Origin: a virus
Taxonomy: Duplodnaviria; Heunggongvirae; Uroviricota; Caudoviricetes
Length of the DNA stretch: 38,083 nt
IMG/VR virus record: IMGVR_UViG_2913192161_000003
Location: 1 to 38,083 of that record
Direction: 5' to 3' (one strand)
In this document: positions 1 to 38,083 of the stretch, one piece after another
Layout: every line of letters starts with the position of its first letter
Numbering within the stretch: the first letter of the stretch is position 1
Made by a program: the position numbers and the translations under genes
The notes under the pieces: model-generated
The model's input: only the letters and a program-made list of their open reading frames with translations
The model's database searches: none
What the model was told of the DNA's origin: nothing

Positions 1-237
1 TCAGGCGTGTGCAGCCAATAGTCCTTTATCTTTGCAGAACTGAATAACTTCTACATAGCGGAAGAGAGCGCCACCTTTCGGCGGGTGTATTTCTTCCACT
101 TCCTGCGGGAATGGTGTGCCAGATTCTTCCCACTGTTTGCGCTTTCGATAAAATGTGGTTCTGGAAATACCGCCAAGCATCTCCTGAACGCGCTCACGGT
201 TAACCAGAACCGGCTGAATGCTGATTGTTGTTTGCAT
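1..237 (-). CDS. Excisionase-like / AlpA-type small DNA-binding protein (stop at window edge 1-3)
   Basis: ORF 1..267; start taken at internal ATG (MQTTISI...) at 237 with GGAG about 9 nt upstream; small basic protein at the left end of the early-left operon, where xis sits in lambdoid phages. Family by recall only. Confidence 0.45.
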   Translation of the reverse strand: MQTTISIQPVLVNRERVQEMLGGISRTTFYRKRKQWEESGTPFPQEVEEIHPPKGGALFRYVEVIQFCKDKGLLAAHA

Positions 238-254
238 GCTTTTCTCCAGGCAAT

Positions 255-275
255 AAAAAACCCGCACTTGGCGGG
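255..275 (-). terminator. Rho-independent terminator for minus-strand transcripts
   Basis: Stem CCCGC/GCGGG (261-275) with a 5-nt loop; on the minus strand it is followed by a T6 run (A6 at 255-260 on plus); lies 24 nt downstream of the gene ending at 299. Confidence 0.6.
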
Positions 276-298
276 TTGTTTAGGTTTATGAAGAATTA

Positions 299-472
299 CT
301 ATTCTTCTTTTTCATCGTGGTCCTTCTTTGGTGGGTAAACTGCTCTTTTTATTGAGTCAGTTTCTCCGCAATTTCCGCAAATCCAGTCTCCCGTCTGCAT
401 GCCCATAATTCTCTCTTTTCCAACTCTGTTTGACCCACACTTAGGGCAGGTGTCTGGTACTCCAGTTGCCAT
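299..472 (-). CDS. Small zinc-ribbon protein (CPKCG...CGNCG)
   Basis: ORF 299..679; start taken at MATGVPDTCPKCG (472) with AAGGAG upstream; two CxxC pairs. Confidence 0.5.
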   Translation of the reverse strand: MATGVPDTCPKCGSNRVGKERIMGMQTGDWICGNCGETDSIKRAVYPPKKDHDEKEE

Positions 473-578
473 GCGATAACTCCTTTTGCTAATTGAAAAC
501 GTAAGGAATGTTATCGCGAATAGTGGGATGACAACAGTGCTGATGCTCAACATTTCACACCCATTAATTACGACAATC

Positions 579-818
579 TCATGCCGCACGCTGGGCGCGC
601 AGCGATTTAATGTGCTCGCTCTTCTCCAGTTCGGCGCGTATCTGTATCGCATCACGGTGATCGAGGAGCTCAAAGTCATTGTTGAATCGGTCGATTGAAG
701 CGGTGTTGATCCGGCCCTGTCGCCAGTAGCGGACTATCTGTGATGTGACGGAGTGGATTATTACCGGCCACCCGGCGCTATCAGCGTATATCTGACCCCG
801 TTGAATTAGCTGGAACAT
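579..818 (-). CDS. Hypothetical phage early protein (79 aa)
   Basis: ORF 579..818; start overlaps the stop of the upstream TraR-like gene (coupled). Confidence 0.45.
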   Translation of the reverse strand: MFQLIQRGQIYADSAGWPVIIHSVTSQIVRYWRQGRINTASIDRFNNDFELLDHRDAIQIRAELEKSEHIKSLRAQRAA

Positions 819-1033
819 TACGAACCTCGCTGTTTCTGTCTCAACTCCAACTCAGTCAGGCAGTTCACACACATCGTGCATCCAGGATACGCTTTCCGGC
901 GAGCATCAAGTAACTTATCCCCGCACTCCTCACAGTGCGTTGCTGATACTGCTGAGTGGTTAATGCGGTGGCGGCTAAGTGCGGCGTTGCGCTGCAGGTC
1001 TTCCAATTCTGATGCTGTATCGATAATGTCCAT
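818..1033 (-). CDS. TraR/DksA-family C4 zinc-finger protein
   Basis: 71 aa with CEECG...CVNC four-cysteine motif typical of phage TraR-like proteins; GGAG RBS upstream of ATG at 1033. Confidence 0.7.
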   Translation of the reverse strand: MDIIDTASELEDLQRNAALSRHRINHSAVSATHCEECGDKLLDARRKAYPGCTMCVNCLTELELRQKQRGS

Positions 1034-1124
1034 AATCAGTGCTCCATGAACTGTCGGTTAATTCGGTTGAAGGTGAACGCGACCAGTAAAAAAGGAGCCT
1101 GTAGCTCCCTGATGATTTTGATTT

Positions 1125-1412
1125 TCATGTCCACCGTTCCTTAAAGACGCCGTTCAATATGCCGATCGCCAGACTTAAATGAGTCGGTGTGAATCCCATC
1201 AGCGTTACCGTTTCCCGGTGCTTCTTCAGCACGCTACGGCAAATGTCATCGACGTTTTTATCTGGAAACTGCTGTCTGGCTTTTTTGATTTCAGAATTAG
1301 CCTGACGGGCAATGCTGCGAAGGGCGTTTTCCGGCTGATGTGTCATTGAACAAGCCCCATGTCGGCAAGCATAAGCACACAGAATATGAAGCCCACCGCT
1401 AGAAAAATACAT
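1125..1412 (-). CDS. Hypothetical protein (start uncertain)
   Basis: ORF 1125..1445 begins on TTG and overlaps the upstream gene; first in-frame ATG (MYFSS) is at 1412, another (MTHQ) at about 1346; no strong RBS for either. Confidence 0.35.
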   Translation of the reverse strand: MYFSSGGLHILCAYACRHGACSMTHQPENALRSIARQANSEIKKARQQFPDKNVDDICRSVLKKHRETVTLMGFTPTHLSLAIGILNGVFKERWT

Positions 1413-1422
1413 TTCGTGGTTG

Positions 1423-1980
1423 TCATGCAGCCTCCCGACGGGCAAGAATCCTGGAGCCGAACGCCATCAACTCGCCACGATCAACGGTCGTAAAGTGGCA
1501 GTGTGTACGGGGGTATGGGTGCCAGATAATTAGGATGGAACCTTTGCTATTTCCAGAGACCGGCTTACCGGTGACCGGGTTGATAAATGCCAGTCGTCCT
1601 GCCGTGATGAATCTGACCTCACTGGCGGTTTGTATCGCTTCATGAAACCAGCCGACAGACGTGTCAGCAGGCAATAACATTACACATCCCACACTACTGA
1701 ATTTGTTTTCAGTGGCTGCCTTTTTCACAAAAGGGGAAATATTGCTGTATGGTGGATTCAGCCAGACATAGCCAGAGGCATATCCCATTGCTTCAGGCCA
1801 TGAAGTGGTTAATGTGTTTTGCTCCTGTGAGATAAAAAGCCGACATAGCCGGTTTTTTTCGCTGGCTGCAGCATCGAGTTGAAAAACGAATTCTGCATTA
1901 AGCGCAGCAAAAATCTCTGGTGGTGTGCGCCAGCTGTCACGATGTTCGGCAGGCGTGTTGCTTCCGGTATAATCAGTCAT
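1423..1980 (-). CDS. Phage N6-adenine DNA methyltransferase (Dam-like)
   Basis: 185 aa containing the NPPY catalytic motif (WLNPPYS) characteristic of N6-adenine MTases; early-operon position typical of phage anti-restriction methylases. Confidence 0.8.
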   Translation of the reverse strand: MTDYTGSNTPAEHRDSWRTPPEIFAALNAEFVFQLDAAASEKNRLCRLFISQEQNTLTTSWPEAMGYASGYVWLNPPYSNISPFVKKAATENKFSSVGCVMLLPADTSVGWFHEAIQTASEVRFITAGRLAFINPVTGKPVSGNSKGSILIIWHPYPRTHCHFTTVDRGELMAFGSRILARREAA

Positions 1981-2141
1981 TGCTCTCGCTCCGGGTCATT
2001 CCGATTCCAACCGTTCCGCTCAATGTTCGCTTTCAACCGCCGATCAGCGACTTCCTCAATGCTGCACCCGGTCAGCTCGGCGACCGTGGCGTTGTTGTGG
2101 CGCCAGAGCAGGGCGAGTTCTTCTGTTTTCCAGTTAGTCAT
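1977..2141 (-). CDS. Small hypothetical protein (54 aa)
   Basis: Hand-translated ORF below the 60-aa track cutoff (MTNWKTEELALLW...); ATGA start/stop overlaps with both neighbours indicate translational coupling. Confidence 0.35.
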   Translation of the reverse strand: MTNWKTEELALLWRHNNATVAELTGCSIEEVADRRLKANIERNGWNRNDPEREQ

Positions 2142-2566
2142 AGCACCGCCTCAAATTCGTCAATGTAGAGATTGGCCTTTATCAGCCTGCTGCGACGTGC
2201 AGCTTTATCCATGCATTCCTGATGAGCTTTTTTAGAAGCATGGAGAACGGCGCTGCGAGTGCAAAGACGCGTCTTTCCTTGTGGGACAACTACTTTGGCC
2301 GGGGTTACTAAGTTGAATTGCCGATCGACAATTCCCGATTCAGTAACCCAGGTAGGAGATGCCTCAAGACGGGCAACCTTGCCGGTTCTGCGCGTAAGGT
2401 TCTTTGCAGAGCGGTTAAACTCGATGAGCGTTACGCCGAACTTCTCAGCGATTTCGTTTCCGGTTACCGGGCGGCCTCGCGTCTGAATCATCCAGATAAC
2501 GCGTTCACGGAGGCCGGAGAATTGCCCGGTGCGCCCGGGACTGCGGTAAAAGGGTGTGCGTTTCAT
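2138..2566 (-). CDS. Hypothetical early protein, possible HTH DNA-binding
   Basis: 142-aa ORF coupled (ATGA) to the exonuclease gene upstream; basic, HTH-like segment (TGNEIAEKFGVTLIEFNRSAKNL). Confidence 0.5.
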   Translation of the reverse strand: MKRTPFYRSPGRTGQFSGLRERVIWMIQTRGRPVTGNEIAEKFGVTLIEFNRSAKNLTRRTGKVARLEASPTWVTESGIVDRQFNLVTPAKVVVPQGKTRLCTRSAVLHASKKAHQECMDKAARRSRLIKANLYIDEFEAVL

Positions 2567-3180
2567 GCTGCACGCTCAGTAATTTTCTGAATCTCCGAAT
2601 CCAGATCAGCAAGGAAGCTCTTAACTTCAGATTCGATTTCGCCCGCGAGTTCTTCATCGAAATGAATGCGCTTCTTGAAATAGGCGAGGTCAGGCGGAAG
2701 GCGATCATCGAAACTAACGAAATCACACCATTTACGCCCGGTGCACATCATCTGTGCATGCATTTGCAGCATGTACTGGCGCTTTGGCTCGCCAGTTTTC
2801 AGAGTTTCAAGATGGGTCCAGGTGTTTGGGCATTTGATTTCGATAAGCCCGTCGTCGTTAACAAGTCCGTCCGGGCTGGCTGCGAATCCGGGGATGGTTG
2901 GGTGATCGATGAGTCCAACCTCAGTTATTTCCGCATCGAACTCATTCAGCGCGTACATCTCGCGCGCCACTGGCTCTAGCTCTGTGCCGCGCATCATCGC
3001 GGCATTGGAGAATCCTTCTTCCAGTTTCCCGGTCAGCCGCTGGCAAATCAGCTCAGCCATGTAGTTCTGGCGGCTTGCTGAGTAGCCAGACTTAGTACGG
3101 GCCATGACATCAGCCAAACGGCTGGCTGTGACCTTTCCGCAGCGCGCGGCAAACCATTCTGGTGTGCGTTGTTCCATCAC
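2563..3180 (-). CDS. YqaJ-family phage exonuclease (lambda Exo analogue)
   Basis: 205 aa; paired immediately downstream of RecT as in YqaJ/RecT recombination modules; start overlaps the RecT stop. Confidence 0.75.
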   Translation of the reverse strand: MMEQRTPEWFAARCGKVTASRLADVMARTKSGYSASRQNYMAELICQRLTGKLEEGFSNAAMMRGTELEPVAREMYALNEFDAEITEVGLIDHPTIPGFAASPDGLVNDDGLIEIKCPNTWTHLETLKTGEPKRQYMLQMHAQMMCTGRKWCDFVSFDDRLPPDLAYFKKRIHFDEELAGEIESEVKSFLADLDSEIQKITERAA

Positions 3181-3923
3181 TCAGCCTCCGTCTCTGCGGC
3201 ATTGATAGGTTCGGCGTTGTCGACAGCAAGACTCATGCTATACATGCGTCGCTTCTCAACTGCGCCGATCACCTGCTTCTCTTCTGCGCTCAGCGCCACC
3301 CAGAACTCCTGATACTTCACAGTTCCAAGGCGGGCGGCAGACTCACCTTTAGCGATTAGTTCGGGGCGGCGACTGTCTGATTCATGGCCTGCATGAACTT
3401 CCGCTGTTGTCCCTTCAATAACTCGCTCGGCTTCGTCCTGGTCAAAGATGCCAGCGAACCCAAAGGCCAGACGCGCGCACTGAATCAGTGTCTTGTGGCG
3501 AAGCATGCGGGTAGGGTGGGACTGCCATGGCTGAGTATTGCGTTTACACTCGCCCATGTACTCGGTGACAATGGTCGGGTGCTTACGGTCTTTGCGGTAA
3601 ATCTTGCAGGTGCACGCGCCTTCTTCTTTGTCATAAGAGAATTCCATGCCGTCAAACTGCGGGTGCTCGTTGATAATTCGCGCCCATCCATCCACACCGA
3701 CAACCGGGACAATCCCGCCTTTATCGGGGAATGCGTAAATCTCTTTGGTCCATGGGTTCAGACCGTACTGGTTGGCGACGATCAGCAGGGCTGTAAACTG
3801 CTCGTCCGTGACGTTGCCACCTTTAAACGCTGTATTCTTCAGCGTATTCATCAGGTCTGTACCGGCATCCATGCCGAGGCGTGCGGCCAGTTTCCCGGCC
3901 ATGGTGGAAAGTGCAGTGCTCAT
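3177..3923 (-). CDS. recT: RecT-family single-strand annealing recombinase
   Basis: ORF 3177..3938; start placed at ATG 3923 (MSTALSTMAGK) with GAGGGG RBS 7 nt upstream; RecT-like sequence and position. Confidence 0.8.
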   Translation of the reverse strand: MSTALSTMAGKLAARLGMDAGTDLMNTLKNTAFKGGNVTDEQFTALLIVANQYGLNPWTKEIYAFPDKGGIVPVVGVDGWARIINEHPQFDGMEFSYDKEEGACTCKIYRKDRKHPTIVTEYMGECKRNTQPWQSHPTRMLRHKTLIQCARLAFGFAGIFDQDEAERVIEGTTAEVHAGHESDSRRPELIAKGESAARLGTVKYQEFWVALSAEEKQVIGAVEKRRMYSMSLAVDNAEPINAAETEAE

Positions 3924-3941
3924 TGTTAATCCCCTCAAAAA

Positions 3942-4226
3942 TTAAAACGGGCAGCCGGTACGGTGCTCCCAGTCGTGCTCTGCCTGGGCGTAGGCCACTG
4001 CCGAAACGAAGTCGTTATAGGCCTCGCCAGCTTTATCGCTGCGAAGTCCTTCGTATGGGCTGGAGTCAATCGGTACGGAGAAGTGGAAGAGGCCAGACGG
4101 CTCTTTGGGCATCATGTCGATGATTTGCTGCGCCCGGTCGTCGATCCACTTCTCTTTCTCATCGGTGAGCAGCTGTTCAACCCAGCGCCGATCTTCGATG
4201 CGGTCGTAAGTGAGGAATGCGTTCAT
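3942..4226 (-). CDS. Hypothetical protein
   Basis: ORF 3942..4268; internal ATG (MNAFLTYDR) at 4226 avoids overlap with the upstream gene. Confidence 0.4.
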   Translation of the reverse strand: MNAFLTYDRIEDRRWVEQLLTDEKEKWIDDRAQQIIDMMPKEPSGLFHFSVPIDSSPYEGLRSDKAGEAYNDFVSAVAYAQAEHDWEHRTGCPF

Positions 4227-4233
4227 GGTTGCC

Positions 4234-5205
4234 TCAGTAATGAATTTTCGCGCAGGGGAGCAGGTCATCTTTCAGAGCGGTAAGTACTTCGATAGCCTGT
4301 TCGCGAGTTAAGCTGGTGTGGCTGGTGAGCGCGTTAACGATGTTGGTGCCGACCGTCTTCCGGTGCTTCACGTCTGCTTCTCGCTTCGCCTGCTCATCGG
4401 CTTTGCGTTTCTCTTCCGCCAGGCGAGCATCTTCGGCCTGTTTTGCTTTCAGACGCTCAGCTTCAACCGCCGTGACTTTTTCACGCTCCGCCCTCTCTTC
4501 TGCTTCCTGCTTCTCACGTGCCGCACGCTGTTCCGCTTCAATACGCTGGCGTTCCGCAGCTTCAGCGCGCGCTTTCTCTCCAGCTTCACGGCGCGCCGCC
4601 GCTTCAATCTCTGCCTTGTGCTTCGCTTCTGCATCTCGGCGGGCTTGTTCTGCCGCTTCACGCTTCAGCTGCTCATCACGTTCACGCTGTGCTTGTTCCA
4701 CCAGGCGACGCTGTTCTTCGCGGTCACGGTCGAAAGCATCGTTCATCAGCAGGGCCATCTCGTGGTCTGCTTTAAACTTGGCCGCCAGCTCCTGATCTAA
4801 CTTGATGTTCATCTCCAGCGCTTCGGCGTGCAGCGCGTTCATGGCTTCTTCAGCCTTGATGTGTTCCTGCTCGGCTTCCCATTCTGTGAGTGGGCGGCGG
4901 GTCGCATCGCGCAGCTCGTCACACGCATCAACGAAACGCTTAATCTCGGCCTCAGCAGGACGCACAGCCTCTTTAAGACGCTTCAGGTACTCACGGCCTG
5001 GTTTTTCGATTGCCGTCTTGCTGCGGGATACCTGCGCCGCCAGAGAGGCGATACGGTCACGGCCTTTCTTCGTGGACAGGTCTGGTACTTCGTTTACTGC
5101 CATGCGGATTTGTTCGAGGTAAGCATCTAGGCCGCCCGCTACGTAAAGCACTGGTGCCTGCTCCGGCTTGATTTCGATGACAGTTAAGTCCGTTACTTCG
5201 CTCAT
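4234..5205 (-). CDS. Coiled-coil phage protein (DUF1351-like), E/A/R/K-rich
   Basis: ORF 4234..5319; start placed at ATG 5205 (MSEVTDL) with AGGAGA RBS; long charged helical repeat region; commonly found upstream of recT in enterobacterial prophages (recall). Confidence 0.6.
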   Translation of the reverse strand: MSEVTDLTVIEIKPEQAPVLYVAGGLDAYLEQIRMAVNEVPDLSTKKGRDRIASLAAQVSRSKTAIEKPGREYLKRLKEAVRPAEAEIKRFVDACDELRDATRRPLTEWEAEQEHIKAEEAMNALHAEALEMNIKLDQELAAKFKADHEMALLMNDAFDRDREEQRRLVEQAQRERDEQLKREAAEQARRDAEAKHKAEIEAAARREAGEKARAEAAERQRIEAEQRAAREKQEAEERAEREKVTAVEAERLKAKQAEDARLAEEKRKADEQAKREADVKHRKTVGTNIVNALTSHTSLTREQAIEVLTALKDDLLPCAKIHY

Positions 5206-5275
5206 GGTTTCTCCTGAAATTTGGATGTGCAGATCCCGCCCGCAGAAAGCCAGGCTGATCGGTTGAATAGGGTGG

Positions 5276-5485
5276 TTAGTGCTGGATAGGGTTTCCGCGT
5301 CCGTCGAGAAGGACGTCAATCACGCAATCACTGAGACGGATGATTTCTGCATCGGTGTGCAGGTATACCCATTTTCTCTCCTGGATTACTGCTGAGACGC
5401 GATAGGTGCGGCCTTTGTGCAGTGCCATCATGCCGGGAGTGACGCACTGGCGAATCATTGGAGTCGTTCCGTAGTGAGACATCAT
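5276..5485 (-). CDS. Hypothetical small protein (69 aa)
   Basis: ORF in track; start ATGATG overlaps the stop of the upstream mini-ORF. Confidence 0.4.
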   Translation of the reverse strand: MMSHYGTTPMIRQCVTPGMMALHKGRTYRVSAVIQERKWVYLHTDAEIIRLSDCVIDVLLDGRGNPIQH

Positions 5486-5646
5486 TTCTTACCCTCCACC
5501 TGAGCCAGTAAACCAGCAACATGCATCTGCCAGCGGTTCAGCGTGACTTGCTCTCGCGGGTTGGTGAGCGACGTTAGCCGCCATTCGTTATTGTTAATGG
5601 CGCAGCACTTTACGGTGTACTGCTTGCCGTTGTGGGTGACTGTCAT
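5482..5646 (-). CDS. Small hypothetical protein (54 aa)
   Basis: Hand-translated (MTVTHNGKQYTVKCC...); coupled by ATGA overlaps to both flanking ORFs. Confidence 0.3.
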   Translation of the reverse strand: MTVTHNGKQYTVKCCAINNNEWRLTSLTNPREQVTLNRWQMHVAGLLAQVEGKK

Positions 5647-5772
5647 GAAGCAGCCTTAAGAGCCTTTTCGGCTTCTTTGATACGGGCTGCGGTGCCAGCA
5701 TTCTGAGCAATTTCATTAAGGTGACGAGCGTCTTCCAAAAGCTTAGCGATTATCTCTTTCAGGTCTGTCATA
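5643..5772 (-). CDS. Small hypothetical protein (42 aa), first ORF of the leftward operon
   Basis: Hand-translated (MTDLKEIIAKLLEDARHL...); AGAGGA RBS upstream of ATG at 5772. Confidence 0.3.
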
Positions 5773-6109
5773 AATCCTCTTGGCCTTATCGCGGCGAACG
5801 GAACGGTTAATACAAGACTTCTGCGCTAATGGGCGGTGGATAGCCGCCGTTCATAACTGAGCGTCCTCTGAGAAGCCGCTGAGGTATGAAAAAAGCCGCA
5901 TTGGGCTGCTTGTGTTGAAATCCTTTGTGGTGCGGTGCAGGGATGCTTATCTTCCCAGTTACTGTCTGGCAGCTGCATTTCACCGCACTACAAAACATTC
6001 CAGATTGTTGCCGGGGTATTTATCCATGCCCGGCGCATGGTTTCCTTGCTTTCCACAGACAAAGGAAATTGCTGAATTGGCTATTCCACAGGCAATTAAG
6101 GAATGATTA

Positions 6110-6337
6110 ATGAGCACTAGTACGCTGAAAATTCACTGCCCCGATTGCGGAAGTGAACTCATCAAGAGACCCGACGATTTCGACTTTGATAGTAATTTCG
6201 TGGATGTATCCTGTGCTGATTGCGGGAGGAACATAACGAAGGACGACGTTATCGAACAGGCCACTAAGGCTGTCAAGAAGCAGGTCGATGACATGCTGCG
6301 GAAGACCTTCAAAGGACACGGATGGAAGTTTAAGTAG
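6110..6337 (+). CDS. Small zinc-ribbon protein (CPDCG-N20-CADCG)
   Basis: 75 aa with two CxDCG motifs; AAGGAA RBS 8 nt upstream; opposite in orientation to the early-left operon. Confidence 0.55.
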   Translation: MSTSTLKIHCPDCGSELIKRPDDFDFDSNFVDVSCADCGRNITKDDVIEQATKAVKKQVDDMLRKTFKGHGWKFK

Positions 6338-6799
6338 CTTTATGGCTTCCTCCATTTTCTGAACTGCCTCTCTGGCGTCGAGCGTGAGCATCATCGGCGC
6401 CCTTATAACATCTCCCATATCTCACCTCTCTGTCGTTACCCGCTGATGCGGGAGAAATGCTTTGGTGCTGACTCCCCACAAGGAAGCAGGGAAGGCCGTC
6501 GTCGCCTTGGTGAGCCATTAACTCACCAACTAGCTGATAACCGTCTGCCAGCCCAAAACATTCCCTGTATTGGTCAGCGTCAACTCCCTGCCAGTGTTGC
6601 CCGTTCTCACGCCGTTCTCGCTCTCGCGCGGGGATATTCTCTCACCGACCGGATCGCACCCGGTGATACAGCACGTTTACGTGTAGGGGTCTTAACCGGT
6701 CATTGACGCTGTAAATCTGCATGTTGTTAAAAAGCAGGCGACTTGCTGTCCGCCGCTGGCTAACTTCGCTCAGCTGTCGATGTTTCGTTTCGATAGGCT

Positions 6800-6905
6800 A
6801 ATAATAGCTATGGCGATTATCGTAGTCAATCGCTTAAACGATATTAATGATAGGTAAGGCGATAAATGTGTGATTGATATGGCGATTTTTAATTAAAATT
6901 ATTTA
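6800..6905. promoter_or_regulatory. Operator-like repeat cluster (OL-like) and putative promoter upstream of the 6943 gene
   Basis: Three same-orientation GGCGAT half-sites (about 6811, 6857, 6882) and a near-palindrome ATCGCTTAAACGAT (about 6828-6841), matching the half-site of the OR palindromes at 8057-8097; TTGATA (6874-6879) as a possible -35. Confidence 0.45.
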
Positions 6906-6942
6906 CGTGGTAATCTGTTTTTTTCGGTGAAGGAGTGAATAA

Positions 6943-7317
6943 ATGGAACTTCAAGAGTGGGTTGATAGGTTGCGGTGGCTGAGCCATGAACAGATCGTTC
7001 AAGTTCATTTCGGGCTTCAGGAAGAGATTAAGAAATATTACAAACTGAGGGATGAAGCTAATAATCTTGCGCGCGCTGAGCATCTGTGTGAGCAAATGAT
7101 TGCTCTTTCAGAATTGGCATTTCCGGCGCTGAAGAGGGCTCATGATAAAAGAGTAGAAGAATATGAGTCGTTAACTGGCAACAAGTACCCGAGCGAATTC
7201 TATCCGCCATCACACTATGGATTTTCTCAGTTAGTGGTGATCTTGAAGAAAAGAAAGGATTACAAGCGGATTGAAGAACTTCGTGAAAAGATGATTAAAG
7301 AGGGGTGGAGGTGCTAA
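6943..7317 (+). CDS. Hypothetical helical protein (124 aa), AT-rich cargo gene convergent on cI
   Basis: Strong RBS GAAGGAG upstream of ATG; lower GC than flanks; sits where rexAB lie in lambda but on the opposite strand; followed by hairpin GCCCGG-TAA-CCGGGC (7318-7332). Confidence 0.6.
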   Translation: MELQEWVDRLRWLSHEQIVQVHFGLQEEIKKYYKLRDEANNLARAEHLCEQMIALSELAFPALKRAHDKRVEEYESLTGNKYPSEFYPPSHYGFSQLVVILKKRKDYKRIEELREKMIKEGWRC

Positions 7318-7331
7318 GCCCGGTAACCGGG

Positions 7332-8024
7332 CTATGCGAATCTTTTATAATCTATCGACTGTCGTAAAAGCACTCTTGCCATTACATAGAACTGGTCTTC
7401 ATCACCAGGCTCAACATACCACTTCTCGTAAATAGGGTTATCAGAGATTACAGCCAGGCGGTCACGCTGCATCTGAAGTCGCTTGACGTGTAATGTTTTA
7501 CCAAAAGCAAAGACATAAACGCCATCACTGTCGAATGCAGTGACGCCGATATCAACAAAGATTTGGTCTCCCGGAGAAATTGTTCCATCCATGCTGTCAC
7601 CGCTAACTGTGATGACCTTTATATTTTCAGCTGGGCGGTTACCGAACAGAGAGCGCGCTTGCTCAGATGTGTATTCAATAGCTCTAATGGTTTCAATGAA
7701 ATCGCTGGTAACTAAGGCACCCGGGCCCGCACTGGCTTTAACGTCGAGAACATCCACGCGATAGATCCCACTGTTTGGCTTTCTAACCTTGTATAGTGTA
7801 GGGGATTCATTTGCGCTACCGGCAAACATTTCACCTTCGCCAGTAGACAGCCATTCCGGACGCACACCGAGAACCGATGCAATTTCTACAGTTTTGCGTG
7901 AGCTGCTCGCACCATTCAATAGCTTATTAACGCTGGATTGCGCCATCCCTACAGCTTTTGCGAGCCTGCCCTGCGTATATCCTGCGGAAGACATCGCATG
8001 CGCTAAGCGCTCAGAGAATTCCAT
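7332..8024 (-). CDS. cI: CI-like prophage repressor (HTH + S24 LexA-like peptidase domain)
   Basis: N-terminal HTH (QGRLAKAVGMAQSSVNKLL), C-terminal S24 motifs (SGDSM serine, downstream lysine); divergent from the Cro-like gene; start taken at ATG 8024 (track begins on GTG 8030). Confidence 0.85.
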   Translation of the reverse strand: MEFSERLAHAMSSAGYTQGRLAKAVGMAQSSVNKLLNGASSSRKTVEIASVLGVRPEWLSTGEGEMFAGSANESPTLYKVRKPNSGIYRVDVLDVKASAGPGALVTSDFIETIRAIEYTSEQARSLFGNRPAENIKVITVSGDSMDGTISPGDQIFVDIGVTAFDSDGVYVFAFGKTLHVKRLQMQRDRLAVISDNPIYEKWYVEPGDEDQFYVMARVLLRQSIDYKRFA

Positions 8025-8056
8025 ACACACCCCTTAAAAACACTTTCTTTAATCCT

Positions 8057-8097
8057 ATCGCCTATGCGATTATTTAGCAAAAAATCGCATAGGCGAT
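8057..8097. promoter_or_regulatory. OR-like operators: two 14-bp palindromes ATCGC-N4-GCGAT
   Basis: ATCGCCTATGCGAT (8057-8070) and ATCGCATAGGCGAT (8084-8097), 27 bp centre to centre, in the cI/cro divergent intergenic region. Confidence 0.6.
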
Positions 8098-8125
8098 TGA
8101 CATTCGCCAGGGTGATAATCATAAT
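8097..8125 (+). promoter_or_regulatory. Putative PR promoter for the Cro-like gene
   Basis: -35 TTGACA (8097-8102), 17-bp spacer, -10 CATAAT (8120-8125); the -35 abuts the second operator. Confidence 0.55.
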
Positions 8126-8152
8126 CGCTTAAAATTGATAGTTGAGGTGATT

Positions 8153-8383
8153 ATGAAAAACCCCGCAGTAGAAAAGGCGATTGCCATTGCTGGCAGCCAG
8201 AAAGAGCTGGCGAAACGTTGTGGGAAGGCCCAATCAACGATCTGTGACTGGCTGAATGGCAAGAAGCGAATTTCGCCAGTCCATGTGCTCGACCTTGTTA
8301 ATGCGGTTGATGGGGAGATTAAGGCTTACGAGTTTCGTCCAGATCTCCCAGCAATTTTTCCGCATCCGGGCTCCATCGCCTGA
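8153..8383 (+). CDS. cro: Cro-like HTH regulator
   Basis: ORF 8135..8383; start taken at ATG 8153 (MKNPAVEKAI) after GAGGTG RBS; HTH segment (QKELAKRCGKAQSTICDWLNGKK). Confidence 0.7.
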   Translation: MKNPAVEKAIAIAGSQKELAKRCGKAQSTICDWLNGKKRISPVHVLDLVNAVDGEIKAYEFRPDLPAIFPHPGSIA

Positions 8384-8481
8384 GCCGCGCAACAGCTCAC
8401 CGCTCTTTAACAATCTGGAACCCTATTAAACCGGCTGAGTAATCAGCCAATTATTAACTATTCAACGATAGAGATAGCGAT

Positions 8482-9024
8482 ATGCAATCACTTACGTATC
8501 AACAGAGTACCGGAATACACAGCAGCGTGCTGATAAATCGCGCTCAACCGGAACCGGACAATAATCATGAGTTGATCCGCGCGGCGGTTCGCGGCTGGTC
8601 AGCTGCTATCGACAATCAGGACGTGGTGTCAGCGCTCATCATCAACGAATATCGGGAGCAGGGCGGGACTGCTATCAGCTTCCCGGAAGACATCAGCCGG
8701 GCGCGCCAGAAGCTCTTTCGCTTCCTGGATAACCGCTTCGACTCCGAGCAGTACCGAGAAAACGTGCGGAAACTGACTCCAGCAATCATGGCTGTTCTGC
8801 CGCTGGAATATCGGGAAAAGTTGATGCCGGAAGATAGCCTAATGGCTCGTCTGGTACGCATGGAGAAGGAAACCAGCGAAGCGAAAATTGCCGTCGCAAT
8901 GGATGCGCCACGGCATCAGAAGCTGAAAGAACTGAGCGAGGGGATTGTGGAGATGTACCGCGTTGACCCTGGCTTAACCGGTCCGCTGATGGAAATGGTT
9001 CAAATGATGTTGGGGGTTGTATGA
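8482..9024 (+). CDS. CII-like phage regulatory protein (CP76-like), tentative
   Basis: 180-aa ORF between cro and the replication genes; family by recall and position only. Confidence 0.45.
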   Translation: MQSLTYQQSTGIHSSVLINRAQPEPDNNHELIRAAVRGWSAAIDNQDVVSALIINEYREQGGTAISFPEDISRARQKLFRFLDNRFDSEQYRENVRKLTPAIMAVLPLEYREKLMPEDSLMARLVRMEKETSEAKIAVAMDAPRHQKLKELSEGIVEMYRVDPGLTGPLMEMVQMMLGVV

Positions 9025-9109
9025 CGGTTTCAAAAATGGCGAAAGCCGCTCTGCGCGAACAGAAGCGGCCTTCAGGTGGAATTAACTGGATCAATTCACA
9101 AGAGTAATT

Positions 9110-10111
9110 ATGACAAATATCGCCAGAGTATTCAACTTCCCGGCGCCTGAGCCGGGATACTTCCGGAGCAACAGAATGGAGAACAAAAAGTTCGGCCATT
9201 TCTCTCTGTTCAGAAGTCTCCTTCAAACAGATTGGGCTAAAGATACCGCAAAAATGGCTCTCTGGGTTCGATTGCTGGGAGAGGCTTCCTACCGCGTCAG
9301 AACAGTTGAATTTGCCAATAAGCAATGGGAGCTATCAAATGGTCAACTAGTCACTACAGCGGCCATTCTGGCAAGAAAACTTCGTGATCAGGACGGGAAA
9401 GAAAAGAGTCCACAAGCAGTAACCAGAATGCTTAATTTCTTCATCAAAGAGGGGATGATAAGCACTGAAGGAAACCGGTTTGGAACAGTGATAACCATCA
9501 CAAATTACGCCTCGTATCAGGTCGCTTTACCCGATGAACCTTCCGATGAACCTTCCGACAAAGGAAAAGGCAGTAATGGCGCGGGTTTGAGGTTGGTAGC
9601 CGATGAACCATCCGATAAACCAACCGATGAACAGAACAAGACATTAACTAACAATAATAAAAACAATAAGACCTCTACGTCCGAGAATTCTGACGAATCC
9701 TCTGACAAGCTTGGAAAGAAACCTCCTGTCTTGAAACCTGAAGCGGCAATTCAGAGCGGCACAAAGTGGGGTAACTCAGAAGACCTTCGCTGTGCAGAGT
9801 GGCTCTTCGATGTCGTGCAAAGCATCTCTTCGTCTGCCAGAAAACCGAACTATGCAGCATGGACCAATGATATTCGCCTGATGCGAGAGCGTGACCAGAG
9901 AACTCACAAGGAGATCGCCACACTGTTCAAGTGGGCCTGTGAAGACAAATTCTGGAAGGGAAACGTGCTTTGCCCTTCAACACTGCGTGAGAAGTGGACG
10001 CAGCTCGATATCCAGCGCACGAAACAAATCACTGGTGAAACCAGAACGACAGGTAACAAGCCAGAACTCGACTTCAACAACACTGACTGGGCCTATGAGG
10101 TTATGCGATGA
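9110..10111 (+). CDS. O: Replication initiator (lambda O-like)
   Basis: 333 aa; internal acidic linker encoded by the iteron repeats; immediately followed by, and ATGA-coupled to, the P-like gene. Confidence 0.7.
   Translation: MTNIARVFNFPAPEPGYFRSNRMENKKFGHFSLFRSLLQTDWAKDTAKMALWVRLLGEASYRVRTVEFANKQWELSNGQLVTTAAILARKLRDQDGKEKSPQAVTRMLNFFIKEGMISTEGNRFGTVITITNYASYQVALPDEPSDEPSDKGKGSNGAGLRLVADEPSDKPTDEQNKTLTNNNKNNKTSTSENSDESSDKLGKKPPVLKPEAAIQSGTKWGNSEDLRCAEWLFDVVQSISSSARKPNYAAWTNDIRLMRERDQRTHKEIATLFKWACEDKFWKGNVLCPSTLREKWTQLDIQRTKQITGETRTTGNKPELDFNNTDWAYEVMR
9531..9670. repeat. Putative origin of replication: five 12-bp iterons plus AT-rich tract inside the O-like gene
   Basis: CCGATGAACCTT x2 (9531-9554), CCGATGAACCAT, CCGATAAACCAA, CCGATGAACAGA (9600-9635), then AT-rich 9636-9670. 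Confidence 0.6.
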
Positions 10112-10797
10112 AATCTTTTGCAGAGCAGTTACGTAACCACGACCGTGAGCAGATGAGCCGCATAGCCCATAACCTGCCAGAGCAGTACCAGGAGCGCGCG
10201 CCGGTTGAGCAGGTGGCTCTGGTATTCAACGGACTGTTAAACCAGCTGCGTGCCGCGTTTCCGGCCAGCATGGCTAACTTCCGCACCCAGGACGACCTGA
10301 ACGAATTCCGCCGTCAGTGGCTGCTGGCGTTTCAGGAGAATGGGATCCACTCAATGACCCAGGTTGATGCCGGTATGCGTATAGCACGCCGCCAGGAGCG
10401 CCCATTTCTGCCGTCGCCGGGCCAGTTCGTCGCTTGGTGCAAGCAGAGTGGCGGGGTACTGGGTATCACCATTGAACAGGTGATCACCGAATACTGGGAC
10501 TGGCGTAACCGTTCGTTCGAATTCACCTCCAGCGAGCAATTCCCCTGGTCACAGCCGGTCATGTACCACATCTGCCTCGAACTTCGCCACCGCAGCACAG
10601 AGCGCCAGTTAACGCATGGTGAGCTGGCGCGTGAGGCCGGTGTCCTGCTGGACATGTGGGAGAAGCGTGTCTGTGATGGTAAGCCAGTGCCGCCTGTGCG
10701 TCGGGCAATTGCCGCACCAGTTGCCGATCGAGGACCGACGCCTATCCAACTGCTGCAGGCGAAGTACAACCGCAACAAGTCGAGCGGAATGGTGTGA
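10108..10797 (+). CDS. P: Replication protein P (lambda P-like helicase loader)
   Basis: Collinear similarity to lambda P recalled from memory (FxREQMxRIAxNxPEQY, RPFLPSPGQFVAWC). Confidence 0.85.
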   Translation: MKSFAEQLRNHDREQMSRIAHNLPEQYQERAPVEQVALVFNGLLNQLRAAFPASMANFRTQDDLNEFRRQWLLAFQENGIHSMTQVDAGMRIARRQERPFLPSPGQFVAWCKQSGGVLGITIEQVITEYWDWRNRSFEFTSSEQFPWSQPVMYHICLELRHRSTERQLTHGELAREAGVLLDMWEKRVCDGKPVPPVRRAIAAPVADRGPTPIQLLQAKYNRNKSSGMV

Positions 10798-10798
10798 G

Positions 10799-11092
10799 AT
10801 GACTGGTAAGCAGGCAATTCTTAACTACCTAAAGACGCATAAAAATTTTTGTGCGCCTGATGTATCAGCAGCCAGCGGAACAACGATGACCAGCATCAAT
10901 CAGGCTGCAAACATCATGTTTCATGACGGAGTAATTGTCCCTGAAGGAAGGGTATGGAGAACGGTGTATTACCGATACTCCACAGAAGCGGAACGTGAAG
11001 GCCTCGTTAGTACCAACGGGATATTTCAGGAATGCAAGAACTCGGCAGCAATGCAGCGTGTACTGGCGTTTTACGGGAGAACATCAGCGTGA
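10799..11092 (+). CDS. Hypothetical protein (97 aa)
   Basis: ORF 10616..11092 overlaps P; start taken at ATG 10799 just after the P stop (MTGKQAILNYLK...). Confidence 0.45.
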   Translation: MTGKQAILNYLKTHKNFCAPDVSAASGTTMTSINQAANIMFHDGVIVPEGRVWRTVYYRYSTEAEREGLVSTNGIFQECKNSAAMQRVLAFYGRTSA

Positions 11093-11247
11093 AACCAACT
11101 TATCAAGAACTGGAACTGCAACTTGCCGAGTCACATAGCGAGTTCCGGGCAGCAGACGCGACTATTCACAATCTGGAACTGAAACTCACCGATATGGCAG
11201 TACATCTCGCTAACGCCGAGAGCAAGTGCAGGGAGCTGGCGGCGTAG
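11089..11247 (+). CDS. Small coiled-coil protein (52 aa), tentative
   Basis: GTG start overlapping the upstream stop; helical sequence. Confidence 0.3.
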   Translation: MKPTYQELELQLAESHSEFRAADATIHNLELKLTDMAVHLANAESKCRELAA

Positions 11248-11271
11248 AATGTAACCGACGATGAGCGAATT

Positions 11272-11394
11272 ATGGCTATAGAGGGTATTCATAACTGCGA
11301 ACAGTGCGGTGATGAATTTTTTGAAACACAGAGCCGCAGTGTCACCGACTGGATGCCGCTGCCAGAACCGCCGAAGGAGGTTAACCGTGGCTAA
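11272..11394 (+). CDS. Small CxxC protein (40 aa), tentative
   Basis: Hand-translated MAIEGIHNCEQCGDEFF...; stop overlaps the next GTG start. Confidence 0.25.
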   Translation: MAIEGIHNCEQCGDEFFETQSRSVTDWMPLPEPPKEVNRG

Positions 11395-11668
11395 CCTGCA
11401 ACTTGCAGTCAAAGGTGAATACTTCGATGCCATGATTCGCGGAGAGAAAACGGAAGAGTATCGCCTTGTTAATGACTACTGGAAAAAGCGCCTCTTTAAC
11501 CGCGAGTATGACCGTCTGATCATCACAAAAGGATATCCGAAGCGCGATGATTCCAGTCGTAGAATTGACGTCCCGTATGGCGGATATGAAATCAAGGTAA
11601 TAACACATCCGCACTTCGGCCCTGATCCGGTTAAAGTTTTTGCTATAAAGGTGAGCATTAATACTTAA
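11387..11668 (+). CDS. Hypothetical protein, possibly ASCH-like
   Basis: ORF 11309..11668; start taken at GTG 11387 after GGAGG RBS; the KGEYFDAMIRGEKTEEYR segment resembles ASCH-domain N-termini (weak). Confidence 0.4.
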   Translation: MANLQLAVKGEYFDAMIRGEKTEEYRLVNDYWKKRLFNREYDRLIITKGYPKRDDSSRRIDVPYGGYEIKVITHPHFGPDPVKVFAIKVSINT

Positions 11669-11717
11669 ACCATTTTAAACTCAGTCTCGATCCGGTTTAC
11701 CTAAAGCAGGAGAGTTA

Positions 11718-11990
11718 ATGATGGAAAAGGTGAAGGTTTTTACACGAGAACATTTCAGTGACTATATGGATGCTGAATATATTTATTCTACCCGGCAGGG
11801 GAGGAATGGGCCGGTAGCAAATCATCAAATCACTATAGAAAAGAGTGAGCTAAGTGATGGCCTTTTCCTGGGCATGCCCTACAAGATGGCCATAAGCTTG
11901 AACGTGGTTGGGGCCGAAGATGGGTATAGAGATTATTATTTTGTCCACGATACAGCCGATGGGTATGTTTTTCAGACCAACCCCGGATAA
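11718..11990 (+). CDS. Hypothetical protein (90 aa)
   Basis: AGGAGA RBS upstream of ATG. Confidence 0.5.
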   Translation: MMEKVKVFTREHFSDYMDAEYIYSTRQGRNGPVANHQITIEKSELSDGLFLGMPYKMAISLNVVGAEDGYRDYYFVHDTADGYVFQTNPG

Positions 11991-12167
11991 TTGATTTTCT
12001 GAAATCAACCAGCCATAATCGCGTCATCGGAGCCTGAACAACTTCGATGACTTCTGCGCATTTAAGGGGACTTAAATGCGACCACAATCTGAACTCTTCA
12101 CCTTGTCACAGATGCAGAAATGCACCTGCGATTTTCTGCATTCTGCGTTACCTCCCGGAGGTGGCGT

Positions 12168-12617
12168 GTGAAGCAACAATTCCACCTCATGAACGACGCC
12201 ATCAAGCAGAACGCTATCAACTACATCCGCCAGTTGCCGGTGGATGCCAGACGACCACTGATTCTCGACATCAAGGAGATGACGCGCACGCTGGATCAGA
12301 ATCGCAAGATGTGGCCGTTACTGAAAGACCTCTCTGACCAGGTAACCTGGTTCGGCAATAAGTACGACCCTGACGACTGGAAAGACCTGATCACCGCGAT
12401 GGTCGCCAAGGCCAAAAAGCAAGAGCAGAGGATGGCACCTGGTCTCGACGGCGGCGTTGTGATGTTCGGTCAGCGTACAAGCAAGATGACCGTTCGGCAG
12501 ATGGTTGAAGTCATTGAGGCTATCTACTGGTTCGGTACGCAGCAGAGCGTGAAGTTCAGCGAGAAATCCCGCCTCGAAATCGAATGGGCGAAACAGTGGG
12601 GTGAGAAGCATGGCTAA
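12168..12617 (+). CDS. ninB: NinB recombination protein
   Basis: Strong similarity to lambda NinB recalled from memory (LDQNRKMW, VIGQRTSxM, LEIEWAKQWG); start taken at GTG 12168 after GGAGGTG. Confidence 0.8.
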   Translation: MKQQFHLMNDAIKQNAINYIRQLPVDARRPLILDIKEMTRTLDQNRKMWPLLKDLSDQVTWFGNKYDPDDWKDLITAMVAKAKKQEQRMAPGLDGGVVMFGQRTSKMTVRQMVEVIEAIYWFGTQQSVKFSEKSRLEIEWAKQWGEKHG

Positions 12618-12780
12618 CCTCATCAATCGCGTCATGAATGGAGGCATCTACAAAGTACCGGCGCACAGCAAGCGTAAGCCGGAACTGAGCCCATCAGAAA
12701 TACCCACTCTCAAAGATTACACATCCCGCCTAGTGGATCAGAAATGGCTGCGTCTCGCGGCACGGAGGCAGCATGGCTAA
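12610..12780 (+). CDS. Small basic protein, possibly NinE-like
   Basis: 56 aa hand-translated; C-terminus WLRLAARRQ resembles the lambda NinE C-terminus; overlaps the ninB stop. Confidence 0.35.
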   Translation: MANLINRVMNGGIYKVPAHSKRKPELSPSEIPTLKDYTSRLVDQKWLRLAARRQHG

Positions 12781-13063
12781 TTTGTGCAAAGCAGCACGCG
12801 GGCGCGAATGCCAGGTGCGGATCCCTGGGATATGCAACGGAAACTCTGAAACTTCGGTGCTGGCACATATCCGTATAGCTGGTCTATGCGGTACCGGAAT
12901 CAAGCCGCCTGACCTGATCGCCACCATCGCATGTAGCAGCTGCCACGACGAGATTGATCGCCGTACGCGTCTTGTCGATGCGGAATATGCGAAGGAGTGC
13001 GCGCTGGAAGGCATGGCACGCACGCAGGTTATTTGGCTGAAAGAGGGGCTCGTGAAGATATGA
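12773..13063 (+). CDS. YbcO-like protein (DUF1364, putative nuclease)
   Basis: 96 aa cysteine-rich; resembles DLP12 YbcO (recall) and holds the same nin-region position before rusA. Confidence 0.6.
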   Translation: MANLCKAARGRECQVRIPGICNGNSETSVLAHIRIAGLCGTGIKPPDLIATIACSSCHDEIDRRTRLVDAEYAKECALEGMARTQVIWLKEGLVKI

Positions 13064-13419
13064 ATATTTACGATATTACTCCTGTCAGCAAACCTCGCAT
13101 GACTCAACGGGACAGATGGGTAAAACGTCCGGGAACAGCAGCGTATTGGGCTTTTAAAGCCGAAGTACGCCTGCTAGGGATCTGCCTGCCTGAATCCGGT
13201 TATCACGTCACCTTCATCATTCCCATGCCAAAAAGCTGGAGCCAGAAGAAGCGGGCACAACTGAATGGCCATGCTCATCAGCAGAAACCGGATAAAGACA
13301 ACTTGGAAAAGGCGTTACTCGATGCCATTTTCGACGACGACAGCCGCGTCTGGGATGGCCGGGTGACAAAGCTCTGGGGAGAGAAAGGGCAGATCATTAT
13401 TGGGGAGTGTGCGCCGTGA
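13060..13419 (+). CDS. rusA: RusA-family Holliday junction resolvase
   Basis: ORF 12997..13419; start at ATG 13060 overlapping the upstream stop; acidic motif KPDKDNLEKALLDAIFDDD resembles the RusA catalytic DxDN region. Confidence 0.65.
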   Translation: MNIYDITPVSKPRMTQRDRWVKRPGTAAYWAFKAEVRLLGICLPESGYHVTFIIPMPKSWSQKKRAQLNGHAHQQKPDKDNLEKALLDAIFDDDSRVWDGRVTKLWGEKGQIIIGECAP

Positions 13420-13526
13420 CCAGAGACGAGATAGCACGGTACCAGGCAGAAAGCGTTAAGCGCGCCAGCATGCCACCAATAGCAAAGCACACTAAAACCA
13501 GCCAACCACAGAAGGAAGCCGCTTAA
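13416..13526 (+). CDS. Small hypothetical protein (36 aa)
   Basis: GTG start overlapping the rusA stop; stop overlaps the Q start. Confidence 0.25.
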   Translation: MTRDEIARYQAESVKRASMPPIAKHTKTSQPQKEAA

Positions 13527-14215
13527 TGAACACTCAATACCTCGAATACGTTCGCCAGCAGCTGATTGTGGCCACGGCAGATATGAGCGGAGCAACGAAA
13601 GGTCAACTGGTAGCATTCGCCGAGAACGCGATGTTTACAGCCACTCTACGCAGCCGGGGCAGGATGAAGGTGGTCAACCCGGTGAACGGGCGTTTAATGA
13701 ATCCCAATAACCCGCCGATCCCCGGCCAGCAGTCACGCGCGAAAGGCTCCCACATTCCACTGGTCAACCCGGTGGAGTTCTCTACAGCATCATGGCGCCG
13801 CGCGGTACTGTCGTTGGACGAACACCAGAGGGCGTGGCTGCTATGGAGCTACAGCGAGAACGTGCGCTTCGAATATCAGGTGGCGATAACCCAGTGGGCG
13901 TGGGCAGAGTTCCTGGAGCAGCTCGTCGCGAAGAAGATGGCTGGCAAGACGATGGAGCGCCTGAAGAAGCTTATCTGGCTGGCGGCGCAGGACGTCAAAG
14001 CGGAGTTGGCGGGTAAGGATGCCTACGAATACCAGGCGCTGGCAGAACTTGCTGGCGTGGCGAAATCCACTTGGACAGAAACCTATCTTCCTCACTGGCT
14101 GGCAATGCGCAACAGCTTTAAGCGGCTCGATAGCGGCTCGCTTATGGCCGTAACGCGATCACGATCACAACAAAAGTCGACAAATTATCAGCAAGATATT
14201 GCAAAACCGAACTGA
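13526..14215 (+). CDS. Late-gene antiterminator Q-like protein
   Basis: 229 aa at the end of the nin region, immediately upstream of tandem intrinsic terminators and the lysis cassette; family by position and recall. Confidence 0.6.
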   Translation: MNTQYLEYVRQQLIVATADMSGATKGQLVAFAENAMFTATLRSRGRMKVVNPVNGRLMNPNNPPIPGQQSRAKGSHIPLVNPVEFSTASWRRAVLSLDEHQRAWLLWSYSENVRFEYQVAITQWAWAEFLEQLVAKKMAGKTMERLKKLIWLAAQDVKAELAGKDAYEYQALAELAGVAKSTWTETYLPHWLAMRNSFKRLDSGSLMAVTRSRSQQKSTNYQQDIAKPN

Positions 14216-14219
14216 AACG

Positions 14220-14283
14220 CTTATATTTCATGTAAATCTGATATCGTCGCCATAGCTTTGGTTGTCGACCGAATTACAAAAAT
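14220..14283 (+). promoter_or_regulatory. Putative late promoter / Q-utilisation region
   Basis: Positional inference only (between the Q stop and the first terminator); exact -35/-10 not resolved. Confidence 0.3.
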
Positions 14284-14311
14284 AGCCCCAGTTAATCGCT
14301 GGGGCTTTTTC
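14284..14311 (+). terminator. Rho-independent terminator (tR-prime-like)
   Basis: Stem AGCCCC/GGGGCT with 11-nt loop followed by TTTTT. Confidence 0.7.
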
Positions 14312-14369
14312 GTATCTGGATACCTACCAGGACCATAAGAGCGAAAGCTCAACGCACCACCCTCATCTT

Positions 14370-14396
14370 GCCCACTGCGCCGTGGGCTCTTTATTC
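14370..14396 (+). terminator. Second rho-independent terminator
   Basis: Stem GCCCAC/GTGGGC, 6-nt loop, followed by TCTTTATT. Confidence 0.55.
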
Positions 14397-14470
14397 AGGC
14401 CGCCGACAATCACCTTCATATGCCACGTAGCTATCGTGTCGGACGGCCTACCTCTATACACGGAATAACT

Positions 14471-14869
14471 ATGTCTGAGCCAATCACAATTGCCAGTGGG
14501 GTGACCTCCGCTACGGTAGGGATCACTTTCGCTACGATGTTCCCGGAGGCGACGCCTGGCGTAATGTTATGTGCGCTGGCCGGGGCGGCAATGTATGTGC
14601 TGACCTCAGAGCCTCATCAACTCTGGAAGCAGATGCTCTTCGCGGTCATCTCGTTCATGGGCGGCGTGTTCTTCTCCGTTCCCATGGCCAAGATTCTCGC
14701 CGGGGTTATTAACACAGCTCTCGGGCTGTTGCAGCCGCCGGTCAGTATCGAAGTTTCACCGAATGTCGGTGCACTGGTATCCGCTTCCATTTCCGTCGCA
14801 GTCCTGCTTCGAATCGTCGCCAAGTCACGGCGCGGAAAGATGCCTGGACTGGAGGAGGAAGGGAAATGA
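14471..14869 (+). CDS. Putative holin (multi-TM membrane protein)
   Basis: ORF 14420..14869; start taken at MSEPIT (14471); several hydrophobic segments and a charged C-terminus; first gene of the lysis cassette. Confidence 0.5.
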   Translation: MSEPITIASGVTSATVGITFATMFPEATPGVMLCALAGAAMYVLTSEPHQLWKQMLFAVISFMGGVFFSVPMAKILAGVINTALGLLQPPVSIEVSPNVGALVSASISVAVLLRIVAKSRRGKMPGLEEEGK

Positions 14870-15141
14870 CATGGCATTCCGTCATCCTGGATGCAAACGC
14901 GATCATCTGTATGGCGATCGTGATGCGTCTGATGTTCTTCAGTAAAGCCGGGAAGACACACCGACCCGGTTACGCGTGGATGGCTTACCTGCTTATTCTG
15001 GCTGCAGGCTTCACCGCTTTCCGTATTCTCCTCGGCCACTACAGCAACGTTGATCCGGGTGAGTTATTTCTCAATCTGGCAATCTGTATTGCTGTCTGGC
15101 GAGCCAAAGGCAATCTGGCGAAAGTCGTAAGGGCTGAATGA
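14866..15141 (+). CDS. Second lysis-cassette membrane protein (holin/antiholin-like)
   Basis: 91 aa with two or three hydrophobic helices; coupled between the holin and endolysin genes. Confidence 0.5.
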   Translation: MTWHSVILDANAIICMAIVMRLMFFSKAGKTHRPGYAWMAYLLILAAGFTAFRILLGHYSNVDPGELFLNLAICIAVWRAKGNLAKVVRAE

Positions 15142-15683
15142 TGACCAAAGACGATATCTTCAACAGCATCCTCGGCAAAGAAGGTGGCTACGTTAATCAC
15201 CCGAACGACAAAGGCGGTCCCACGAACTGGGGAATTACTCAGGCAACGGCACGCGCACATGGCTATACCGGTGATATGCGTAATCTGACGCGCCAGCAAG
15301 CCCTGGAAATCCTTGAGGCTGATTACTGGTATGGCCCACGCTTCGACCAGGTTGCTGCTGTATCACCGGATATTGCCGCCGAACTCTGTGACACCGGAGT
15401 GAACATGGGGCCATCAGTGCAGGTGAAATGGTTCCAGCGTTGGCTGAACGTATTCAACAACCAGCAGCAACTCTATCCCGACCTGATTGCCGATGGCCAG
15501 ATAGGTCCGCGCAGCATCAGCGCCTTGAAGTCCTTCCTGGCGAAACGCGGAAGTGAAGGGGAGGAGGTATTGCTCCGATCACTGAACTGCAGCCAGGGTC
15601 AGCGTTATCTCGAACTGGCAGAACAGCGCCCGGCTAATGAGTCGTTCGTTTATGGCTGGGTGCGGGAGCGTGTAAGCCTATGA
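15138..15683 (+). CDS. Endolysin: GH108 N-acetylmuramidase with PG-binding domain
   Basis: N-terminal GH108 signature (GKEGGYVNHPNDKGGPTNWGIT) plus a C-terminal PG_binding_3-like region. Confidence 0.85.
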   Translation: MMTKDDIFNSILGKEGGYVNHPNDKGGPTNWGITQATARAHGYTGDMRNLTRQQALEILEADYWYGPRFDQVAAVSPDIAAELCDTGVNMGPSVQVKWFQRWLNVFNNQQQLYPDLIADGQIGPRSISALKSFLAKRGSEGEEVLLRSLNCSQGQRYLELAEQRPANESFVYGWVRERVSL

Positions 15684-15952
15684 CGAAACTGAAAGCCATA
15701 CTGGCGTTTATCGCCGCTGCTGCACTGATGGTGCTCGCAGCGTTCGGCTTGGGTAGCATGCGTGGCCGCGAGAAAGCCGAAGCAAAAGCTGATAAGCAGC
15801 ATACCGATGATAACGCCGCAGCCACCAAAGCAGCCGCAGACCGCCGCGTCGAAGTAACCAAAGAGGCCAGCAATGTACAGCAGACTGTTAGCCATATGCC
15901 TGATGACGACGTTGATCGTGAGCTGCGCTCAAACTGGACCCGCAAAGGTTGA
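15680..15952 (+). CDS. i-spanin (Rz-like)
   Basis: N-terminal TM helix followed by a charged periplasmic domain, directly after the endolysin. Confidence 0.55.
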   Translation: MTKLKAILAFIAAAALMVLAAFGLGSMRGREKAEAKADKQHTDDNAAATKAAADRRVEVTKEASNVQQTVSHMPDDDVDRELRSNWTRKG

Positions 15953-16109
15953 GTTAATCGACACTGGCTGTGACTGGGTGAGGCCAATTTATCTCACGGA
16001 AAACGATATCACCGTCATGGACAAGCAGACGAAGCGCGATGTGCTGGTGCATAACCGAGCGTGGAAATCTAATTGTTCGGTTCGAAATTCACAATCTGAT
16101 CGCCTATAG
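15873..16109 (+). CDS. o-spanin (Rz1-like lipoprotein), overlapping the i-spanin in another frame
   Basis: Signal peptide with lipobox-like IVSC (MYSRLLAICLMTTLIVSCAQ); starts inside the i-spanin gene. Confidence 0.5.
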   Translation: MYSRLLAICLMTTLIVSCAQTGPAKVELIDTGCDWVRPIYLTENDITVMDKQTKRDVLVHNRAWKSNCSVRNSQSDRL

Positions 16110-16581
16110 CTAGGGCTAGCTCAAAGAAACGTATGCATTCATCAATTGCTTCTTTATCAAAACCATTAGTATTGACATACGATCCTTCTTTGAAGTCCTG
16201 AGCCAAAGCTTGAAGTATTTGATGGTATTGGACTAATAACTTCGTTCTTTCTACACCCAGTAAACCAACCTTATTCAGGTTAGCATTATAAAACCTGGAG
16301 AAGTTGTCAGGTATCAAGATCGTGTAATAAACCTTTTCTCCAGCTAGGACTTCTGGGTGGTTAGCCATGGAGGTGAATGCCTCTAAATATTTCCTTTCCC
16401 TCATGACTTTTTGCAGTGACTCAACTTCCGCAACAAAGCCAGCAGCAAATGATAGTTTTTCAATGTCGTGATTACCACGACTGATTCGGTAGTTCACCCA
16501 TCCAGAGATACTTGCGCCTATGCATGCACCTATTAGGCCTGAGCATGCTGCGATTAATTGATTAATTGTGGTGATTTCCAT
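16069..16581 (-). CDS. Opposite-strand cargo gene: membrane-anchored protein of unknown function (170 aa)
   Basis: Only minus-strand gene in the plus-strand late block; AT-rich compared with flanks; N-terminal TM helix (INQLIAACSGLIGACIGASISGWV) plus about 140-aa soluble domain; lies where bor lies in lambda but is unrelated to Bor in sequence. Confidence 0.6.
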   Translation of the reverse strand: MEITTINQLIAACSGLIGACIGASISGWVNYRISRGNHDIEKLSFAAGFVAEVESLQKVMRERKYLEAFTSMANHPEVLAGEKVYYTILIPDNFSRFYNANLNKVGLLGVERTKLLVQYHQILQALAQDFKEGSYVNTNGFDKEAIDECIRFFELALAIGDQIVNFEPNN

Positions 16582-16662
16582 TACGACCCAACCTTCAGCT
16601 TTGTGATGAAGAACATACTATTTCATCAGTTAATAACAGAATTGCAAGTTTAAGGAGTACGC

Positions 16663-17271
16663 ATGGCATCGAAAAAGCTCACGGCAGAGCAGCAACTTCT
16701 TTTCGATGCGCTGACTCCGCTTCAGAAACAATTCTCACTGGCCATCATCAAAGGTAAGAACCAGACCGACGCATACAAGGCAGCGAAGGGGAAAGCGAGG
16801 GGCGACGCTATTCGAGCGGCAGCATCAAGAATGTATGCAAATGTTAACGTCGTAGCGTTTCTCAAATTGGTTCAGGGAGAGGTGGTAGACGAGGCCATTA
16901 TGGGGCGAGAGGAGGCACTCAAACGCCTGACCTCCCTCGGGCGCGCATCACTATTTGATCTGGCTGAGTTCCGCAACGGAATGATTGGTGAGGATGAGAA
17001 CGGCGATCCGATAATGCAGGCATCATGGAGCTTCAAAGATTCTGCACTGCTGACGCCTGAAGCAATGGCCGCTATCGCTGAGCTTACCGCTGGCCCTCAA
17101 GGCCTGAAGATTAAGCTCCACGACCCCAAAGCCGCAATTAAGCAATTGGCCGAGTTACAGGGGTGGGAGGCCGCCAAGGTGGTGGATAACGTTTCCTCTG
17201 ATGGCAGCATGTCACCAAAGCCGACCACCATCCGTTTAGTTGGAGTTTCGCCTGATGGGAGCAACAGCTGA
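16663..17271 (+). CDS. Terminase small subunit
   Basis: N-terminus typical of Terminase_2-type TerS (LTPLQKQF, NQTDAYKAA); directly upstream of the large subunit. Confidence 0.75.
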   Translation: MASKKLTAEQQLLFDALTPLQKQFSLAIIKGKNQTDAYKAAKGKARGDAIRAAASRMYANVNVVAFLKLVQGEVVDEAIMGREEALKRLTSLGRASLFDLAEFRNGMIGEDENGDPIMQASWSFKDSALLTPEAMAAIAELTAGPQGLKIKLHDPKAAIKQLAELQGWEAAKVVDNVSSDGSMSPKPTTIRLVGVSPDGSNS

Positions 17272-18547
17272 TCTGCAGATCCCCGCGAAGCTCGTTCCTG
17301 TATTCACCGCCGAGAATGTCCGTTACCGCTGCGCTTATGGTGGCCGTGGTTCGGCTAAGACGCGCACCTTTGCTTTGATGAGTGCTGTGCGCGCTTACGA
17401 GAAAGCAGAGGCGGGGATAAGTGGCGTGATTGTGTGTGGCCGCGAATACATGAACTCCCTCGAAGAGTCGAGTATGGAGGAGGTGAAGCAGGCAATCCGC
17501 GCCGTGCCGTGGCTCAATGATTACTTCGACATTGGTGAAAAGTACATCCGCACGAAGAACCGTCGCGTCAGTTACGTGTTCTGTGGCCTGCGGCATAACC
17601 TCGACAGCATCAAGTCGAAGGCGCGCATCCTGCTGGCATGGGTGGACGAAGCCGAATCGGTGTCTGATGTCGCCTGGAAAAAACTTCGTCCGACAGTGCG
17701 AGAGAAAGGATCTGAAATCTGGGTGACGTGGAACCCGGAGAAAGACGGCAGCGCCACTGATAAGCGATTCAGGAAGACCCCGCCGAAGAAATCCATCATC
17801 GTCGAGATGAACTACAACGATAACCCGTGGTTCCCCGATGTGCTGGAAGAGGAGCGACAGGACGACCTGGCAACTCTCGACTACGCCGATTACGCGTGGA
17901 TATGGGAAGGCGCATACCTCGAGAACTCCAACAAGCAGGTGCTGGCGAATCGCTATGTGGTGCAGAGCTTCCCTGATGACCTTTGGGAAAAGGCTGATCG
18001 CCTGCTGTTCGGCGGTGACTTCGGTTTCGCCGAAGATCCGTCAACACTGGTTCGCAACTTCATTCTCGATAACTGCCTGTATATCGAATACGAGGCCTAC
18101 GGCAAGCACGTTGAGCTCGACGACATGTGGAAGTTCTACGCCGGTAAGGATGGGGCGAAACCTCGCCAACTCGAAGAATGGAAAGTTACCGACGAGGCGA
18201 CATTCCCCGGCATACCAGAGGCGCGCCGCTGGCCTATCAAGGCGGATAACTCGCGGCCTGAGACAATCAGCCACATCAAGGCGCAGGGATTCAATATCTC
18301 AGCCGCCAAGAAGTGGCAGGGCAGTGTAGAAGATGGCATCACCTATCTGCGCGGGTTTAAGAAAATCATCATTCACCCGCGCTGCAAAGAGACGGCAAAA
18401 GAAGCCCGACTCTATTCCTACAAAACGGATCGCGTCACCAGTGAGGTGCTGCCGATTATCGAAGACAAAAACAACCACTGTTGGGACGCTGTCCGGTATT
18501 CACTGGATGGGCTGATCCGCAGAAAAGGGAAGGGCATTTTCTCATGA
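17255..18547 (+). CDS. Terminase large subunit
   Basis: Walker A-like YGGRGSAKT, ATPase and nuclease acidic motifs; ORF begins at TTG 17240, first ATG at 17255. Confidence 0.85.
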   Translation: MGATADLQIPAKLVPVFTAENVRYRCAYGGRGSAKTRTFALMSAVRAYEKAEAGISGVIVCGREYMNSLEESSMEEVKQAIRAVPWLNDYFDIGEKYIRTKNRRVSYVFCGLRHNLDSIKSKARILLAWVDEAESVSDVAWKKLRPTVREKGSEIWVTWNPEKDGSATDKRFRKTPPKKSIIVEMNYNDNPWFPDVLEEERQDDLATLDYADYAWIWEGAYLENSNKQVLANRYVVQSFPDDLWEKADRLLFGGDFGFAEDPSTLVRNFILDNCLYIEYEAYGKHVELDDMWKFYAGKDGAKPRQLEEWKVTDEATFPGIPEARRWPIKADNSRPETISHIKAQGFNISAAKKWQGSVEDGITYLRGFKKIIIHPRCKETAKEARLYSYKTDRVTSEVLPIIEDKNNHCWDAVRYSLDGLIRRKGKGIFS

Positions 18548-20109
18548 ACTGGAACTGGCTTAAGTGGTTTCGACCAAAAGCAGCAGTAATTGTTGAAGAG
18601 GCGAAGCCTGAGCCGGAAAAGAAGAAACGAGCAGGCACCTTCTCAACGCACAAGCAACATGCTTCATTCAGCCTGGATGATATCGAGCGCACTGCATTCC
18701 CCGTCAGGGCTGCACGTCCTGTTGATGCATCCGGTAAAGCAATGGATGAGTCGTGCGCTCAATCACCGTCTGCTGGGTATCGCTTCTCAACTATCGGCGG
18801 CGTACCGGACAACATCGTTGGCTGGTTCCTGTCGCAGAGCTTCATCGGTCATCAGCTGTGTGCCGTCATGGCTCAGCAGTGGCTGGTTAACCGTGCATGC
18901 AAAATCCCACCAGAGGACGCCACGCGCAACGGCTGGAAGATAACTGGCGTTGATCCGGAAAAGGTTCAGCGCCTGGAGAAGATCGACCGCAAGCGAGGAA
19001 TCAAACGTCAGGTGCAGGAGTATGCGCGCTTCAATCGGGTATTCGGCATTCGTATTGCCATCTTCTGTGTGGACAGCGACGACCCGAAGTATTACGAGAA
19101 GCCATTCAATATCGACGGTGTGCCAGAGGGTGGTTACCGCGGCATCAGCCAGGTAGACCCGTACTGGTGCGCACCTGAACTGGAAGGTGTGGATGTAACT
19201 GACCCATCGTCAGAGAACTTCTACGAGCCGACATACTGGCGCATAGCCAACAAGCGTTATCACCGGTCACACCTCGTCATCATTCGTTACTCAGAAGTCG
19301 CTGACGTGCTCAAGCCGACGTATCTGTTCGGTGGGCTGCCGTTGCCTCAGCTCATCTGGGAGCGCGTGTATGGCGCTGAGCGGTCGGCGAACGAAGGGCC
19401 GCAGTTGTTGATGTCTAAGCGGCTTAACGTCGTTAAGACTGACCTTGCGGAAGCGATGGCAGACCCTGACAACTTCCTGACGAAAATTCAGGAGTTCGTC
19501 GAACGTCGTGACAACTTCGGTGTGATGCCCATTGGTGACAGTGATGGGTATGAGCAGCACGAAACCTCTCTTGGCGACGTCGACTCAGTAATCATGACCG
19601 AGTATCAGCTCGTCGCGTCGGTTGCGGAGATGCCAGCAACGAAACTCCTCGGCACATCGCCGAAGGGATTCAACCCAACCGGTGATTTCGAGATGTCAGC
19701 TTACCGTGAAACGTTGGCCGGCATTCAGGAGCACAGCGGCACGCCGTTCCTGAATAGACATTACCAGTTGCTGACCAAATCAGAGTTCGGCGAGAGCATG
19801 GATATCGAAGTGGTGTGGAATCCGCTGGACGAACCTACCGAAACCGAGCAGGCGCAAACCGGCCTGGCGAAGGCGCAGACAGCTCAGATTTATCAGGAGC
19901 TGGGTGTGGTTAGCGCGAAACAGAACCAGCAGAAGCTAAAGGATGACGAATCCAGCGGCTACGAGTTTGAGGAGGTAGACGATGGCGGAGAAGAAAACGA
20001 CGGACTTGCAAGAGCAATCGCGGCCGTTCTTCAGCCCCCTGTATCTGGAGCAGCAGTACCAGCGACGGCTCCGACGCCTGGTAAACTGGATGAAAGGCAA
20101 CCTGTCTGA
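18544..20109 (+). CDS. Portal protein
   Basis: 521 aa starting at MNWNW (ATG 18544 overlapping the terminase stop); position and size typical of a portal. Confidence 0.75.
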   Translation: MNWNWLKWFRPKAAVIVEEAKPEPEKKKRAGTFSTHKQHASFSLDDIERTAFPVRAARPVDASGKAMDESCAQSPSAGYRFSTIGGVPDNIVGWFLSQSFIGHQLCAVMAQQWLVNRACKIPPEDATRNGWKITGVDPEKVQRLEKIDRKRGIKRQVQEYARFNRVFGIRIAIFCVDSDDPKYYEKPFNIDGVPEGGYRGISQVDPYWCAPELEGVDVTDPSSENFYEPTYWRIANKRYHRSHLVIIRYSEVADVLKPTYLFGGLPLPQLIWERVYGAERSANEGPQLLMSKRLNVVKTDLAEAMADPDNFLTKIQEFVERRDNFGVMPIGDSDGYEQHETSLGDVDSVIMTEYQLVASVAEMPATKLLGTSPKGFNPTGDFEMSAYRETLAGIQEHSGTPFLNRHYQLLTKSEFGESMDIEVVWNPLDEPTETEQAQTGLAKAQTAQIYQELGVVSAKQNQQKLKDDESSGYEFEEVDDGGEENDGLARAIAAVLQPPVSGAAVPATAPTPGKLDERQPV

Positions 20110-20728
20110 TGAGTTACTGGCAACCAGTGGCCCATCGCTCGACTCAAAACTGACAACACTGTCTGGCAAATACGCCAACCTGTTCCGCGATTACGCCCCC
20201 ACGATGTTTAACCCGGTACTCGACGGCGCTGATAAGTCTACTCAGCGGCAATTCACCGCGCTGAAACTTGACGATGCCGTTAACGCTGATGCTGTGCGCG
20301 GGTACTTCCGTGACGCAGCGCAGAAGAATGCACAACTGATATCGACGTTGCCGACGGACCACATCGAGAGGATTCGAAAGGCTGTGGCCGAGTCGCCTGG
20401 CGATCTGTCCGCGCTGAAAGACATCCTGTCTGATGCCAACGGCAAGCTCGACCGTCGCTCACGAAACATCGCAATGGACCAGACGCGAAAGGCGTACAAC
20501 GACACGGCAATGATGAAGGCCCAGGCAACTGGGGCAACCAAAGGCATCTGGATCCACTCACATCGAGGCCCTGCGCATTCCCGTCCTAAACATGTTAAGG
20601 CGCACGGTGAAGAGTTTGACCTTGCCGTTGGCCTTCCGGTGGGCGATAGCGGTCAGAACGTCATCCCCGGAGAGGAAATTAACTGTCGTTGCACATTCAA
20701 ACTGGTGGTCGACTTTGGAGTGAAATAA
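19982..20728 (+). CDS. Head morphogenesis protein (MuF / SPP1 gp7 family)
   Basis: GAGGAGG RBS before ATG 19982; C-terminal PGEEINCRCT motif; overlaps the portal 3-prime end by 128 nt in another frame. Confidence 0.7.
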   Translation: MAEKKTTDLQEQSRPFFSPLYLEQQYQRRLRRLVNWMKGNLSDELLATSGPSLDSKLTTLSGKYANLFRDYAPTMFNPVLDGADKSTQRQFTALKLDDAVNADAVRGYFRDAAQKNAQLISTLPTDHIERIRKAVAESPGDLSALKDILSDANGKLDRRSRNIAMDQTRKAYNDTAMMKAQATGATKGIWIHSHRGPAHSRPKHVKAHGEEFDLAVGLPVGDSGQNVIPGEEINCRCTFKLVVDFGVK

Positions 20729-21894
20729 TGACAACCGGCGCTAAAGCCCTCGACCGTTCCGCTCGCGTTATCGATGACAACGGCTGGATCAACGTTGAGG
20801 GCAACCCAATTACTAAGGCCGGGATATTCGATTATCTCGGCAGCGAGATCCCCGGCGCGCCAGACCCAGACAGAATTTACCAGGTGTACCGCCCAGCGGA
20901 GGAACTCAGCAGGCCGGAGACGCTGGAATCCTTCAAACTTATTCCCTTTACCAATGGGCATGCATGGCTTGGTACCGAAGGCGTTGATGCTGGCGATGCT
21001 GGTGTCGCCGGAATCGTTGGAGAGAAGGTCTATTTTGACCCTCCTTATCTTCGGGCAAATCTTCGCGTGTTCTCTGATGAGTTGAAGCAGGCTCTGCAAT
21101 CCGGGAAGACCGAGCTATCTCCTGGCTACAAATACGACGTTGACCCAACGCCAGGTGTGTTTGAAGGAATACCGTATCAGTATGTGCAGCGAAATATCCG
21201 CTGCGGAAACCATCTAGCCCTTGTTGATGAGGGCAGAACAGGACCTGACGTCGCAGTGATGGACCAGGCCATAAACCAAAACTCCGACGGAGATAAAACG
21301 ATGACTTTAGAGGAACTGATCGCTGCGCTCGGCAAGCTGGACGCGACGCAGCTTGCTGCTGTCATGGCCGCGCTTCAGCAGATGAACCAGACCGAAGCGA
21401 GTACTGAAACTGCTACTGACGAGGATACCACCGACACCACTACGGCGACGGATGAGGATACCTCGGAAGAAACCACTGCTCAGGATGACGACACTACCAC
21501 CGAGCAGGCTCAGGACGAAGACACTACCGAAGAAAGCAAGGCACAGGATGCGAAGATCGCTGCATTGACCAAGCAGGTGAACACCCTGACCAAGCAGGTT
21601 AAAGCCCAGGACACAGGCGCGCTGCTGAAAGAACTTGGCAAGCGTAACGAACTGGCCAATCGCCTGACTCAGCACATCGGCGCGTTTGCGTGCGACTCCA
21701 TGGATACCGTGGCGGTAGCGAAGTACGGCCTGGAGAAACTCGGCATCAAAGGCATCGCAGCTGGCCATGAAGTTTCAGCCCTGAATGCTGCACTGGCGAT
21801 GAAAGCCGCAACTCCACGCACCATCGTTGCATTCGGTCAGGACGCAGCGCCGACCAAAGACAACGCTGTATCTTCCGCAATCGATGCTCTTTAA
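20728..21894 (+). CDS. Scaffold-like head protein (DUF2213-like), acidic T/D/E-rich repeats and coiled coil
   Basis: ORF 20689..21894; start at ATG 20728 overlapping the upstream stop; sits between portal/MuF and the major capsid gene. Confidence 0.55.
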   Translation: MTTGAKALDRSARVIDDNGWINVEGNPITKAGIFDYLGSEIPGAPDPDRIYQVYRPAEELSRPETLESFKLIPFTNGHAWLGTEGVDAGDAGVAGIVGEKVYFDPPYLRANLRVFSDELKQALQSGKTELSPGYKYDVDPTPGVFEGIPYQYVQRNIRCGNHLALVDEGRTGPDVAVMDQAINQNSDGDKTMTLEELIAALGKLDATQLAAVMAALQQMNQTEASTETATDEDTTDTTTATDEDTSEETTAQDDDTTTEQAQDEDTTEESKAQDAKIAALTKQVNTLTKQVKAQDTGALLKELGKRNELANRLTQHIGAFACDSMDTVAVAKYGLEKLGIKGIAAGHEVSALNAALAMKAATPRTIVAFGQDAAPTKDNAVSSAIDAL

Positions 21895-21904
21895 GGGGAA
21901 CAGA

Positions 21905-22426
21905 ATGACCTTTCAAAAAACTGTAGGCAGCGATCTGGCATGGGGAATTCCCGGTGAACACGCGCTGGCAGGCGACGTTCGCGCCGAGCCTGTGCAGTTG
22001 AAAACTAAATTCGACGGTACTGCAGGTAAACGAGTCCCGTTCGGTGCAGTAGCACTGACGCAGTCCGCTGGTGATAACGGTATGGTATCCATCGGCGGTT
22101 CCGGGACGTATGTCGGAATCCTGTCATCACCGAAAGAGTGGGCGGCTTATACCGCGCTAGGTGGTGATGCGGCAGGTATCGAGGAGGGCGCTCAACTGGA
22201 AGCGACATCCCAGACTCCAGGCATGTTTATGGAGTTGACTACTGCCGCGGGTGTTGGTGATGCGATCGCATACAAAGCTGACGGCTCCCTGGTAGCTGCG
22301 CCGGCGTCCGCTGCCCCTGCCAGTTCTACGCTTATCCCTGGCTCCCGTGTCGTGCGTTACAACGTAACCACTGGCATTGCAATCGTCGCCCTGCAGCAAC
22401 TGCCGACTCCAGCCGTAGCACCTTAA
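21905..22426 (+). CDS. Head structural protein (function unresolved)
   Basis: ORF 21827..22426; start taken at ATG 21905 (MTFQKTVGS) after AAGGGG; G/A-rich. Confidence 0.45.
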   Translation: MTFQKTVGSDLAWGIPGEHALAGDVRAEPVQLKTKFDGTAGKRVPFGAVALTQSAGDNGMVSIGGSGTYVGILSSPKEWAAYTALGGDAAGIEEGAQLEATSQTPGMFMELTTAAGVGDAIAYKADGSLVAAPASAAPASSTLIPGSRVVRYNVTTGIAIVALQQLPTPAVAP

Positions 22427-22442
22427 TTCAAGGAAATAACAA

Positions 22443-23582
22443 ATGCCTAAAATCTCAAAGGTGCATAAGCGCCTGTCTCCTGCTGCCGCTAAATTGCTGC
22501 AAAGCAAACTGCGTGGCGTGGCGATGGATTCAGCGGATAATGTCCGTTCCCTCGCTAAAGTGGGGATCCACATTTCTGACTTTGCCGCGCAGTCCTATGC
22601 TCAGGCGTATGGCATGGACGCCGCCGTCAGCATTCCCGGTCTGACTGTCAACGCCTCTCAGGGTAACAGCCCTTACATGCAATTCCTGCAGGCATGGCTG
22701 CCTGGTCAGGTGCAGGTAATCACCGCCGCCCGCAAAGCCGATGAGCTGATGGGCGTGGTGACTGCTGGCGCGTGGGAAGACGAAGAAGTCATCCAGGAAA
22801 TTCTGGAACTGGTTGGCGTGGCACAGCCTTACACCGACTATGGCAATATTCCACTGTCCAGCTGGAACCTGACCTATGAGAAGCGAGGTGTCGTTCGCTT
22901 TGAAGAGGGCTTGCAGGTTGGTGAGCTTGAAGGTCTGCGCTCCGGTCGCATTGGCATCAACGCCTCTGAAACCAAGCGTAATGCAGCCTCCCTGGCGCTG
23001 GAAATCTCCCGTAACCGTGTCGCGTTCTATGGCTATGCGACGCATCCGGACACCCGCCCGATTTACGGATACCTGAACGATCCGAACCTTCCGGCATACA
23101 TCACCGTGTCAGCTGGCACTGGCGGTACCACCTGGGACAAAAAGACCTACGCGGAAATCGTGCGTGATCTGCTGACCGGTTTAGCGGCGCTGCGCGTTCA
23201 GTCGAAAGAAGTCATCGACCCAACCGCTACGCCAATCATCTTGGCTGTGGCATCGGAAAAAGTTGACTACCTGTCGACGCCAAACGACCTTGGTGAAACG
23301 CCGTATGACTGGCTGCGCGAGAACTACCCGAATGTAACCGTTAAGTCAGCCATCGAACTGGATGAAGCCAACGGCGGCGCTGACGTGTTCTACCTGTACG
23401 CAGAAACGGTTGGTGACTCTGGTACTGACGGTGGTGGCGTAATCGACCAGATCGTTCCTTCACGCTTCCGTGCGCTGGGCGTGGACACGTCCTGCAAGCT
23501 GGTTACCGAAGACTTCACTAACGCCACCTCCGGTGCTCTGGTGAAACGTCCATTCGCTGTCTATCGCGCAAGCGGCATCTGA
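22443..23582 (+). CDS. Major capsid protein (DUF2184-like)
   Basis: 379 aa; position after the scaffold-like gene; followed by a strong hairpin terminator. Confidence 0.65.
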   Translation: MPKISKVHKRLSPAAAKLLQSKLRGVAMDSADNVRSLAKVGIHISDFAAQSYAQAYGMDAAVSIPGLTVNASQGNSPYMQFLQAWLPGQVQVITAARKADELMGVVTAGAWEDEEVIQEILELVGVAQPYTDYGNIPLSSWNLTYEKRGVVRFEEGLQVGELEGLRSGRIGINASETKRNAASLALEISRNRVAFYGYATHPDTRPIYGYLNDPNLPAYITVSAGTGGTTWDKKTYAEIVRDLLTGLAALRVQSKEVIDPTATPIILAVASEKVDYLSTPNDLGETPYDWLRENYPNVTVKSAIELDEANGGADVFYLYAETVGDSGTDGGGVIDQIVPSRFRALGVDTSCKLVTEDFTNATSGALVKRPFAVYRASGI

Positions 23583-23588
23583 TTTAAG

Positions 23589-23610
23589 GGGCTTCGGCCC
23601 CATTTCTTTC
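23589..23610 (+). terminator. Hairpin terminator after the major capsid gene
   Basis: GGGGC-TTCG-GCCCC stem-loop followed by a T-rich stretch ATTTCTTTCT. Confidence 0.6.
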
Positions 23611-23621
23611 TGGAGATAACC

Positions 23622-23987
23622 ATGCCAGCAGTTTATTCGTCCTGTACTTCTGACAATTTTTTCCCGGTCTGGAAAGGCCATGCTCGTAAGGATACCTACG
23701 ACAAAGGCGTCCTGATTAAAGGCGGCGCTAATTCGCAAGACAAGCGCACCATGATCACCCCGCGCGGCGTGGCGACAGTAGTCACTACCGAAGAACTCGA
23801 GCAACTCAAAGCTGACCCGGCATTCATGGGCTTCGTTGAGCGCGGATTTATGTCCTTCGACGAGAAGGCAAAACACGGCTACGACGCTGAAGAGCGCGGT
23901 GCTGAGATGGACAAAGATAAGTCTGCCCAGGATACCGCTGCAGACTACGCGAAGATGGGTAAAAAGGCTCCGAAAGAGGAGAAGTAA
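23622..23987 (+). CDS. Hypothetical structural protein (121 aa)
   Basis: GGAGATAAC RBS motif upstream; position in the head module. Confidence 0.45.
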   Translation: MPAVYSSCTSDNFFPVWKGHARKDTYDKGVLIKGGANSQDKRTMITPRGVATVVTTEELEQLKADPAFMGFVERGFMSFDEKAKHGYDAEERGAEMDKDKSAQDTAADYAKMGKKAPKEEK

Positions 23988-23990
23988 CCC

Positions 23991-24422
23991 ATGATCGACG
24001 TCGACGAGTTCAGGGAAAAATTCCCGCAGTTCGTTAACCCGGTGCTCTATCCCACAGACAGTATCCTGCTGATGGCCGACATGGTGGATTGCTACATCGA
24101 CGTCGGCAACCGGTGGTTCCGGTGCGTGAAGTGCCAGGAACTGATGACCGAGCTTCTCACTGCCCACCTCTTGATGATTAACGGCACACCTGCAGCACCG
24201 GCAAGCGGATCAACAGGAATCATCAGTAACGCAACGGTTGGCTCTGTAAGTGTCGGCTTCACTAATGCAGCGTCGAGCAAGGGTGCGTTTATGGCGTGGC
24301 TTGGCAAGACTCCTTACGGTGAGCAACTCGCGGCATTGCTGGCTAGATTATCGATTGGCCTTGGCTATATTGGTGGCGCTCCGGAGCGTCGTGCATTCAG
24401 AAAGGTTGGCGGGAGGTTCTAA
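23991..24422 (+). CDS. Head-tail connector/completion protein (DUF4054-like), tentative
   Basis: Size and position; family by recall. Confidence 0.45.
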   Translation: MIDVDEFREKFPQFVNPVLYPTDSILLMADMVDCYIDVGNRWFRCVKCQELMTELLTAHLLMINGTPAAPASGSTGIISNATVGSVSVGFTNAASSKGAFMAWLGKTPYGEQLAALLARLSIGLGYIGGAPERRAFRKVGGRF

Positions 24423-24874
24423 TGGGCAGAGGTCTGGATGAGCTGGTTAAGCGCGTGCAGGAGATGGGGAGACTGAAGGTTGAGGTCGGCTGGATGGATA
24501 CCGCCAAGTATCCTGATGGCACTCCAGTGGCGCTGGTAGCGCAGACACAGGAATACGGAAGCCCCGCCAGGCATATTCCTCCCAGACCATTTGTCAGGCC
24601 AACCGTCGCCGCTGAAAAGGGTAACTGGTCCCGCCAAATGGGGATTGGCGTTAGGGCTGTGGCAAGCGGCGCTCGTTCAGCTGAACAGGTTTTTGTCGCT
24701 ATCGGAGAACTGGCAGCCGGGGATGTCCGGATGACTATCACGCAAATCAGTTCGCCACCACTTGAGGATTCTACCCAGAAAGCACGTGCAGCTAGAGGGT
24801 TAGAACCAGAGAAGCCATTGCAGGCTACCGGCCTGATGCTGGCATCCTGCACTTCACTCGTTAAGGAGAAATAA
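24422..24874 (+). CDS. Hypothetical head-tail joining protein
   Basis: 150-aa ORF coupled to its neighbours. Confidence 0.45.
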   Translation: MGRGLDELVKRVQEMGRLKVEVGWMDTAKYPDGTPVALVAQTQEYGSPARHIPPRPFVRPTVAAEKGNWSRQMGIGVRAVASGARSAEQVFVAIGELAAGDVRMTITQISSPPLEDSTQKARAARGLEPEKPLQATGLMLASCTSLVKEK

Positions 24875-25242
24875 TGTTCGTACCAGGTTCAAATCTCCTT
24901 GGCATGGCGTTATCAGCGATTAACCCGTCTGCTGGCGTCCAGATTAAGCGCTTTCTTGGTCAACAAGAGAATGACTACGGTAAAACCATCAACGCGTACA
25001 GCGCTCCTGAGGCTCTTTATGGTGCATCCGTTCAGCCTCTGTCATTCCGCGACATTCAGCAATTCGGCCTGACCACCGGGCGCGAGTACATTGGCGCATG
25101 GATACAGACTTCTGCTAACTCGGCGTATCGCGGAGCGGCGGCAGACGTAATCCTCTGGAATGCCGCTGAGTGGGAAATCATTCAGCCAACAAACTGGAAG
25201 GTTCAGGATGGGTGGACCCAACTGGTGGCGGTGAAGCAATGA
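24874..25242 (+). CDS. Hypothetical structural protein
   Basis: 122-aa ORF coupled to its neighbours. Confidence 0.45.
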   Translation: MFVPGSNLLGMALSAINPSAGVQIKRFLGQQENDYGKTINAYSAPEALYGASVQPLSFRDIQQFGLTTGREYIGAWIQTSANSAYRGAAADVILWNAAEWEIIQPTNWKVQDGWTQLVAVKQ

Positions 25243-25772
25243 ACGAAATTTATAAACTCATTCGCGAAGTACTCATCGCTGGCTTTGCCGGGCAGGGGAT
25301 GACGGTACGGGTGATGCAGAGCTATTCCGGTGTGTCGACCGGGCCGCCGGCCGTTCCTGCTATCATTATGCACCACATTTCCAGTGAGCGTGTCGGCTGG
25401 CAGTCCCGAAAGCCCAGGGTGACGAGCGGCAACCCGGAATTAATTGAGCACCAGAACGTTGCTGAGACCATTCAGTTTAACGCGGTGCTGCCGTTCGTGA
25501 AGCCCGAAGACGAAACCGTCGATACACCGACAGTTCAGGGGGTGCTGACAACCGCCTCGCTGATTCTTCAAAGTCATTCGATGCTCACTGCGCTAAAAGC
25601 CGCGGGCATGGGCATGCAGGTAGTGAAGCCCATAACCTCCAATTACATTCAGAACGAGGCCGAGCAGTGGGAGAACGTCCCTAGCTTCGATCTGATCATC
25701 TGTCACAAACTCACACTAACCCATGACGTGGGCAAGGTTGAGCAAATCACCAGCGGAATATACCGCGTTTAA
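25239..25772 (+). CDS. Hypothetical tail completion protein
   Basis: ORF 25170..25772; start at ATG 25239 overlapping the upstream stop. Confidence 0.45.
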   Translation: MNEIYKLIREVLIAGFAGQGMTVRVMQSYSGVSTGPPAVPAIIMHHISSERVGWQSRKPRVTSGNPELIEHQNVAETIQFNAVLPFVKPEDETVDTPTVQGVLTTASLILQSHSMLTALKAAGMGMQVVKPITSNYIQNEAEQWENVPSFDLIICHKLTLTHDVGKVEQITSGIYRV

Positions 25773-25784
25773 CGAGGATTGCTG

Positions 25785-27311
25785 ATGAGCATCTCTATCA
25801 AGAAATACGTGGACATTACGTCCGGCGTAGGAGGCAGCGCGGCCGTTAAAGAGCGCGAGCTTATCCTTCGCCTGTTCACGAAGGACACGAAGGTTCCTGC
25901 TGGCGTAGTGATGGAATTTACCGACATTAACGATGTTGCCACTACCTTTGGTACCGCGTCTGAGGAATACAAACGCGCTGCGCTGTATTTTGGCTTTGTG
26001 TCGAAAATTATCACCAAGGCAAAAAAACTCTCCTTCGCGCATTACAGTGATGCTTCTTCTGCGGCTGCACCGGGGATTGTCGGCGGTACTCCGATGACAA
26101 CCATCGCGACATGGCAGGCCATCACTGACGGTGTTGTTCGTATCACTGTTGGCCAGTCTGATTACCTGCTTGACGATCTCGACTTCTCTTCAGCTGTAGC
26201 TCTGGCTGATGTGGCAGCCGCTATCCAGACCAAACTCCGGGGTATTCTCGGCGGTGCGACGGTTACTTACGACTCTCTGGAGCAAAGGTTCAACGCGTCG
26301 TTTGTTGGTCATGATGTTCCTGCGGCTGTAAACGTGATTGCTGCGGGGACCGGTGTCGATATCGCCGACAACCTTGGCTGGACCATCGCGAAAGGTATGG
26401 TTACCTCTCCGGGGTCAAATGCCACAACCACTCTCGATTATGTGATCGAGGCGGATGAAATTAGCGACAATTACGGCTCATTCGCTTTCTGCGGCACCGC
26501 GCTTACTCATGACATCGTGCAGGGTATCGCAGCGTGGAACGCAACGCAGAACGTTAAATACATGTACCTGGTGCCGGTGACAATGGCTGATTACGGCGCA
26601 TGGTATGGAACGCTGCAAACCTATAGCGGCTGCGCGATGACCATCGTCAACGACGCCAACACAGAGTTTGATGAACAAATTCCCGGCATTATCCTTGGCG
26701 CCACCGACTACAAACAGCGCAACGCCAGCCAGAACTACATGTTCCAGCAGGTGTCAGGTATCACTCCGAAGGTTGATAGTAATACTGACGCCAATGCGAT
26801 CGACACTGACACTCGCGTGAACTACTACGGGCGCACGAAGAACGCAGGCCAGGCCATCGATTTTTACCAGAACGGCTATCTGTGCGGCACCAATACGGAT
26901 CCGCTGCAGATGAACGTTTATGCCAACGAGCAGTGGTTTAAATCGGCCGCGACCGCAGTGCTGATGTCTGGTCTTCTGTCATTGCCAATCATCCCGGCAA
27001 CGGAAGAAGGGCGCGCTATCGTGATCAGCCTTCTTAACGGCGGTGATGATGCGCCAATCCCGCGCGCGCAGTTCAACGGCACTATTAAGGCCGAGAAGGA
27101 TTTGACGGTTACGCAGAAGGCTTACGTCACCCAAATCACTGGTGACCCGCTGGCCTGGCACCAGGTGCAGTCAATTGGCTACTGGCTTGATGCCTCCGTG
27201 CAGCAGGAGTCGCAGACGAACGGCACTATCAAATACGTTATCGACTATCTGCTGGTCTACTCGAAGGCCGATGCAGTAAACAAAATAACCGGTCGGGATA
27301 TCCTGATTTAA
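25785..27311 (+). CDS. Tail sheath protein (DUF3383-like)
   Basis: About 508 aa immediately upstream of a tube-sized gene and followed by a strong terminator; family by recall and position. Confidence 0.6.
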   Translation: MSISIKKYVDITSGVGGSAAVKERELILRLFTKDTKVPAGVVMEFTDINDVATTFGTASEEYKRAALYFGFVSKIITKAKKLSFAHYSDASSAAAPGIVGGTPMTTIATWQAITDGVVRITVGQSDYLLDDLDFSSAVALADVAAAIQTKLRGILGGATVTYDSLEQRFNASFVGHDVPAAVNVIAAGTGVDIADNLGWTIAKGMVTSPGSNATTTLDYVIEADEISDNYGSFAFCGTALTHDIVQGIAAWNATQNVKYMYLVPVTMADYGAWYGTLQTYSGCAMTIVNDANTEFDEQIPGIILGATDYKQRNASQNYMFQQVSGITPKVDSNTDANAIDTDTRVNYYGRTKNAGQAIDFYQNGYLCGTNTDPLQMNVYANEQWFKSAATAVLMSGLLSLPIIPATEEGRAIVISLLNGGDDAPIPRAQFNGTIKAEKDLTVTQKAYVTQITGDPLAWHQVQSIGYWLDASVQQESQTNGTIKYVIDYLLVYSKADAVNKITGRDILI

Positions 27312-27323
27312 CGAACCTGATAA

Positions 27324-27348
27324 GGCTGCCGTGCGCAGCCTTTTTTCT
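27324..27348 (+). terminator. Rho-independent terminator after the sheath gene
   Basis: GGCTGC/GCAGCC stem with 5-nt loop followed by TTTTTT. Confidence 0.7.
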
Positions 27349-27359
27349 GGAGATAACAG

Positions 27360-27809
27360 ATGCAAGACATCGCAGGCTTTGGCCTACAGGTTCGCGTCAT
27401 CGCGAGCAAGACGTATCCTTCCGGGTTCACGATCACTGAGTTCCCTGATGACGCTGACCCATTCGATCTGCCAACCTTGCAGATCAACGATGCAGCTATG
27501 GGGCTCAACGGCGATATGGTTCACTGGTCTAAGGCTAACCCAATTCCTCTGGCAATTGCGGTGATCCCCGGCGGTGAAGATGACAAAAATCTGGCAGTCG
27601 TATTTGAAGCCAACCGTGCTGCTCGCGGTAAGCGCCCCGCAAAAGACACCATCACCATCGTCGGTACGTATCCGAACGGCTCCACCATTACGCTTACGCC
27701 GGGTATCATTTTTGATGGTCTCCCGGGTAACGCTGTAGCGTCAGCGGGCCGTATGAAATCGAAGGTATATAACTTCCGCTTTGAAGGCATGAGCCGGGTA
27801 GAGGTATAA
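27360..27809 (+). CDS. Tail tube protein (DUF3277-like)
   Basis: 149 aa directly after the sheath gene; GGAGATAAC RBS. Confidence 0.55.
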   Translation: MQDIAGFGLQVRVIASKTYPSGFTITEFPDDADPFDLPTLQINDAAMGLNGDMVHWSKANPIPLAIAVIPGGEDDKNLAVVFEANRAARGKRPAKDTITIVGTYPNGSTITLTPGIIFDGLPGNAVASAGRMKSKVYNFRFEGMSRVEV

Positions 27810-27810
27810 C

Positions 27811-28263
27811 GTGGCTGAATTACTGGAAGCGAAAAACGTCACGGTGAAAGACCGGGCCGGTAACGATGTACCGTTTATCATCGGTAAGTTTCCTGCCATT
27901 GCAGCGCGGGAGATTGCCGCGAAGTATCCAACCTCGATTGCGGCACTGGCGAAGCAGTGGGAAGAGAACCAGTACGCTGAGAGTGAGAAGATCATGCTCA
28001 AGGCGATGACGTTCGTTGATCGCGTACTGGATGACGGCTCAACCATTCGCCTGACCACTGCGGCTCTGGTTGATAACCATGTGCCGGACGGCGAAGCGTT
28101 GATGCGTCTTGAGAAAGAGTTGCTCGAGTATAACTTCTCTTTTTTCGAAAAGTTCACCCGCTCCATTTCCTCCGGCGGTATCGTGCAGAATATGATCAAG
28201 TTGATTACGTCAACGCTGACCAGTTCATTGCAACAATCCTCTCGGCAGGACAAGCAACCCTGA
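27811..28263 (+). CDS. Tail assembly chaperone (G-like), with -1 frameshift extension to 28379
   Basis: GTG start; slippery heptamer T_TTT_TTC at 28140-28146; the -1 frame is open from 28146 to the TGA at 28377-28379 (checked codon by codon). Confidence 0.6.
   Translation: MAELLEAKNVTVKDRAGNDVPFIIGKFPAIAAREIAAKYPTSIAALAKQWEENQYAESEKIMLKAMTFVDRVLDDGSTIRLTTAALVDNHVPDGEALMRLEKELLEYNFSFFEKFTRSISSGGIVQNMIKLITSTLTSSLQQSSRQDKQP
28140..28146 (+). other. Putative -1 programmed ribosomal frameshift slippery site (U UUU UUC)
   Basis: X_XXY_YYZ heptamer in the zero frame of the chaperone gene; the conserved position between tube and tape measure genes supports a G/GT-type frameshift. Confidence 0.55.
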
Positions 28264-28432
28264 CAGAACTGAAGACCTCCGTCACGCTGGAGGAGGCCTT
28301 TAGCCTTTGGGAAATTGTCATGACTACACGGTTTAACGAGTGGTGGGCAATGGAGCAGATCAATAAAAAACGAAGTTGAGATCGAAAATTCATACCGCTT
28401 TCGCCGCCTGTGATATTTTTACGGAGATATCA

Positions 28433-28915
28433 ATGCCATTGGTGAGGATGGTCGTGAAATATTCTGACTTCAAAAAAATGCCGTACAGGCAGCGAAGAGA
28501 TTACATAAAAGGCGGCGGTAAAGTAGAGCGGACGTTAGGGCAAAAGGTTGTTTACTACGGGTCAACGATCTTTATTGTTCTGGTGGCTATCTCGTTTGTG
28601 AGGTCGTGCTCAAATCAGCCCAGAGATAACCAGTACATCTCTGACATGATGATCGCGATATGCACTACCGAAGTTAAAGAAAGAATCAAAGATCCAAGCA
28701 GCTTCGACGCTGACAGATCAAACACCATTACGACCAGCACTACTGACGGTTACAGTGTTGACATGGTGTTCCATGCTAAAAACTCTTTTGGTGCCACGGT
28801 TCCTGGTTCAGCAAAATGCACTTTCAGCAAGTTAGGTGAAGATAAAAAACCATTGCTGGAGTCCAAAGAGAAGGCAGTTATGACGTCGATATCTGTTAAC
28901 GGGAAGAGAGCATGA
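28433..28915 (+). CDS. Cargo gene 1: single-pass membrane protein of unknown function (161 aa)
   Basis: ORF 28376..28915 begins on TTG; ATG 28433 has a GGAG RBS; basic N-terminus, TM helix (VVYYGSTIFIVLVAISFV), about 100-aa C-terminal domain; AT-rich; possible sigma70 promoter TTCATA-17-GATATT at 28389-28417. Confidence 0.55.
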   Translation: MPLVRMVVKYSDFKKMPYRQRRDYIKGGGKVERTLGQKVVYYGSTIFIVLVAISFVRSCSNQPRDNQYISDMMIAICTTEVKERIKDPSSFDADRSNTITTSTTDGYSVDMVFHAKNSFGATVPGSAKCTFSKLGEDKKPLLESKEKAVMTSISVNGKRA

Positions 28916-29424
28916 TGGATGAGATTATTTCTGACTTGGTAGAAAAACACGGCATAGATAGTTCTCTCGCCGCCCAAATAGCTAACGATTTTCTGGAAAT
29001 GGATTTTGATAAGTTTCAAGTTGAAATGTCAGAGCTTGAACTCGCGGTCCTTAAGTCTTGGGGTGGGTCTCAAGAGTTATCGGCACTTTTAATCGAGAGA
29101 TATTCAGGAATAAACGCTAAGAAAGTTGGATTTATTGCAGCTAGATTTTGCTGCAAATATGTATCCTACGCAAACATTAATAAGTTATTAAAGGCTGGCG
29201 TCAAGAGTGGGGAATGGATTTATGGTGGTGCCGTGTGTGAGCATGCGGAGTTGGCATCGAAAAAATTCAATCTTTCTGAGGGCGCTAACTTTAACGGAAT
29301 TAATATCTTCCCAGGAAGGGAGTGGGATTGCCGTTGTTCGTCTAAACCCATAATCGACTTCTTCGACGAAGAGGAGAAAGTTCCGCCCAAAAAAGGCTTC
29401 TTCGCTAAGTTGTTTGGTAAATAG
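28912..29424 (+). CDS. Cargo gene 2: protein with a MuF-like C-terminal region (170 aa)
   Basis: ATGA-coupled to cargo gene 1; C-terminal segment FPGREWDCRCS resembles the C-terminus of the head morphogenesis protein in this window (IPGEEINCRCT); AT-rich. Confidence 0.55.
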   Translation: MMDEIISDLVEKHGIDSSLAAQIANDFLEMDFDKFQVEMSELELAVLKSWGGSQELSALLIERYSGINAKKVGFIAARFCCKYVSYANINKLLKAGVKSGEWIYGGAVCEHAELASKKFNLSEGANFNGINIFPGREWDCRCSSKPIIDFFDEEEKVPPKKGFFAKLFGK

Positions 29425-29446
29425 CCATTTCTTTATAAGTTAACAA

Positions 29447-29468
29447 CCCCGCTCTGCGGGGTTTTTTA
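29447..29468 (+). terminator. Rho-independent terminator closing the cargo cassette
   Basis: CCCCGC-TCT-GCGGGG hairpin followed by TTTTTTA. Confidence 0.75.
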
Positions 29469-29479
29469 TTGGAGCCAGC

Positions 29480-31204
29480 ATGGGCATTCTCGACACGTTT
29501 GTATTTCTCCTGGAAACAGATAACCGTGATGCGTTACGCGGATTGCGCGACACTGACCGTGCGCTTGGAGATGTAGAGGACGGTTCTAACAGTGCTCATA
29601 AATCCATGCTTGGCATGTTTGATGGCGTGCTGCAAAAAGCAGGGTTAACTAGCGATGGCTTTAAAGAACTCGCAGTAAGCGCCCTGGGTATAGCCGGGGC
29701 TGGCTTATCGCTCAATGCGATGCTTGATCATACAGCTGAAATGTTAGCCAAAGTTCAGGCTGCTGAAACAGTTGGTGTGAATATCGGCGAATATGACGCC
29801 CTGTCTAGGACGTTCCTGGCACTTGGCGTAGATGCTGACGGATTTCGTGACTCCATGATCGACCTTAACGAGGCGATGGGTGAGGCGGCATCCGATGCAA
29901 AATCAGGGAAGGCTGAGTCATTCAAAACTTTTGGCGTCAGCCTGAAGGATGTCAAAGGCAACATCAAATCTGCTGATGAGGCGTTGCTCGAGTTATCCGA
30001 CACGATGTCGAAGATGGATAAACAGCAGGCCACTTTCCAGATCAAGCAACTTGGCATTACGGACAATGCCGTTATTGCCGCCATGCTGAATGGGCGCAAG
30101 GCACTGGAAAAGCAAATCCAACTGCAGAAAGAGTTGGGCGTCCTGAACGAAAAAGACGTAGAGCAACTTAAGCGATTCAAGCAGGCGCAAAACGAGTTAA
30201 ATACAATCTTCTCGCGATTTGCTGATCAGATAGCAATGAGTGTAACTCCGGCCCTCGAATTGTTAATTGAAACAACTCAAAAGGTAATCGCGTGGGGGCG
30301 TGAGCATAAAGTTTTCCTATTCACCTTCTTTGGAGCGCTTGCAACCGTAGCTATTCCCGCCTTGACCGCTTCATTATGGCGAATGGCGGCGGCGGCATGG
30401 GGTGCGATGGCTCCATTTATTCCAATCATTGCTGTCGCTGCTGCTCTGGGCCTAGTAGTGGAAGACCTCTGGCAGTACTTCAACGGCGGCGAATCAGTCA
30501 TCGGTGATCTGGTACAGAAGTTCCCTGCGCTAGCCGGTGTCTTAGAGAATGTGAAAGAAAGTTTCCTGGGGGCATGGGAGGCGCTGAAACTCCTGTTTTC
30601 CGATCCTTCACAATTCATGGATGTGCTGGTTGCAGAGCTGCAGGCCAGTTGGGATGAGATAGTTCAGGGTGTAGTCGATGCTGGCGATGCCATAGGAAAG
30701 GCTCTCAACAGTGCATGGGAGAAACTCACCGCTGACACCAAGAAAGTATTCAATGACCTGCTGTCATGGGTAAAGAACATCTTCTCCCAGATAGGAGCCT
30801 ACATTTCAGACGCCGTATCAAACGCAGGCAAGGCCGCCTATGACAAGTTGCCTGACTTCATGAAAAAGGCGATCAACGCCGTGAAGGGAGAGGACGAACC
30901 GAAATCGGTACAGCCTACGCCAGACGGCGTGGTTGATGACGTTAATCCAATCAAACAACCAATGCCGTCAGTGCAGGCCGCAAACAGCTCTATGCAGGAT
31001 ATTGCCAATGCCCCGGCAATACCGGCAAATCCAGGCGCAGGCCGCTCATCGAGGGTCAGTAACACACAAAACGTCAATGTCGCCAAGGTCGAAGTGACCA
31101 CGCAGGCCACTGACGCGCAGGGTATTGCCAGCAGTATGACCGATGGGCTGAAGAATGCTTACGGAGATATGGCAAACCAATATGACGATGGAAGGAGCCA
31201 TTAA
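29480..31204 (+). CDS. Tail tape measure protein
   Basis: 574 aa, helical with a hydrophobic central segment; GGAG RBS; position after the chaperone. Confidence 0.75.
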   Translation: MGILDTFVFLLETDNRDALRGLRDTDRALGDVEDGSNSAHKSMLGMFDGVLQKAGLTSDGFKELAVSALGIAGAGLSLNAMLDHTAEMLAKVQAAETVGVNIGEYDALSRTFLALGVDADGFRDSMIDLNEAMGEAASDAKSGKAESFKTFGVSLKDVKGNIKSADEALLELSDTMSKMDKQQATFQIKQLGITDNAVIAAMLNGRKALEKQIQLQKELGVLNEKDVEQLKRFKQAQNELNTIFSRFADQIAMSVTPALELLIETTQKVIAWGREHKVFLFTFFGALATVAIPALTASLWRMAAAAWGAMAPFIPIIAVAAALGLVVEDLWQYFNGGESVIGDLVQKFPALAGVLENVKESFLGAWEALKLLFSDPSQFMDVLVAELQASWDEIVQGVVDAGDAIGKALNSAWEKLTADTKKVFNDLLSWVKNIFSQIGAYISDAVSNAGKAAYDKLPDFMKKAINAVKGEDEPKSVQPTPDGVVDDVNPIKQPMPSVQAANSSMQDIANAPAIPANPGAGRSSRVSNTQNVNVAKVEVTTQATDAQGIASSMTDGLKNAYGDMANQYDDGRSH

Positions 31205-31833
31205 TGTCTTCATTCTCTGACCTGATGAATACCGCATCCGGATCCCTGTCATCGTACAACATGGTGATGTCTTCATTTGCTGTGGATGTTGTACGGATAA
31301 CGGATGAATTTGGCGCTCAGATGTTCACTGAATGCCGTGCTATGCGCGCCGCGTTGAATCGTTCTTCCGATTTGTGTGAGCATCCGCTGGAAACCGGTAA
31401 CACCATCGCTGACTTTAAAATCATCAAACCTAACGTCGCGCAGCTCACGATGTTTATCCCGGCAGATGCGTATGGTTCGGTGTATGGCGACATTGAGCAG
31501 GCTTACGTCAACAGTACATCGCTGATCGTACAGACCCGCGCATCGTCATACGCGGATATGGTTATCACCGACATGCCGCACGATGAGGCGCCAGACCTTG
31601 GTGACACGGTAGCTGTAACGCTAACCCTAAAAGAGGTTCAGTGGTTCACATCGACCGTTGAAACGATGCCTGCCAAAGAGGTTGCGGTGTCCAGCAAGTC
31701 TGCAAAAACAGGAGGCACGGCCAAATCTGATGCCGACACAGTGAAGCAGGGGCAGAAACGCCCATCAGATGCTTCTCCAGCCACTCAAACAAAGTCCAGC
31801 TCTGTGGCGAAGGATATTAAGGACTGGTTCTGA
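31204..31833 (+). CDS. Hypothetical tail protein
   Basis: 209-aa ORF coupled to the tape measure gene. Confidence 0.45.
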   Translation: MSSFSDLMNTASGSLSSYNMVMSSFAVDVVRITDEFGAQMFTECRAMRAALNRSSDLCEHPLETGNTIADFKIIKPNVAQLTMFIPADAYGSVYGDIEQAYVNSTSLIVQTRASSYADMVITDMPHDEAPDLGDTVAVTLTLKEVQWFTSTVETMPAKEVAVSSKSAKTGGTAKSDADTVKQGQKRPSDASPATQTKSSSVAKDIKDWF

Positions 31834-32135
31834 TGAAGCAAATCCCATTGAAGTCTTTCCCAAGGCAATCACTTTCCGTTGTCCTCGAGGGCGCTTTGTA
31901 TGAGCTATCCCTCAAAGAGTGCAACGGCATCATGGCGGTCTCAGTCACTCGCGATGGCACAGTAATCGTCAACAATCGCCGTGCGGTTGCCAGTGCGCCA
32001 ATCATTCCATCGCGTTACCTCAATGACGGTAATTTTTTCATCATCACCGACAATGACGAGCTGCCGTACTACACATCTTTTGAGGGGAGCGATGTTTTTG
32101 TCTGGATGACGAATGAGGAGATCGACAATGCTTGA
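31833..32135 (+). CDS. Hypothetical tail protein
   Basis: 100-aa coupled ORF. Confidence 0.45.
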   Translation: MKQIPLKSFPRQSLSVVLEGALYELSLKECNGIMAVSVTRDGTVIVNNRRAVASAPIIPSRYLNDGNFFIITDNDELPYYTSFEGSDVFVWMTNEEIDNA

Positions 32136-33027
32136 TGGCCGTGTGCTAAAAATTGGAATCGAGATTAACGGGCAGATGAAGTTTTACGAAGGCGCGGCCG
32201 CCACGGCGAAGATTGTTAAAACGTCAGATGGAAAACAGAACAGCTGCCAGATAACACTCGACAACCTCCTTCTTGAAACCATTGATTATCTCGTCACCGA
32301 AACTTCCCCCTGGAATCCAAACAAGAAGCCAAAGTTGATCACCGTGATGGCCGGTCGTCAGTCCACTGGTGTAGAGACTATCTATAACGGTGATGTTGTT
32401 CTGGCTGAACCCAGCATGCCGCCTGATCGCCGACTCACCATGAAGGCTTTAACCCAGAATGGTGCGAAGTACAAATGGGCGTCGCGTTCGTCTCCGAAAA
32501 CAACCCAGCTCTCCGAACTGTGTAAGGGGGTGGCGAAAGACTACGACCTTACTCTGCGGTTTGAGGCCAAAGACAAGACTGTTGCCAACTACGTCTATAA
32601 CGGACCCGTCGGCAAGCAGATACAAAAACTTGAGCAGGTGGGCGATGTAGACTGCTTTATTGACGATGATTTCCTGGTGGTTAAAGACCTTGGGAAAGGA
32701 ATGAAGGGCGAAGTGAGGGTAATCTCGTCGGCTACCGGAATGATTGGCAACCCGGTTCTGGATGATAAAGGCGTTAAGGTGCGCATGCTGTTCGACCCGT
32801 CAGTAAAGCTTGGGCAGCAGATTGAAATTCAGTCCTCGGTCAACAAAGCCGCAAATGGTCAGTACGTGATTTACAACTGGGCAGCCAGCCTGGCGACGCA
32901 CGAAAATGACTGGTATCTCGACCTGTCCTGCAACAACGACAACATCACATCAATAGCCGAAAAACGCGAGGCGCAGAAGAAAGCTGATGCCAAATCCAAC
33001 TCCAAGCCAAAAGCCGGGACAAAGTGA
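32128..33027 (+). CDS. Baseplate hub-like protein, tentative
   Basis: ORF 32113..33027; start taken at ATG 32128 after GAGGAG RBS. Confidence 0.5.
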   Translation: MLDGRVLKIGIEINGQMKFYEGAAATAKIVKTSDGKQNSCQITLDNLLLETIDYLVTETSPWNPNKKPKLITVMAGRQSTGVETIYNGDVVLAEPSMPPDRRLTMKALTQNGAKYKWASRSSPKTTQLSELCKGVAKDYDLTLRFEAKDKTVANYVYNGPVGKQIQKLEQVGDVDCFIDDDFLVVKDLGKGMKGEVRVISSATGMIGNPVLDDKGVKVRMLFDPSVKLGQQIEIQSSVNKAANGQYVIYNWAASLATHENDWYLDLSCNNDNITSIAEKREAQKKADAKSNSKPKAGTK

Positions 33028-33640
33028 CAGCCTTTCCGGCTCGATGGACCTGGTGCTGAGAAAGTTTTTGCTAGATGTCGATGACATGTTGCCGGCAAGA
33101 ATCGTGTCGTATAACCCCCCGCCGGTTAATCGGGCGCAAATAGAAATTCTCTATAAAGTCACAATGACGGACGGCTCCCTGAATCCACTCATGGCACCTG
33201 CAGAGGTTCCGGTGCTGACAATCGGTGGCGGTGGTATGTGTCTTACGTTTCCGATAAAACCAGGCGACCTGGGATGGATAAAGGCAAGTGACAGGGATAT
33301 GTCGTTATTCCTGCAGAGTTATGAAGCGGAGCCGGGCAATACAACCCGGCTTCACTGTTTTGAGGACGGCGTCTTTATACCGGATGTAATGAAGGACTTT
33401 GTTGTCAGCGATGGTACAGCTGCCACGCTACAGACTATCGACGGTACGACATCAGTAGCGGTTAAGCCAGGTAGCATAGTGCTGACAGCGGGCTCCACTG
33501 TCGTGTCGATAACTGAAAGCGGTATTGAGTCCAATAAGCCGATCAAAGCACCACAATTCACTGACGGCACCATCAATACGTTTGGTCACGTCCATACCAA
33601 TCCGGAGGGCGGCAACGTAGGGCCGATGAAGAACCCATGA
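32987..33640 (+). CDS. Baseplate central spike (gpV-like), tentative
   Basis: 217-aa ORF in the baseplate block; start uncertain (overlaps the upstream gene by 41 nt). Confidence 0.45.
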   Translation: MPNPTPSQKPGQSDSLSGSMDLVLRKFLLDVDDMLPARIVSYNPPPVNRAQIEILYKVTMTDGSLNPLMAPAEVPVLTIGGGGMCLTFPIKPGDLGWIKASDRDMSLFLQSYEAEPGNTTRLHCFEDGVFIPDVMKDFVVSDGTAATLQTIDGTTSVAVKPGSIVLTAGSTVVSITESGIESNKPIKAPQFTDGTINTFGHVHTNPEGGNVGPMKNP

Positions 33641-33987
33641 AGACATTAGCCACCAACAATGACTTTGATATCTACCTGGATAACTCCCGAAACATCGCAA
33701 TGGCTACTGGCCTACAGGCCGTCATTCAGACGTGCGAACACGTAGCCAGGACAAAGCTAACTGAGTTGCCGTACGCGCAGTCGCGCGGTATCCCGTTCTT
33801 CGATATTGCGCTGGGGTCCCAACCAGACATTAGCTTGTACGACATGTTCCTGCGAAAGGTCTACAAGACCGTTCCAGGCGTCGAAGGGGTGGGGAACATC
33901 AATTTCGAAAAAAACGGCGATACGCTGAGTTACACCGCCCAGATAAGAACGATTTACGGAACGGAGAGCGCAAGTGGAATCATATAA
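33637..33987 (+). CDS. Baseplate protein (gp25/W or Mu gp46-like)
   Basis: 116 aa immediately upstream of the J-like gene; typical size and position. Confidence 0.5.
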   Translation: MKTLATNNDFDIYLDNSRNIAMATGLQAVIQTCEHVARTKLTELPYAQSRGIPFFDIALGSQPDISLYDMFLRKVYKTVPGVEGVGNINFEKNGDTLSYTAQIRTIYGTESASGII

Positions 33988-35182
33988 ATACCTCTCGCCA
34001 GAAGGTGTGATTGTCCCGGATACATCGCAAATCCTGACTGATACAGAGAATGAGTGGAAATCCACTTTTGGCAGCGATCTGGACGTTACGCCGGACACGC
34101 CGCAGGGCATGATCATCGCCAGCGACGTTGCAGTTCGTTCTGAAGTTGTAGCGAACAATGCTGCTGTAGCAAACCAGATTAACCCCAACTATGCAGGCGG
34201 CCTGTTCCTGGATGATATCTGGGCGCTAACAGGAGGGAAGCGCCGGGCCTCAACATATACGCTTGTCGATGGTGTCGCGCTAACTGGTGTCCCAGGCGTG
34301 GTGATACCGTCCGGCTCGAGGCGTTCATCAAATGGAAATCTGTTTGAGCTGCTTTCTACCGTCGCGCTGGATAACTCAGGGAAAGGAACCGGTATATTTC
34401 AGGCTCTGGAGCCAGGAGCCATTCCTTGCCCAGCTCATACGCTGAAAGACCCTGTCGTTGGGTACACGTCTGTGGGCTGGGAAACATCGGATAATCCGGT
34501 TGCCGGGACAATGGGTACTGAAGAGCAGTCAGACCTGTCAGCAAGGAAAGAACGGCGCCAGACTCTGGCCATTCAAGGTCGATCCATTGGAGAGGCTGTC
34601 TATTCAAATGTCAGGGCGGTGGTAGGGGTTAATTCGCTGTCGTTTCGTGAGAACGTAGACAACACAACTAAAACGATTGATGGGATTAGCCTTATTGGTC
34701 ATTCAGTCTGGGCATGTGTTGATGGCGGCGAAGATGCCGCAGTTGCAGCAGCACTCTATCGCTCTAAAACAGGTGGGGCTGCGTGGAATGGGGCTGTAAG
34801 TGTTGATGTGACAGATGCCTGGTCTGGGCAGAAATCAACAGTCAAGTTTGACAGGCCTATAGCCAAGCCTGTTATGGCGAAATTTACGGTTGTCTCTAAA
34901 GGTGTTGGTACAGGCGATCCAACTTCGCTTATCAAAGATACCATCGTGAAATATGCAAACGGGCAACTCGATAATGGAGAAGAAGGGTTTACTCTCGGCA
35001 CAGACGTATCTCCGTTCGAATTGTCAGCCGCAGCTAACACTGCCTCACCTCAAATATTTATTAAAAGCGTTGATATAGCGAATAAAGCAACTGCCCCGAC
35101 CTGGTCAAAAGATGATATTGCGATAGGGTTAAACGAAAAGGCTACTATTCAGGTTGACGATATTCTTGTGGTGACAACATGA
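33974..35182 (+). CDS. Baseplate J-like protein
   Basis: 402 aa with GTG start; position and size consistent with a baseplate wedge J family protein. Confidence 0.55.
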   Translation: MESYKYLSPEGVIVPDTSQILTDTENEWKSTFGSDLDVTPDTPQGMIIASDVAVRSEVVANNAAVANQINPNYAGGLFLDDIWALTGGKRRASTYTLVDGVALTGVPGVVIPSGSRRSSNGNLFELLSTVALDNSGKGTGIFQALEPGAIPCPAHTLKDPVVGYTSVGWETSDNPVAGTMGTEEQSDLSARKERRQTLAIQGRSIGEAVYSNVRAVVGVNSLSFRENVDNTTKTIDGISLIGHSVWACVDGGEDAAVAAALYRSKTGGAAWNGAVSVDVTDAWSGQKSTVKFDRPIAKPVMAKFTVVSKGVGTGDPTSLIKDTIVKYANGQLDNGEEGFTLGTDVSPFELSAAANTASPQIFIKSVDIANKATAPTWSKDDIAIGLNEKATIQVDDILVVTT

Positions 35183-35832
35183 ATATTCAACGGTTCGACT
35201 TCTCTCTGGATTTGATGAAGGTTTTAAAGTGGGAGTATGATCAGTCACCGAACCTGGTGAATATTTTTAACCTGAAGCAGAAATGGTATGGCGATAATCA
35301 TCAGGTTTTCTGGACCTCGTGGGAAAGGGATGTGTTCAATCTGTTTACTGCGAATGATTTCGGGCTGAATGTCTGGGCAATCATCCTTAACCTACCTCTG
35401 TATACCGAATCAAAAGCGAGCCCCGCAAACTATCCAGCATTTGGATTTGCAGATATTGGCCTGAATTTCGGCAGAAGTAACTTCGCGGTTGATGTTGACT
35501 CAGTAAATAAACTTACGGTCGAGCAAAAGCGACAATTACTTCGCATGCGTTGGTGGCAGATAACTTCCGATGGCTCAATGCCTTCCATAAACCATGCTTT
35601 ATATGACGTGTTCGGGAAGGATGTCTACGCACTTGATGGGCAGGATATGACTATAACCGTTGTTTATCAGATTATCCTTCCAGATATCATGATGAGGCTC
35701 CTTCAGGATTTCGACCTTATACCCAGACCATCAGGCGTCAAATTCAACCATCTTGTTAAACCACGAGATGCTTTTGGGTTTGCTGACTATAACCTCAATT
35801 TCGATCAGAATAATTCACAATTTGGGAGTTAA
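35179..35832 (+). CDS. Baseplate/tail protein (gpI-like, DUF2612-like)
   Basis: 217 aa between the J-like and tail fibre genes. Confidence 0.5.
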   Translation: MNIQRFDFSLDLMKVLKWEYDQSPNLVNIFNLKQKWYGDNHQVFWTSWERDVFNLFTANDFGLNVWAIILNLPLYTESKASPANYPAFGFADIGLNFGRSNFAVDVDSVNKLTVEQKRQLLRMRWWQITSDGSMPSINHALYDVFGKDVYALDGQDMTITVVYQIILPDIMMRLLQDFDLIPRPSGVKFNHLVKPRDAFGFADYNLNFDQNNSQFGS

Positions 35833-35833
35833 T

Positions 35834-36700
35834 ATGACCTCATTTATTAAGGTCCCCTTTGCATCATCAGGGGATAAAGCTGCCGTGCCTGATACTGATG
35901 CTGGAGGCGGTGTAAATATGACACAGGGGTATGGTCAGGCTTACTCTTTGGATCCTGCCACTGACCCATCAGCAAAACGAATTGAACGCGATAAGATGAA
36001 CTGGTTATTCAACAGAATAACTCAGGCAATTAATGAAATTCAGTCAGGTGGCGTCGCACCTTTTATTACCAGTGCAGATAATGGTGGATCTGCGTTCTCT
36101 TATGGTAAAGGTGCTTTAGTTTCGTTGAGCGGGGTTGTTTATCAGTCTTTGGTGGCGAGCAATACAAGCACTCCACCAGGCGCGAACTGGTCAGCATTGC
36201 CAGAAAAAATACAACCCCTCGACGCAACCTTAACAGCTCTTGCTGGTCTTGTTGGTGTGGCCAATAAGCTCCCGTACTTCAACGGTGATGACACTGCGGC
36301 ACTGGCTGACCTGACGCAAGTAGGTAGGGACATCATCGGCAAAACTGATATCGCTGCGGTTCTCCAATACCTTGGTTTGAAAACCGCCGCACAACGCGAC
36401 GTTGGGACTGGCACAAATCAAATTCCTGACATGAACGCTTTTAGCTCTGGCTCCGGCTGGCAGAAATTACCAGGAGGCAGGATTCTGCAGTGGCGGGGAA
36501 TAGCCAATGGCCCTGGGGATATTACAAGCCCGCTACCCATTCCATTTCCAAATCGCGCAATAGGATGGGCAATTACGTCCGATTATGTACCAGGGTCAGG
36601 CGGAGTTGGCACAATAGCCGGGACGTGTACTGCAACGAATATCATTTCACGAAATACAAATGTGAGCACTGGTGGTAGCGCTATCGTAGTGGGGGAATAG
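35834..36700 (+). CDS. Tail fibre protein
   Basis: ORF 35753..36700; start at ATG 35834 (MTSFIKVPFASSGDKAAVPDTDAGG), an N-terminus typical of enterobacterial tail fibres; G/S/T-rich C-terminus. Confidence 0.6.
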   Translation: MTSFIKVPFASSGDKAAVPDTDAGGGVNMTQGYGQAYSLDPATDPSAKRIERDKMNWLFNRITQAINEIQSGGVAPFITSADNGGSAFSYGKGALVSLSGVVYQSLVASNTSTPPGANWSALPEKIQPLDATLTALAGLVGVANKLPYFNGDDTAALADLTQVGRDIIGKTDIAAVLQYLGLKTAAQRDVGTGTNQIPDMNAFSSGSGWQKLPGGRILQWRGIANGPGDITSPLPIPFPNRAIGWAITSDYVPGSGGVGTIAGTCTATNIISRNTNVSTGGSAIVVGE

Positions 36701-36702
36701 GT

Positions 36703-37125
36703 ATGAGAACGTATCGCTATGACGCAATAACAAACGCATTTTATCCGTATGAGCTACAGAATGAGTATGAACAAGCAGGGATGTGGCCGGAGTCGGGCCA
36801 TGATGTGAATGAAGATATTTTTCAGCAATTCATCAACCCTCCCGCAGGTAAGGTGCGTGTTGCCGGGAATGACGGAATGCCAGCATGGGGGGATATTCCG
36901 CCACCGGCTCATGATGAACTCGTTGCGGTAGCAGATGTGAAAAAAGCAGCACTATTGGCAGAAGCGTCAGTCGTTATCGCCCCGCTGGCTGATGCGCTGG
37001 CGGGCGGTTATATCGATGACGCTGACGTGCCGCGACTGGCAGCATGGCAGAAATATCGCTATGCACTGACGAAAGTGGATACATCAACTGCGCCGGATAT
37101 CACCTGGCCGCTGCAACCAGTGTAG
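36703..37125 (+). CDS. Tail fibre assembly chaperone (Tfa)
   Basis: 140 aa directly after the fibre gene; Tfa-like N-terminal YDAxTNAFYP and C-terminal W-P-L-Q-P motifs. Confidence 0.65.
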   Translation: MRTYRYDAITNAFYPYELQNEYEQAGMWPESGHDVNEDIFQQFINPPAGKVRVAGNDGMPAWGDIPPPAHDELVAVADVKKAALLAEASVVIAPLADALAGGYIDDADVPRLAAWQKYRYALTKVDTSTAPDITWPLQPV

Positions 37126-37230
37126 AAATCTTTAGTGTAAATCGTCAAAGATGCTGGCGACTTGATGATCGATGACGGTATCAGTGATGATAATTTACAG
37201 GTTGTACGGGAATAATACATGACAATTTGA

Positions 37231-37280
37231 ATGGGGTATAATAGATAAATAATACATCATCATACCCCATTTTCGCTATT
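37231..37280 (+). terminator. Hairpin between the convergent tail and acyltransferase genes
   Basis: 9-bp perfect inverted repeat ATGGGGTAT / ATACCCCAT with 23-nt AT-rich loop followed by TTTTCGCTATT. Confidence 0.4.
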
Positions 37281-37309
37281 ATCTATTGGCAAAAATATTC
37301 TTAATACCT

Positions 37310-38083
37310 TTATATTTGCCTACCTCCTAATAAAATGTGTGAGGTGTATTTGTTGGTTTTCAATAACCTTGCTACAATTATGCAGGTGGTTACAATAAGG
37401 AAAACAAATGAAGGGGTTATGATGAGGTTATATATGAGTGGATTTTCGCATAGGTTATTAATGTTCACGTATGCCTCTATTCTGTAAAAAATAAACGACG
37501 AAATTATATAGATAGGAAATGTGTAAATACCGACAAAGGATGTGGTTCGTATAAATAAATTATTTTTCGTTGATAAAAATGTATATGCATATATAAGCGA
37601 CATGCTTCCGGCGAAGCCAATGAAGTAGCGAAATATAATAATGAATGATTGATGCCAGAAATCAACATTATCATATGTCATTTTAGATATGTAAATATAA
37701 TACTCCCTATTCCATAGGAGAAGCATACCAATCCATGTTAATACGGATAAGACACCAAGTTTGTGCCTATTTTTAGAGGCGAAGTCTAAAATGCGATGGG
37801 CGAATATACCAGCGATAAAATAAGGGGCCATAAATTTAATTTTGTCCATATTCCAATCATCTCCATATGCAAGAGATATACTAAAGAACAGTAAATAAAG
37901 CACCGCAGAATATTGTTTGCTTATTGAGTGACAAATAGTATAAGCAATAGATACTGCAAAGAGTGCGGAAAGGAACCAGAAGGCGTAGATGGCTCCATAT
38001 CTAATATTTATTAAATTTATATCTCTTCCCACAAAAATGGATTCAGCAATGAACCATGCAATGGATGGGATTATTAATTGCAT
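37310..38083 (-). CDS. Acyltransferase family 3 integral membrane protein (O-antigen acetylase-like), N-terminus beyond the window
   Basis: 257 aa visible, very hydrophobic multi-TM and aromatic-rich; strongly AT-rich; located after the tail fibre genes, a common place for lysogenic-conversion genes; the ORF runs to the window edge so the true start is probably outside. Confidence 0.65.
   Translation of the reverse strand: MQLIIPSIAWFIAESIFVGRDINLINIRYGAIYAFWFLSALFAVSIAYTICHSISKQYSAVLYLLFFSISLAYGDDWNMDKIKFMAPYFIAGIFAHRILDFASKNRHKLGVLSVLTWIGMLLLWNREYYIYISKMTYDNVDFWHQSFIIIFRYFIGFAGSMSLIYAYTFLSTKNNLFIRTTSFVGIYTFPIYIISSFIFYRIEAYVNINNLCENPLIYNLIITPSFVFLIVTTCIIVARLLKTNKYTSHILLGGRQI

What the first reader, a model, noticed from the sequence alone, without database searches (positions are those of the whole stretch)
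19982..20109. 128-nt out-of-frame overlap between the portal and MuF head morphogenesis genes
The MuF gene starts at an ATG with a perfect GAGGAGG RBS located 128 nt before the portal stop codon, so the two proteins are encoded in overlapping frames over more than 40 codons. This is longer than typical phage coupling overlaps and may mean the portal C-terminal tail is dispensable or that the true MuF start is a later in-frame Met (for example 20087).
Basis: seen in the sequence. Interest (0 to 1): 0.25.

Follow-up and report, generated by a model that had tools for sequence, protein, structure and literature searches.

The report
Real portal–MuF gene overlap, 128 nt
In this prophage the head-assembly gene MuF really does start 128 bases inside the end of the portal gene, so both proteins are read from the same DNA in two frames; this is an ordinary kind of phage gene overlap, but automatic annotation routinely cuts 36 residues off MuF.

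Summary
The portal ORF (Pfam Phage_portal_3) ends at TGA 20107-20109. The MuF ORF (Phage_Mu_F) starts at ATG 19982, 6 nt after GAGGAGG (19969-19975). The overlap is 128 nt, with MuF in the +1 frame. One correction: the later in-frame Met is at 20090, not 20087.

The later-start idea is not supported.
- In 11 clade members, MuF codons 19-36 (upstream of Met37) show 25 synonymous and 4 non-synonymous changes (pN/pS 0.054, P≈9e-12).
- The same bases read in the portal frame show 2 and 27.
- These codons encode a motif conserved across the whole MuF family.
- They lie in a confident AlphaFold helix (residues 20-47) that spans Met37.

The last ~24 portal residues are unconstrained in sequence. They look like a by-product of stop-codon loss: most relatives end the portal at or before the motif. 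The new stop does appear to be kept.

Long +1 overlaps (17-150 nt) are common in this portal/MuF family. Public gene calls for close homologs are 212 aa, starting at Met37. Prodigal's 60-bp overlap limit explains many of them.

Verdict: a real but ordinary feature and a new member of a known kind. It matters mainly for annotation.

The parts
18544..20109 (+). Portal gene (521 aa from ATG 18544; the mechanical ORF starts at TTG 18481)
   Evidence: Pfam PF06381 E=6e-87. PDB sequence match to the Pa193/E217 gp19 portal, E~1e-131. Homologs start at the MNW... equivalent. ATGA overlap with the terminase stop.
19969..19975 (+). Shine-Dalgarno GAGGAGG for MuF, made of portal Glu codons (GAG GAG G)
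   Evidence: duplex -13.5 kcal/mol. A purine-rich SD-like element is kept in all clade members, -6 to -13.5 kcal/mol.
19976..19978 (+). TAG stop in the MuF frame, which makes ATG 19982 the first possible start
19982..20728 (+). MuF (SPP1 gp7-type head morphogenesis) gene, 248 aa
   Evidence: PF04233 36.9 bits against a 29.6 cut-off. phrog_324 'head morphogenesis' E=5e-39, matching residues 10-246. AF2 pLDDT 83, pTM 0.78.
19982..20109 (+). The 128-nt dual-coding overlap (MuF aa 1-42 plus 2 nt; portal aa 480-521 in 521-aa numbering)
19982..20035 (+). Proximal part of the overlap: MuF leader aa 1-18 and portal 'DGGEENDGLARAIAAVLQ'. Possible dual constraint.
   Evidence: MuF-frame pN/pS 0.14, P=4e-4. 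Synonymous rate is lowered in group A (0.12 against 0.38-0.50), and the portal frame keeps 'RLAxxIAAVLQP'.
20036..20109 (+). Distal part of the overlap: the conserved MuF N-terminal helix motif PLYLEQQYQRRLRRLVNWM..., read in the portal frame as an unconstrained P/A/T/G-rich tail
   Evidence: MuF pN/pS 0.05-0.06; portal-frame pN/pS 6-7.5. Family motif. Helix 20-47 with pLDDT ~92.
20090..20092 (+). ATG of Met37: a conserved internal residue, and the start chosen by automatic gene callers (212-aa calls)
   Evidence: SD only -2.8 kcal/mol.
20107..20112 (+). Portal stop TGA (third base of MuF codon 42 plus GA of Asp43), followed by a second TGA
   Evidence: The third base of codon 42 is T in 10 of 10 sequences although the residue varies Ser/Ala/Thr; the background T-ending fraction is 0.21.
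20726..20730 (+). TAATG junction between MuF and the next gene (DUF2213/Pa193_gp24 homolog). This is the ordinary 1-nt coupling overlap, given for contrast.

Best explanation
This is a genuine dual-coding overlap. Ribosomes start MuF at ATG 19982, using a strong SD (GAGGAGG) that is itself made of Glu codons in the portal's acidic C-terminal linker. Other ribosomes translating the portal continue in the 0 frame for 42 more codons to TGA 20109. MuF is the frame that selection protects. Its residues 19-47 form the first conserved helix of the MuF fold, preceded by a short disordered leader. The portal residues encoded over that helix (QPPVSGAAVPATAPTPGKLDERQPV) are a sequence-unconstrained tail. 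The tail most likely arose when the portal stop used by most relatives was lost. In the largest clade that stop is a TAA formed by the Pro-Asn codons CCT AAY at the start of the MuF motif. The window clade has Pro-Leu there, so the portal frame runs on to the next stop, formed by xxT GAY at MuF codons 42-43, and that stop now seems to be kept. The portal C-terminus points into the capsid. It tolerates unrelated extensions in relatives, such as a 260-aa pyrophosphatase domain in Pbunavirus, so such a tail is tolerated. Shown here: both frames are open; the ATG and SD are conserved; the MuF frame is under purifying selection; the portal frame lacks constraint over the distal part. Inferred: actual translation of both products, the stop-loss history, and the harmlessness of the tail.
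For: Geometry and SD. Annotated relatives also overlap: Yersinia phage P744 113 nt; Erwinia phage RF1 56 nt as annotated, or 146 nt from the homologous ATG. Window versus near-identical prophages: 14 of 14 differences in the overlap are MuF-synonymous and portal-non-synonymous, at a density similar to single-coding flanks. Eleven clade members all keep the ATG, the SD and SRPF[FY]SPL[YH]LEQxYQR[RK]LRxLVxWMK. Five non-overlapping pairs: codons 19-36 show 25 syn / 4 nonsyn, pN/pS 0.054, P=9e-12; the portal frame shows 2 syn / 27 nonsyn; codons 2-18 have pN/pS 0.14, P=4e-4. The motif is conserved in 27 MuF clusters down to ~25% identity. Lineages with no overlap start MuF 13 residues or more before the motif. 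PHROG 324 matches from residue 10. AF2 helix 20-47, pLDDT ~92. Portal stops sit at or before the motif in other clades: TAA in CCT-AAY in 49 loci. An independent deep overlap occurs in L081. Codon-42 T is invariant. Portal homology to solved Pa193/E217 gp19 ends at the acidic linker. The Pa193 C-terminal 529-765 is invisible in the virion map (PMC11456595). Long same-strand overlaps are mostly phase 1 and arise by 3' elongation to the next stop (PMC3887535).
Against: There is no direct expression evidence (no proteomics or ribosome profiling) for either product in this clade. pN/pS estimates in overlapping frames are biased by the other frame, although the direction here is unambiguous. The simulation of whether the portal frame stays open is not significant for the window itself (P=0.285). 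It is only borderline in relatives (0.04-0.09), so a selected role for tail length is not established. The N-terminal part of the AF2 alignment was covered only by 11 distant sequences. All database gene calls for close homologs start at Met37. Prodigal's 60-bp overlap cap explains such calls where that program was used; I did not establish the rule behind NCBI's call.
Confidence: 0.85

Rival explanations
1. MuF actually starts at Met37 (ATG 20090), as in public annotations. The overlap is then only 20 nt, and the upstream 36 codons are an untranslated chance extension of the ORF.
For: All 12 close homologs in the protein database, including an NCBI Citrobacter gillenii entry, are called as 212 aa. 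ATG 20090 lies 20 nt before the portal stop, a distance at which termination-reinitiation is conceivable (my own knowledge).
Against: pN/pS is 0.054 (P=9e-12) for codons 19-36 and 0.14 for codons 2-18. The family motif and the PHROG match lie upstream of Met37. Met37 sits inside a confident helix. Its SD is weak, -2.8 against -13.5 kcal/mol. Prodigal cannot call same-strand overlaps longer than 60 bp. A minor extra isoform starting at Met37 cannot be excluded.
Confidence: 0.05
2. The overlap is a selected regulatory device. Portal-translating ribosomes pass over the MuF initiation site. They either occlude it or unfold it, and so set the MuF:portal ratio. This adds to the best explanation rather than replacing it.
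For: The +1 overlap of portal and MuF recurs in most of 27 clusters at ~25% portal identity. The portal stop appears to be maintained. In SPP1 the MuF homolog gp7 is present at only 1-2 copies per capsid, bound to the portal (PMC5576092).
Against: Lineages with 1-nt or no overlap exist and are viable phages: Pbunavirus, L045, L059, L096. There is no special RNA structure around the SD (z=-0.83). Overlap length varies from 17 to 150 nt. Composition alone explains the recurrence: an acidic GAN-rich tail is stop-free and K/R/T-rich in the +1 frame.
Confidence: 0.15
3. A programmed +1 frameshift within the overlap makes a portal-MuF fusion protein.
For: MuF is in the +1 frame in nearly all lineages. 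A PHROG annotated 'portal protein' (phrog_2662) matches the MuF C-terminal domain at its own C-terminus, hinting that fusions exist in other phages.
Against: There is no slippery heptamer and no prfB-like +1 motif in 19940-20109. No Rfam element was found. MuF has its own strong SD and ATG, with an in-frame stop just upstream. My test case for a fusion (Pbunavirus ORF17) turned out to be portal plus pyrophosphatase, not MuF.
Confidence: 0.02
4. The long portal tail is an assembly or sequencing frameshift artefact, for example at the C5 run 20035-20039, and the portal really ends earlier.
For: A C5 homopolymer lies in the overlap.
Against: The same frame relationship and the same stop position are found in 11 independent assemblies. 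These include ones with CCG in place of the C run and two sequenced phage isolates. There is no stop in the portal frame before 20107.
Confidence: 0.02

Closest known systems
Long phase-1 same-strand gene overlaps created by 3' elongation of the upstream gene to the next stop (Fonseca et al. 2013, PMC3887535, and the work it cites)
   Same: Same strand, +1 phase and well over 60 nt. The upstream gene's stop differs between clades and always falls at a chance xxT-RRx codon pair of the downstream gene. The extension is unconstrained in sequence.
   Different: Here the overlap reaches into a conserved structural helix of the downstream protein. The proximal part may carry constraint in both frames. 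An overlap of some length is shared by a whole phage head-module family.
SPP1 gp6 (portal) / gp7 (MuF) gene pair and the MuF superfamily context (Jamet et al. 2017, PMC5576092)
   Same: The muf gene lies immediately downstream of the portal gene in the packaging module, and it is a Pfam PF04233 member.
   Different: The portal here is the PF06381 (E217/Pa193 gp19) type, not the SPP1 type. I found no description of a long portal/MuF overlap in the papers searched.
Pbunavirus (E217, Pa193, 14-1) head module: portal gp19, MuF, DUF2213/Pa193_gp24, cement protein, major capsid protein
   Same: Same gene order and the same families. The portal matches gp19 at E~1e-131 up to the 'SGY' motif and acidic linker.
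   Different: The Pbunavirus portal carries a ~30-residue barrel helix plus a 240-aa pyrophosphatase domain after the linker, and MuF starts at the portal stop (GTGATG, 1-nt overlap). The window portal has only a 46-aa tail, 42 residues of which are overlapped by MuF.
Short translational-coupling overlaps (ATGA, TAATG)
   Same: The flanking junctions in this operon are of this type: terminase/portal ATGA at 18544-18547 and MuF/next gene TAATG at 20726-20730.
   Different: The portal/MuF junction is 128 nt and MuF has its own strong SD. Termination-reinitiation at the real start is therefore not possible.

Membership tests
Phage_Mu_F / SPP1 gp7-type head morphogenesis protein | Sequence match to the PF04233 profile above the curated cut-off | tested here: met
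   36.9 bits against 29.6, residues 151-239. phrog_324 'head morphogenesis' E=5e-39, residues 10-246.
Phage_Mu_F / SPP1 gp7-type head morphogenesis protein | Gene immediately downstream of the portal gene in the packaging module | tested here: met
   Order is terminase, portal, MuF, DUF2213, cement, major capsid. This context is described as typical in PMC5576092.
Phage_Mu_F / SPP1 gp7-type head morphogenesis protein | Low-copy virion protein bound to the portal | not testable with these tools
   Needs virion proteomics. The Pa193 paper lists gp20, together with gp21, gp24, gp27 and gp31, as ORFs detected by LC-MS in the virion. That gp20 is the MuF homolog is my inference from the gene order in phage 14-1, where MuF follows the portal; I did not check it.
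PF06381 portal (E217/Pa193 gp19 type) | Profile match and homology to a solved dodecameric portal | tested here: met
   PF06381 E=6e-87. 9b41 and 8fvh E~1e-131 over residues 66-490.
Genuine dual-coding same-strand overlap | Both reading frames open, each belonging to a gene with independent homologs | tested here: met
Genuine dual-coding same-strand overlap | The downstream gene's start lies upstream of the upstream gene's stop, supported by conservation and not only by ORF length | tested here: met
   ATG and SD kept in 11 of 11 clade members. pN/pS 0.054 for codons 19-36, P=9e-12. Family motif.
Genuine dual-coding same-strand overlap | Purifying selection on both frames within the overlap | tested here: inconclusive
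   MuF frame: met. Portal frame: not met in the distal 74 nt (pN/pS 6-7.5). It is possible in the proximal 54 nt, where the synonymous rate is lowered in one group only and 'RLAxxIAAVLQP' is kept. The portal stop position is kept.
Genuine dual-coding same-strand overlap | Both products detected experimentally | not testable with these tools
   No proteomic or ribosome-profiling data were found for this clade.
Programmed ribosomal frameshift site | Slippery sequence (X XXY YYZ, or a +1 motif with a hungry or stop codon) plus a stimulator | tested here: not met
   No such motifs in 19940-20109. No Rfam hit. Fold z-score -0.83.
Translational coupling by overlapping stop/start (ATGA/TAATG) | Start codon within a few nt of the upstream stop | tested here: not met
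   The real start is 125 nt upstream of the portal stop. Only the internal Met37 ATG is near it, at 20 nt.

The most novel reading that the evidence does not exclude
The overlap is not just tolerated. It may be a selected, family-wide arrangement in which the portal's acidic C-terminal tail and the N-terminal leader of MuF are co-encoded in frames 0 and +1. The leader is basic in most lineages, whether or not there is an overlap. The two segments might bind each other inside the procapsid to recruit MuF to the portal. The shared DNA and the passage of portal ribosomes over the MuF start would then fix co-inheritance and stoichiometry. Acidic GAN codons read in the +1 frame give K/R/T codons, which would explain why the overlap is always in phase +1.
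Probability: 0.08. Interest if true: 0.45.

Novelty: new member of a known kind. Interest (0 to 1): 0.2.

Why it matters
The main value is practical. The 12 close homologs returned by the protein-database search (77-99% identical) are all recorded 36 residues too short, lacking half of the protein's first conserved helix. Prodigal forbids same-strand overlaps longer than 60 bp, which accounts for many such calls. Structure prediction, family profiles and expression constructs built from those entries inherit the truncation. The case is also a clean, well-replicated example of asymmetric constraint in an overlap (one frame protected, the other free-running). It shows how loss of a stop embedded in a conserved codon pair lengthens an overlap. 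It does not open a new biological question.

Tried and rejected
1. Near-identity DNA searches in phage and E. coli genome collections found nothing. Only distant matches appeared.
2. I suspected that the 765-aa Pbunavirus ORF17 was a portal-MuF fusion, which would have pointed to frameshifting or gene fission. Pfam shows portal plus inorganic pyrophosphatase, with MuF as a separate ORF18. Rejected.
3. I took L045, L059 and L096 (portal stop immediately before the MuF ATG) for natural tail-less frameshift variants. Alignment shows that they carry a different portal C-terminal module. They are still useful as no-overlap calibrators for the MuF start.
4. RNA structure around the SD and ATG is not different from shuffles, and there is no Rfam family.
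5. No slippery or +1 frameshift motifs.
6. A synonymous-codon simulation asked whether the portal frame stays open more than chance. It was not significant for the window (0.285) and borderline in relatives.
7. PDB sequence and Foldseek searches with MuF found no meaningful match, only generic helical bundles.
8. The codon-position test in the large L007 clade was uninformative. Variation is even across positions in the acidic-tail/basic-leader overlap, and the upstream alignments are disturbed by indels.
9. The paper on Yersinia phage P744 was located but not read for proteomics of the MuF N-terminus.

Full report
**1. What is in the sequence**

- The portal-frame ORF ends at TGA 20107-20109. 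A second TGA follows at 20110-20112.
- In the +1 frame an ORF starts at ATG 19982 and runs to TAA 20726-20728.
- The ATG is preceded by GAGGAGG at 19969-19975 with a 6-nt spacer. The computed duplex with the 16S 3' end is -13.5 kcal/mol.
- TAG 19976-19978 in the same frame means no earlier start is possible.
- The shared stretch is 19982-20109, or 128 nt.
- Pfam identifies the two products as Phage_portal_3 (E=6e-87) and Phage_Mu_F (36.9 bits; cut-off 29.6). They sit in a module of terminase, portal, MuF, DUF2213, cement protein and major capsid protein.
- Two details of the finding need correction.
  - The later in-frame Met is ATG 20090 (Met37). Position 20087 is the Trp36 codon.
  - The portal probably starts at ATG 18544, which overlaps the terminase stop as ATGA. 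That gives 521 aa.
- The other junctions of the operon are ordinary 4-nt and 1-nt overlaps. The portal/MuF junction is therefore the odd one out.

**2. Origin and relatives**

- The window is a prophage of Escherichia sp. E1V33: locus L003 has MuF 99% identical.
- No close phage or E. coli genome record exists.
- The nearest isolates are Yersinia phage P744 and Erwinia phage RF1.
  - P744 is annotated with a 113-nt portal/MuF overlap.
  - RF1 is annotated with 56 nt. Its homologous ATG would give 146 nt.
- The portal matches the solved gp19 portals of Pseudomonas phages Pa193 and E217 at E~1e-131. The homology ends at the 'SGY' motif and acidic linker, which is where the overlap begins.

**3. 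Which start is real**

Public protein databases hold 12 close homologs (77-99% identical), all called as 212 aa. That length corresponds to a start at the Met37 equivalent. I fetched the DNA of seven of them, which with the window, L003, L033 and L034 makes 11 clade members.

- All 11 keep an ATG with an SD-like element 37-39 codons upstream of Met37.
- All 11 keep the sequence SRPF[FY]SPL[YH]LEQxYQR[RK]LRxLVxWMK.
- The window against its two nearest relatives shows 14 differences in the overlap. All 14 are synonymous in the MuF frame and non-synonymous in the portal frame. Their density is similar to that in single-coding flanks.
- In five non-overlapping sequence pairs:

| Region | Frame | Synonymous | Non-synonymous | pN/pS | P |
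|---|---|---|---|---|---|
| MuF codons 19-36 | MuF | 25 | 4 | 0.054 | 9e-12 |
| Same bases | portal | 2 | 27 | ~6 | n/a |
| MuF codons 2-18 | MuF | 9 | 5 | 0.14 | 4e-4 |

- Codons 19-36 are coding only if the start lies upstream of Met37.
- The segment is the window's version of a motif (RPNAGVEAWYRRxLxxxIxEM) found at the N-terminus of MuF proteins in 27 clusters, down to ~25% identity.
- The Met aligned with Met37 is a conserved internal residue of that motif.
- Lineages with no overlap at all start MuF 13 or more residues before the motif. These are L045, L059 and L096, which have a different portal C-terminal module, and Pbunavirus 14-1.
- PHROG 324 matches MuF from residue 10.
- An AlphaFold2 model (pLDDT 83, pTM 0.78) has residues 1-11 disordered. 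Residues 20-47 form a single helix at pLDDT ~92 that spans Met37.
- Prodigal allows at most 60 bp of same-strand overlap (PMC2848648). It cannot call this start, which explains the 212-aa entries made with it.

I conclude that the later-start alternative is wrong as the main start. A minor Met37 isoform cannot be excluded.

**4. What the portal tail is**

The overlap falls into two parts.

*Distal 74 nt (MuF codons 19-43).*
- MuF-frame pN/pS is 0.06 and portal-frame pN/pS is about 7.5.
- The portal residues QPPVSGAAVPATAPTPGKLDERQPV change freely between near-identical prophages.
- Apparent portal motifs such as 'LDE' or 'VDE' are shadows of the conserved MuF Trp-Met codons.

*Proximal 54 nt (MuF leader; portal DGGEENDGLARAIAAVLQ).*
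- Variation is lower. In one group pS is 0.12, against 0.38-0.50 elsewhere.
- The portal frame keeps 'RLAxxIAAVLQP'.
- This segment sits where Pbunavirus portals have the start of a ~30-residue barrel helix. Some constraint on both frames is therefore possible but not proven.

*The portal stop.*
- The portal stop itself seems to be maintained. MuF codon 42 is TCT, GCT or ACT. The residue varies, but the third base is T in 10 of 10 sequences, against a background T-ending fraction of 0.21.
- A synonymous-codon simulation gives P=0.285 that the portal frame stays open this far by chance in the window. The values for relatives are 0.04-0.09.
- Tail length as such is therefore not shown to be selected.

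**5. How it arose (inference)**

- In 49 loci of the largest related clade the portal stop is a TAA formed by CCT-AAY. These are the Pro-Asn codons that open the MuF motif.
- In other clades the stop lies 1-28 nt before the motif, or 17 nt into it.
- The window clade has Pro-Leu (CCC CTG) at that position. The portal frame therefore reads on for 74 nt into the motif (80 nt in P744, 101 nt in RF1), as far as the next xxT-GAY pair.
- An unrelated lineage, L081, independently has a 125-128-nt overlap of the same kind.
- This matches the published model. Long same-strand overlaps are mostly phase 1 and arise when the upstream gene elongates to the next stop (PMC3887535).
- The +1 phase is favoured by composition. 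An acidic GAN-rich tail read in the +1 frame gives K/R/T/M codons and few stops, and its GAG GAG codons provide the SD.
- Portal C-termini in this family tolerate unrelated additions. One example is a pyrophosphatase domain in Pbunavirus that is invisible in the virion map.

**6. Family-wide picture**

- Across about 100 loci the MuF frame is +1 relative to the portal in most lineages. Likely overlaps range from 17 to about 150 nt.
- MuF leaders are basic (+4 to +9) whether or not they overlap the portal. Portal tails are often acidic, also without overlap. Both are therefore intrinsic features.
- The window clade is unusual in having a neutral leader.
- Whether tail and leader interact is speculation.

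**7. Rivals**

- A regulatory role, with portal ribosomes passing over the MuF start, is possible. There is no specific support for it, and no special RNA fold.
- Programmed frameshifting is unlikely: no slippery motif, no Rfam element, and MuF has its own SD and ATG.
- An assembly artefact is excluded by 11 independent assemblies and two phage isolates.

**8. Verdict**

The overlap is real and the upstream start is correct. The later-Met idea is wrong. The portal tail is largely an unconstrained by-product whose end point is kept. This is a new, well-supported member of a known kind of overlap. Its main consequence is a systematic annotation error. Interest is low.

Noticed in passing
window 18481-18547: The mechanical portal ORF starts at TTG 18481, but homologs begin at the MNW... 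equivalent. ATG 18544 overlaps the terminase stop as ATGA (18544-18547), so the portal is probably 521 aa, not 542.
   Followed up: partly
L114-L120 (gene calls) and proteins P0001-P0012: All 12 close MuF homologs in the public protein collection, including an NCBI Citrobacter gillenii entry, are called as 212 aa, starting at the Met37 equivalent. This is a systematic 36-residue N-terminal truncation.
   Followed up: yes
L113:2251-4548 (Pseudomonas phage 14-1 ORF17): The Pbunavirus portal is 765 aa because it carries a C-terminal inorganic pyrophosphatase domain (PF18823, E=4e-42). The Pa193 cryo-EM paper reports no density for residues 529-765. The role of an enzyme domain on the capsid-interior end of a portal is not explained there.
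   Followed up: partly
window 19982-20728 (protein residues 93-244): A PHROG annotated 'portal protein' (phrog_2662, 717 positions) matches the MuF C-terminal domain at its own positions 555-710. This suggests that true portal-MuF fusion proteins exist in other phages.
   Followed up: no
L045, L059, L096 (portal C-termini upstream of MuF): These relatives share more than 70% identical MuF with overlap-bearing loci. Their portals end in a different module (…AEHSYPEYRAHLSLKYDP…FKPIKE*) with no overlap. This indicates recombination at the portal/MuF boundary.
   Followed up: partly
window 20728-21894: The DUF2213/Pa193_gp24 homolog has a long Thr/Asp/Glu-rich low-complexity stretch (…TETATDEDTTDTTTATDEDTSEETTAQDDDTTTEQAQDEDTTEE…) between its conserved N-terminal domain and a C-terminal helical part.
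   Followed up: no
L003 versus window (portal against MuF): The E1V33 genome copy has MuF 99% identical to the window but the portal only ~90% (best segment). This hints at mosaicism within the head module.
   Followed up: no
L017 and L027 (GC-rich metagenome-assembled genomes), L108: In L017 and L027 the portal or MuF alternative frames stay open for 600-950 nt, probably a GC-content effect. L108 has a broken MuF frame, either a pseudogene or an assembly error.
   Followed up: no
MuF N-termini across clusters: MuF leaders before the conserved motif are strongly basic (+4 to +9) in most lineages, but neutral or slightly acidic in the window, P744 and RF1 clade, which has the deepest overlap.
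   Followed up: partly

What the first reader, a model, noticed from the sequence alone, without database searches (positions are those of the whole stretch)
28140..28379. -1 programmed frameshift in the tail assembly chaperone gene
The heptamer T_TTT_TTC (28140-28146) is in the correct phase for a -1 slip, and the -1 frame is open for 77 codons up to the TGA at 28377-28379 (verified codon by codon). This is the conserved G/GT strategy of tailed phages and confirms the identity of 27811-28263 as the chaperone. The cargo cassette begins right after the frameshift product ends.
Basis: partly seen in the sequence, partly recalled or inferred. Interest (0 to 1): 0.45.

Follow-up and report, generated by a model that had tools for sequence, protein, structure and literature searches.

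The report
Frameshift in phage tail chaperone gene
A prophage gene that helps build the phage tail carries the well-known ribosome-slipping signal that makes a second, longer protein; this is ordinary phage biology, with the small twist that this genome's closest relatives use a different slip point two codons downstream.

Summary
T_TTT_TTC (28140-28146) is in phase with the 150-aa ORF 27811-28263. The -1 frame is open from 28134 to TGA 28377-28379 and has no usable start codon. The predicted fusion is 189 aa.

The gene lies between the tube and tape-measure genes. About 90 related loci all keep the same two-frame layout. The part read only in the -1 frame varies mainly at third codon positions. 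The fusion aligns without gaps to relatives that encode both halves in one frame. Burkholderia phage BcepB1A already annotates the homologous pair as gp15 E/E'.

One refinement: 62 of 62 distant relatives carry T_TTT_TTC/T at this exact site. Every close enterobacterial relative (about 20 distinct sequences) has TTC_TTC there instead, plus an in-phase A_AAG two codons downstream. The window alone has both, through one synonymous C-to-T change at 28143. E. coli reporter data rate the two motifs as similar, so the slip point within 28140-28152 is unresolved; the products differ by one residue. No convincing stimulatory structure was found in the window.

A 1.1-kb low-GC insert does separate the frameshift stop from the tape-measure gene. 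This is a new member of a known kind, of low interest.

The parts
27811..28263 (+). Zero-frame chaperone ORF ('G'/'E' equivalent), 150 aa, GTG start with GAGG 9 nt upstream
28140..28146 (+). Canonical in-phase slippery heptamer T_TTT_TTC
   Evidence: The homologous site is T_TTT_TTC or T_TTT_TTT in 62 of 62 distant relatives and in BcepB1A, Lbo-JY16, Bordetella IFTN, Stenotrophomonas B2, KLEP17-4 and Vibrio PGA. It is absent from all close enteric relatives.
28143..28143 (+). Single synonymous T (TTT instead of TTC) that creates the heptamer in this genome
   Evidence: Every enteric-clade relative has C here, including the nearest one, L013 (96.6% nt identity in the aligned region).
28149..28152 (+). 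In-phase A_AAG tetramer, the alternative or additional slip site
   Evidence: It is present in every enteric-clade sequence and absent from the homologous position in distant relatives. A_AAG is the most shift-prone tetramer in E. coli (PMC4066793).
28134..28263 (+). Overlap in which both the zero and -1 frames are open (dual-coding zone)
   Evidence: Diversity is flattened and reduced at all three codon positions, at 0.17/0.12/0.17.
28146..28379 (+). -1 frame extension ('T'/'E-prime' equivalent): 77 codons plus TGA, with no start codon until 19 codons before its end
   Evidence: It matches PHROG 3976 with E 1.4e-13. Diversity by -1-frame codon position is 0.129/0.075/0.346 in the part beyond the zero-frame stop. 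It hits 43 representative clusters, including single-frame fusions.
28158..28179 (+). Weak 5-bp hairpin (CCGCU / GGCGG), a remnant of the stem-loop seen in distant relatives; probably not a real stimulator
   Evidence: The fold gives z = -0.15. There are no covarying pairs in the enteric clade. It lies in the same register as the hairpin tested in relatives.
27360..27809 (+). Tail tube gene immediately upstream
   Evidence: Pfam E217_Gp32, E 9e-59.
25779..27311 (+). Tail sheath gene
   Evidence: Pfam DUF3383, E 2e-106; PHROG 205.
28380..29479 (+). Inserted low-GC cargo between the frameshift stop and the tape-measure gene (genes 28433-28915 and 28912-29424)
   Evidence: GC is 0.43 against 0.51-0.53 for the tail genes. 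Relatives carry either no insert or different inserts.
29480..31204 (+). Tape-measure protein gene
   Evidence: PHROG 8125, E 5.5e-36; Pfam PhageMin_Tail, weak.

Best explanation
The ORF 27811-28263 encodes the tail assembly chaperone of a myovirus-type prophage in an Escherichia sp. chromosome.

Most ribosomes terminate at 28261-28263 and make the 150-aa protein. A small fraction slip back one base inside the 13-nt cluster T_TTT_TTC_GAA_AAG (28140-28152). They then read 28146-28376 (or 28152-28376) in the -1 frame and make a 189-aa fusion. Slipping at the heptamer gives ...NFSFF-RKVHPLHF.... Slipping at A_AAG gives ...NFSFFEK-VHPLHF.... The two products have the same length and differ at one residue.

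By analogy with lambda G/GT and P2 E/E', both proteins would coat the tape-measure protein through the shared N-terminal domain, and the -1-encoded C-terminal domain would recruit the tube protein. Neither would be in the finished virion.

Shown here: the sequence anatomy, the conservation of the two-frame arrangement, the coding constraint on the -1 frame, and colinearity with single-frame homologues.

Inferred: that slippage actually occurs, its rate, which of the two motifs is used (I put it at about even), and the protein-protein contacts.
For: Phase, open frame and lack of a start codon are shown. The gene order sheath-tube-chaperone-(insert)-tape measure comes.

PHROG 20369 'tail assembly chaperone' matches the fusion across the junction (residues 60-186, E 6e-11), against E 0.003 for the zero-frame product alone.

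All related loci analysed keep a -1 ORF of 71-81 codons that ends 77-128 nt past the zero-frame stop. The -1-frame stops lie as close as 6 nt upstream of the site but never downstream of it.

Codon-position diversity switches register. It is 0.20/0.05/0.51 in the zero frame upstream, flat in the overlap, and 0.13/0.08/0.35 in the -1 frame downstream.

Single-frame homologues align gaplessly across the junction: BCSR129, FEC19 gp56, P0102, P0079. For example, FF-RKVHPLHFLRRYRAEY aligns with FF-STRGSLRFLQNYRAEF. This places the shift between 28134 and about 28155.

T_TTT_TTC/T, with an obligatory NNT codon before it, occurs in 62 of 62 distant relatives. TTT makes up only 22-49% of Phe codons in six relatives sampled, and the codons flanking the site vary freely across those 62 loci.

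BcepB1A gp15 E / gp15' E' is annotated at the homologous site.

In E. coli, U_UUU_UUC and A_AAG are both measurably shift-prone: 7.6% and 5.6% with a strong pseudoknot (PMC4066793).
Against: There is no experimental evidence for this prophage.

No stimulatory structure was found in the window. The fold z-score is -0.15, there is no covariation, and Rfam has no hit. Without a stimulator, reporter values in E. coli are only 0.12% for U_UUU_UUC and 0.18% for A_AAG, against a background of 0.06-0.11%.

The heptamer is absent from every close relative, so in this clade it is dispensable.

The two Phe codons also encode a conserved protein motif (NFxF[FL]). That motif is retained in single-frame homologues, so part of the conservation at the site is at the protein level.

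The chaperone matches no Pfam or NCBIfam family.
Confidence: 0.85

Rival explanations
1. The frameshift is real, but the working slip site is the A_AAG tetramer (28149-28152), as in all close relatives. On this view the T_TTT_TTC heptamer is an incidental by-product of one synonymous C-to-T change at 28143 and adds little.
For: Every enteric-clade sequence (about 20 distinct) has N_TTC_TTC_GMA_AAG. A_AAG is the only shift-prone in-phase motif that every enteric-clade sequence shares upstream of the conserved T domain. The third bases that make A_AAG (GAA or GCA, never GAG; AAG, never AAA) are invariant. A_AAG is the best tetramer in E. coli and is about as good as U_UUU_UUC. IS1222 uses G_CGA_AAG productively (PMC5009743). 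The residual 5-bp hairpin lies 5 nt after A_AAG but 11 nt after the heptamer.
Against: Now that the heptamer exists, it allows both P- and A-site tRNAs to re-pair perfectly, and it is the site used across the rest of the family. The invariance around A_AAG is also explained by dual coding (zero frame E/A-K, -1 frame R-K). The A/C change at 28148 is synonymous only in the -1 frame (CGA/CGC). That hints that this -1 codon is translated, which would mean the shift happens upstream of A_AAG.
Confidence: 0.35
2. There is no frameshift. The -1 ORF is either a separately initiated small gene or a non-functional relic, and only the 150-aa protein matters.
For: Gene callers list many 55-91 aa stand-alone ORFs for this domain. 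Reporter frameshift levels without stimulators are near background.
Against: In the window the first ATG/GTG/TTG in the -1 ORF lies 19 codons before its stop, well inside the conserved domain. In one relative there is none at all. The conserved -1 sequence begins within a few codons of the slip site and is colinear with single-frame fusions. The -1 frame shows purifying selection.
Confidence: 0.04
3. The frame change is made by RNA polymerase slippage on the T run rather than by the ribosome.
For: The site is a homopolymeric run of six T in the window. It is seven to ten T in some relatives, for example L110.
Against: By established knowledge, productive transcriptional slippage in bacteria generally needs runs of about 9 A or T. 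Close relatives keep the two-frame gene with the run broken to TTCTTC. A -1 outcome would also require insertion of two bases or deletion of one.
Confidence: 0.02
4. The prophage is defective, and the signal is a fossil that is no longer used.
For: The window is a chromosomal prophage with a foreign insert, ending in a terminator-like hairpin, between the chaperone and the tape-measure gene.
Against: All tail genes in the neighbourhood are intact and syntenic with isolated, viable phages such as vB_YenM_P744 and RF1. The same insert is present in a second Escherichia genome with intact flanks.
Confidence: 0.05

Closest known systems
Burkholderia phage BcepB1A gp15 E / gp15' E' ('pre-tape measure frameshift protein', GenBank AY616033)
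   Same: It is a true homologue, with 42% identity in both halves. The position between tube and tape measure is the same, the -1 offset is the same, and T_TTT_TTC sits at the same codon pair.
   Different: In BcepB1A there is no A_AAG after the heptamer, and the tape-measure gene follows with no large insert. The window has both motifs and a 1.1-kb insert.
Phage lambda G / GT tail assembly chaperones (slip site G_GGA_AAG; about 30:1 product ratio; PMC5009743)
   Same: The strategy and gene position are the same. A short chaperone and a -1 extended form share an N-terminus, are encoded just before the tape-measure gene, and the second ORF has no start of its own.
   Different: There is no detectable sequence relationship (no Pfam hit). 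The slip site lies about 40 codons before the zero-frame stop rather than near it, so the short form has its own conserved 38-residue tail. The host phage is a contractile-tailed myovirus, and the slip motif differs.
Phage P2 E / E' (own knowledge: slip on T_TTT_TTG before the tape-measure gene T)
   Same: It is the myovirus version of the same device, with a U-rich heptamer. The BcepB1A annotators borrowed the E/E' names.
   Different: No sequence-family match was found here, and the last base of the heptamer is different. The P2 details rest on memory and were not re-checked.
Single-frame homologues in PB1/Wifcevirus-like and other phages (FEC19 gp56, BCSR129 QRE00533, metagenomic P0102)
   Same: They are colinear with the predicted 189-aa fusion across the junction, including the NFxF motif and the C-terminal domain.
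   Different: They are encoded in one frame with no frameshift. In FEC19, BCSR129 and Bm1 the gene lies after the tape-measure and hub genes rather than before them.
A_AAG tetramer frameshift sites (for example IS1222 G_CGA_AAG; PMC5009743, PMC4066793)
   Same: The enteric relatives, and possibly the window, rely on single-tRNA-Lys slippage on an in-phase A_AAG.
   Different: Those cases are transposase genes, often with a downstream structure. No such structure is evident here.

Membership tests
Tailed-phage tail assembly chaperone with programmed -1 frameshift (lambda G/GT, P2 E/E' type) | The gene lies immediately upstream of the tape-measure gene and downstream of the major tail/tube gene | tested here: met
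   The tube gene is 27360-27809, the chaperone 27811-28263 and the tape measure 29480-31204. The 1.1-kb gap is an insert that is absent from P744, RF1, BcepB1A and other relatives, where the tape-measure gene starts within -43 to +17 nt of the -1 stop.
Tailed-phage tail assembly chaperone with programmed -1 frameshift (lambda G/GT, P2 E/E' type) | A second ORF overlaps the 3' part in the -1 frame, has no initiation codon of its own, and extends past the zero-frame stop | tested here: met
   The -1 frame is open from 28134 to 28379. Its first start codon is 19 codons from its end.
Tailed-phage tail assembly chaperone with programmed -1 frameshift (lambda G/GT, P2 E/E' type) | An in-phase slippery motif (X_XXY_YYZ or Z_ZZN) lies inside the overlap | tested here: met
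   T_TTT_TTC is at 28140-28146 and A_AAG at 28149-28152. These are the only shift-prone in-phase motifs between 28134 and the start of the conserved -1 sequence.
Tailed-phage tail assembly chaperone with programmed -1 frameshift (lambda G/GT, P2 E/E' type) | The two-frame arrangement is conserved in diverged relatives, with coding constraint on the -1 part | tested here: met
   All related loci analysed have it. Third-position periodicity appears in the -1 frame.
Tailed-phage tail assembly chaperone with programmed -1 frameshift (lambda G/GT, P2 E/E' type) | Tail-assembly-chaperone fold of the N-terminal domain | tested here: met
Tailed-phage tail assembly chaperone with programmed -1 frameshift (lambda G/GT, P2 E/E' type) | The fusion protein is actually made at a low fixed ratio and is needed for tail assembly | not testable with these tools
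   This needs proteomics, a reporter or genetics.
Tailed-phage tail assembly chaperone with programmed -1 frameshift (lambda G/GT, P2 E/E' type) | A downstream or upstream stimulatory element (not obligatory in this family) | tested here: not met
   In the window the fold z is -0.15, no pairs covary, and Rfam has no hit. Distant relatives show a modest hairpin signal 6 nt after the heptamer: 58% of cells paired against 52.5% in shuffles, with 0 of 500 shuffles reaching the observed value.
Curated sequence families of lambda gpG / P2 gpE type chaperones (Pfam, NCBIfam) | A significant match to a curated chaperone profile | tested here: not met
   There are no Pfam or NCBIfam hits for the zero-frame protein, and no Pfam hit for the fusion. 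Only PHROG 20369, 4774 and 3976 match. It is therefore functionally analogous but belongs to a separate sequence family.
BcepB1A gp15 E/E' homologous group (PHROG 20369) | Sequence homology of both halves, with the shift at the same codon pair | tested here: met
   tblastn finds two pieces at 42% identity, covering residues 4-187. The codon alignment puts T_TTT_TTC at the same FF codons. The PHROG match has E 6e-11.

The most novel reading that the evidence does not exclude
This chaperone family shows a clean evolutionary hand-over of a recoding signal. The ancestral cassette is U_UUU_UUY, in a subset of lineages followed 6 nt later by a hairpin, and the heptamer is universal in non-enteric relatives. 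In the enterobacterial clade it was replaced by a bare A_AAG tetramer two codons downstream. That motif is especially slippery in hosts with a single tRNA-Lys. The old heptamer was erased and the hairpin decayed.

This prophage, through one synonymous reversion, carries both signals in tandem. It should therefore make more fusion protein than its sisters, which would make the set a natural allelic series for asking how tightly the G:GT ratio is tuned.
Probability: 0.4. Interest if true: 0.4.

Novelty: new member of a known kind. Interest (0 to 1): 0.22.

Why it matters
The main value is correct annotation. The 189-aa product is missing from every gene call for this prophage group, and the -1 part is often mis-called as a small orphan ORF.

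There is also a small evolutionary point. Within one homologous chaperone family, the slip motif has moved from U_UUU_UUY to A_AAG on entering enterobacterial hosts, and this genome carries both. That gives a simple, testable system for how frameshift efficiency is set and tolerated.

Finally, the analysis fixes the left boundary of a variable insertion hot-spot between the chaperone and the tape-measure gene.

Tried and rejected
- Near-identical DNA in the phage and complete E. coli genome collections: none found. The source is a draft Escherichia sp. assembly, GCA_004211985.1.
- Pfam and NCBIfam for the chaperone: no hits. PDB by sequence: nothing.
- Downstream stimulatory structure in the window and the enteric clade: MFE no better than shuffles, and 0 covarying pairs in two alignments. 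Rfam found only terminator-like noise at 29405-29477.
- An SD-like upstream stimulator: none seen by eye in 28100-28139, and the region is not conserved.
- RNAalifold on 62 diverse relatives returned an empty consensus. A fixed-register pair count then gave a modest signal. I do not claim this as established.
- Slip sites near the zero-frame stop (A_AAG at -12 or -21; G_GGA_AAG in L042): rejected as the family's site, because the conserved -1 sequence starts far upstream of them.
- The 170-aa antisense ORF 27741-28253: rejected as a gene, because it is interrupted by 1-5 stops in every relative checked except the two nearest, L013 and L004.
- Transcriptional slippage: rejected because of run length and because relatives break the run.
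- PADLOC on the cargo proteins: no hits.

Full report
**1. The observation**

The ORF 27811-28263 starts with GTG, has GAGG 9 nt upstream, and encodes 150 aa. It reads ...GAG TAT AAC TTC TCT TTT TTC GAA AAG TTC..., which translates as ...EYNFSFFEKF.... T_TTT_TTC at 28140-28146 is therefore an X_XXY_YYZ heptamer in the correct phase. It is the only in-phase heptamer in the gene.

The -1 frame has a TAA at 28131-28133 and is then open from 28134 to TGA at 28377-28379. From 28146 there are 77 sense codons. The fusion is 112 + 77 = 189 aa. An independent gene call on the source assembly gives the same zero-frame coordinates. The source is GCA_004211985.1, contig RHJO01000001.1, identical to the window over 12.4 kb.

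As an internal null I looked at 53 non-overlapping ORFs of the window (this gene itself dropped out, displaced by a longer antisense ORF). They contain 21 in-phase heptamers. The -1 frame stays open for only 0-31 codons after these, and only one passes its own stop, by 23 nt. Here the figures are 77 codons and 116 nt.

Two codons downstream, GAA_AAG provides an in-phase A_AAG tetramer at 28149-28152.

**2. What the gene is**

Upstream are a DUF3383 sheath gene (E 2e-106) and an E217_Gp32-type tube gene (E 9e-59). Downstream is a tape-measure gene (PHROG 8125, E 5.5e-36), followed by baseplate genes.

The zero-frame protein has no Pfam or NCBIfam match. The predicted fusion, however, matches PHROG 20369 'tail assembly chaperone' colinearly: residues 60-186 against profile positions 65-191 of 195, E 6e-11. 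The zero-frame product alone scores only E 0.003. The -1 tail alone matches PHROG 3976 with E 1.4e-13.

An AlphaFold model built on 39 homologues folds residues 1-111 with mostly moderate to good confidence (block means 66-87, dipping to about 50 at residues 41-50). It loses confidence exactly at residue 112, which is the slip site.

The authors of the Bordetella avium phage paper called the homologue (46% identity) a tail assembly chaperone by HHpred (PMC10269795). The chaperone identity is therefore well supported by position, profile and fold.

**3. Is the -1 ORF really read as an extension?**

Five lines of evidence agree.

(a) tblastn with the fusion finds 52 phage records. In the 18 most similar of these the match comes in two pieces in frames 0 and -1. 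In Burkholderia phage BcepB1A the two pieces are annotated 'gp15 E' and 'gp15' E', alternative C terminus; pre-tape measure frameshift protein'.

(b) All 19 loci analysed, every newly added distinct relative in the enlarged set, and all 73 distinct IMG/VR loci found with a profile have the -1 offset. The overlap is 124-199 nt, and the -1 ORF is 71-81 codons long, ending 77-128 nt past the zero-frame stop. The nearest upstream -1 stop lies as little as 6 nt before the FF codons, but never after them.

(c) The -1 ORF has no start codon until 19 codons before its end in the window. There is none at all in Erwinia phage RF1.

(d) Among 13 enteric-clade sequences, pairwise diversity by codon position changes register along the gene:

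| Region | Frame used for positions | Position 1 / 2 / 3 |
|---|---|---|
| Upstream of the overlap | zero | 0.20 / 0.05 / 0.51 |
| Overlap | zero | 0.17 / 0.12 / 0.17 |
| After the zero-frame stop | -1 | 0.13 / 0.08 / 0.35 |

This is the signature of a switch from zero-frame coding, through dual coding, to -1-frame coding.

(e) Some phages and metagenomic contigs encode the whole fusion in a single frame. Examples are BCSR129 (152 aa), FEC19 gp56 (173 aa), P0102 (183 aa), P0088 and P0086. The alignment is gapless across the junction. The window's ...EYNFSFF|RKVHPLHFLRRYRAEYDQVDYVNADQF aligns with P0102's ...QYNWGFFFKRRPLRFLAALQGNAAGVVYPNNNGF and P0079's ...KYNTSFFSTRGSLRFLQNYRAEFPGVDYPNVDTF.

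The -1 codons only three to four positions after 28146 are thus homologous to normally translated sequence. This confines the shift to 28134 to about 28155. Inside that stretch the only shift-prone in-phase motifs are T_TTT_TTC and A_AAG.

**4. Which motif?**

In every one of 62 distinct relatives with 51% or lower protein identity, the homologous codons are NNT TTT TTC (45 loci) or NNT TTT TTT (17 loci). The preceding codon is always T-ending (AGT, TCT, GGT or GAT), even though the codons on both sides vary freely. TTT is only 22-49% of Phe codons in six relatives sampled. The six named distant phages behave the same way. T_TTT_TTY is therefore the family's slip site, and the window's heptamer sits exactly on it.

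In contrast, every member of the enterobacterial clade has N_TTC_TTC_G[A/C]A_AAG. This clade is the window's closest relatives, at 62-98% identity. It includes Escherichia sp. E1V33, Yersinia phage vB_YenM_P744, Erwinia phage RF1 and about 20 distinct sequences overall. A pattern scan that allowed TTY recovered only TTC.

In five or more of these relatives the base before the first TTC is A or C, so no U-run slip is possible. The only in-phase shift-prone motif they all share upstream of the conserved T domain is A_AAG. The distant relatives lack it at that position.

The window differs from its nearest relative (96.6% nt identity in this region) by a synonymous C-to-T change at 28143. That single change recreates the heptamer while A_AAG is retained.

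E. coli reporter data give the following frameshift frequencies (PMC4066793 and its supplement):

| Motif | No stimulator | IS911 stimulators | IS3 pseudoknot |
|---|---|---|---|
| U_UUU_UUC | 0.12% | 0.89% | 7.6% |
| A_AAG | 0.18% | not tested | 5.6% |

The two motifs are thus about equally good. A_AAG alone is used productively by IS1222 (PMC5009743). I therefore cannot assign the slip to one motif and treat the 13-nt cluster 28140-28152 as the signal. The two outcomes differ by a single residue (FF-RK-VHP against FF-EK-VHP) and have the same length.

One plausible reason for the switch is that enterobacteria have a single tRNA-Lys. One search gives this for E. coli, and it makes A_AAG unusually slippery. 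I did not test this idea.

**5. Stimulators**

In the window the 84 nt after the site fold no better than shuffles (z = -0.15). Two alignments of the enteric clade show no covarying pair. Rfam finds nothing relevant.

In the distant relatives many sequences have a stem-loop starting 6 nt after the heptamer. Stenotrophomonas phage B2 is an example, with 14 bp and -27 kcal/mol.

- On an ungapped 62-sequence alignment, that register pairs 58% of cells. Shuffles give 52.5% (0 of 500 reach the observed value) and slid registers give 38-49%. The covariation score is 0.287 against 0.212.
- MFE z is below -2 in 16 of 62 downstream segments, against 30 of 248 control segments.

This is a modest signal, and the register was taken from one of the sequences, so I regard it as suggestive only. 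The window keeps just 5 bp of that register (28158-28162 with 28175-28179).

**6. The 'cargo' remark**

In relatives without an insert, the tape-measure gene starts within -43 to +17 nt of the -1 stop. The window has 1,100 nt at 43% GC, against 51-53% for the tail genes. This insert holds two genes (28433-28915 and 28912-29424) and ends in a terminator-like hairpin at 29445-29463.

Other enteric relatives carry different inserts of 498-853 nt at the same spot:
- a small secreted Cys-rich protein;
- a secreted tRNA_anti-like OB protein;
- a bPH_2 membrane protein.

The junction is an insertion hot-spot whose left edge is set by the end of the frameshift product.

**7. Comparison, novelty and verdict**

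The device works like lambda G/GT and P2 E/E'. It is homologous to the annotated BcepB1A E/E' pair. It is not a sequence-family member of the lambda or P2 chaperones.

It differs from lambda in that the slip occurs about 40 codons before the zero-frame stop, so the short form has its own conserved 38-residue tail.

It is a new, unannotated member of a known kind. The frameshift itself is unsurprising. The one mildly interesting point is the slip-site hand-over, together with the window's tandem signals.

My confidence that a -1 frameshift fusion is made is about 0.85. Whether the heptamer or A_AAG dominates is roughly even. Interest is 0.22.

Noticed in passing
window 28380-29479; L004 4567-5328; L006 4567-5419; L008 4567-5413; L009 4570-5142; L012 3766-4263; L013 4570-5672: The junction between the end of the chaperone frameshift product and the tape-measure start is a hot-spot for different low-GC (0.37-0.43) inserts in enterobacterial relatives. 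More distant relatives have none. The contents differ: a 59-aa secreted Cys-rich protein, a 236-aa secreted tRNA_anti-like OB protein, and a 139-aa bPH_2 membrane protein. None has a PADLOC hit.
   Followed up: partly
window 28912-29424 (+): The second cargo gene (170 aa, with C-terminal WDCRC) is 28-32% identical to the Mu F / SPP1 gp7-like 'head morphogenesis' domain of Burkholderia, Aeromonas and Klebsiella phages (PHROG 324). Here it stands alone in the middle of the tail operon. Its function is unknown.
   Followed up: partly
window 28433-28915 (+): The first cargo gene (160 aa) has one predicted hydrophobic helix near residue 45 and matches only PHROGs of unknown function. The ORF listing starts it at TTG 28376, which overlaps the frameshift TGA. 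ATG 28433 with a GGAG upstream is the likelier start, and it is the one used by the assembly's gene call.
   Followed up: partly
window 29445-29463 (+) and 27322-27342 (+): There are two intrinsic-terminator-like hairpins inside the tail operon. One lies right after the cargo and 17 nt before the tape-measure ATG. It also produces weak Rfam Trp_leader and MicC look-alike hits. The other lies between the sheath and tube genes.
   Followed up: no
L020 2857-3378 (FEC19 gp56); L021 2959-3417 (BCSR129); L022 2950-3330 (Bm1): In 65-70 kb PB1/Wifcevirus-like myoviruses, the homologue of the fused chaperone is one ordinary ORF. It lies after the tape-measure and hub genes rather than before the tape measure, so this lineage appears to have dropped the frameshift and moved the gene.
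   Followed up: partly
L017 3319-3350 and homologous positions in L014, L015, L063, L071, L073, L076, L081, L092, L093: A stem-loop of up to 14 bp starts 6 nt after T_TTT_TTC in many non-enteric relatives. The stem sequences differ between lineages, and the pair-count signal is modest. It is a likely frameshift stimulator that the enteric clade has lost.
   Followed up: partly
L024, L027, L028 (T_TTA_AAA about 30 nt after the FF codons); L042 (G_GGA_AAG 24 nt before the zero-frame stop): Some enteric sub-clades carry additional canonical in-phase heptamers elsewhere in the overlap, which suggests further turnover of slip sites.
   Followed up: no
window 33909-33915 (+), in ORF 33637-33987: An in-phase A_AAA_AAC occurs 26 codons before the stop of the gp25-like sheath-initiator gene. 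Its -1 frame is open for 31 codons and ends 23 nt past the stop. This is probably chance, and I did not examine it in relatives.
   Followed up: no
window 27741-28253 (-): A 170-aa antisense ORF covers the chaperone gene. It is open only in the window and its two nearest relatives, and is broken by 1-5 stops in the others, so it is not a gene.
   Followed up: yes

Follow-up and report, generated by a model that had tools for sequence, protein, structure and literature searches.

The AT-rich block lying between the tail chaperone and tape measure protein (TMP) genes of this prophage is best read as a moron, that is, horizontally acquired cargo at the chaperone(GT)/TMP junction, made of two stacked and independently mobile anti-phage accessory genes; we put the probability of this reading at roughly 55%. 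The window, by which we mean the whole stretch of DNA analysed (38,083 nucleotides), belongs to a lambdoid prophage of Escherichia sp. E10V10 with an E217-type contractile tail. As in the morons described by Juhala/Hendrix, the block is inserted between genes that are adjacent in relatives, differs from its surroundings in base composition and has a predicted terminator of its own. An anti-phage role in the lysogen is our best guess by analogy, because HK97 gp15 occupies the corresponding junction in the same arrangement. The block had been put forward as an undescribed system. Its arrangement is in fact that of a textbook moron, in the slot and with the layout of HK97 gene 15, and its existence will not surprise phage biologists; the novelty is confined to the protein families.

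The low-GC block covers 1.1 kb (28380-29479), from the chaperone stop at 28379 to the TMP ATG at 29480, and GC content across 28200-29400 is 0.40-0.45, compared with 0.52-0.56 in the adjoining tail genes. The left backbone flank is a G-like tail assembly chaperone ORF (27811..28263, + strand), which weakly matches the tail assembly chaperone family phrog_20369 and is 97-99% identical to its counterparts in the Citrobacter relatives L001 and L002. A slippery heptamer, T TTT TTC (28140-28146), can be read in the sequence, together with a T-like extension in the -1 frame (28140..28379, + strand) that ends at TGA 28377-28379. The stop of this frameshift extension forms the left edge of the block, and its translation is kept at 42-97% identity in every related locus. 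The TMP gene itself (29480..31204, + strand; phrog_8125, 5.5e-36) is the right flank. Between the two lie a pair of + strand ORFs, 28433-28915 and 28912-29424, overlapping by ATGA just as first described. Compared with their Citrobacter homologues, gene 1 has a dN/dS of 0.06-0.09 and gene 2 of 0.09-0.11. By this substitution pattern both are real genes under purifying selection, and the idea that the ORFs are spurious was rejected on the dN/dS of ~0.1. A megablast search with 27300-30000 as query found no match in the phage collection or in complete E. coli genomes. Elsewhere the prophage also encodes an acyltransferase typical of O-antigen conversion.

The original prediction placed a candidate sigma-70 promoter ahead of the two genes. 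The sequence TTCATA-17-GATATT is present (28389..28417, + strand) and has an extended -10 element (TGtGATATT), but it agrees with the consensus at only 8 of 12 positions, lies below the threshold of the consensus scan, which missed it, and is only partly conserved in homologous loci (L001, L002, L004 and L007). It is the sole + strand site of the window that combines at least 8/12 with the TG; without the TG requirement, 48 + strand sites reach at least 8/12. From its sequence, a cassette promoter at this position is thus plausible, not established. The strong intrinsic terminator expected at the cassette end was found by the scan and supported by folding. It consists of AACCCCGC-TCT-GCGGGGTT plus a T-run (29445..29469, + strand), with a predicted hairpin (29445-29463) of 8 pairs, 6 of them G-C, and a centroid energy of -13.5 kcal/mol, followed by TTTTTTATT. 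The T-run reaches into the TMP RBS (GGAG), and the terminator sits 10 nt upstream of the TMP start. The same hairpin closes every + strand cargo in relatives and is absent from loci without cargo. The scan also found terminators 3' of the capsid and sheath genes in the window, so that a terminator alone is not diagnostic.

Comparison of related loci bore out the suggestion that the junction is a variable cargo hotspot, in which inserts are absent or, among close relatives, swapped, and with it the view of the block as an acquired accessory insert. In distant relatives without an insert (L015, L017-L020), only 0-12 nt separate the T stop from the TMP ATG; the ancestral chaperone/TMP junction, as these sequences show, had no insert. 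In close relatives this place is occupied by low-GC inserts of 0.5-1.1 kb (GC 0.37-0.47, versus 0.49-0.55 in the flanks) whose contents differ. The cargos comprise gene 1 with gene 2, gene 1 alone, a DUF4236 membrane protein with a small secreted protein, a tRNA_anti-like lipoprotein found on either strand, and a bPH_2 membrane protein; five other inserts occur at the junction in close relatives, and all cargos there are envelope proteins. The sheaths of L001 and L008 are 100% identical, yet their cargos differ. Nothing in this comparison undercuts the accessory nature of the insert: a likeness to a structural family is seen in gene 2 alone, where it is distant, and the pair is missing from the junction in some relatives. 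The cargo is also linked to the adjacent TMP gene, whose 5' ~900 nt (29480 to ~30400) share its divergent block. Indeed, sliding identity to L001/L002 is 76-81% from 28400 to ~30400 and ~95% elsewhere. Moreover, the identity of the TMP N-terminal region follows cargo type over 12 loci, a covariation that could be plain physical linkage.

Gene 1 had been drawn as 28433-28915. This ORF exists, with ATG 28433 giving 160 aa, but the start common to five homologous loci, MKYSDFKK, points to GTG 28454 in the window, which has GGTGAGG upstream; by this conservation the gene probably starts there and encodes 153 aa (28454..28915, + strand). A TTG start at 28376 (179 aa) was rejected, as the stretch that it would add upstream is not conserved and L004 lacks it. 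The product has one hydrophobic segment (Kyte-Doolittle 19-residue mean of 1.92), preceded by an N-terminal tail with 10 K/R, in agreement with the single-pass membrane protein originally proposed. We predict from modelling a bitopic inner-membrane protein with a basic cytoplasmic N-tail, one transmembrane segment and a periplasmic cystatin/NTF2-like domain. This domain contains two invariant cysteines, and its beta structure is the most variable part of the protein (60% identity, versus 88% for the cytoplasmic tail). A lipoprotein was considered and rejected: VRSC makes a poor lipobox, and the length (31 residues) and high conservation of the basic N-tail favour a signal anchor. Judging from the sequence, signal peptidase I could conceivably cleave after VRS.

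The closest viral models to gene 1 are uncharacterised phage lipoproteins and membrane proteins. Membrane-anchored NTF2-like domains of the VirB8/TraM/DotI and Tim21/Tim44 types may share with it an alpha+beta cone fold behind an N-terminal transmembrane anchor; the fold is a generic one, sequence identity is only 2-15%, and the secretion-system context of these proteins is missing around gene 1. The gene for a distant homologue immediately precedes the TMP gene in a siphovirus-type contig that is unrelated (L005/L006). Searches of phages and plasmids by tblastn with gene 1 and with its distant homologue P0011 gave no match. Pfam and NCBIfam contained nothing meaningful for either cassette protein, profile searches of the PDB with the gene 1 family, the gene 2 family and canonical MuF found no solved relatives, and no PADLOC-DB v2 HMM family matched gene 1 or gene 2 at E <= 1.

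Gene 2 (28912..29424, + strand; 170 aa) had not been matched to a characterised family in the original prediction, and here the analysis led to a different answer. It matches phrog_324 (5.7e-9) and is homologous to the prophage's own MuF, a canonical head-morphogenesis gene that adjoins the portal gene (18481-20109) outside the cassette (19982..20728, + strand; PF04233, 7e-9), with 26% identity at a BLASTP E of 2e-8. An hhalign comparison with canonical MuFs, the prophage's own included, gave 99.75% (E 2e-27, 127 columns). Against the Pfam Phage_Mu_F HMM (PF04233) it stays below threshold. Together with the family alignment, these sequence matches identify it as a divergent, bare core of the MuF/SPP1 gp7 head proteins, which we call a mini-MuF. 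The entire conserved C-terminal core of canonical MuF/SPP1 gp7/PF04233 proteins aligns with residues 28-157, where C109, H111, C140 and C142 (CxH…CxC) are invariant. Gene 2 shares with canonical MuFs the motif H…CxC and the signature P-G-x-E/W-x-C-x-C, whereas the cysteine of CxH is an addition and the N-terminal ~115 residues of canonical MuFs are absent. Past the core, only ~20 residues remain, an acidic linker and the C-terminal amphipathic helix KKGFFAKLFGK, while canonical MuFs and MuF toxins end in nothing or in a toxin domain. A MuF toxin was therefore rejected as an identity for gene 2: the toxin domain is absent after the core, and a terminator follows in place of the small immunity ORF found downstream of MuF polymorphic toxins.

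The claim that gene 2 is soluble stood in part, as it has no transmembrane-like segment (maximum Kyte-Doolittle hydrophobicity of 0.75) but ends in a conserved MinD-like amphipathic helix. This helix is conserved across a mini-MuF family that is only 26-36% identical. Its likeness to membrane-targeting sequences (MTS) of the MinD/FtsA type concerns the extreme C-terminal ~11 residues, which are basic with bulky hydrophobic side chains. The E. coli MinD MTS is KGFLKRLFGG (PMC5471200); it compares with KGFFAKLFGK in the window and KGFFSRLFGG in P0003, 6-8 of 10 residues being identical and the hydrophobic moment and charge comparable. In MinD the MTS is attached to an ATPase, in gene 2 to a MuF core, and, as far as its sequence goes, the helix could bind a protein rather than the membrane. 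The model of gene 2 is poor in the MuF half (pLDDT < 50), so it lends no structural support to portal binding, and a BFVD fold search with it returned noise only.

The genomic position of mini-MuFs also sets them apart from canonical MuFs, which lie just downstream of the portal gene in the packaging module, 85-87% of MuF genes being portal- or terminase-adjacent (PMC5576092). Gene 2 has neither neighbour; it lies ~9 kb from the portal gene, within the tail operon. Its relatives likewise never adjoin a portal or terminase gene; they occupy only accessory slots, mostly opposed to the late genes, with Mnt/Arc-like repressors, HicAB and arc-ant as neighbours. The family is limited to phages and a satellite. 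Relatives without a gene-1-like neighbour were found in L021, L023 and L024-L026; the mini-MuF follows a small RHH protein in L023 and L024, and in L021, a P4-like satellite, it stands alone, beside a baseplate-hub homologue. Scans for further related loci with P0014 and P0017 found nothing, and P0012 retrieved only L027, a canonical MuF adjacent to the portal. In the literature, searches for defence or decoys based on MuF returned nothing relevant, and we found no description of proteins that, as the sequences suggest here, combine a MuF core with a membrane-targeting helix in accessory slots.

We propose the following scenario for the moron. In the lysogen, the weak extended -10 promoter would express both proteins, and the terminator would keep the TMP gene unexpressed. 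During lytic growth, as lambdoid biology suggests, polymerase modified by Q would read through the cassette terminator; a Q antiterminator gene is present in the window (13526..14215, + strand; PF06323, 2.5e-85). Gene 1 would be a superinfection-exclusion protein at the inner membrane, whose fast-evolving periplasmic domain would intercept the TMP or tail-tip proteins of incoming related phages and block DNA entry in the manner of HK97 gp15. Exclusion of this type is documented for non-contractile tails, and carrying it over to a contractile tail is an assumption. MuF/gp7 proteins bind the portal strongly and support the initiation of infection (PMC6316719; PMC5576092). Gene 2, anchored through its MinD-like helix at the cytoplasmic side of the membrane, would mimic a portal-binding MuF and trap either the invader's portal or the genome end/pilot complex as it enters. 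The proteins would form two layers of independent action, not an obligate pair. One consideration against this reading is that a portal-binding mimic might harm the resident phage too. We may go further and suppose that the mini-MuF family is an undescribed class of prophage and satellite anti-phage proteins, which would tether the invader's portal or genome end/pilot complex to the inner membrane by mimicry and which would be stacked here with a TMP-matched, co-evolving periplasmic exclusion protein into a double block of entry or assembly; judged from the sequences, this is distinctly unlikely.

The distribution of the two genes bears on whether they need each other. They occur as a pair in four lineages (the window, L001, L002/L003 and P0004/P0007, the last a single 2.7-kb contig). 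Such constancy, the ATGA overlap and the placement of both genes as one unit between a single promoter-like site and a single terminator would be expected of an obligate two-component system, be it toxin/immunity, an abortive-infection sensor with its effector, or defence with counter-defence in the style of Tab/anti-Tab. Both products are predicted at the inner membrane, the order of RHH protein and mini-MuF in L023 and L024 resembles that of antitoxin and toxin, and morons coupling defence to counter-defence are known. However, gene 1 is found alone at the same slot in L004, represented by 16 Cronobacter contigs, and in L007, a metagenome contig; mini-MuFs exist without gene 1 in L021 and L023-L026; gene 1 conserves its cytoplasmic tail to the same degree whether or not gene 2 lies alongside; and gene 2 has only its short tail where a toxin domain would be. 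An obligate pair is thus very unlikely, and the self-contained two-gene or toxin/immunity system of the original prediction has to be given up. A role in the virion or its assembly is highly improbable as well. In that case gene 2 would be a second MuF, packaged via the portal and injected, and gene 1 a late helper of tail assembly, lysis or injection, which accords with the homology of gene 2 to a head-morphogenesis protein and with the known use of MuF domains as vehicles for effector packaging and injection (PMC5576092; PMC6316719). Moreover, the cassette is co-oriented with the late operon and has no terminator upstream, and must therefore be transcribed late as well. Against this, the cassette is low in GC, is missing from distant relatives and even from relatives with near-identical tails, such as L008; the prophage already possesses a canonical MuF next to its portal; mini-MuFs avoid the portal- or terminase-adjacent position that most MuF genes occupy (PMC5576092) and mostly run against the late genes; and a membrane-targeting tail is hard to square with packaging into the capsid interior.

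Lysogenic conversion without phage defence, for instance with effects on stress tolerance, on colonisation or on the resistance of the host to colicins or contact-dependent toxins, would account for the fact that every cargo of the slot is an envelope protein without assigned function. Morons have varied host-directed roles, as exemplified by lambda Lom and Bor and by SopE, NTF2/cystatin-like periplasmic domains are generic binding modules, and the acyltransferase of the prophage is of the O-antigen conversion type. Yet the position of gene 1 family members is tied to TMP in two tail types that are unrelated, and the 5' region of TMP covaries with the cargo; the MuF core, for its part, suggests that gene 2 has a phage and not a host partner, and the mini-MuF family is limited to phages and a satellite. 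We consider this alternative unlikely. The moron with an anti-phage role remains the reading that we prefer, and three features here are new. In E217-type temperate phages of Enterobacteriaceae, the chaperone/TMP junction is a swappable slot with at least six envelope-protein cargos, which amount to a ready-made set of candidate exclusion genes in near-isogenic backbones. The 5' third of the TMP gene moves with the cargo, and this linkage, if functional, would offer a genetic handle on how exclusion proteins recognise TMP in contractile-tail phages. As for gene 2, it appears that MuF was cut down to its core, acquired a membrane-targeting helix and came to occupy accessory positions in prophages as well as in a P4-like satellite. 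If mini-MuFs interfere with portals or genome entry, they would be the head-directed counterpart of the tail-directed Tab and Tai.

Tab of JBD26, a prophage moron (PMC10884400), and Tai, a prophage/satellite moron (PMC11364771), target TMP or tail assembly and block virion assembly. With the injection blockers P22 SieA, TP-J34 Ltp and Sie2009, they belong to the small, prophage-expressed genes located in or near late operons that target the TMP or ejection proteins of related phages, and the theme of assembly interference fits the satellite-borne mini-MuF beside a hub homologue. No homology between these proteins and those of the cassette was detected, PADLOC being negative. The positions differ too: Tab is flanked by the terminase genes, and Tai is found upstream of the packaging module. 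No counterpart of the Tab/Tai counter-defence genes was identified here.

The closest parallel is HK97 gene 15, the original moron, which encodes a YebO-like inner-membrane superinfection-exclusion protein. A BLASTP comparison with gp15/YebO gave no alignment with E <= 100. The proteins differ in build, gp15 having 62 aa and no periplasmic domain, whereas gene 1 encodes 153 aa with a predicted folded periplasmic domain; the HK97 slot has no second gene, and HK97 is a siphovirus, whereas the present phage is of the myovirus type, with an E217-like sheath and tube. Exclusion by the present phage is proposed by analogy. The likeness lies in the slot, which is in both cases between a frameshifted tail chaperone and the TMP gene, and in the layout: a short spacer with a promoter-like site, a gene for a small membrane protein, and a terminator whose T-run abuts the TMP RBS. 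In HK97 the order is GT stop, 57 nt, gp15, terminator, 12 nt and TMP. Both inserts have a GC content below that of their flanks and are missing from related phages. Finally, whether HK97 gp15 excludes an invading phage depends on that phage's tail tube and TMP region, which fits the linkage between cargo and TMP found here.

The two-gene cassette of this prophage is a classic moron arrangement, neither the undescribed kind of element that the original prediction had proposed nor a demonstrated two-component system. On its left lies the chaperone ORF (27811-28263), whose −1 frame extension begins at the slippery T TTT TTC (28140-28146), is conserved at the protein level in all relatives compared and ends at TGA 28377-28379 (the T stop). 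On its right, the tape measure protein (TMP) gene starts at 29480. The block has a lower GC content (0.40-0.45) than its flanks (0.52-0.56). It holds two ORFs, 28433/28454-28915 and 28912-29424, which overlap by an ATGA and are both under purifying selection (dN/dS of 0.06-0.11), and a predicted plus-strand terminator (hairpin and T-run, 29445-29469) forms its 3' end. These data confirm the AT-rich two-gene block, the ATGA coupling and the terminator at this junction. Hairpins resembling terminators also lie 3' of the major capsid gene (23588-23601, plus strand) and the sheath gene (27322-27342, plus strand), so an intrinsic terminator within the late operon is no distinguishing mark of the cassette.

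The expression signals had to be revised. The ORF proposed for gene 1 (28433-28915) stands, but the start conserved among homologues is GTG 28454, preceded by GGTGAGG. Similarly, the proposed promoter TTCATA-17-GATATT (28389-28417, plus strand) is present in the sequence but is weak: it matches at 8/12 positions with an extended −10 (TGt), is missed by a consensus promoter scan, and is retained in Cronobacter turicensis (L004) but only poorly in two Citrobacter loci (L001 and L002). It is nevertheless the sole site on the plus strand of the window to qualify under the 8/12 plus extended −10 criterion. If transcription started near 28424, the leader before the GTG would be 30 nt long. Late transcription must also traverse the cassette, and by analogy with lambdoid biology read-through of its terminator is plausible because a Q gene is present.

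The window is a temperate prophage of the lambdoid type. An identical locus lies within a 922,759-bp contig of Escherichia sp. E10V10 (GCA_004211985.1), and the window is therefore an integrated prophage. Family assignments gave a CI-like repressor (7332-8030, minus strand), O/P-like replication genes, the Q antiterminator (13526-14215, plus strand), an endolysin, small and large terminase, a portal (18481-20109, plus strand), a canonical MuF head-morphogenesis gene (19982-20728, plus strand), capsid genes and an E217-type contractile tail with sheath (25779-27311), tube (27360-27809), hub and baseplate genes. As listed, the portal and MuF ORFs (18481-20728) overlap by 128 nt, and the MuF start probably lies further downstream than 19982. 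Directly 3' of the Q gene, an isrJ-like RNA match (Rfam RF01393; 14231-14307, plus strand; 47 bits against a gathering score of 37) probably corresponds to the late-promoter leader or tR' region rather than to a free-standing sRNA. Past the tail-fibre genes, on the opposite strand, an Acyl_transf_3 ORF (37310-38083, minus strand) cut by the window end looks like an O-antigen acetylase-type lysogenic-conversion gene, which would make it a second accessory locus.

We then compared the junction in related loci, using 13 viral contigs fetched with the tube protein and further loci fetched with the cargo proteins. The ancestral state is a junction without insert: the distantly related loci L015 and L017-L020 have only 0-12 nt between the T stop and the TMP ATG. 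In close relatives the junction is filled by a low-GC insert of 0.5-1.1 kb, of which there are six kinds by content: gene 1 plus gene 2 (the window and L001-L003, from Citrobacter gillenii and C. portucalensis); gene 1 alone (L004 and L007); a 59-aa secreted protein with a minus-strand gene for a DUF4236 membrane protein (L008 and L009); a tRNA_anti-like lipoprotein, likewise on the minus strand (L010); a secreted 235-aa protein of the tRNA_anti-like type (L011, L012 and L014); and a bPH_2 membrane protein (L013). All these cargos are envelope proteins. A common hairpin, AACCC(C)GC…GCGGG(G)TT, followed by TTTTTTATTGGAG and the TMP ATG, closes all plus-strand cargos and is missing from the cargo-free loci. 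The junction is thus a cargo hotspot, as had been suspected.

Cargo type is linked with the 5' part of the TMP gene. The window and L001/L002 share about 95% nucleotide identity over the tail module, but only 76-81% between 28400 and about 30400, a stretch made up of the cargo and the first 900 nt or so of the TMP gene; identity recovers beyond it. Across 12 loci, identity in the N-terminal 300 residues of TMP tracks cargo type better than backbone. L001 and L008, with 100% identical sheaths and unlike cargos, share 76% in this region; the values for L012 and L013 (different cargos) are 97% for the sheath and 85% for TMP, and for L012 and L014 (same cargo) 96% and 95%. This linkage may reflect functional coupling or mere adjacency. 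The TMP gene (29480-31204, compared with L001, L002 and L008) is itself mosaic: its N-terminal third clusters by cargo type, the C-terminal third shows another grouping (the window is 92% identical to L008 and 77% to L001), and it contains an indel-rich stretch at about 30800-31200.

Gene 1 encodes a 31-residue N-terminal tail with 10 K/R (MKYSDFKKMPYRQRRDYIKGGGKVERT…), a single hydrophobic segment and a C-terminal domain modelled, at pLDDT 73, as one helix on a four-stranded sheet. Pfam, PADLOC and PDB searches gave no match, and PHROGs matches were weak and to families of unknown function. The family comprises 7 clusters among 5.8 billion proteins searched. The cytoplasmic tail is its best conserved part (88% mean pairwise identity) and the periplasmic beta domain its most variable (60%). 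The tail-plus-TM module is common to gene 1 and the L008 DUF4236 cargo (BLASTP E 7e-9): the C-terminal part of the latter (L008/L009 7295-7798, minus strand) has the 'PYxxRR…KGGGKV + TM' module of the gene 1 N-terminus, despite its gene lying on the other strand. The most distant relative, P0011 (38% identity), comes from an unrelated contig of siphovirus type, where its gene lies directly 5' of that for a 1443-aa TMP and adjoins a BrnT/BrnA-like pair. The chaperone-TMP slot of L005 (5415-6384) and L006 (4161-5130) holds this toxin-antitoxin pair (minus strand) and, just 5' of the TMP gene, a distant gene 1 homologue; the same junction is therefore a cargo slot across tail types.

The product of gene 2 had not been matched to a characterised family in the original prediction, and a Pfam search gave no match. 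By sequence, however, it is a MuF relative, since it matches phrog_324 (head morphogenesis) at 5.7e-9, aligns with the prophage's own MuF (26% identity, …CRC motif included), and finds by tblastn MuF genes in phages of Burkholderia, Klebsiella, Aeromonas and Pseudomonas. Exhaustive searching of 1.84 billion representatives with phmmer yielded 48 relatives, about 10 of them full-length (~170-208 aa, 27-36% identity), and the profile of these mini-MuFs matches the canonical MuF profile with 99.75% probability (E 2e-27). Residues 28-157 correspond to residues 117-248 of the prophage's MuF, the entire conserved core. C109, H111, C140 and C142, invariant across the mini-MuFs, likely form a metal site. 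Canonical MuFs end just ahead of a feature found in every mini-MuF, an acidic linker followed by a basic amphipathic helix (KGFFAKLFGK in the window, KGFFSRLFGG in the homologue P0003), which resembles in charge and hydrophobic moment the E. coli MinD membrane-targeting sequence, KGFLKRLFGG (PMC5471200). The AF2 model was unreliable in the MuF half, and a fold search with it returned noise. We found no description of such a predicted membrane-tethered mini-MuF in the literature searched.

The two genes had been read as a self-contained system. Their pairing in the window is instead a lineage-specific stack of two mobile modules and no obligate system, because each occurs without the other: gene 1 stands alone in two loci, as listed for the junction, and mini-MuFs lack it in three kinds of context. 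In Pseudomonas panipatensis (L021, 7001-8424), one ends a P4-like satellite (integrase, AlpA, Toprim_3/DUF3631 primase) and converges on a gene homologous to the E217 gp41 baseplate hub, so that two mimics of helper structural proteins adjoin in one satellite. In L023 (5423-8080), it follows an Mnt/Arc-like RHH gene, next to an arc-ant block and on the other strand from the baseplate genes; L024-L026 (L024 6646-7549) have the same pair opposite ninG and Q, beside HicAB. The RHH protein (79-85 aa), the mini-MuF and a bidirectional terminator thus make up a conserved module in two unrelated prophage positions, the baseplate module by arc-ant and the Q-lysis gap by HicAB. None of these mini-MuFs is portal-adjacent; 85-87% of MuF genes adjoin the portal gene (PMC5576092).

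We regard the cassette as hotspot cargo of the moron type with a probability of about 0.9. An anti-phage role has an even chance or slightly less. Gene 1 would be an N-in/C-out inner-membrane protein whose variable periplasmic domain meets the TMP, or the tail tip, of a related invading phage and prevents DNA-channel formation. The C-terminal helix would hold the gene 2 product at the cytoplasmic membrane face, where it could act as a mimic trapping the invader's portal or entering genome end, since it retains the MuF core, which gives SPP1 gp7 strong binding to the portal and a supporting role in the initiation of infection (PMC6316719); this specific mechanism is unlikely. What is new here is the protein families, above all the predicted membrane-tethered mini-MuF, the cargo richness of this slot in E217-type prophages, and the linkage of cargo with the TMP 5' region.

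Neither cassette protein is present in PADLOC. Gene 2 is a sequence homologue of the MuF family but departs from it in context and architecture and, unlike MuF toxins, carries no toxin domain. Tab (PMC10884400) and Tai (PMC11364771) are precedents of prophage morons that block assembly via TMP. The closest parallel is HK97 (NC_002167), where the GT stop (8145), gp15 (8203-8391), a terminator (8398-8422) and the TMP ATG (8435) reproduce the slot and design of the cassette, and the accessory reading of the original prediction was right in this respect. A channel block has been proposed for gp15, with the determinants of its specificity in the tail tube and TMP region (PMC3594210; PMC10883804). 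Although gp15 (62 aa) and gene 1 share no sequence similarity, the analogy suggests that the cassette works like the HK97 gene 15 moron, from outside the gp15/YebO family.

Follow-up and report, generated by a model that had tools for sequence, protein, structure and literature searches.

MuF proteins, which rank with the most widespread head proteins of phages, are known only in two capacities, as head components associated with the portal and as vehicles for injected toxins. Their structure and molecular role are still poorly defined, and we found no solved structure. MuF domains act as head-targeting modules (PMC5576092; PMC5512222; PMC6316719), and portal binding together with support of the start of infection has been described for a MuF-type protein (PMC6316719). 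The minor capsid ejection protein gp44 of phage 80alpha binds DNA and genome ends (PMC7290940). A further described system is the gp15 moron of phage HK97, which is flanked by the tail chaperone gene and the tape measure gene and the product of which resides in the inner membrane and brings about superinfection exclusion (PMC3594210).

We analysed a stretch of DNA of 38,083 nucleotides (hereafter the window), comprising positions 1 to 38,083 of the IMG/VR virus record IMGVR_UViG_2913192161_000003, which belongs to a lambdoid-regulated, E217-like temperate myovirus. In addition to a resident canonical MuF protein, it encodes a small protein (the product of gene 2) that an earlier note, made from the sequence alone, had singled out because its last 70 or so residues resembled the C-terminus of the resident MuF. 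Both of these open reading frames are present as described there, and their coordinates are collected with those of the associated features in Table 1. The start of the resident MuF is called at 20090 in related loci (L001, L002 and L004), which gives a protein of 212 amino acids.

A two-gene moron in the tail module

Gene 2 is the downstream member of a two-gene moron of 1.1 kb with a low GC content (41–46%, against 51–54% in the flanks), which sits exactly between the frameshift extension of the tail assembly chaperone gene and the tape measure gene. The closest cultured relatives, Erwinia RF1 and Yersinia P744, lack the cassette, the stop codon of the extension overlapping or abutting the ATG of the tape measure gene, and the window carries 1100 extra bases at this junction. 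In Cronobacter (L016) and in a metagenome locus (L017), this site carries gene 1 without gene 2. Cassette-bearing strains include ones of Citrobacter gillenii, of C. portucalensis and of the Escherichia sp. E10V10-like type. The layout of the open reading frames bears out the earlier description of a small stand-alone protein encoded beside a membrane protein in a cassette inserted into the tail module. That this placement is unusual, as had also been proposed, agrees with the finding that 85–87% of muf genes adjoin portal or terminase genes (PMC5576092).

Table 1. Positions in the window of the moron, its flanking genes and the other features discussed in the text.
Feature	Position	Strand	Details
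Q-type late antiterminator	13526–14215	+	PF06323, E = 2.5e-85
Resident canonical MuF head morphogenesis protein	19982–20728	+	Directly after portal gene (18481–20109); PF04233, E = 7e-9, 36.9 bits; phrog_324, E = 5e-39
Tail assembly chaperone with -1 frameshift extension	27811–28379	+	Chaperone 27811–28263; extension frame open ~28131–28379; slippery T_TTT_TTC at 28140–28146; left boundary
Extended -10-like element TGTGATATT, candidate moron promoter	28409–28417	+	Upstream of gene 1; conserved in alignment A4
Gene 1	28454–28915	+	153-aa bitopic inner-membrane protein (ORF and TM scan): basic N-terminus, one TM at 31–49, ~100-aa periplasmic domain
Gene 2	28912–29424	+	170-aa stand-alone, N-terminally truncated, diverged MuF-domain protein (ORF and homology)
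N-terminal acidic helical hairpin, family-specific	28912–29013	+	Residues 1–34; AF2 helices 2–13 and 17–29, pLDDT ~96; pI 4.05
MuF core	29014–29382	+	Residues 35–157, equivalent to resident MuF 124–248; hhalign, phrog_324 and BFVD matches
Putative metal-binding cluster C109-x-H111...C140-x-C142	29236–29337	+	C-x-C within P134-G135-R-E-W-D-C-R-C; family alignment
Basic amphipathic C-terminal tail KKGFFAKLFGK	29389–29421	+	Residues 160–170; resembles MinD membrane-targeting sequence
Intrinsic terminator AACCCCGC TCT GCGGGGTT and T-run	29445–29471	+	8 pairs, 6 GC; ends 9 nt before tape measure ATG
Tail tape measure protein	29480–31204	+	phrog_8125, E = 5.5e-36; right boundary

The stop codon of gene 1 overlaps the start codon of gene 2 (ATGA). 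The start of gene 1 and its GGTGAGG ribosome-binding site are conserved across loci, and in this window alone an ATG further upstream, at 28433, could serve as the start instead. Gene 1 has a dN/dS of 0.06–0.17, and a tblastn search with its product gave no match among phages. Designation of the protein as a lipoprotein was rejected, since 'VRSC' makes a poor lipobox and no NCBIfam match was significant. PADLOC assigned no known defence family to either cassette gene, and megablast and blastn searches with the region returned no match in collections of phage and E. coli genomes.

Upstream of gene 1, the element TGTGATATT is conserved across loci in which the flanking sequence has diverged, and we regard it as a weak candidate for a moron promoter; a strict sigma-70 scan of the region upstream of gene 1 called no promoter. 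At the other end of the cassette, the terminator is kept in six loci, including both two-gene and gene-1-only cassettes, with changes in the stem that preserve pairing, and it is absent from Erwinia RF1 and Yersinia P744. Antitermination by lambda Q is an established basis for read-through, and by analogy late transcription modified by the Q-type protein of the window would be expected to pass the cassette terminator.

The moron resembles HK97 gp15 in its genomic site, its foreign GC content, its possession of a terminator of its own, its absence from relatives and in encoding a small inner-membrane protein (gene 1). However, no sequence relationship between them was found, the cassette described here has two genes, the second of which has a MuF-derived, probably cytoplasmic product, and the host phage is an E217-type myovirus. 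Any role in exclusion is suggested here by positional analogy.

Homology of the gene 2 product to MuF proteins

Pairwise BLASTP (28912–29421 against 19982–20725) aligned the gene 2 product with the resident MuF at 26% identity over 122 residues (38 bits, E = 2e-8). It can be seen from this alignment that PGREWDCRCS of the former pairs with PGEEINCRCT of the latter, and the P-G-x-E-x-x-C-R-C-(S/T) motif that had been picked out by eye is indeed shared. The likeness is not restricted to some 70 C-terminal residues, as had first been thought: residues 35–157 of the gene 2 product align to residues 124–248 of the resident MuF, so that it extends over ~120 residues and takes in the whole Pfam-defined MuF domain.

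Profile comparison, which the earlier note had put forward as a check, gave a positive result with two methods and a negative one with a third. The PHROGs profile phrog_324 ('head morphogenesis') matched residues 50–158 of the gene 2 product with an E-value of 5.7e-9, and hhalign of the small-protein family to which it belongs (described below) against 30 canonical MuF proteins, all 30 of which match PF04233, gave a probability of 99.8% and an E-value of 1.2e-29 over 119 columns. The PF04233 profile itself did not match the gene 2 product at E <= 1 in a Pfam scan (gathering score 29.6 bits), and a plain Pfam scan would therefore miss the MuF homology; nor was there any other meaningful match in Pfam or NCBIfam. 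In a tblastn search with the gene 2 product, the 40 listed of 47 matches all fell either on unannotated records or on genes whose annotation was head morphogenesis, minor capsid or hypothetical, and single-protein scans of viral contigs gave either nothing or only canonical or toxin-fused MuFs.

Comparison of predicted structures, also proposed earlier, points in the same direction. The AF2 model of the gene 2 product, built from a 17-sequence alignment, has a pLDDT of 87.8 and a pTM of 0.79, and supersedes an earlier 4-sequence run that modelled the MuF core poorly (pLDDT 59.9). A Foldseek search with this model against BFVD, in which predicted structures are matched with predicted structures only, gave 21 matches at E <= 1e-3 (best E-value 4e-7, probability 1.0, TM 0.4–0.5), and where these neighbours are named they are nearly all MuF, minor-capsid or head-morphogenesis proteins. 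The PDB held no solved structure comparable to the model, and a search of the PDB with the sequence of the resident MuF also gave no match.

Gene 2 is a real gene under purifying selection, with dN/dS values of 0.09–0.19 against four orthologues at dS of up to ~2. These values stand against the view that its product is not a functional relative of MuF, but rather an unrelated fold with a CRC motif that occurs by chance, which the earlier note had named as the refuting case, or a muf duplicate reduced to a decaying fragment. Such a view can draw on the silence of PF04233 and NCBIfam on the window protein, on the small number of family members that touch PF04233 at all (only four of 17, weakly, with a best E-value of 0.0056) and on the lack of a matching solved structure. 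It is contradicted by the hhalign, PHROG and BFVD results, and the conservation of the family over Citrobacter, Escherichia, Serratia, Yersinia and Pseudomonas also argues against it; we consider it very improbable. We conclude from these sequence and model comparisons that the gene 2 product is a true MuF-domain homologue, small and stand-alone.

Origin of gene 2 as a recent duplicate of the resident muf gene was rejected, because the gene 2 product scores 38 bits against the resident MuF and 52–56 bits against MuFs of Pseudomonas and Burkholderia phages.

Architecture of the gene 2 product and its family

The gene 2 product has three parts, an N-terminal helical hairpin, the MuF core and a basic tail (Table 1), and it has no transmembrane segment (the highest 19-residue Kyte-Doolittle average is 0.75). 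With the MuF / SPP1 gp7 head morphogenesis proteins (PF04233; 'short MuF' class of Jamet et al., 2017) it shares a core of ~120 residues with the signature W...H...PG..CxC..P(V/I)I, a predicted fold and an origin in tailed temperate phages. In contrast to these proteins it lies below Pfam detection and lacks the N-terminal half of ~125 residues. Its gene lies in a tail-module moron and not after the portal gene, where the phage already has a canonical MuF. It also has a hairpin with no canonical MuF counterpart, which is outside the hhalign match (this begins at residue 35) and is conserved across the family alignment (A2).

Of the MuF signature W...R-x-x-H...P-G...C-x-C, the gene 2 product retains W102, H111, P134, G135, C140 and C142. 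Two residues of canonical MuFs are missing from it, the Arg that is invariant there (R201 in the resident protein) and His192, which is near-invariant, and C109 has been gained. Every sequence in the 17-member family alignment has H111, C140 and C142, and nearly every one has C109, whereas canonical MuFs instead conserve H192, H204, C235 and C237. Judged by these residues, the C-x-H and C-x-C of the gene 2 product could form a putative metal site.

The C-x-C motif is followed by 28 residues, ending in a tail that resembles the membrane-targeting sequence (MTS) of E. coli MinD, KGFLKRLFGG (PMC5471200). In the window clade 6–8 of 10 residues of the tail are identical to the MinD MTS at the same terminal position; both lie at the extreme C-terminus, are preceded by an acidic stretch and share the register F-(F/L)-x-x-L-F-G. 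The tail of the gene 2 product, which is a putative anchor, differs in being attached to a MuF core rather than to a ParA/MinD ATPase, and more distant family members keep its basic amphipathic character but not the MinD sequence. A basic amphipathic tail is present in 17 of 20 small-family members, against none of the 30 canonical MuFs. Because AF2 leaves residues 160–170 unstructured (pLDDT ~50), the helical form of the tail is one that we infer. A single MinD-type MTS binds membranes weakly, and oligomerisation would therefore be needed.

The tail invites comparison with the MuF polymorphic toxins, which are likewise found in temperate phages and in which a C-terminal extension follows the MuF core right after a PVIPGFDD-type end. 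However, the extension of the gene 2 product is only ~15–20 residues long, consisting of an acidic linker and the amphipathic tail, with no toxin domain. There is no small immunity gene downstream, gene 2 being followed by the terminator and the tape measure gene; its neighbour is instead an upstream membrane protein, and the gene lies outside the packaging module.

The small stand-alone MuF proteins form a rare, previously undescribed family, with ~15 full-length representatives among 1.84 billion proteins, in which W, H, G, P, C and C are invariant. Members are ~150–210 amino acids long and comprise the N-terminal hairpin, the MuF core with CxH...CxC and usually the basic amphipathic tail. 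Apart from the window clade, they are encoded by inserts that are independent of this one, mostly lie on the opposite strand and occupy two other intergenic sites in E217-like tail and baseplate modules, and one is encoded in a small integrase/AlpA/primase island, where no portal is found among the genes called in a 16.5-kb stretch. Three members, of a different subfamily from the window clade, directly follow an Arc/RHH gene, either overlapping it or separated from it by a short spacer; for the window clade, neither an RHH protein nor any other antitoxin-like neighbour was found. Partners vary from member to member (a TM protein, a secreted protein, an Arc-like RHH protein or none), and pairing with gene 1 is accordingly not obligatory. 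The wider family, like the MinD-like tail, the CxH...CxC cluster and the terminator, is absent from the earlier note.

Possible roles in competition between phages

A decoy or exclusion role for gene 2 is plausible from its genomic context, and the gene 2 family probably aids the prophage in competition with other phages. The specific reading that we favour, to which we give a probability of roughly 0.4, is that the gene 2 product may be a membrane-tethered MuF decoy, expressed in the lysogen and directed against competing phages, with the gene 1 product acting in the periplasm. The cassette would be transcribed from the repressed prophage, with transcription stopping at its own terminator, and late transcription modified by Q would pass through it. 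The gene 2 product would be cytoplasmic, with its amphipathic tail holding it at the inner face of the inner membrane, where superinfecting or otherwise competing phages would meet its MuF core as a decoy. If portal binding, the binding of DNA or genome ends and support for the earliest stage of infection reside in the canonical core, the decoy might trap the ends of incoming genomes or injected proteins where these enter the cell, or might titrate portal to the membrane. The gene 1 product would act periplasmically, like HK97 gp15 at the same genomic site. Ejection proteins of the 80alpha gp44 and T4 gp2 type, which bind genome ends and protect them, are comparable in being minor head proteins, encoded beside the portal gene, that act on incoming DNA when infection starts, and they hint at possible binding targets of a MuF-type core, although gp44 is only a candidate relative of MuF; unlike the proposed decoy, which would act from the resident cell, they are packaged in the virion and aid their own phage.

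The opposite-strand relatives in E217-like modules, which suggest independent expression elsewhere, and the occurrence of gene 1 alone at the same site, which suggests that the cassette is modular, are consistent with a decoy. Against it can be set the negative sigma-70 scan, the unfolded tail in the AF2 model, the weak membrane binding of a lone MinD-type MTS, the loss of the invariant canonical Arg, the lack of a PADLOC family and the variety of partners within the family. Moreover, the moron is co-oriented with the late operon here, so that the gene 2 product would also be made late; it would then encounter the portal and MuF of its own phage, a difficulty for the decoy reading unless only foreign partners are recognised.

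A second possibility is an accessory role in the phage's own particle or its assembly, in which an additional, minimal MuF made late with the tail genes would bind the resident portal. It would then either be packaged and ejected into the next host, its amphipathic tail anchoring the incoming complex or genome end at the inner membrane as a mini 'cargo' instead of the toxin of the MuF polymorphic toxins, or tether the portal to the membrane for procapsid nucleation. There is a precedent for the latter in T4, where gp40 tethers gp20 to the membrane and nucleates procapsids. Gene 2 is embedded in the late operon, its tail occupies the position of the MuF-toxin extensions, after ...CxC..PVIPGFDD, and MuF domains are head-targeting modules (PMC5576092; PMC5512222; PMC6316719). 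However, the closest relatives lack gene 2, as do Cronobacter prophages in which gene 1 is retained, and gene 2 is therefore dispensable for virion formation. The low GC content and separate terminator are hallmarks of a moron, most other family members are opposite in strand to the structural genes, the member in the integrase/AlpA/primase island has no portal called near it, and the N-terminal half of MuF is lacking. On balance a role in the phage's own particle seems unlikely.

Some immune sensors of bacteria, Avs among them, are triggered by portal proteins, and a third possibility is abortive infection of a toxin-antitoxin-like kind, in which the MuF core would sense a foreign portal or genome end and the tail or an envelope partner would damage or depolarise the membrane, the Arc-like RHH protein serving as antitoxin or repressor in the RHH-linked subfamily. 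The three members that follow an Arc/RHH gene have the classic antitoxin-toxin order, and other members are paired with envelope proteins. Arc-like RHH proteins can also simply repress morons or antirepressors, though, and the window clade is without one. Neither a PADLOC model nor a recognisable toxin or enzymatic domain was matched, and an 11-residue MinD-like tail is of a membrane anchor type and not a known pore former. We judge abortive infection to be quite unlikely.

Returning to the decoy, if it is correct it would represent a new principle of prophage exclusion, the copying of a rival's own virion part, and the protein would offer a compact tool of 120 residues for finding the binding targets of the MuF core. 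A broader form of the proposal would have the MuF domain repurposed as a membrane-tethered anti-phage family. The core would recognise the portal or genome ends of an incoming or assembling rival, and the weak MinD-like tails, once several copies had bound their multimeric target, would attach to the membrane with high avidity and sequester that target there. Such a family would amount to a new class of superinfection exclusion of the decoy type, or of interference between phages, and its spread as a moron would take it through E217-like temperate myoviruses and also to a satellite-like island; as a whole we regard this as somewhat unlikely. The family separates the MuF core from its head context, adds a membrane-anchor-like tail to it and sits in morons that are probably lysogen-expressed. 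Even if the decoy proposal is wrong, it constitutes a Pfam-invisible branch of MuF whose members are now labelled 'hypothetical' by annotation pipelines.

The MuF core of gene 2

The earlier note had described the last 70 or so residues of gene 2, the small protein of the cassette, as resembling the C-terminus of the phage's own head morphogenesis protein (the resident MuF). Both ORFs are present as described (see table) and the similarity is real, but it extends over about 120 residues, since BLASTP aligns the two proteins across 122 residues (26% identity, E 2e-8). Residues 35–157 of gene 2 align with residues 124–248 of the resident MuF, which is the entire Pfam-defined MuF domain, and the P-G-x-E-x-x-C-R-C-(S/T) motif noticed by eye is indeed common to both, PGREWDCRCS in gene 2 lying opposite PGEEINCRCT.

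The proposed check against the Phage_Mu_F HMM gave no match: gene 2 is missed by every Pfam model at E≤1, PF04233 included, and by NCBIfam, although PF04233 does pick up the resident MuF, at 36.9 bits. Residues 50–158 match phrog_324 'head morphogenesis' in PHROGs (E 5.7e-9), and tblastn against 50,697 phage records gave 47 matches, the 40 listed being genes annotated head morphogenesis, minor capsid or hypothetical, or in unannotated records, at 25–32% identity. When a 17-member alignment of stand-alone MuF-core proteins related to gene 2 (the small family) was compared profile to profile with 30 canonical MuFs, all of which match PF04233 (best E 2e-16), the probability of homology was 99.8% (E 1.2e-29, 119 columns). 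The AF2 model built from the 17-sequence alignment is confident (pLDDT 87.8, pTM 0.79) and has 21 structural matches at E≤1e-3 among predicted viral structures (best E 4e-7); where named, its neighbours are almost only MuF or minor-capsid proteins, and it resembles no solved structure. The earlier note had named a lack of profile or structural similarity as its refutation; similarity to MuF was found at both levels, and we conclude that the identification of gene 2 as a MuF-domain protein by homology is solid.

Among 5.8 billion clustered proteins gene 2 has only four close homologues, one identical and the others of 79%, 71% and 67% identity, from Citrobacter gillenii, C. portucalensis and read assemblies; a further homologue occurs in Escherichia sp. 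E1V33. Searched exhaustively with an HMM, 1.84 billion representatives yielded 86 proteins at E≤1e-3, of which about 15 stand alone, measure 150–210 aa and align over their full length; the remainder are canonical MuFs of 250–320 aa aligned through their C-terminal part. Small-family clusters are all tiny (1–4 members each), with Serratia, Yersinia alsatica and Pseudomonas panipatensis as named sources. W102, H111, G124, P134, C140 and C142 are invariant in this family and C109, F79, G96, L114 and G135 nearly so, whereas canonical MuFs conserve W190, R201, H204, C235 and C237, with H192 near-invariant. The small family has retained H...CxC, lost the arginine and the first histidine, and gained a cysteine two residues before the histidine; the resulting C-x-H...C-x-C cluster is a plausible candidate metal site.

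Unlike the MuF head morphogenesis class, gene 2 falls below the Pfam threshold, is not encoded after the portal, and lacks both the N-terminal half and the invariant arginine. The absence of a toxin domain also sets it apart from the MuF polymorphic toxins, to which it does not belong.

The resident MuF ORF, read from its first ATG, shares 128 nt with the end of the portal ORF, and in related loci gene callers begin it at 20090 (212 aa). The called start sits poorly with the PHROG match, which in the long form begins at residue 10, and with residues of this region that homologues conserve (Y26), so either start may be the true one.

Coordinates of features in the window and at related loci
Feature	Coordinates	Strand	Remarks
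Dam-type N6-adenine methyltransferase	1423-1980	-	early region; PF05869 E 1e-55
CI-like repressor	7332-8030	-	
Q antiterminator	13526-14215		
Portal	18481-20109		
Resident MuF	19982-20728	+	248 aa
Tail assembly chaperone	27811-28263		
Chaperone -1 frame extension	28131-28379		~79 codons; ends TGA 28377-28379
Slippery heptamer T_TTT_TTC	28140-28146		
Gene 1	28454-28915		stop overlaps gene 2 start (ATGA)
Gene 2	28912-29424	+	170 aa
Intrinsic terminator	29445-29471		ends 9 nt before tape-measure ATG
Tape-measure ATG	29480		
Acyltransferase (Acyl_transf_3)	37310-38083	-	right prophage end
Gene 1 relatives	L016 6001-6456; L017 6001-6462; L018 6001-6384		
MuF fusion proteins	L013 7347-9677; L014 570-2888		772-776 aa; viral contigs
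Secreted 108-137 aa protein	L007 7662-7988; L023 7579-7992		
RHH-linked small MuF genes	L008 357-1165; L020 3-882; L025 7646-8549		
P0011 island	L021 ~6400-16522; also L022		Pseudomonas panipatensis

The C-terminal tail

Canonical short MuFs terminate 8–23 residues past the CxC motif, typically in ...P(V/I)IPGFDD, and in the toxin-fused MuFs that we recovered the linker and effector region begins at that same end point. In 17 of 20 small-family sequences the MuF core is followed by a linker and then a net-positive amphipathic segment, a tail found in none of the 30 canonical MuFs. The earlier note had overlooked it. In gene 2 and its close orthologues (the window clade) the tail reads ...EEEKVPPKKGFFAKLFGK in gene 2 itself and KKGFFSRLFGG/R or KKGFLSRLFGR in its relatives. 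The membrane-targeting sequence of E. coli MinD, KGFLKRLFGG (PMC5471200), is identical at 6–8 of 10 positions and shares the hydrophobic register; in both proteins the segment follows an acidic stretch and forms the very C-terminus. Gene 2 has no transmembrane segment and its tail is unstructured in the AF2 model, so we infer both its helix and its membrane binding. The MinD tail is likewise unstructured when off the membrane.

Two viral contigs encode MuF fusion proteins in which a long linker and effector region comes after the MuF domain, whose last residues read ...CRCALAPVIPGFDDQ; the small-family tail thus begins exactly where MuF-toxin cargo begins.

The cassette as a moron

The window phage is a temperate prophage with lambdoid regulation, encoding a CI-like repressor, a Q antiterminator, O/P replication genes, a GH108 endolysin and TerS/TerL. 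The head and contractile tail are encoded by genes of the type found in Pseudomonas phage E217 (portal, MuF, Pa193_gp24-like, cement, capsid, sheath, tube, Dit-like, gp41-like, sheath initiator and wedge). A phage Dam-type methyltransferase is also present, and the acyltransferase, which adjoins thrS in the identical contig L004, is probably an O-antigen-modifying lysogenic conversion gene.

A programmed frameshift of the classic G/GT type extends the tail assembly chaperone; since Erwinia RF1 and Yersinia P744, the closest cultured phages (tube protein 73–76% identity), do not share the heptamer, it is a candidate slip site. In both phages the extension stop overlaps or abuts the tape-measure ATG with no sequence between, and the window has 1100 bases more at this junction, which carry gene 1, gene 2 and the intrinsic terminator (the cassette). 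The insert has a GC content of 41–46% against 51–54% in its surroundings. All cassette-bearing loci keep the terminator, changes in its stem maintaining pairing, and upstream of gene 1 there is a conserved TGTGATATT extended -10-like element, unscored by a strict promoter scan, with a GGTGAGG ribosome-binding site and a conserved gene 1 start. In lambda, Q antitermination reads through terminators in the late operon. A terminator here should be tolerable because the phage has Q, and by this analogy it would halt only transcripts begun at the moron. In its insertion site, base composition and terminator the cassette is a textbook moron, with the -10-like element as its candidate promoter.

The 153-aa gene 1 product is predicted to have a basic N-terminus, one TM (residues 31–49) and a periplasmic domain of ~100 residues; it matches only PHROGs groups of unknown function. 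The gene has a dN/dS of 0.06–0.17, and by analogy with HK97 gp15 its product may be an exclusion protein that blocks injection. Gene 1 alone with the terminator occupies the same site of the same E217-like prophage in Cronobacter turicensis (16 contigs) and in one metagenome contig, so gene 2 is an optional addition to a gene 1 moron and not an obligate partner. A relative with 38% identity lies directly upstream of the tape measure in an unrelated siphovirus, beside a BrnT toxin gene; in E217-like prophages, too, gene 1 adjoins the tape measure, with or without gene 2.

Possible functions and the contexts of other family members

Our favoured reading, held tentatively (probability about 0.4), is that gene 2 is a decoy expressed by the lysogen. 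Its product would be cytoplasmic and peripherally membrane-bound through the tail, and the MuF core would retain one of the binding activities that canonical MuFs have. SPP1 gp7 is a strong portal binder that also supports the initiation of infection (PMC6316719), and the 80alpha minor capsid ejection protein gp44, taken as an analogue without assuming membership of the MuF superfamily, binds genome ends (PMC7290940). The decoy would be positioned where the DNA of rival phages enters or where they assemble, with gene 1 working alongside on the periplasmic side. The chief problem for this reading is that gene 2, in this window, also belongs to the late transcript, and its product would therefore encounter the phage's own portal and MuF. 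The literature searched on MuF with polymorphic toxins, superinfection exclusion or morons describes neither MuF-derived morons nor a MuF core that stands alone and bears a membrane-targeting tail; within that coverage the small family is undescribed. The data establish its homology, selection, domain layout, distribution and moron anatomy, whereas the function given here is a proposal.

Gene 2 could instead be packaged, or serve the phage itself as an assembly accessory, which we consider unlikely: small-family genes occupy at least three distinct intergenic sites of E217-type tail modules, mostly opposite in orientation to the structural genes, which points to accessory genes that are mobile and transcribed on their own, not to parts of the virion. 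P0021 is found on the opposite strand of an E217-like baseplate module, where the spike and sheath-initiator genes flank it and a gene for a 108-aa signal-peptide protein follows it; P0008, also on the opposite strand, lies between Pam3_gp18-like and E217_GP41-like genes, preceded by a homologous 137-aa secreted protein. Somewhat less probable still is that the MuF core serves as the sensor of an abortive-infection or toxin-antitoxin-like module, a reading suggested by a subfamily linked to RHH genes. P0009 (Serratia; opposite strand, beside baseplate genes) is preceded by an Arc-like RHH, and P0058 and P0017 are downstream of one, P0017 between Q/NinG-like and lysis/glycosyltransferase/HicAB genes; this gene order is like that of arc-ant pairs and also like that of antitoxin-toxin pairs. 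Pairwise dN/dS for gene 2 is 0.09–0.19 (dS 0.6–2.1), indicating a real gene under clear purifying selection; that it is non-functional, or like MuF by chance, is very improbable.

In the RHH-linked subfamily (P0009, P0012, P0017 and P0058) an Arc/MetJ-type RHH gene comes immediately before the small MuF gene, overlapping it or separated from it by a short spacer. The secreted 108–137 aa protein has a signal peptide and a C-terminal ...VYFD..F.......C.NG.K...PLK motif, no Pfam match and a weak PHROG match of unknown function, and pairs with small MuF genes at two baseplate insertion sites in either gene order.

A ~10-kb island of P. panipatensis carries P0011 together with an integrase, AlpA, HTH and Toprim/DUF3631 primase; no portal or capsid genes were seen in it. 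The island resembles a P4-like satellite and may borrow or interfere with parts of an E217-like helper phage; P0011 is convergent with a homologue of E217_GP41, a baseplate protein.

What the first reader, a model, noticed from the sequence alone, without database searches (positions are those of the whole stretch)
37310..38083. AT-rich acyltransferase-3 gene after the tail fibre genes (likely serotype-converting cargo)
The rightmost gene is on the opposite strand and is much more AT-rich than the phage backbone. It encodes a highly hydrophobic multi-TM protein typical of acyltransferase family 3 O-antigen or peptidoglycan acetylases. Such genes downstream of tail fibre genes commonly modify the receptor of the phage itself, giving superinfection exclusion and serotype conversion. 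Only the C-terminal roughly 257 aa are inside the window.
Basis: partly seen in the sequence, partly recalled or inferred. Interest (0 to 1): 0.5.

Follow-up and report, generated by a model that had tools for sequence, protein, structure and literature searches.

The report
Broken prophage acyltransferase-3 cargo gene
The AT-rich gene at the right end of this prophage is a membrane acyltransferase of the kind phages carry to alter their host's surface sugars, but a one-base deletion just outside the window breaks it, so it is an ordinary and probably dead cargo gene.

Summary
Window 37310-38083 (minus strand) is a 257-codon ORF with 33.2% GC against 51.4% for the window. It is very hydrophobic and matches Pfam Acyl_transf_3 above threshold, over profile positions 112-324 of 326. 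The source is Escherichia sp. E10V10, a lambdoid prophage with a contractile tail inserted upstream of thrS. The window was cut at a gene-call boundary. Intact alleles are 345 aa and common in E. coli P2-like prophages. In E10V10 a 1-nt deletion in a T5 run at codon 74, about 43 nt beyond the window, splits the gene into 83-aa and 257-aa ORFs. The catalytic His35, the K-X10-H motif and the MPFF..SG motif all lie on the detached N-terminal piece. The gene class and position fit a surface-glycan O-acetylase moron. It is convergent with the tail fibre assembly gene next to the prophage end, as oac is in Sf6 and neaT in CFT073, and one homologue lies beside a gtr-like cluster. It travels in a 2.27-kb cassette (fibre tip, chaperone, acyltransferase) shared at 97% identity with an unrelated P2-like prophage. 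Substrate and seroconversion are untested. This is a new, inactivated member of a known kind, of low interest.

The parts
37310..38083 (-). 3' three quarters (codons 89-345 plus stop) of a standalone acyltransferase-3 gene. In the source genome it is called as a separate 257-aa ORF (RZN54920.1) because the gene is frameshifted about 43 nt beyond the window end.
   Evidence: ORF list. Pfam PF01757 40.2 bits, profile 112-324/326. Source locus with a split 83-aa + 257-aa gene. DNA alignment with intact alleles shows a 1-nt deletion in a T5 run.
37229..37272 (.). Hairpin in the 184-bp spacer between the convergent tail fibre assembly and acyltransferase genes. It is a likely bidirectional transcription stop.
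   Evidence: RNA fold -14.8 kcal/mol (+ strand, followed by UUUU) and -20.0 kcal/mol (- strand); z -4.6 and -4.5; 0 of 200 shuffles fold as well. It is conserved in the E. coli copy of the cassette (I1). Sf6 has an annotated terminator at the equivalent place. The simple terminator scan did not call it because its loop is too long.
36703..37125 (+). Tail fibre assembly (chaperone) gene, part of the shared cassette.
   Evidence: Pfam Caudo_TAP E 7e-32. 2 nt differences in 423 from the E. coli P2-like prophage copy.
36374..36700 (+). Receptor-binding tip of the tail fibre gene (gene 35834-36700). This is the left part of the 2.27-kb cassette shared with P2-like prophages.
   Evidence: blastn of source against E. 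coli 2014C-3075: 2270 nt at 97.0%. The last 107 residues are 100% identical in protein. Pfam Gp53-like_C.
36360..36385 (+). Single gix-like site (TTCTCCAATACCTTGGTTTGAAAACC) at the constant/variable junction of the tail fibre gene. Uninterrupted identity with the P2-like copy begins at its centre.
   Evidence: It matches the outer half plus core of Mu gixL in 16 of 19 positions, the only such match in the window, with a chance expectation of 0.01. Sequences read. No inverted partner was found.

Best explanation
The feature is the distal 257 codons of a prophage-borne, standalone acyltransferase-3 (AT3) gene, 345 aa when intact. The gene is a horizontally acquired, AT-rich moron convergent with the tail fibre and chaperone genes at the right end of a lambdoid, contractile-tailed prophage. 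The prophage is integrated upstream of thrS in Escherichia sp. E10V10. Shown: in this genome a 1-nt deletion at codon 74 shifts the frame, a stop follows 10 codons later, and the window ORF is the remainder read from an internal Met89. That product lacks TMH1-2, including the K24-X10-H35 motif and the MPFF..SG motif, so this copy is most likely a recently inactivated pseudogene. Inferred: the intact allele, as in other AT3 proteins, moves an acetyl group from cytoplasmic acetyl-CoA through a 10-helix pore onto an extracytoplasmic glycan. The most probable substrate is the O-antigen repeat unit. Acetylation would change the surface that the co-inherited fibre tip and other phages see, and would change antigenicity. 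Shown: the gene travels as a 2.27-kb cassette (fibre tip, chaperone, AT3, 268 bp upstream) that has been exchanged between unrelated phage types. Its left breakpoint lies at a gix-like junction site in the fibre gene.
For: AT3 identity. The window ORF scores 40.2 bits against Pfam PF01757. The intact allele P0001 scores 95.1 bits and covers profile 3-324/326. The 83-aa fragment scores 48.8 bits over profile 3-61. The AF2 model of the intact allele has pLDDT 92 and pTM 0.90 and is all-helical. Its best PDB match is human HGSNAT (Foldseek prob 0.99, TM 0.42).

Frameshift. The source locus has adjacent 83-aa and 257-aa ORFs. Alignment with three intact copies shows TATTTTTCT changed to TATTTTCC, a 1-nt loss. 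The same 257-aa product is on record from both the NCBI and the Logan assemblies. Most members of the 90% cluster are 345 aa; P0083 alone is on 95 contigs.

Motifs. R16, D21, G34, H35, I56-M65, S68 and G69 are invariant or nearly invariant in 37 homologues, and all lie upstream of the frameshift. Their role is taken from PMC9833829.

Recency. pN/pS is 0.27-0.30 against intact alleles, and there is no second lesion.

Moron position and function by context. The Sf6 layout is tailspike, terminator, oac, int. CFT073 neaT is PF01757, 29.8% GC, opposite strand, after the tail fibre assembly gene. Homologues at 39-50% identity sit after Caudo_TAP or tailspike genes, or beside GT2 + 114-aa + 608-aa genes + integrase. 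Distant homologues lie within GT2 / EpsG / Polysacc_synt / fucose-pyrophosphorylase clusters.

Cassette. 2270 nt at 97% identity with a P2-like prophage, with a gix-like site at the breakpoint.
Against: The frameshift lies in a short homopolymer of an AT-rich gene. Both records probably derive from the same reads, so a sequencing error is not excluded. No experiment identifies the substrate. The closest published analogue, NeaT, has no defined substrate and showed aggregation and phagocyte-interaction phenotypes rather than demonstrated O-antigen acetylation. Similarity to Oac is remote (hhalign prob 47%, BLASTP not significant), and the best named model is NolL, far below its cut-off. The RXXR motif of TMH3 is K87..Q90 in this subfamily, and the Arg of R-X10-H is Lys. 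No convincing promoter was found upstream.
Confidence: 0.72

Rival explanations
1. The gene is intact and functional in the living strain, and the 1-nt deletion is a sequencing or assembly error in a T-run. The window then simply truncates a working 345-aa acetyltransferase.
For: The lesion is a T5-to-T4 change in a 33% GC gene. The rest of the ORF is open with pN/pS about 0.3. Other odd-length members of the cluster could partly reflect error-prone assemblies.
Against: The same truncated product appears in the NCBI assembly and in an independent Logan assembly. The deletion is accompanied by nearby substitutions, not only a homopolymer length change. At least two other alleles are broken at different sites (P0089 near codon 40; P0090/P0091 near codon 186), which shows that loss of this gene recurs.
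Confidence: 0.15
2. The intact enzyme acylates a glycan other than O antigen, such as enterobacterial common antigen, capsule or colanic acid, LPS core, or peptidoglycan through a separate SGNH partner. Its benefit would be to the host (surface behaviour, immune evasion) rather than phage exclusion, as proposed for NeaT.
For: Standalone AT3 proteins have many substrates (WecH acts on ECA, NolL on Nod factor). NeaT, in the same moron position, changed aggregation and macrophage association with no defined substrate. Distant homologues sit in capsule/EPS-type clusters.
Against: The gene stays linked to a fibre tip and chaperone across P2-like and lambdoid phages, and in a 49%-identical Citrobacter homologue. 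A Cronobacter homologue lies beside a gtr-like O-antigen glucosylation cluster. Every phage-borne AT3 with a defined substrate (Oac, OacB-D, OafB) acts on O antigen.
Confidence: 0.3
3. The frameshift is bypassed at low frequency by -1 slippage on the T-run, either ribosomal or transcriptional. This would give phase-variable or low-level expression of a full-length enzyme.
For: A -1 shift at TAT-TTT-C restores exactly the wild-type sequence FYF-SLKRKP, as read from the sequence. Expression of some O-antigen modification genes is phase variable.
Against: A run of four T's is far shorter than known slippery tracts. There is no heptameric X XXY YYZ site and no downstream structure. Nothing is conserved at this site, because the frameshift is unique to E10V10.
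Confidence: 0.04
4. The 257-aa ORF is a functional truncated membrane protein in its own right, for example a superinfection-exclusion factor independent of acyl transfer.
For: It starts with ATG, is open to the natural stop, and was called as a gene.
Against: There is no recognisable Shine-Dalgarno sequence before the ATG (AAAAAGAAAATTC-ATG). This form is found in one strain only. It lacks TMH1-2 of a 10-helix fold. No truncated homologue family exists.
Confidence: 0.03

Closest known systems
NeaT of E. coli CFT073 ('nomadically evolved acyltransferase', PMC3573123)
   Same: Both are standalone PF01757 proteins of about 345 aa (NeaT 343 aa). Both are strongly AT-rich (29.8% against 33.2% GC) and on the opposite strand directly after the tail fibre assembly gene. 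The intact alleles of the present gene occupy the same 'moron position 2' (between G and FI) of P2-like prophages. Relatives of both also occur in unrelated lambdoid prophages and mostly outside Proteobacteria.
   Different: The sequences are only remotely related (BLASTP E 0.006 over 45 residues), so this is a different AT3 lineage. The copy in the window is frameshifted. NeaT has experimental virulence and aggregation phenotypes, and this gene has none.
Oac of Shigella phage Sf6, the O-antigen acetylase that gives seroconversion and superinfection immunity
   Same: Both are standalone AT3 proteins of about 333-345 aa. The architecture is identical: receptor-binding protein gene, then a terminator hairpin, then a convergent acetylase next to the att end of the prophage. 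The His of TMH1 and the FF..SGY motif align.
   Different: It is not an orthologue (hhalign prob 47%, E 1.9e-4; BLASTP not significant). Oac R73/R76 correspond to K87/Q90 here. The phage is a myovirus with a fibre and chaperone, not a podovirus with an endorhamnosidase tailspike. The substrate is unknown.
NolL (nodulation-factor fucose O-acetyltransferase) and the COG3594-type AT3 branch
   Same: This is the best named profile. The alignment runs end to end (residues 15-341 on model 4-340/347, E 1.3e-18). One homologue is named 'fucose 4-O-acetylase-like' by JGI.
   Different: The score is 67 bits against an equivalog cut-off of 425, so this is a distant paralogue. Its context is a prophage, not a nodulation cluster.
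OafA/OafB (GtrC family II) and OatA, the AT3-SGNH fusions
   Same: They share the AT3 membrane domain. OafB is prophage-borne (BTP1) and protects against its own phage.
   Different: There is no eleventh helix and no periplasmic SGNH domain, because the protein ends at residue 345.
Invertible tail-fibre segments of Mu (G), P1 (C) and e14 (P) with Gin/Cin/Pin invertases
   Same: A gix-like site sits at the constant/variable junction of the fibre gene. A variable tip and chaperone follow. In the P2-like copy, an adjacent serine-recombinase gene is preceded by half of a site.
   Different: There is no inverted partner site and no alternative tip/chaperone set. The recombinase is a pseudogene in the P2-like copy and absent from the window phage. 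The acyltransferase occupies the place of the alternative set. This is a relic, not a working switch.

Membership tests
Acyltransferase-3 (Pfam PF01757) | Profile match above the curated gathering score | tested here: met
   Window ORF 40.2 bits (cut-off 31), profile 112-324/326. Intact allele 95.1 bits, profile 3-324/326. The 83-aa fragment scores 48.8 bits.
Acyltransferase-3 (Pfam PF01757) | Ten-transmembrane-helix AT3 fold (PMC9833829) | tested here: met
   Tested for the intact allele only. The AF2 model has pLDDT 92.2 and pTM 0.90, with about 10 long helices and about 10 hydropathy peaks. The best solved match is human HGSNAT 8vlv_A, prob 0.99, TM 0.42. The window product would keep only about TMH3-10.
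Acyltransferase-3 (Pfam PF01757) | R-X10-H motif in TMH1, with the catalytic His (PMC9833829) | tested here: not met
   The window ORF lacks it. In the source it lies on the separate 83-aa ORF, upstream of the frameshift. In intact alleles the His is invariant (H35) and the Arg position is Lys (K24-X10-H35) throughout this subfamily.
Acyltransferase-3 (Pfam PF01757) | RXXR motif on the cytoplasmic face of TMH3 | tested here: not met
   Profile alignment to Sf6 Oac puts Oac R73/R76 opposite K87/Q90. The subfamily consensus is K-x-x-Q-L-x-x-P. The motif is described as highly conserved, not absolutely conserved.
Acyltransferase-3 (Pfam PF01757) | Acyl-CoA-dependent acylation of an extracytoplasmic glycan | not testable with these tools
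   This needs biochemistry or NMR/MS of envelope glycans.
Phage serotype-converting O-antigen acetylases (Oac/OacB-D type) | Prophage-borne, outside the late operon, next to the receptor-binding protein gene and the att end | tested here: met
   Convergent with the tail fibre assembly gene. Host homology (thrS leader) resumes about 0.48 kb beyond the gene's start codon. The Sf6 layout is the same.
Phage serotype-converting O-antigen acetylases (Oac/OacB-D type) | Sequence orthology to Oac | tested here: not met
   BLASTP not significant. hhalign prob 47%. No tblastn hit in 50,697 phage records at E 1e-5. PHROG 3333 'O-acetyltransferase' only at E 1e-4.
Phage serotype-converting O-antigen acetylases (Oac/OacB-D type) | Intact reading frame | tested here: not met
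   A 1-nt deletion at codon 74 and a stop at codon 84 in E10V10. The frame is intact in most other carriers.
Phage serotype-converting O-antigen acetylases (Oac/OacB-D type) | O-antigen O-acetylation, seroconversion, and resistance to the carrying phage | not testable with these tools
   Only indirect context is available. A homologue lies beside a gtr-like cluster, and distant homologues lie in polysaccharide clusters.
NolL equivalog (NCBIfam NF042426) | Score at or above the equivalog cut-off | tested here: not met
   67.4 bits against a cut-off of 425.
AT3-SGNH fusion acetyltransferases (OafA/OafB/OatA) | C-terminal periplasmic SGNH domain after TMH11 | tested here: not met
   The protein ends at residue 345, and the AT3 domain is the only Pfam hit.
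Din-invertase invertible tail-fibre segment (Mu G type) | Two inverted recombination sites plus an active serine invertase | tested here: not met
   There is one gix-like site only (36360-36385) and no inverted partner. No recombinase gene lies between the acyltransferase and thrS in the source. The recombinase is a pseudogene in the P2-like copy.

The most novel reading that the evidence does not exclude
The fibre tip, chaperone and acyltransferase may form a co-selected functional unit. In it, a receptor-binding tip travels with the enzyme that masks that same receptor in the lysogen. The unit would move between unrelated phage families (P2-like and lambdoid contractile-tailed) by recombination at gix-type junction sites left from former invertible segments. 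The acyltransferase would have replaced the alternative tip of the switch.
Probability: 0.2. Interest if true: 0.45.

Novelty: new member of a known kind. Interest (0 to 1): 0.2.

Why it matters
If the intact allele acetylates O antigen, it would be an uncharacterised serotype- and phage-susceptibility-modifying gene. It circulates in E. coli and cryptic Escherichia clades on at least two phage backbones, which is relevant to O-typing, phage therapy host range and glycoconjugate vaccines. The copy examined here is broken. For this genome the practical message is that it should be annotated as a pseudogene, and a lysogenic-conversion phenotype should not be assumed. The tight linkage of a receptor-binding tip with a putative receptor-modifying enzyme is a tidy, testable example of modular phage evolution, but it is not a new principle.

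Tried and rejected
1. Nucleotide and protein searches of 50,697 deposited phage genomes with the gene found nothing. The structural half of the prophage covers at most 5% of any deposited phage, so no named phage could serve as a reference.

2. Exact-pattern scans of viral contigs and of GTDB representative genomes with a 30-mer from the gene found nothing. The source was found instead by exact protein look-up.

3. The profile scan of GTDB representatives returned only distant (23-48%) Bacteroidota and Firmicutes homologues and no enterobacterial prophage copies. It therefore could not quantify the acyltransferase-chaperone linkage.

4. Foldseek against viral structures (BFVD) gave no meaningful match. 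The afdb50 library was unavailable. A sequence search of the PDB gave nothing relevant.

5. A strict palindromic hix/gix consensus recalled from memory did not match anywhere. I replaced it with the real Mu gixL sequence from the annotated record.

6. I tried to map attL/attR from related prophages that share the same int-xis module. This gave two short repeats in swapped order and no clean core. I therefore state only that E. coli homology ends about 0.48 kb beyond the gene's start.

7. The promoter scan upstream of the gene was no better than shuffles.

9. I considered peptidoglycan O-acetylation of the OatA type and rejected it as the primary reading, because there is no SGNH domain and no partner gene nearby.

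Full report
OBSERVATION. The minus strand of window 37310-38083 carries an ORF of 257 codons plus a stop codon. It is convergent with the plus-strand late genes. Those are a tail fibre gene (35834-36700; Gp53-like_C) and a tail fibre assembly gene (36703-37125; Caudo_TAP, E 7e-32). The ORF's GC content is 33.2%, against 51.4% for the whole window. This is lower than every other 774-nt window (mean 51.9%, minimum 41.9%, z = -4.9). The product is very hydrophobic (52% hydrophobic residues, GRAVY +0.70). It matches Pfam Acyl_transf_3 (PF01757) above the gathering score (40.2 bits against 31, E 2.9e-10), but only over profile positions 112-324 of 326. So the description is correct: an AT-rich, opposite-strand AT3 gene whose N-terminal third is not in the window.

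WHERE THE WINDOW COMES FROM. The window starts on the stop codon of a minus-strand xis-like gene and ends exactly on the ATG of the 257-codon ORF, so it was cut at gene-call boundaries. An exact-protein look-up found the source: Escherichia sp. E10V10, assembly GCA_004211985.1, contig RHJO01000001.1, where the ORF is RZN54920.1, a 'hypothetical protein'. The thrS flank is 92.6% identical to E. coli, which fits a non-coli Escherichia lineage. The window is a lambdoid prophage. It carries xis, Dam, YqaJ/RecT, CI, YdaT, O/P-like replication genes, Q, holin, a GH108 endolysin, terminase and portal. Its contractile tail and baseplate match Pfam families named after Pseudomonas phage E217. No deposited phage covers more than 5% of its structural half. 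Beyond the acyltransferase gene lie about 0.7 kb of intergenic DNA and then thrS-infC-rpmI-rplT-pheST-ihfA. Homology to all 5,426 E. coli genomes stops about 0.48 kb beyond the gene's start codon. The gene is therefore the last gene of the prophage, next to the host junction.

THE GENE IS BROKEN JUST OUTSIDE THE WINDOW. In the source, an 83-aa ORF (RZN54921.1; PF01757 48.8 bits, profile 3-61) lies immediately upstream of the 257-aa ORF. The nearest relative in complete E. coli genomes is 97.8% identical in DNA (NZ_CP027447.1, strain 2014C-3075) and is one uninterrupted 345-codon gene annotated 'acyltransferase family protein'. Aligning the E10V10 sequence with three intact copies shows one missing base in a T5 run at codon 74 (TATTTTTCT becomes TATTTTCC). 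This gives FYF-PSRGNHHQL-stop, and the stop lies 11 nt before the ATG that ends the window. The 257-aa ORF is simply the old frame read from internal Met89. The 90% cluster has 29 member sequences, and most of those listed are 345 aa (one on 95 contigs, another on 16). The 257-aa form occurs only in E10V10, where both the NCBI assembly and an independent Logan assembly carry it. Other members are broken elsewhere (P0089 near codon 40; P0090 + P0091 near codon 186), so loss recurs. Against intact alleles, pN/pS is 0.27-0.30 and there is no second lesion, so the inactivation is recent. A sequencing error in the T-run cannot be excluded without reads.

WHAT THE BREAK REMOVES. In an alignment of 37 homologues, the invariant or nearly invariant positions are R16, D21, G34, H35, I56-Y57-S58-F59-H60-M61-P62, F64, M65, S68 and G69 in the N-terminal 74 residues. 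Those in the part held by the window are P94, W124, F125, P175, G180, R240, G244, G247, G273, Y280 and G341. The literature defines AT3 domains by 10 transmembrane helices, an R-X10-H motif in TMH1 with an essential His, and an RXXR motif on TMH3 (PMC9833829). Here the first motif is K24-X10-H35, and it lies on the detached 83-aa piece. The positions that align with Oac R73/R76 are K87/Q90, straddling the window end. An AlphaFold model of the intact allele is confident (pLDDT 92, pTM 0.90) and all-helical. Its best solved match is human HGSNAT (Foldseek prob 0.99, TM 0.42). That is expected, because AT3 and HGSNAT have been reported to share a fold (abstract of PMC12423673). The 257-aa product would lack TMH1-2 and the catalytic His, so it should be inactive. 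That is what the source shows.

WHAT THE INTACT GENE MOST LIKELY DOES (INFERENCE). It is a standalone AT3 with no SGNH domain. The best named profile is NolL, the fucose O-acetyltransferase, aligned end to end but at 67 bits against a cut-off of 425. PHROG 3333 'O-acetyltransferase' matches weakly. Similarity to Sf6 Oac is remote. Genomic context is the main evidence.

- In Sf6 the order is tailspike gene, terminator, convergent oac, then int. Here a strong hairpin (37229-37272; z about -4.5 on both strands) separates the convergent chaperone and acyltransferase genes.
- Homologues at 39-50% identity lie after a Gp53-like fibre and Caudo_TAP in a related Citrobacter prophage. Others lie beside a TAP remnant and an integrase in Kosakonia, and between int and a P22-type tailspike in E. 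coli. In Cronobacter one lies next to a GT2 (GtrB-like) gene, a 114-aa gene, a 608-aa gene and an integrase.
- Of five distant homologues inspected in Bacteroidota and Firmicutes, three sit among GT2, EpsG, Polysacc_synt and fucose-pyrophosphorylase genes.

Phage-borne AT3 proteins with known substrates acetylate O antigen and block their own phage (review PMC9558356). The best-supported mechanism for the intact allele is therefore acetyl transfer from cytoplasmic acetyl-CoA through the AT3 pore onto a surface polysaccharide, most probably the O unit. Substrate, seroconversion and exclusion are all untested.

THE CLOSEST PUBLISHED CASE. NeaT of E. coli CFT073 (PMC3573123) is a PF01757 gene of 29.8% GC. 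It sits on the opposite strand, in 'moron position 2' of a P2-like prophage, between the tail fibre assembly gene and FI. Its relatives occur in unrelated lambdoid phages and mostly outside Proteobacteria. I located it at NC_004431.1 933882-934913. The intact alleles of the present gene sit in the same position of P2-like prophages. The two proteins are only remotely similar (BLASTP E 0.006). They are therefore different AT3 lineages that landed in the same slot. NeaT's substrate is unknown, and its phenotypes were aggregation, reduced macrophage association and fitness in bacteraemia. This keeps the rival 'not O antigen, host-benefit' alive.

HOW THE GENE GOT HERE. blastn of the source against the E. 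coli P2-like prophage gives one 2,270-nt segment at 97.0% identity. In window coordinates it runs from 36347 to 531 nt beyond the window end. It holds the last 107 or so codons of the tail fibre gene (100% identical protein), the chaperone (2 nt differences in 423), the acyltransferase (3.2% divergent) and 268 bp upstream of it. The rest of the two phages is unrelated. On the left, uninterrupted identity begins at the centre of TTCTCCAATACCTTGGTTTGAAAACC (36360-36385). This sequence encodes the LQYLGL junction of the fibre. It matches the outer half plus core of Mu gixL in 16 of 19 positions, is the only such match in the window, and has a chance expectation of 0.01. On the right, in the P2-like copy, identity ends inside TTCACCAGTCGAACG|TTTTTGAAAAT. 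The outer half of that sequence resembles the gin-proximal half of gixR. A serine-recombinase pseudogene follows 51 bp later. There is no inverted partner site and no alternative tip set. The acyltransferase therefore sits where the alternative fibre tip of a former Mu-G-type invertible segment would be, and the cassette has been swapped between phage families at the conserved junction. A 49%-identical homologue in a Citrobacter prophage shows the same trio. There the fibre's constant part is 82% identical up to LQYLGL, and the tip (35%), chaperone (36%) and acyltransferase all diverge to similar degrees. So the linkage is old. Whether it is functional (tip plus receptor-masking enzyme) is speculation.

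VERDICT. The family, composition, orientation and cargo position are right, and a surface-glycan O-acetylase is the most likely function of intact alleles. This copy, however, is a frameshifted and probably dead remnant, and nothing shows that it modifies the phage's own receptor. It is a new (and here inactivated) member of a well-known kind of prophage moron. The nearest precedents are NeaT for position and evolutionary pattern, and Oac for presumed function. Interest is low (0.2). The only mildly novel angle is the tip-chaperone-acyltransferase cassette bounded by a gix-like relic.

Noticed in passing
window 36347-38083 and 531 nt beyond (L002 9470-11737; L001 7648-9917): A 2.27-kb cassette (fibre tip, chaperone, acyltransferase, 268 bp upstream) is 97% identical between this lambdoid prophage and an unrelated P2-like prophage of E. 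coli 2014C-3075. Within it the acyltransferase is 3.2% divergent, while the tip and chaperone are 0.5-0.9% divergent. This suggests a mosaic history inside the cassette.
   Followed up: partly
window 36360-36385; L001 7661-7686 and 9899-9925: A single gix-like site sits at the constant/variable junction of the tail fibre gene, and half of a site lies next to a hin/gin-like recombinase pseudogene in the P2-like copy. This looks like the relic of an invertible tail-fibre segment in which the acyltransferase occupies the place of the alternative tip.
   Followed up: yes
window 16069-16581 (minus strand): A 170-aa ORF lies on the opposite strand between the lysis genes and the small terminase, in a GC-poor patch (41.6% in 16001-16500). 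It has no Pfam match and may be a second moron.
   Followed up: no
window 1-237 and DNA to its left; L016-L018 6001-7403: The 78-aa xis-like protein is identical in very many assemblies (listed in 1,977 blocks). In three of them it overlaps the 3' end of a 402-aa integrase gene by 43 nt, next to yniD. The integrase of this prophage therefore probably lies just outside the window's left end, and thrS/yniD is a commonly used insertion site.
   Followed up: partly
L002 9063-9085 and 9138-9162; L016 7428-7452 and 7584-7606: Two short sequences upstream of thrS recur beside the integrase in related prophages, but in swapped order. They are ACACGAAAGATCACATACAAAGA and AAATTGGTACACAATCTGGTACACA, the second containing a TGGTACAC direct repeat. 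They may be att or arm-type sites, or a duplicated thrS leader. No clean att core could be defined.
   Followed up: partly
proteins P0087, P0089, P0090, P0091 (90% cluster of the acyltransferase): Other strains carry the same gene broken at different places: out-of-frame N-termini near codon 40 and near codon 186, and a 183 + 146 aa split. The gene is therefore lost repeatedly, or these AT-rich homopolymers are often mis-sequenced.
   Followed up: partly
L010-L013 4916-7870: In many E. coli genomes (P0010 is listed in 844 blocks), a P22-like prophage carries a three-gene cargo block between int and the tailspike gene. It consists of a 354-aa AT3, a 334-aa protein with a weak HL_N-beta hit, and a 289-aa AT3 that is 39% identical to the present one.
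   Followed up: no
L005 88-4812 / L006 57-4781 (Cronobacter sakazakii): A 49%-identical acyltransferase lies beside a GT2 (GtrB-like) gene, a 114-aa small membrane protein gene, a 608-aa gene with no Pfam match and an integrase fragment. This looks like a gtr-type O-antigen glucosylation island with an added acetylase.
   Followed up: no
L001 1988-4088: The P2-like prophage of E. coli 2014C-3075 carries an opposite-strand pair, DUF4435 protein plus AAA ATPase, between the virion morphogenesis gene and baseplate gene V. This may be a defence-type moron.
   Followed up: no
L019-L098 (GTDB representative genomes): The nearest relatives outside Enterobacteriaceae (23-48% identity) are almost all from gut Bacteroidales, Lachnospiraceae and other low-GC anaerobes. 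This fits the gene's 33% GC and the 'extra-phyletic origin' described for neaT.
   Followed up: partly
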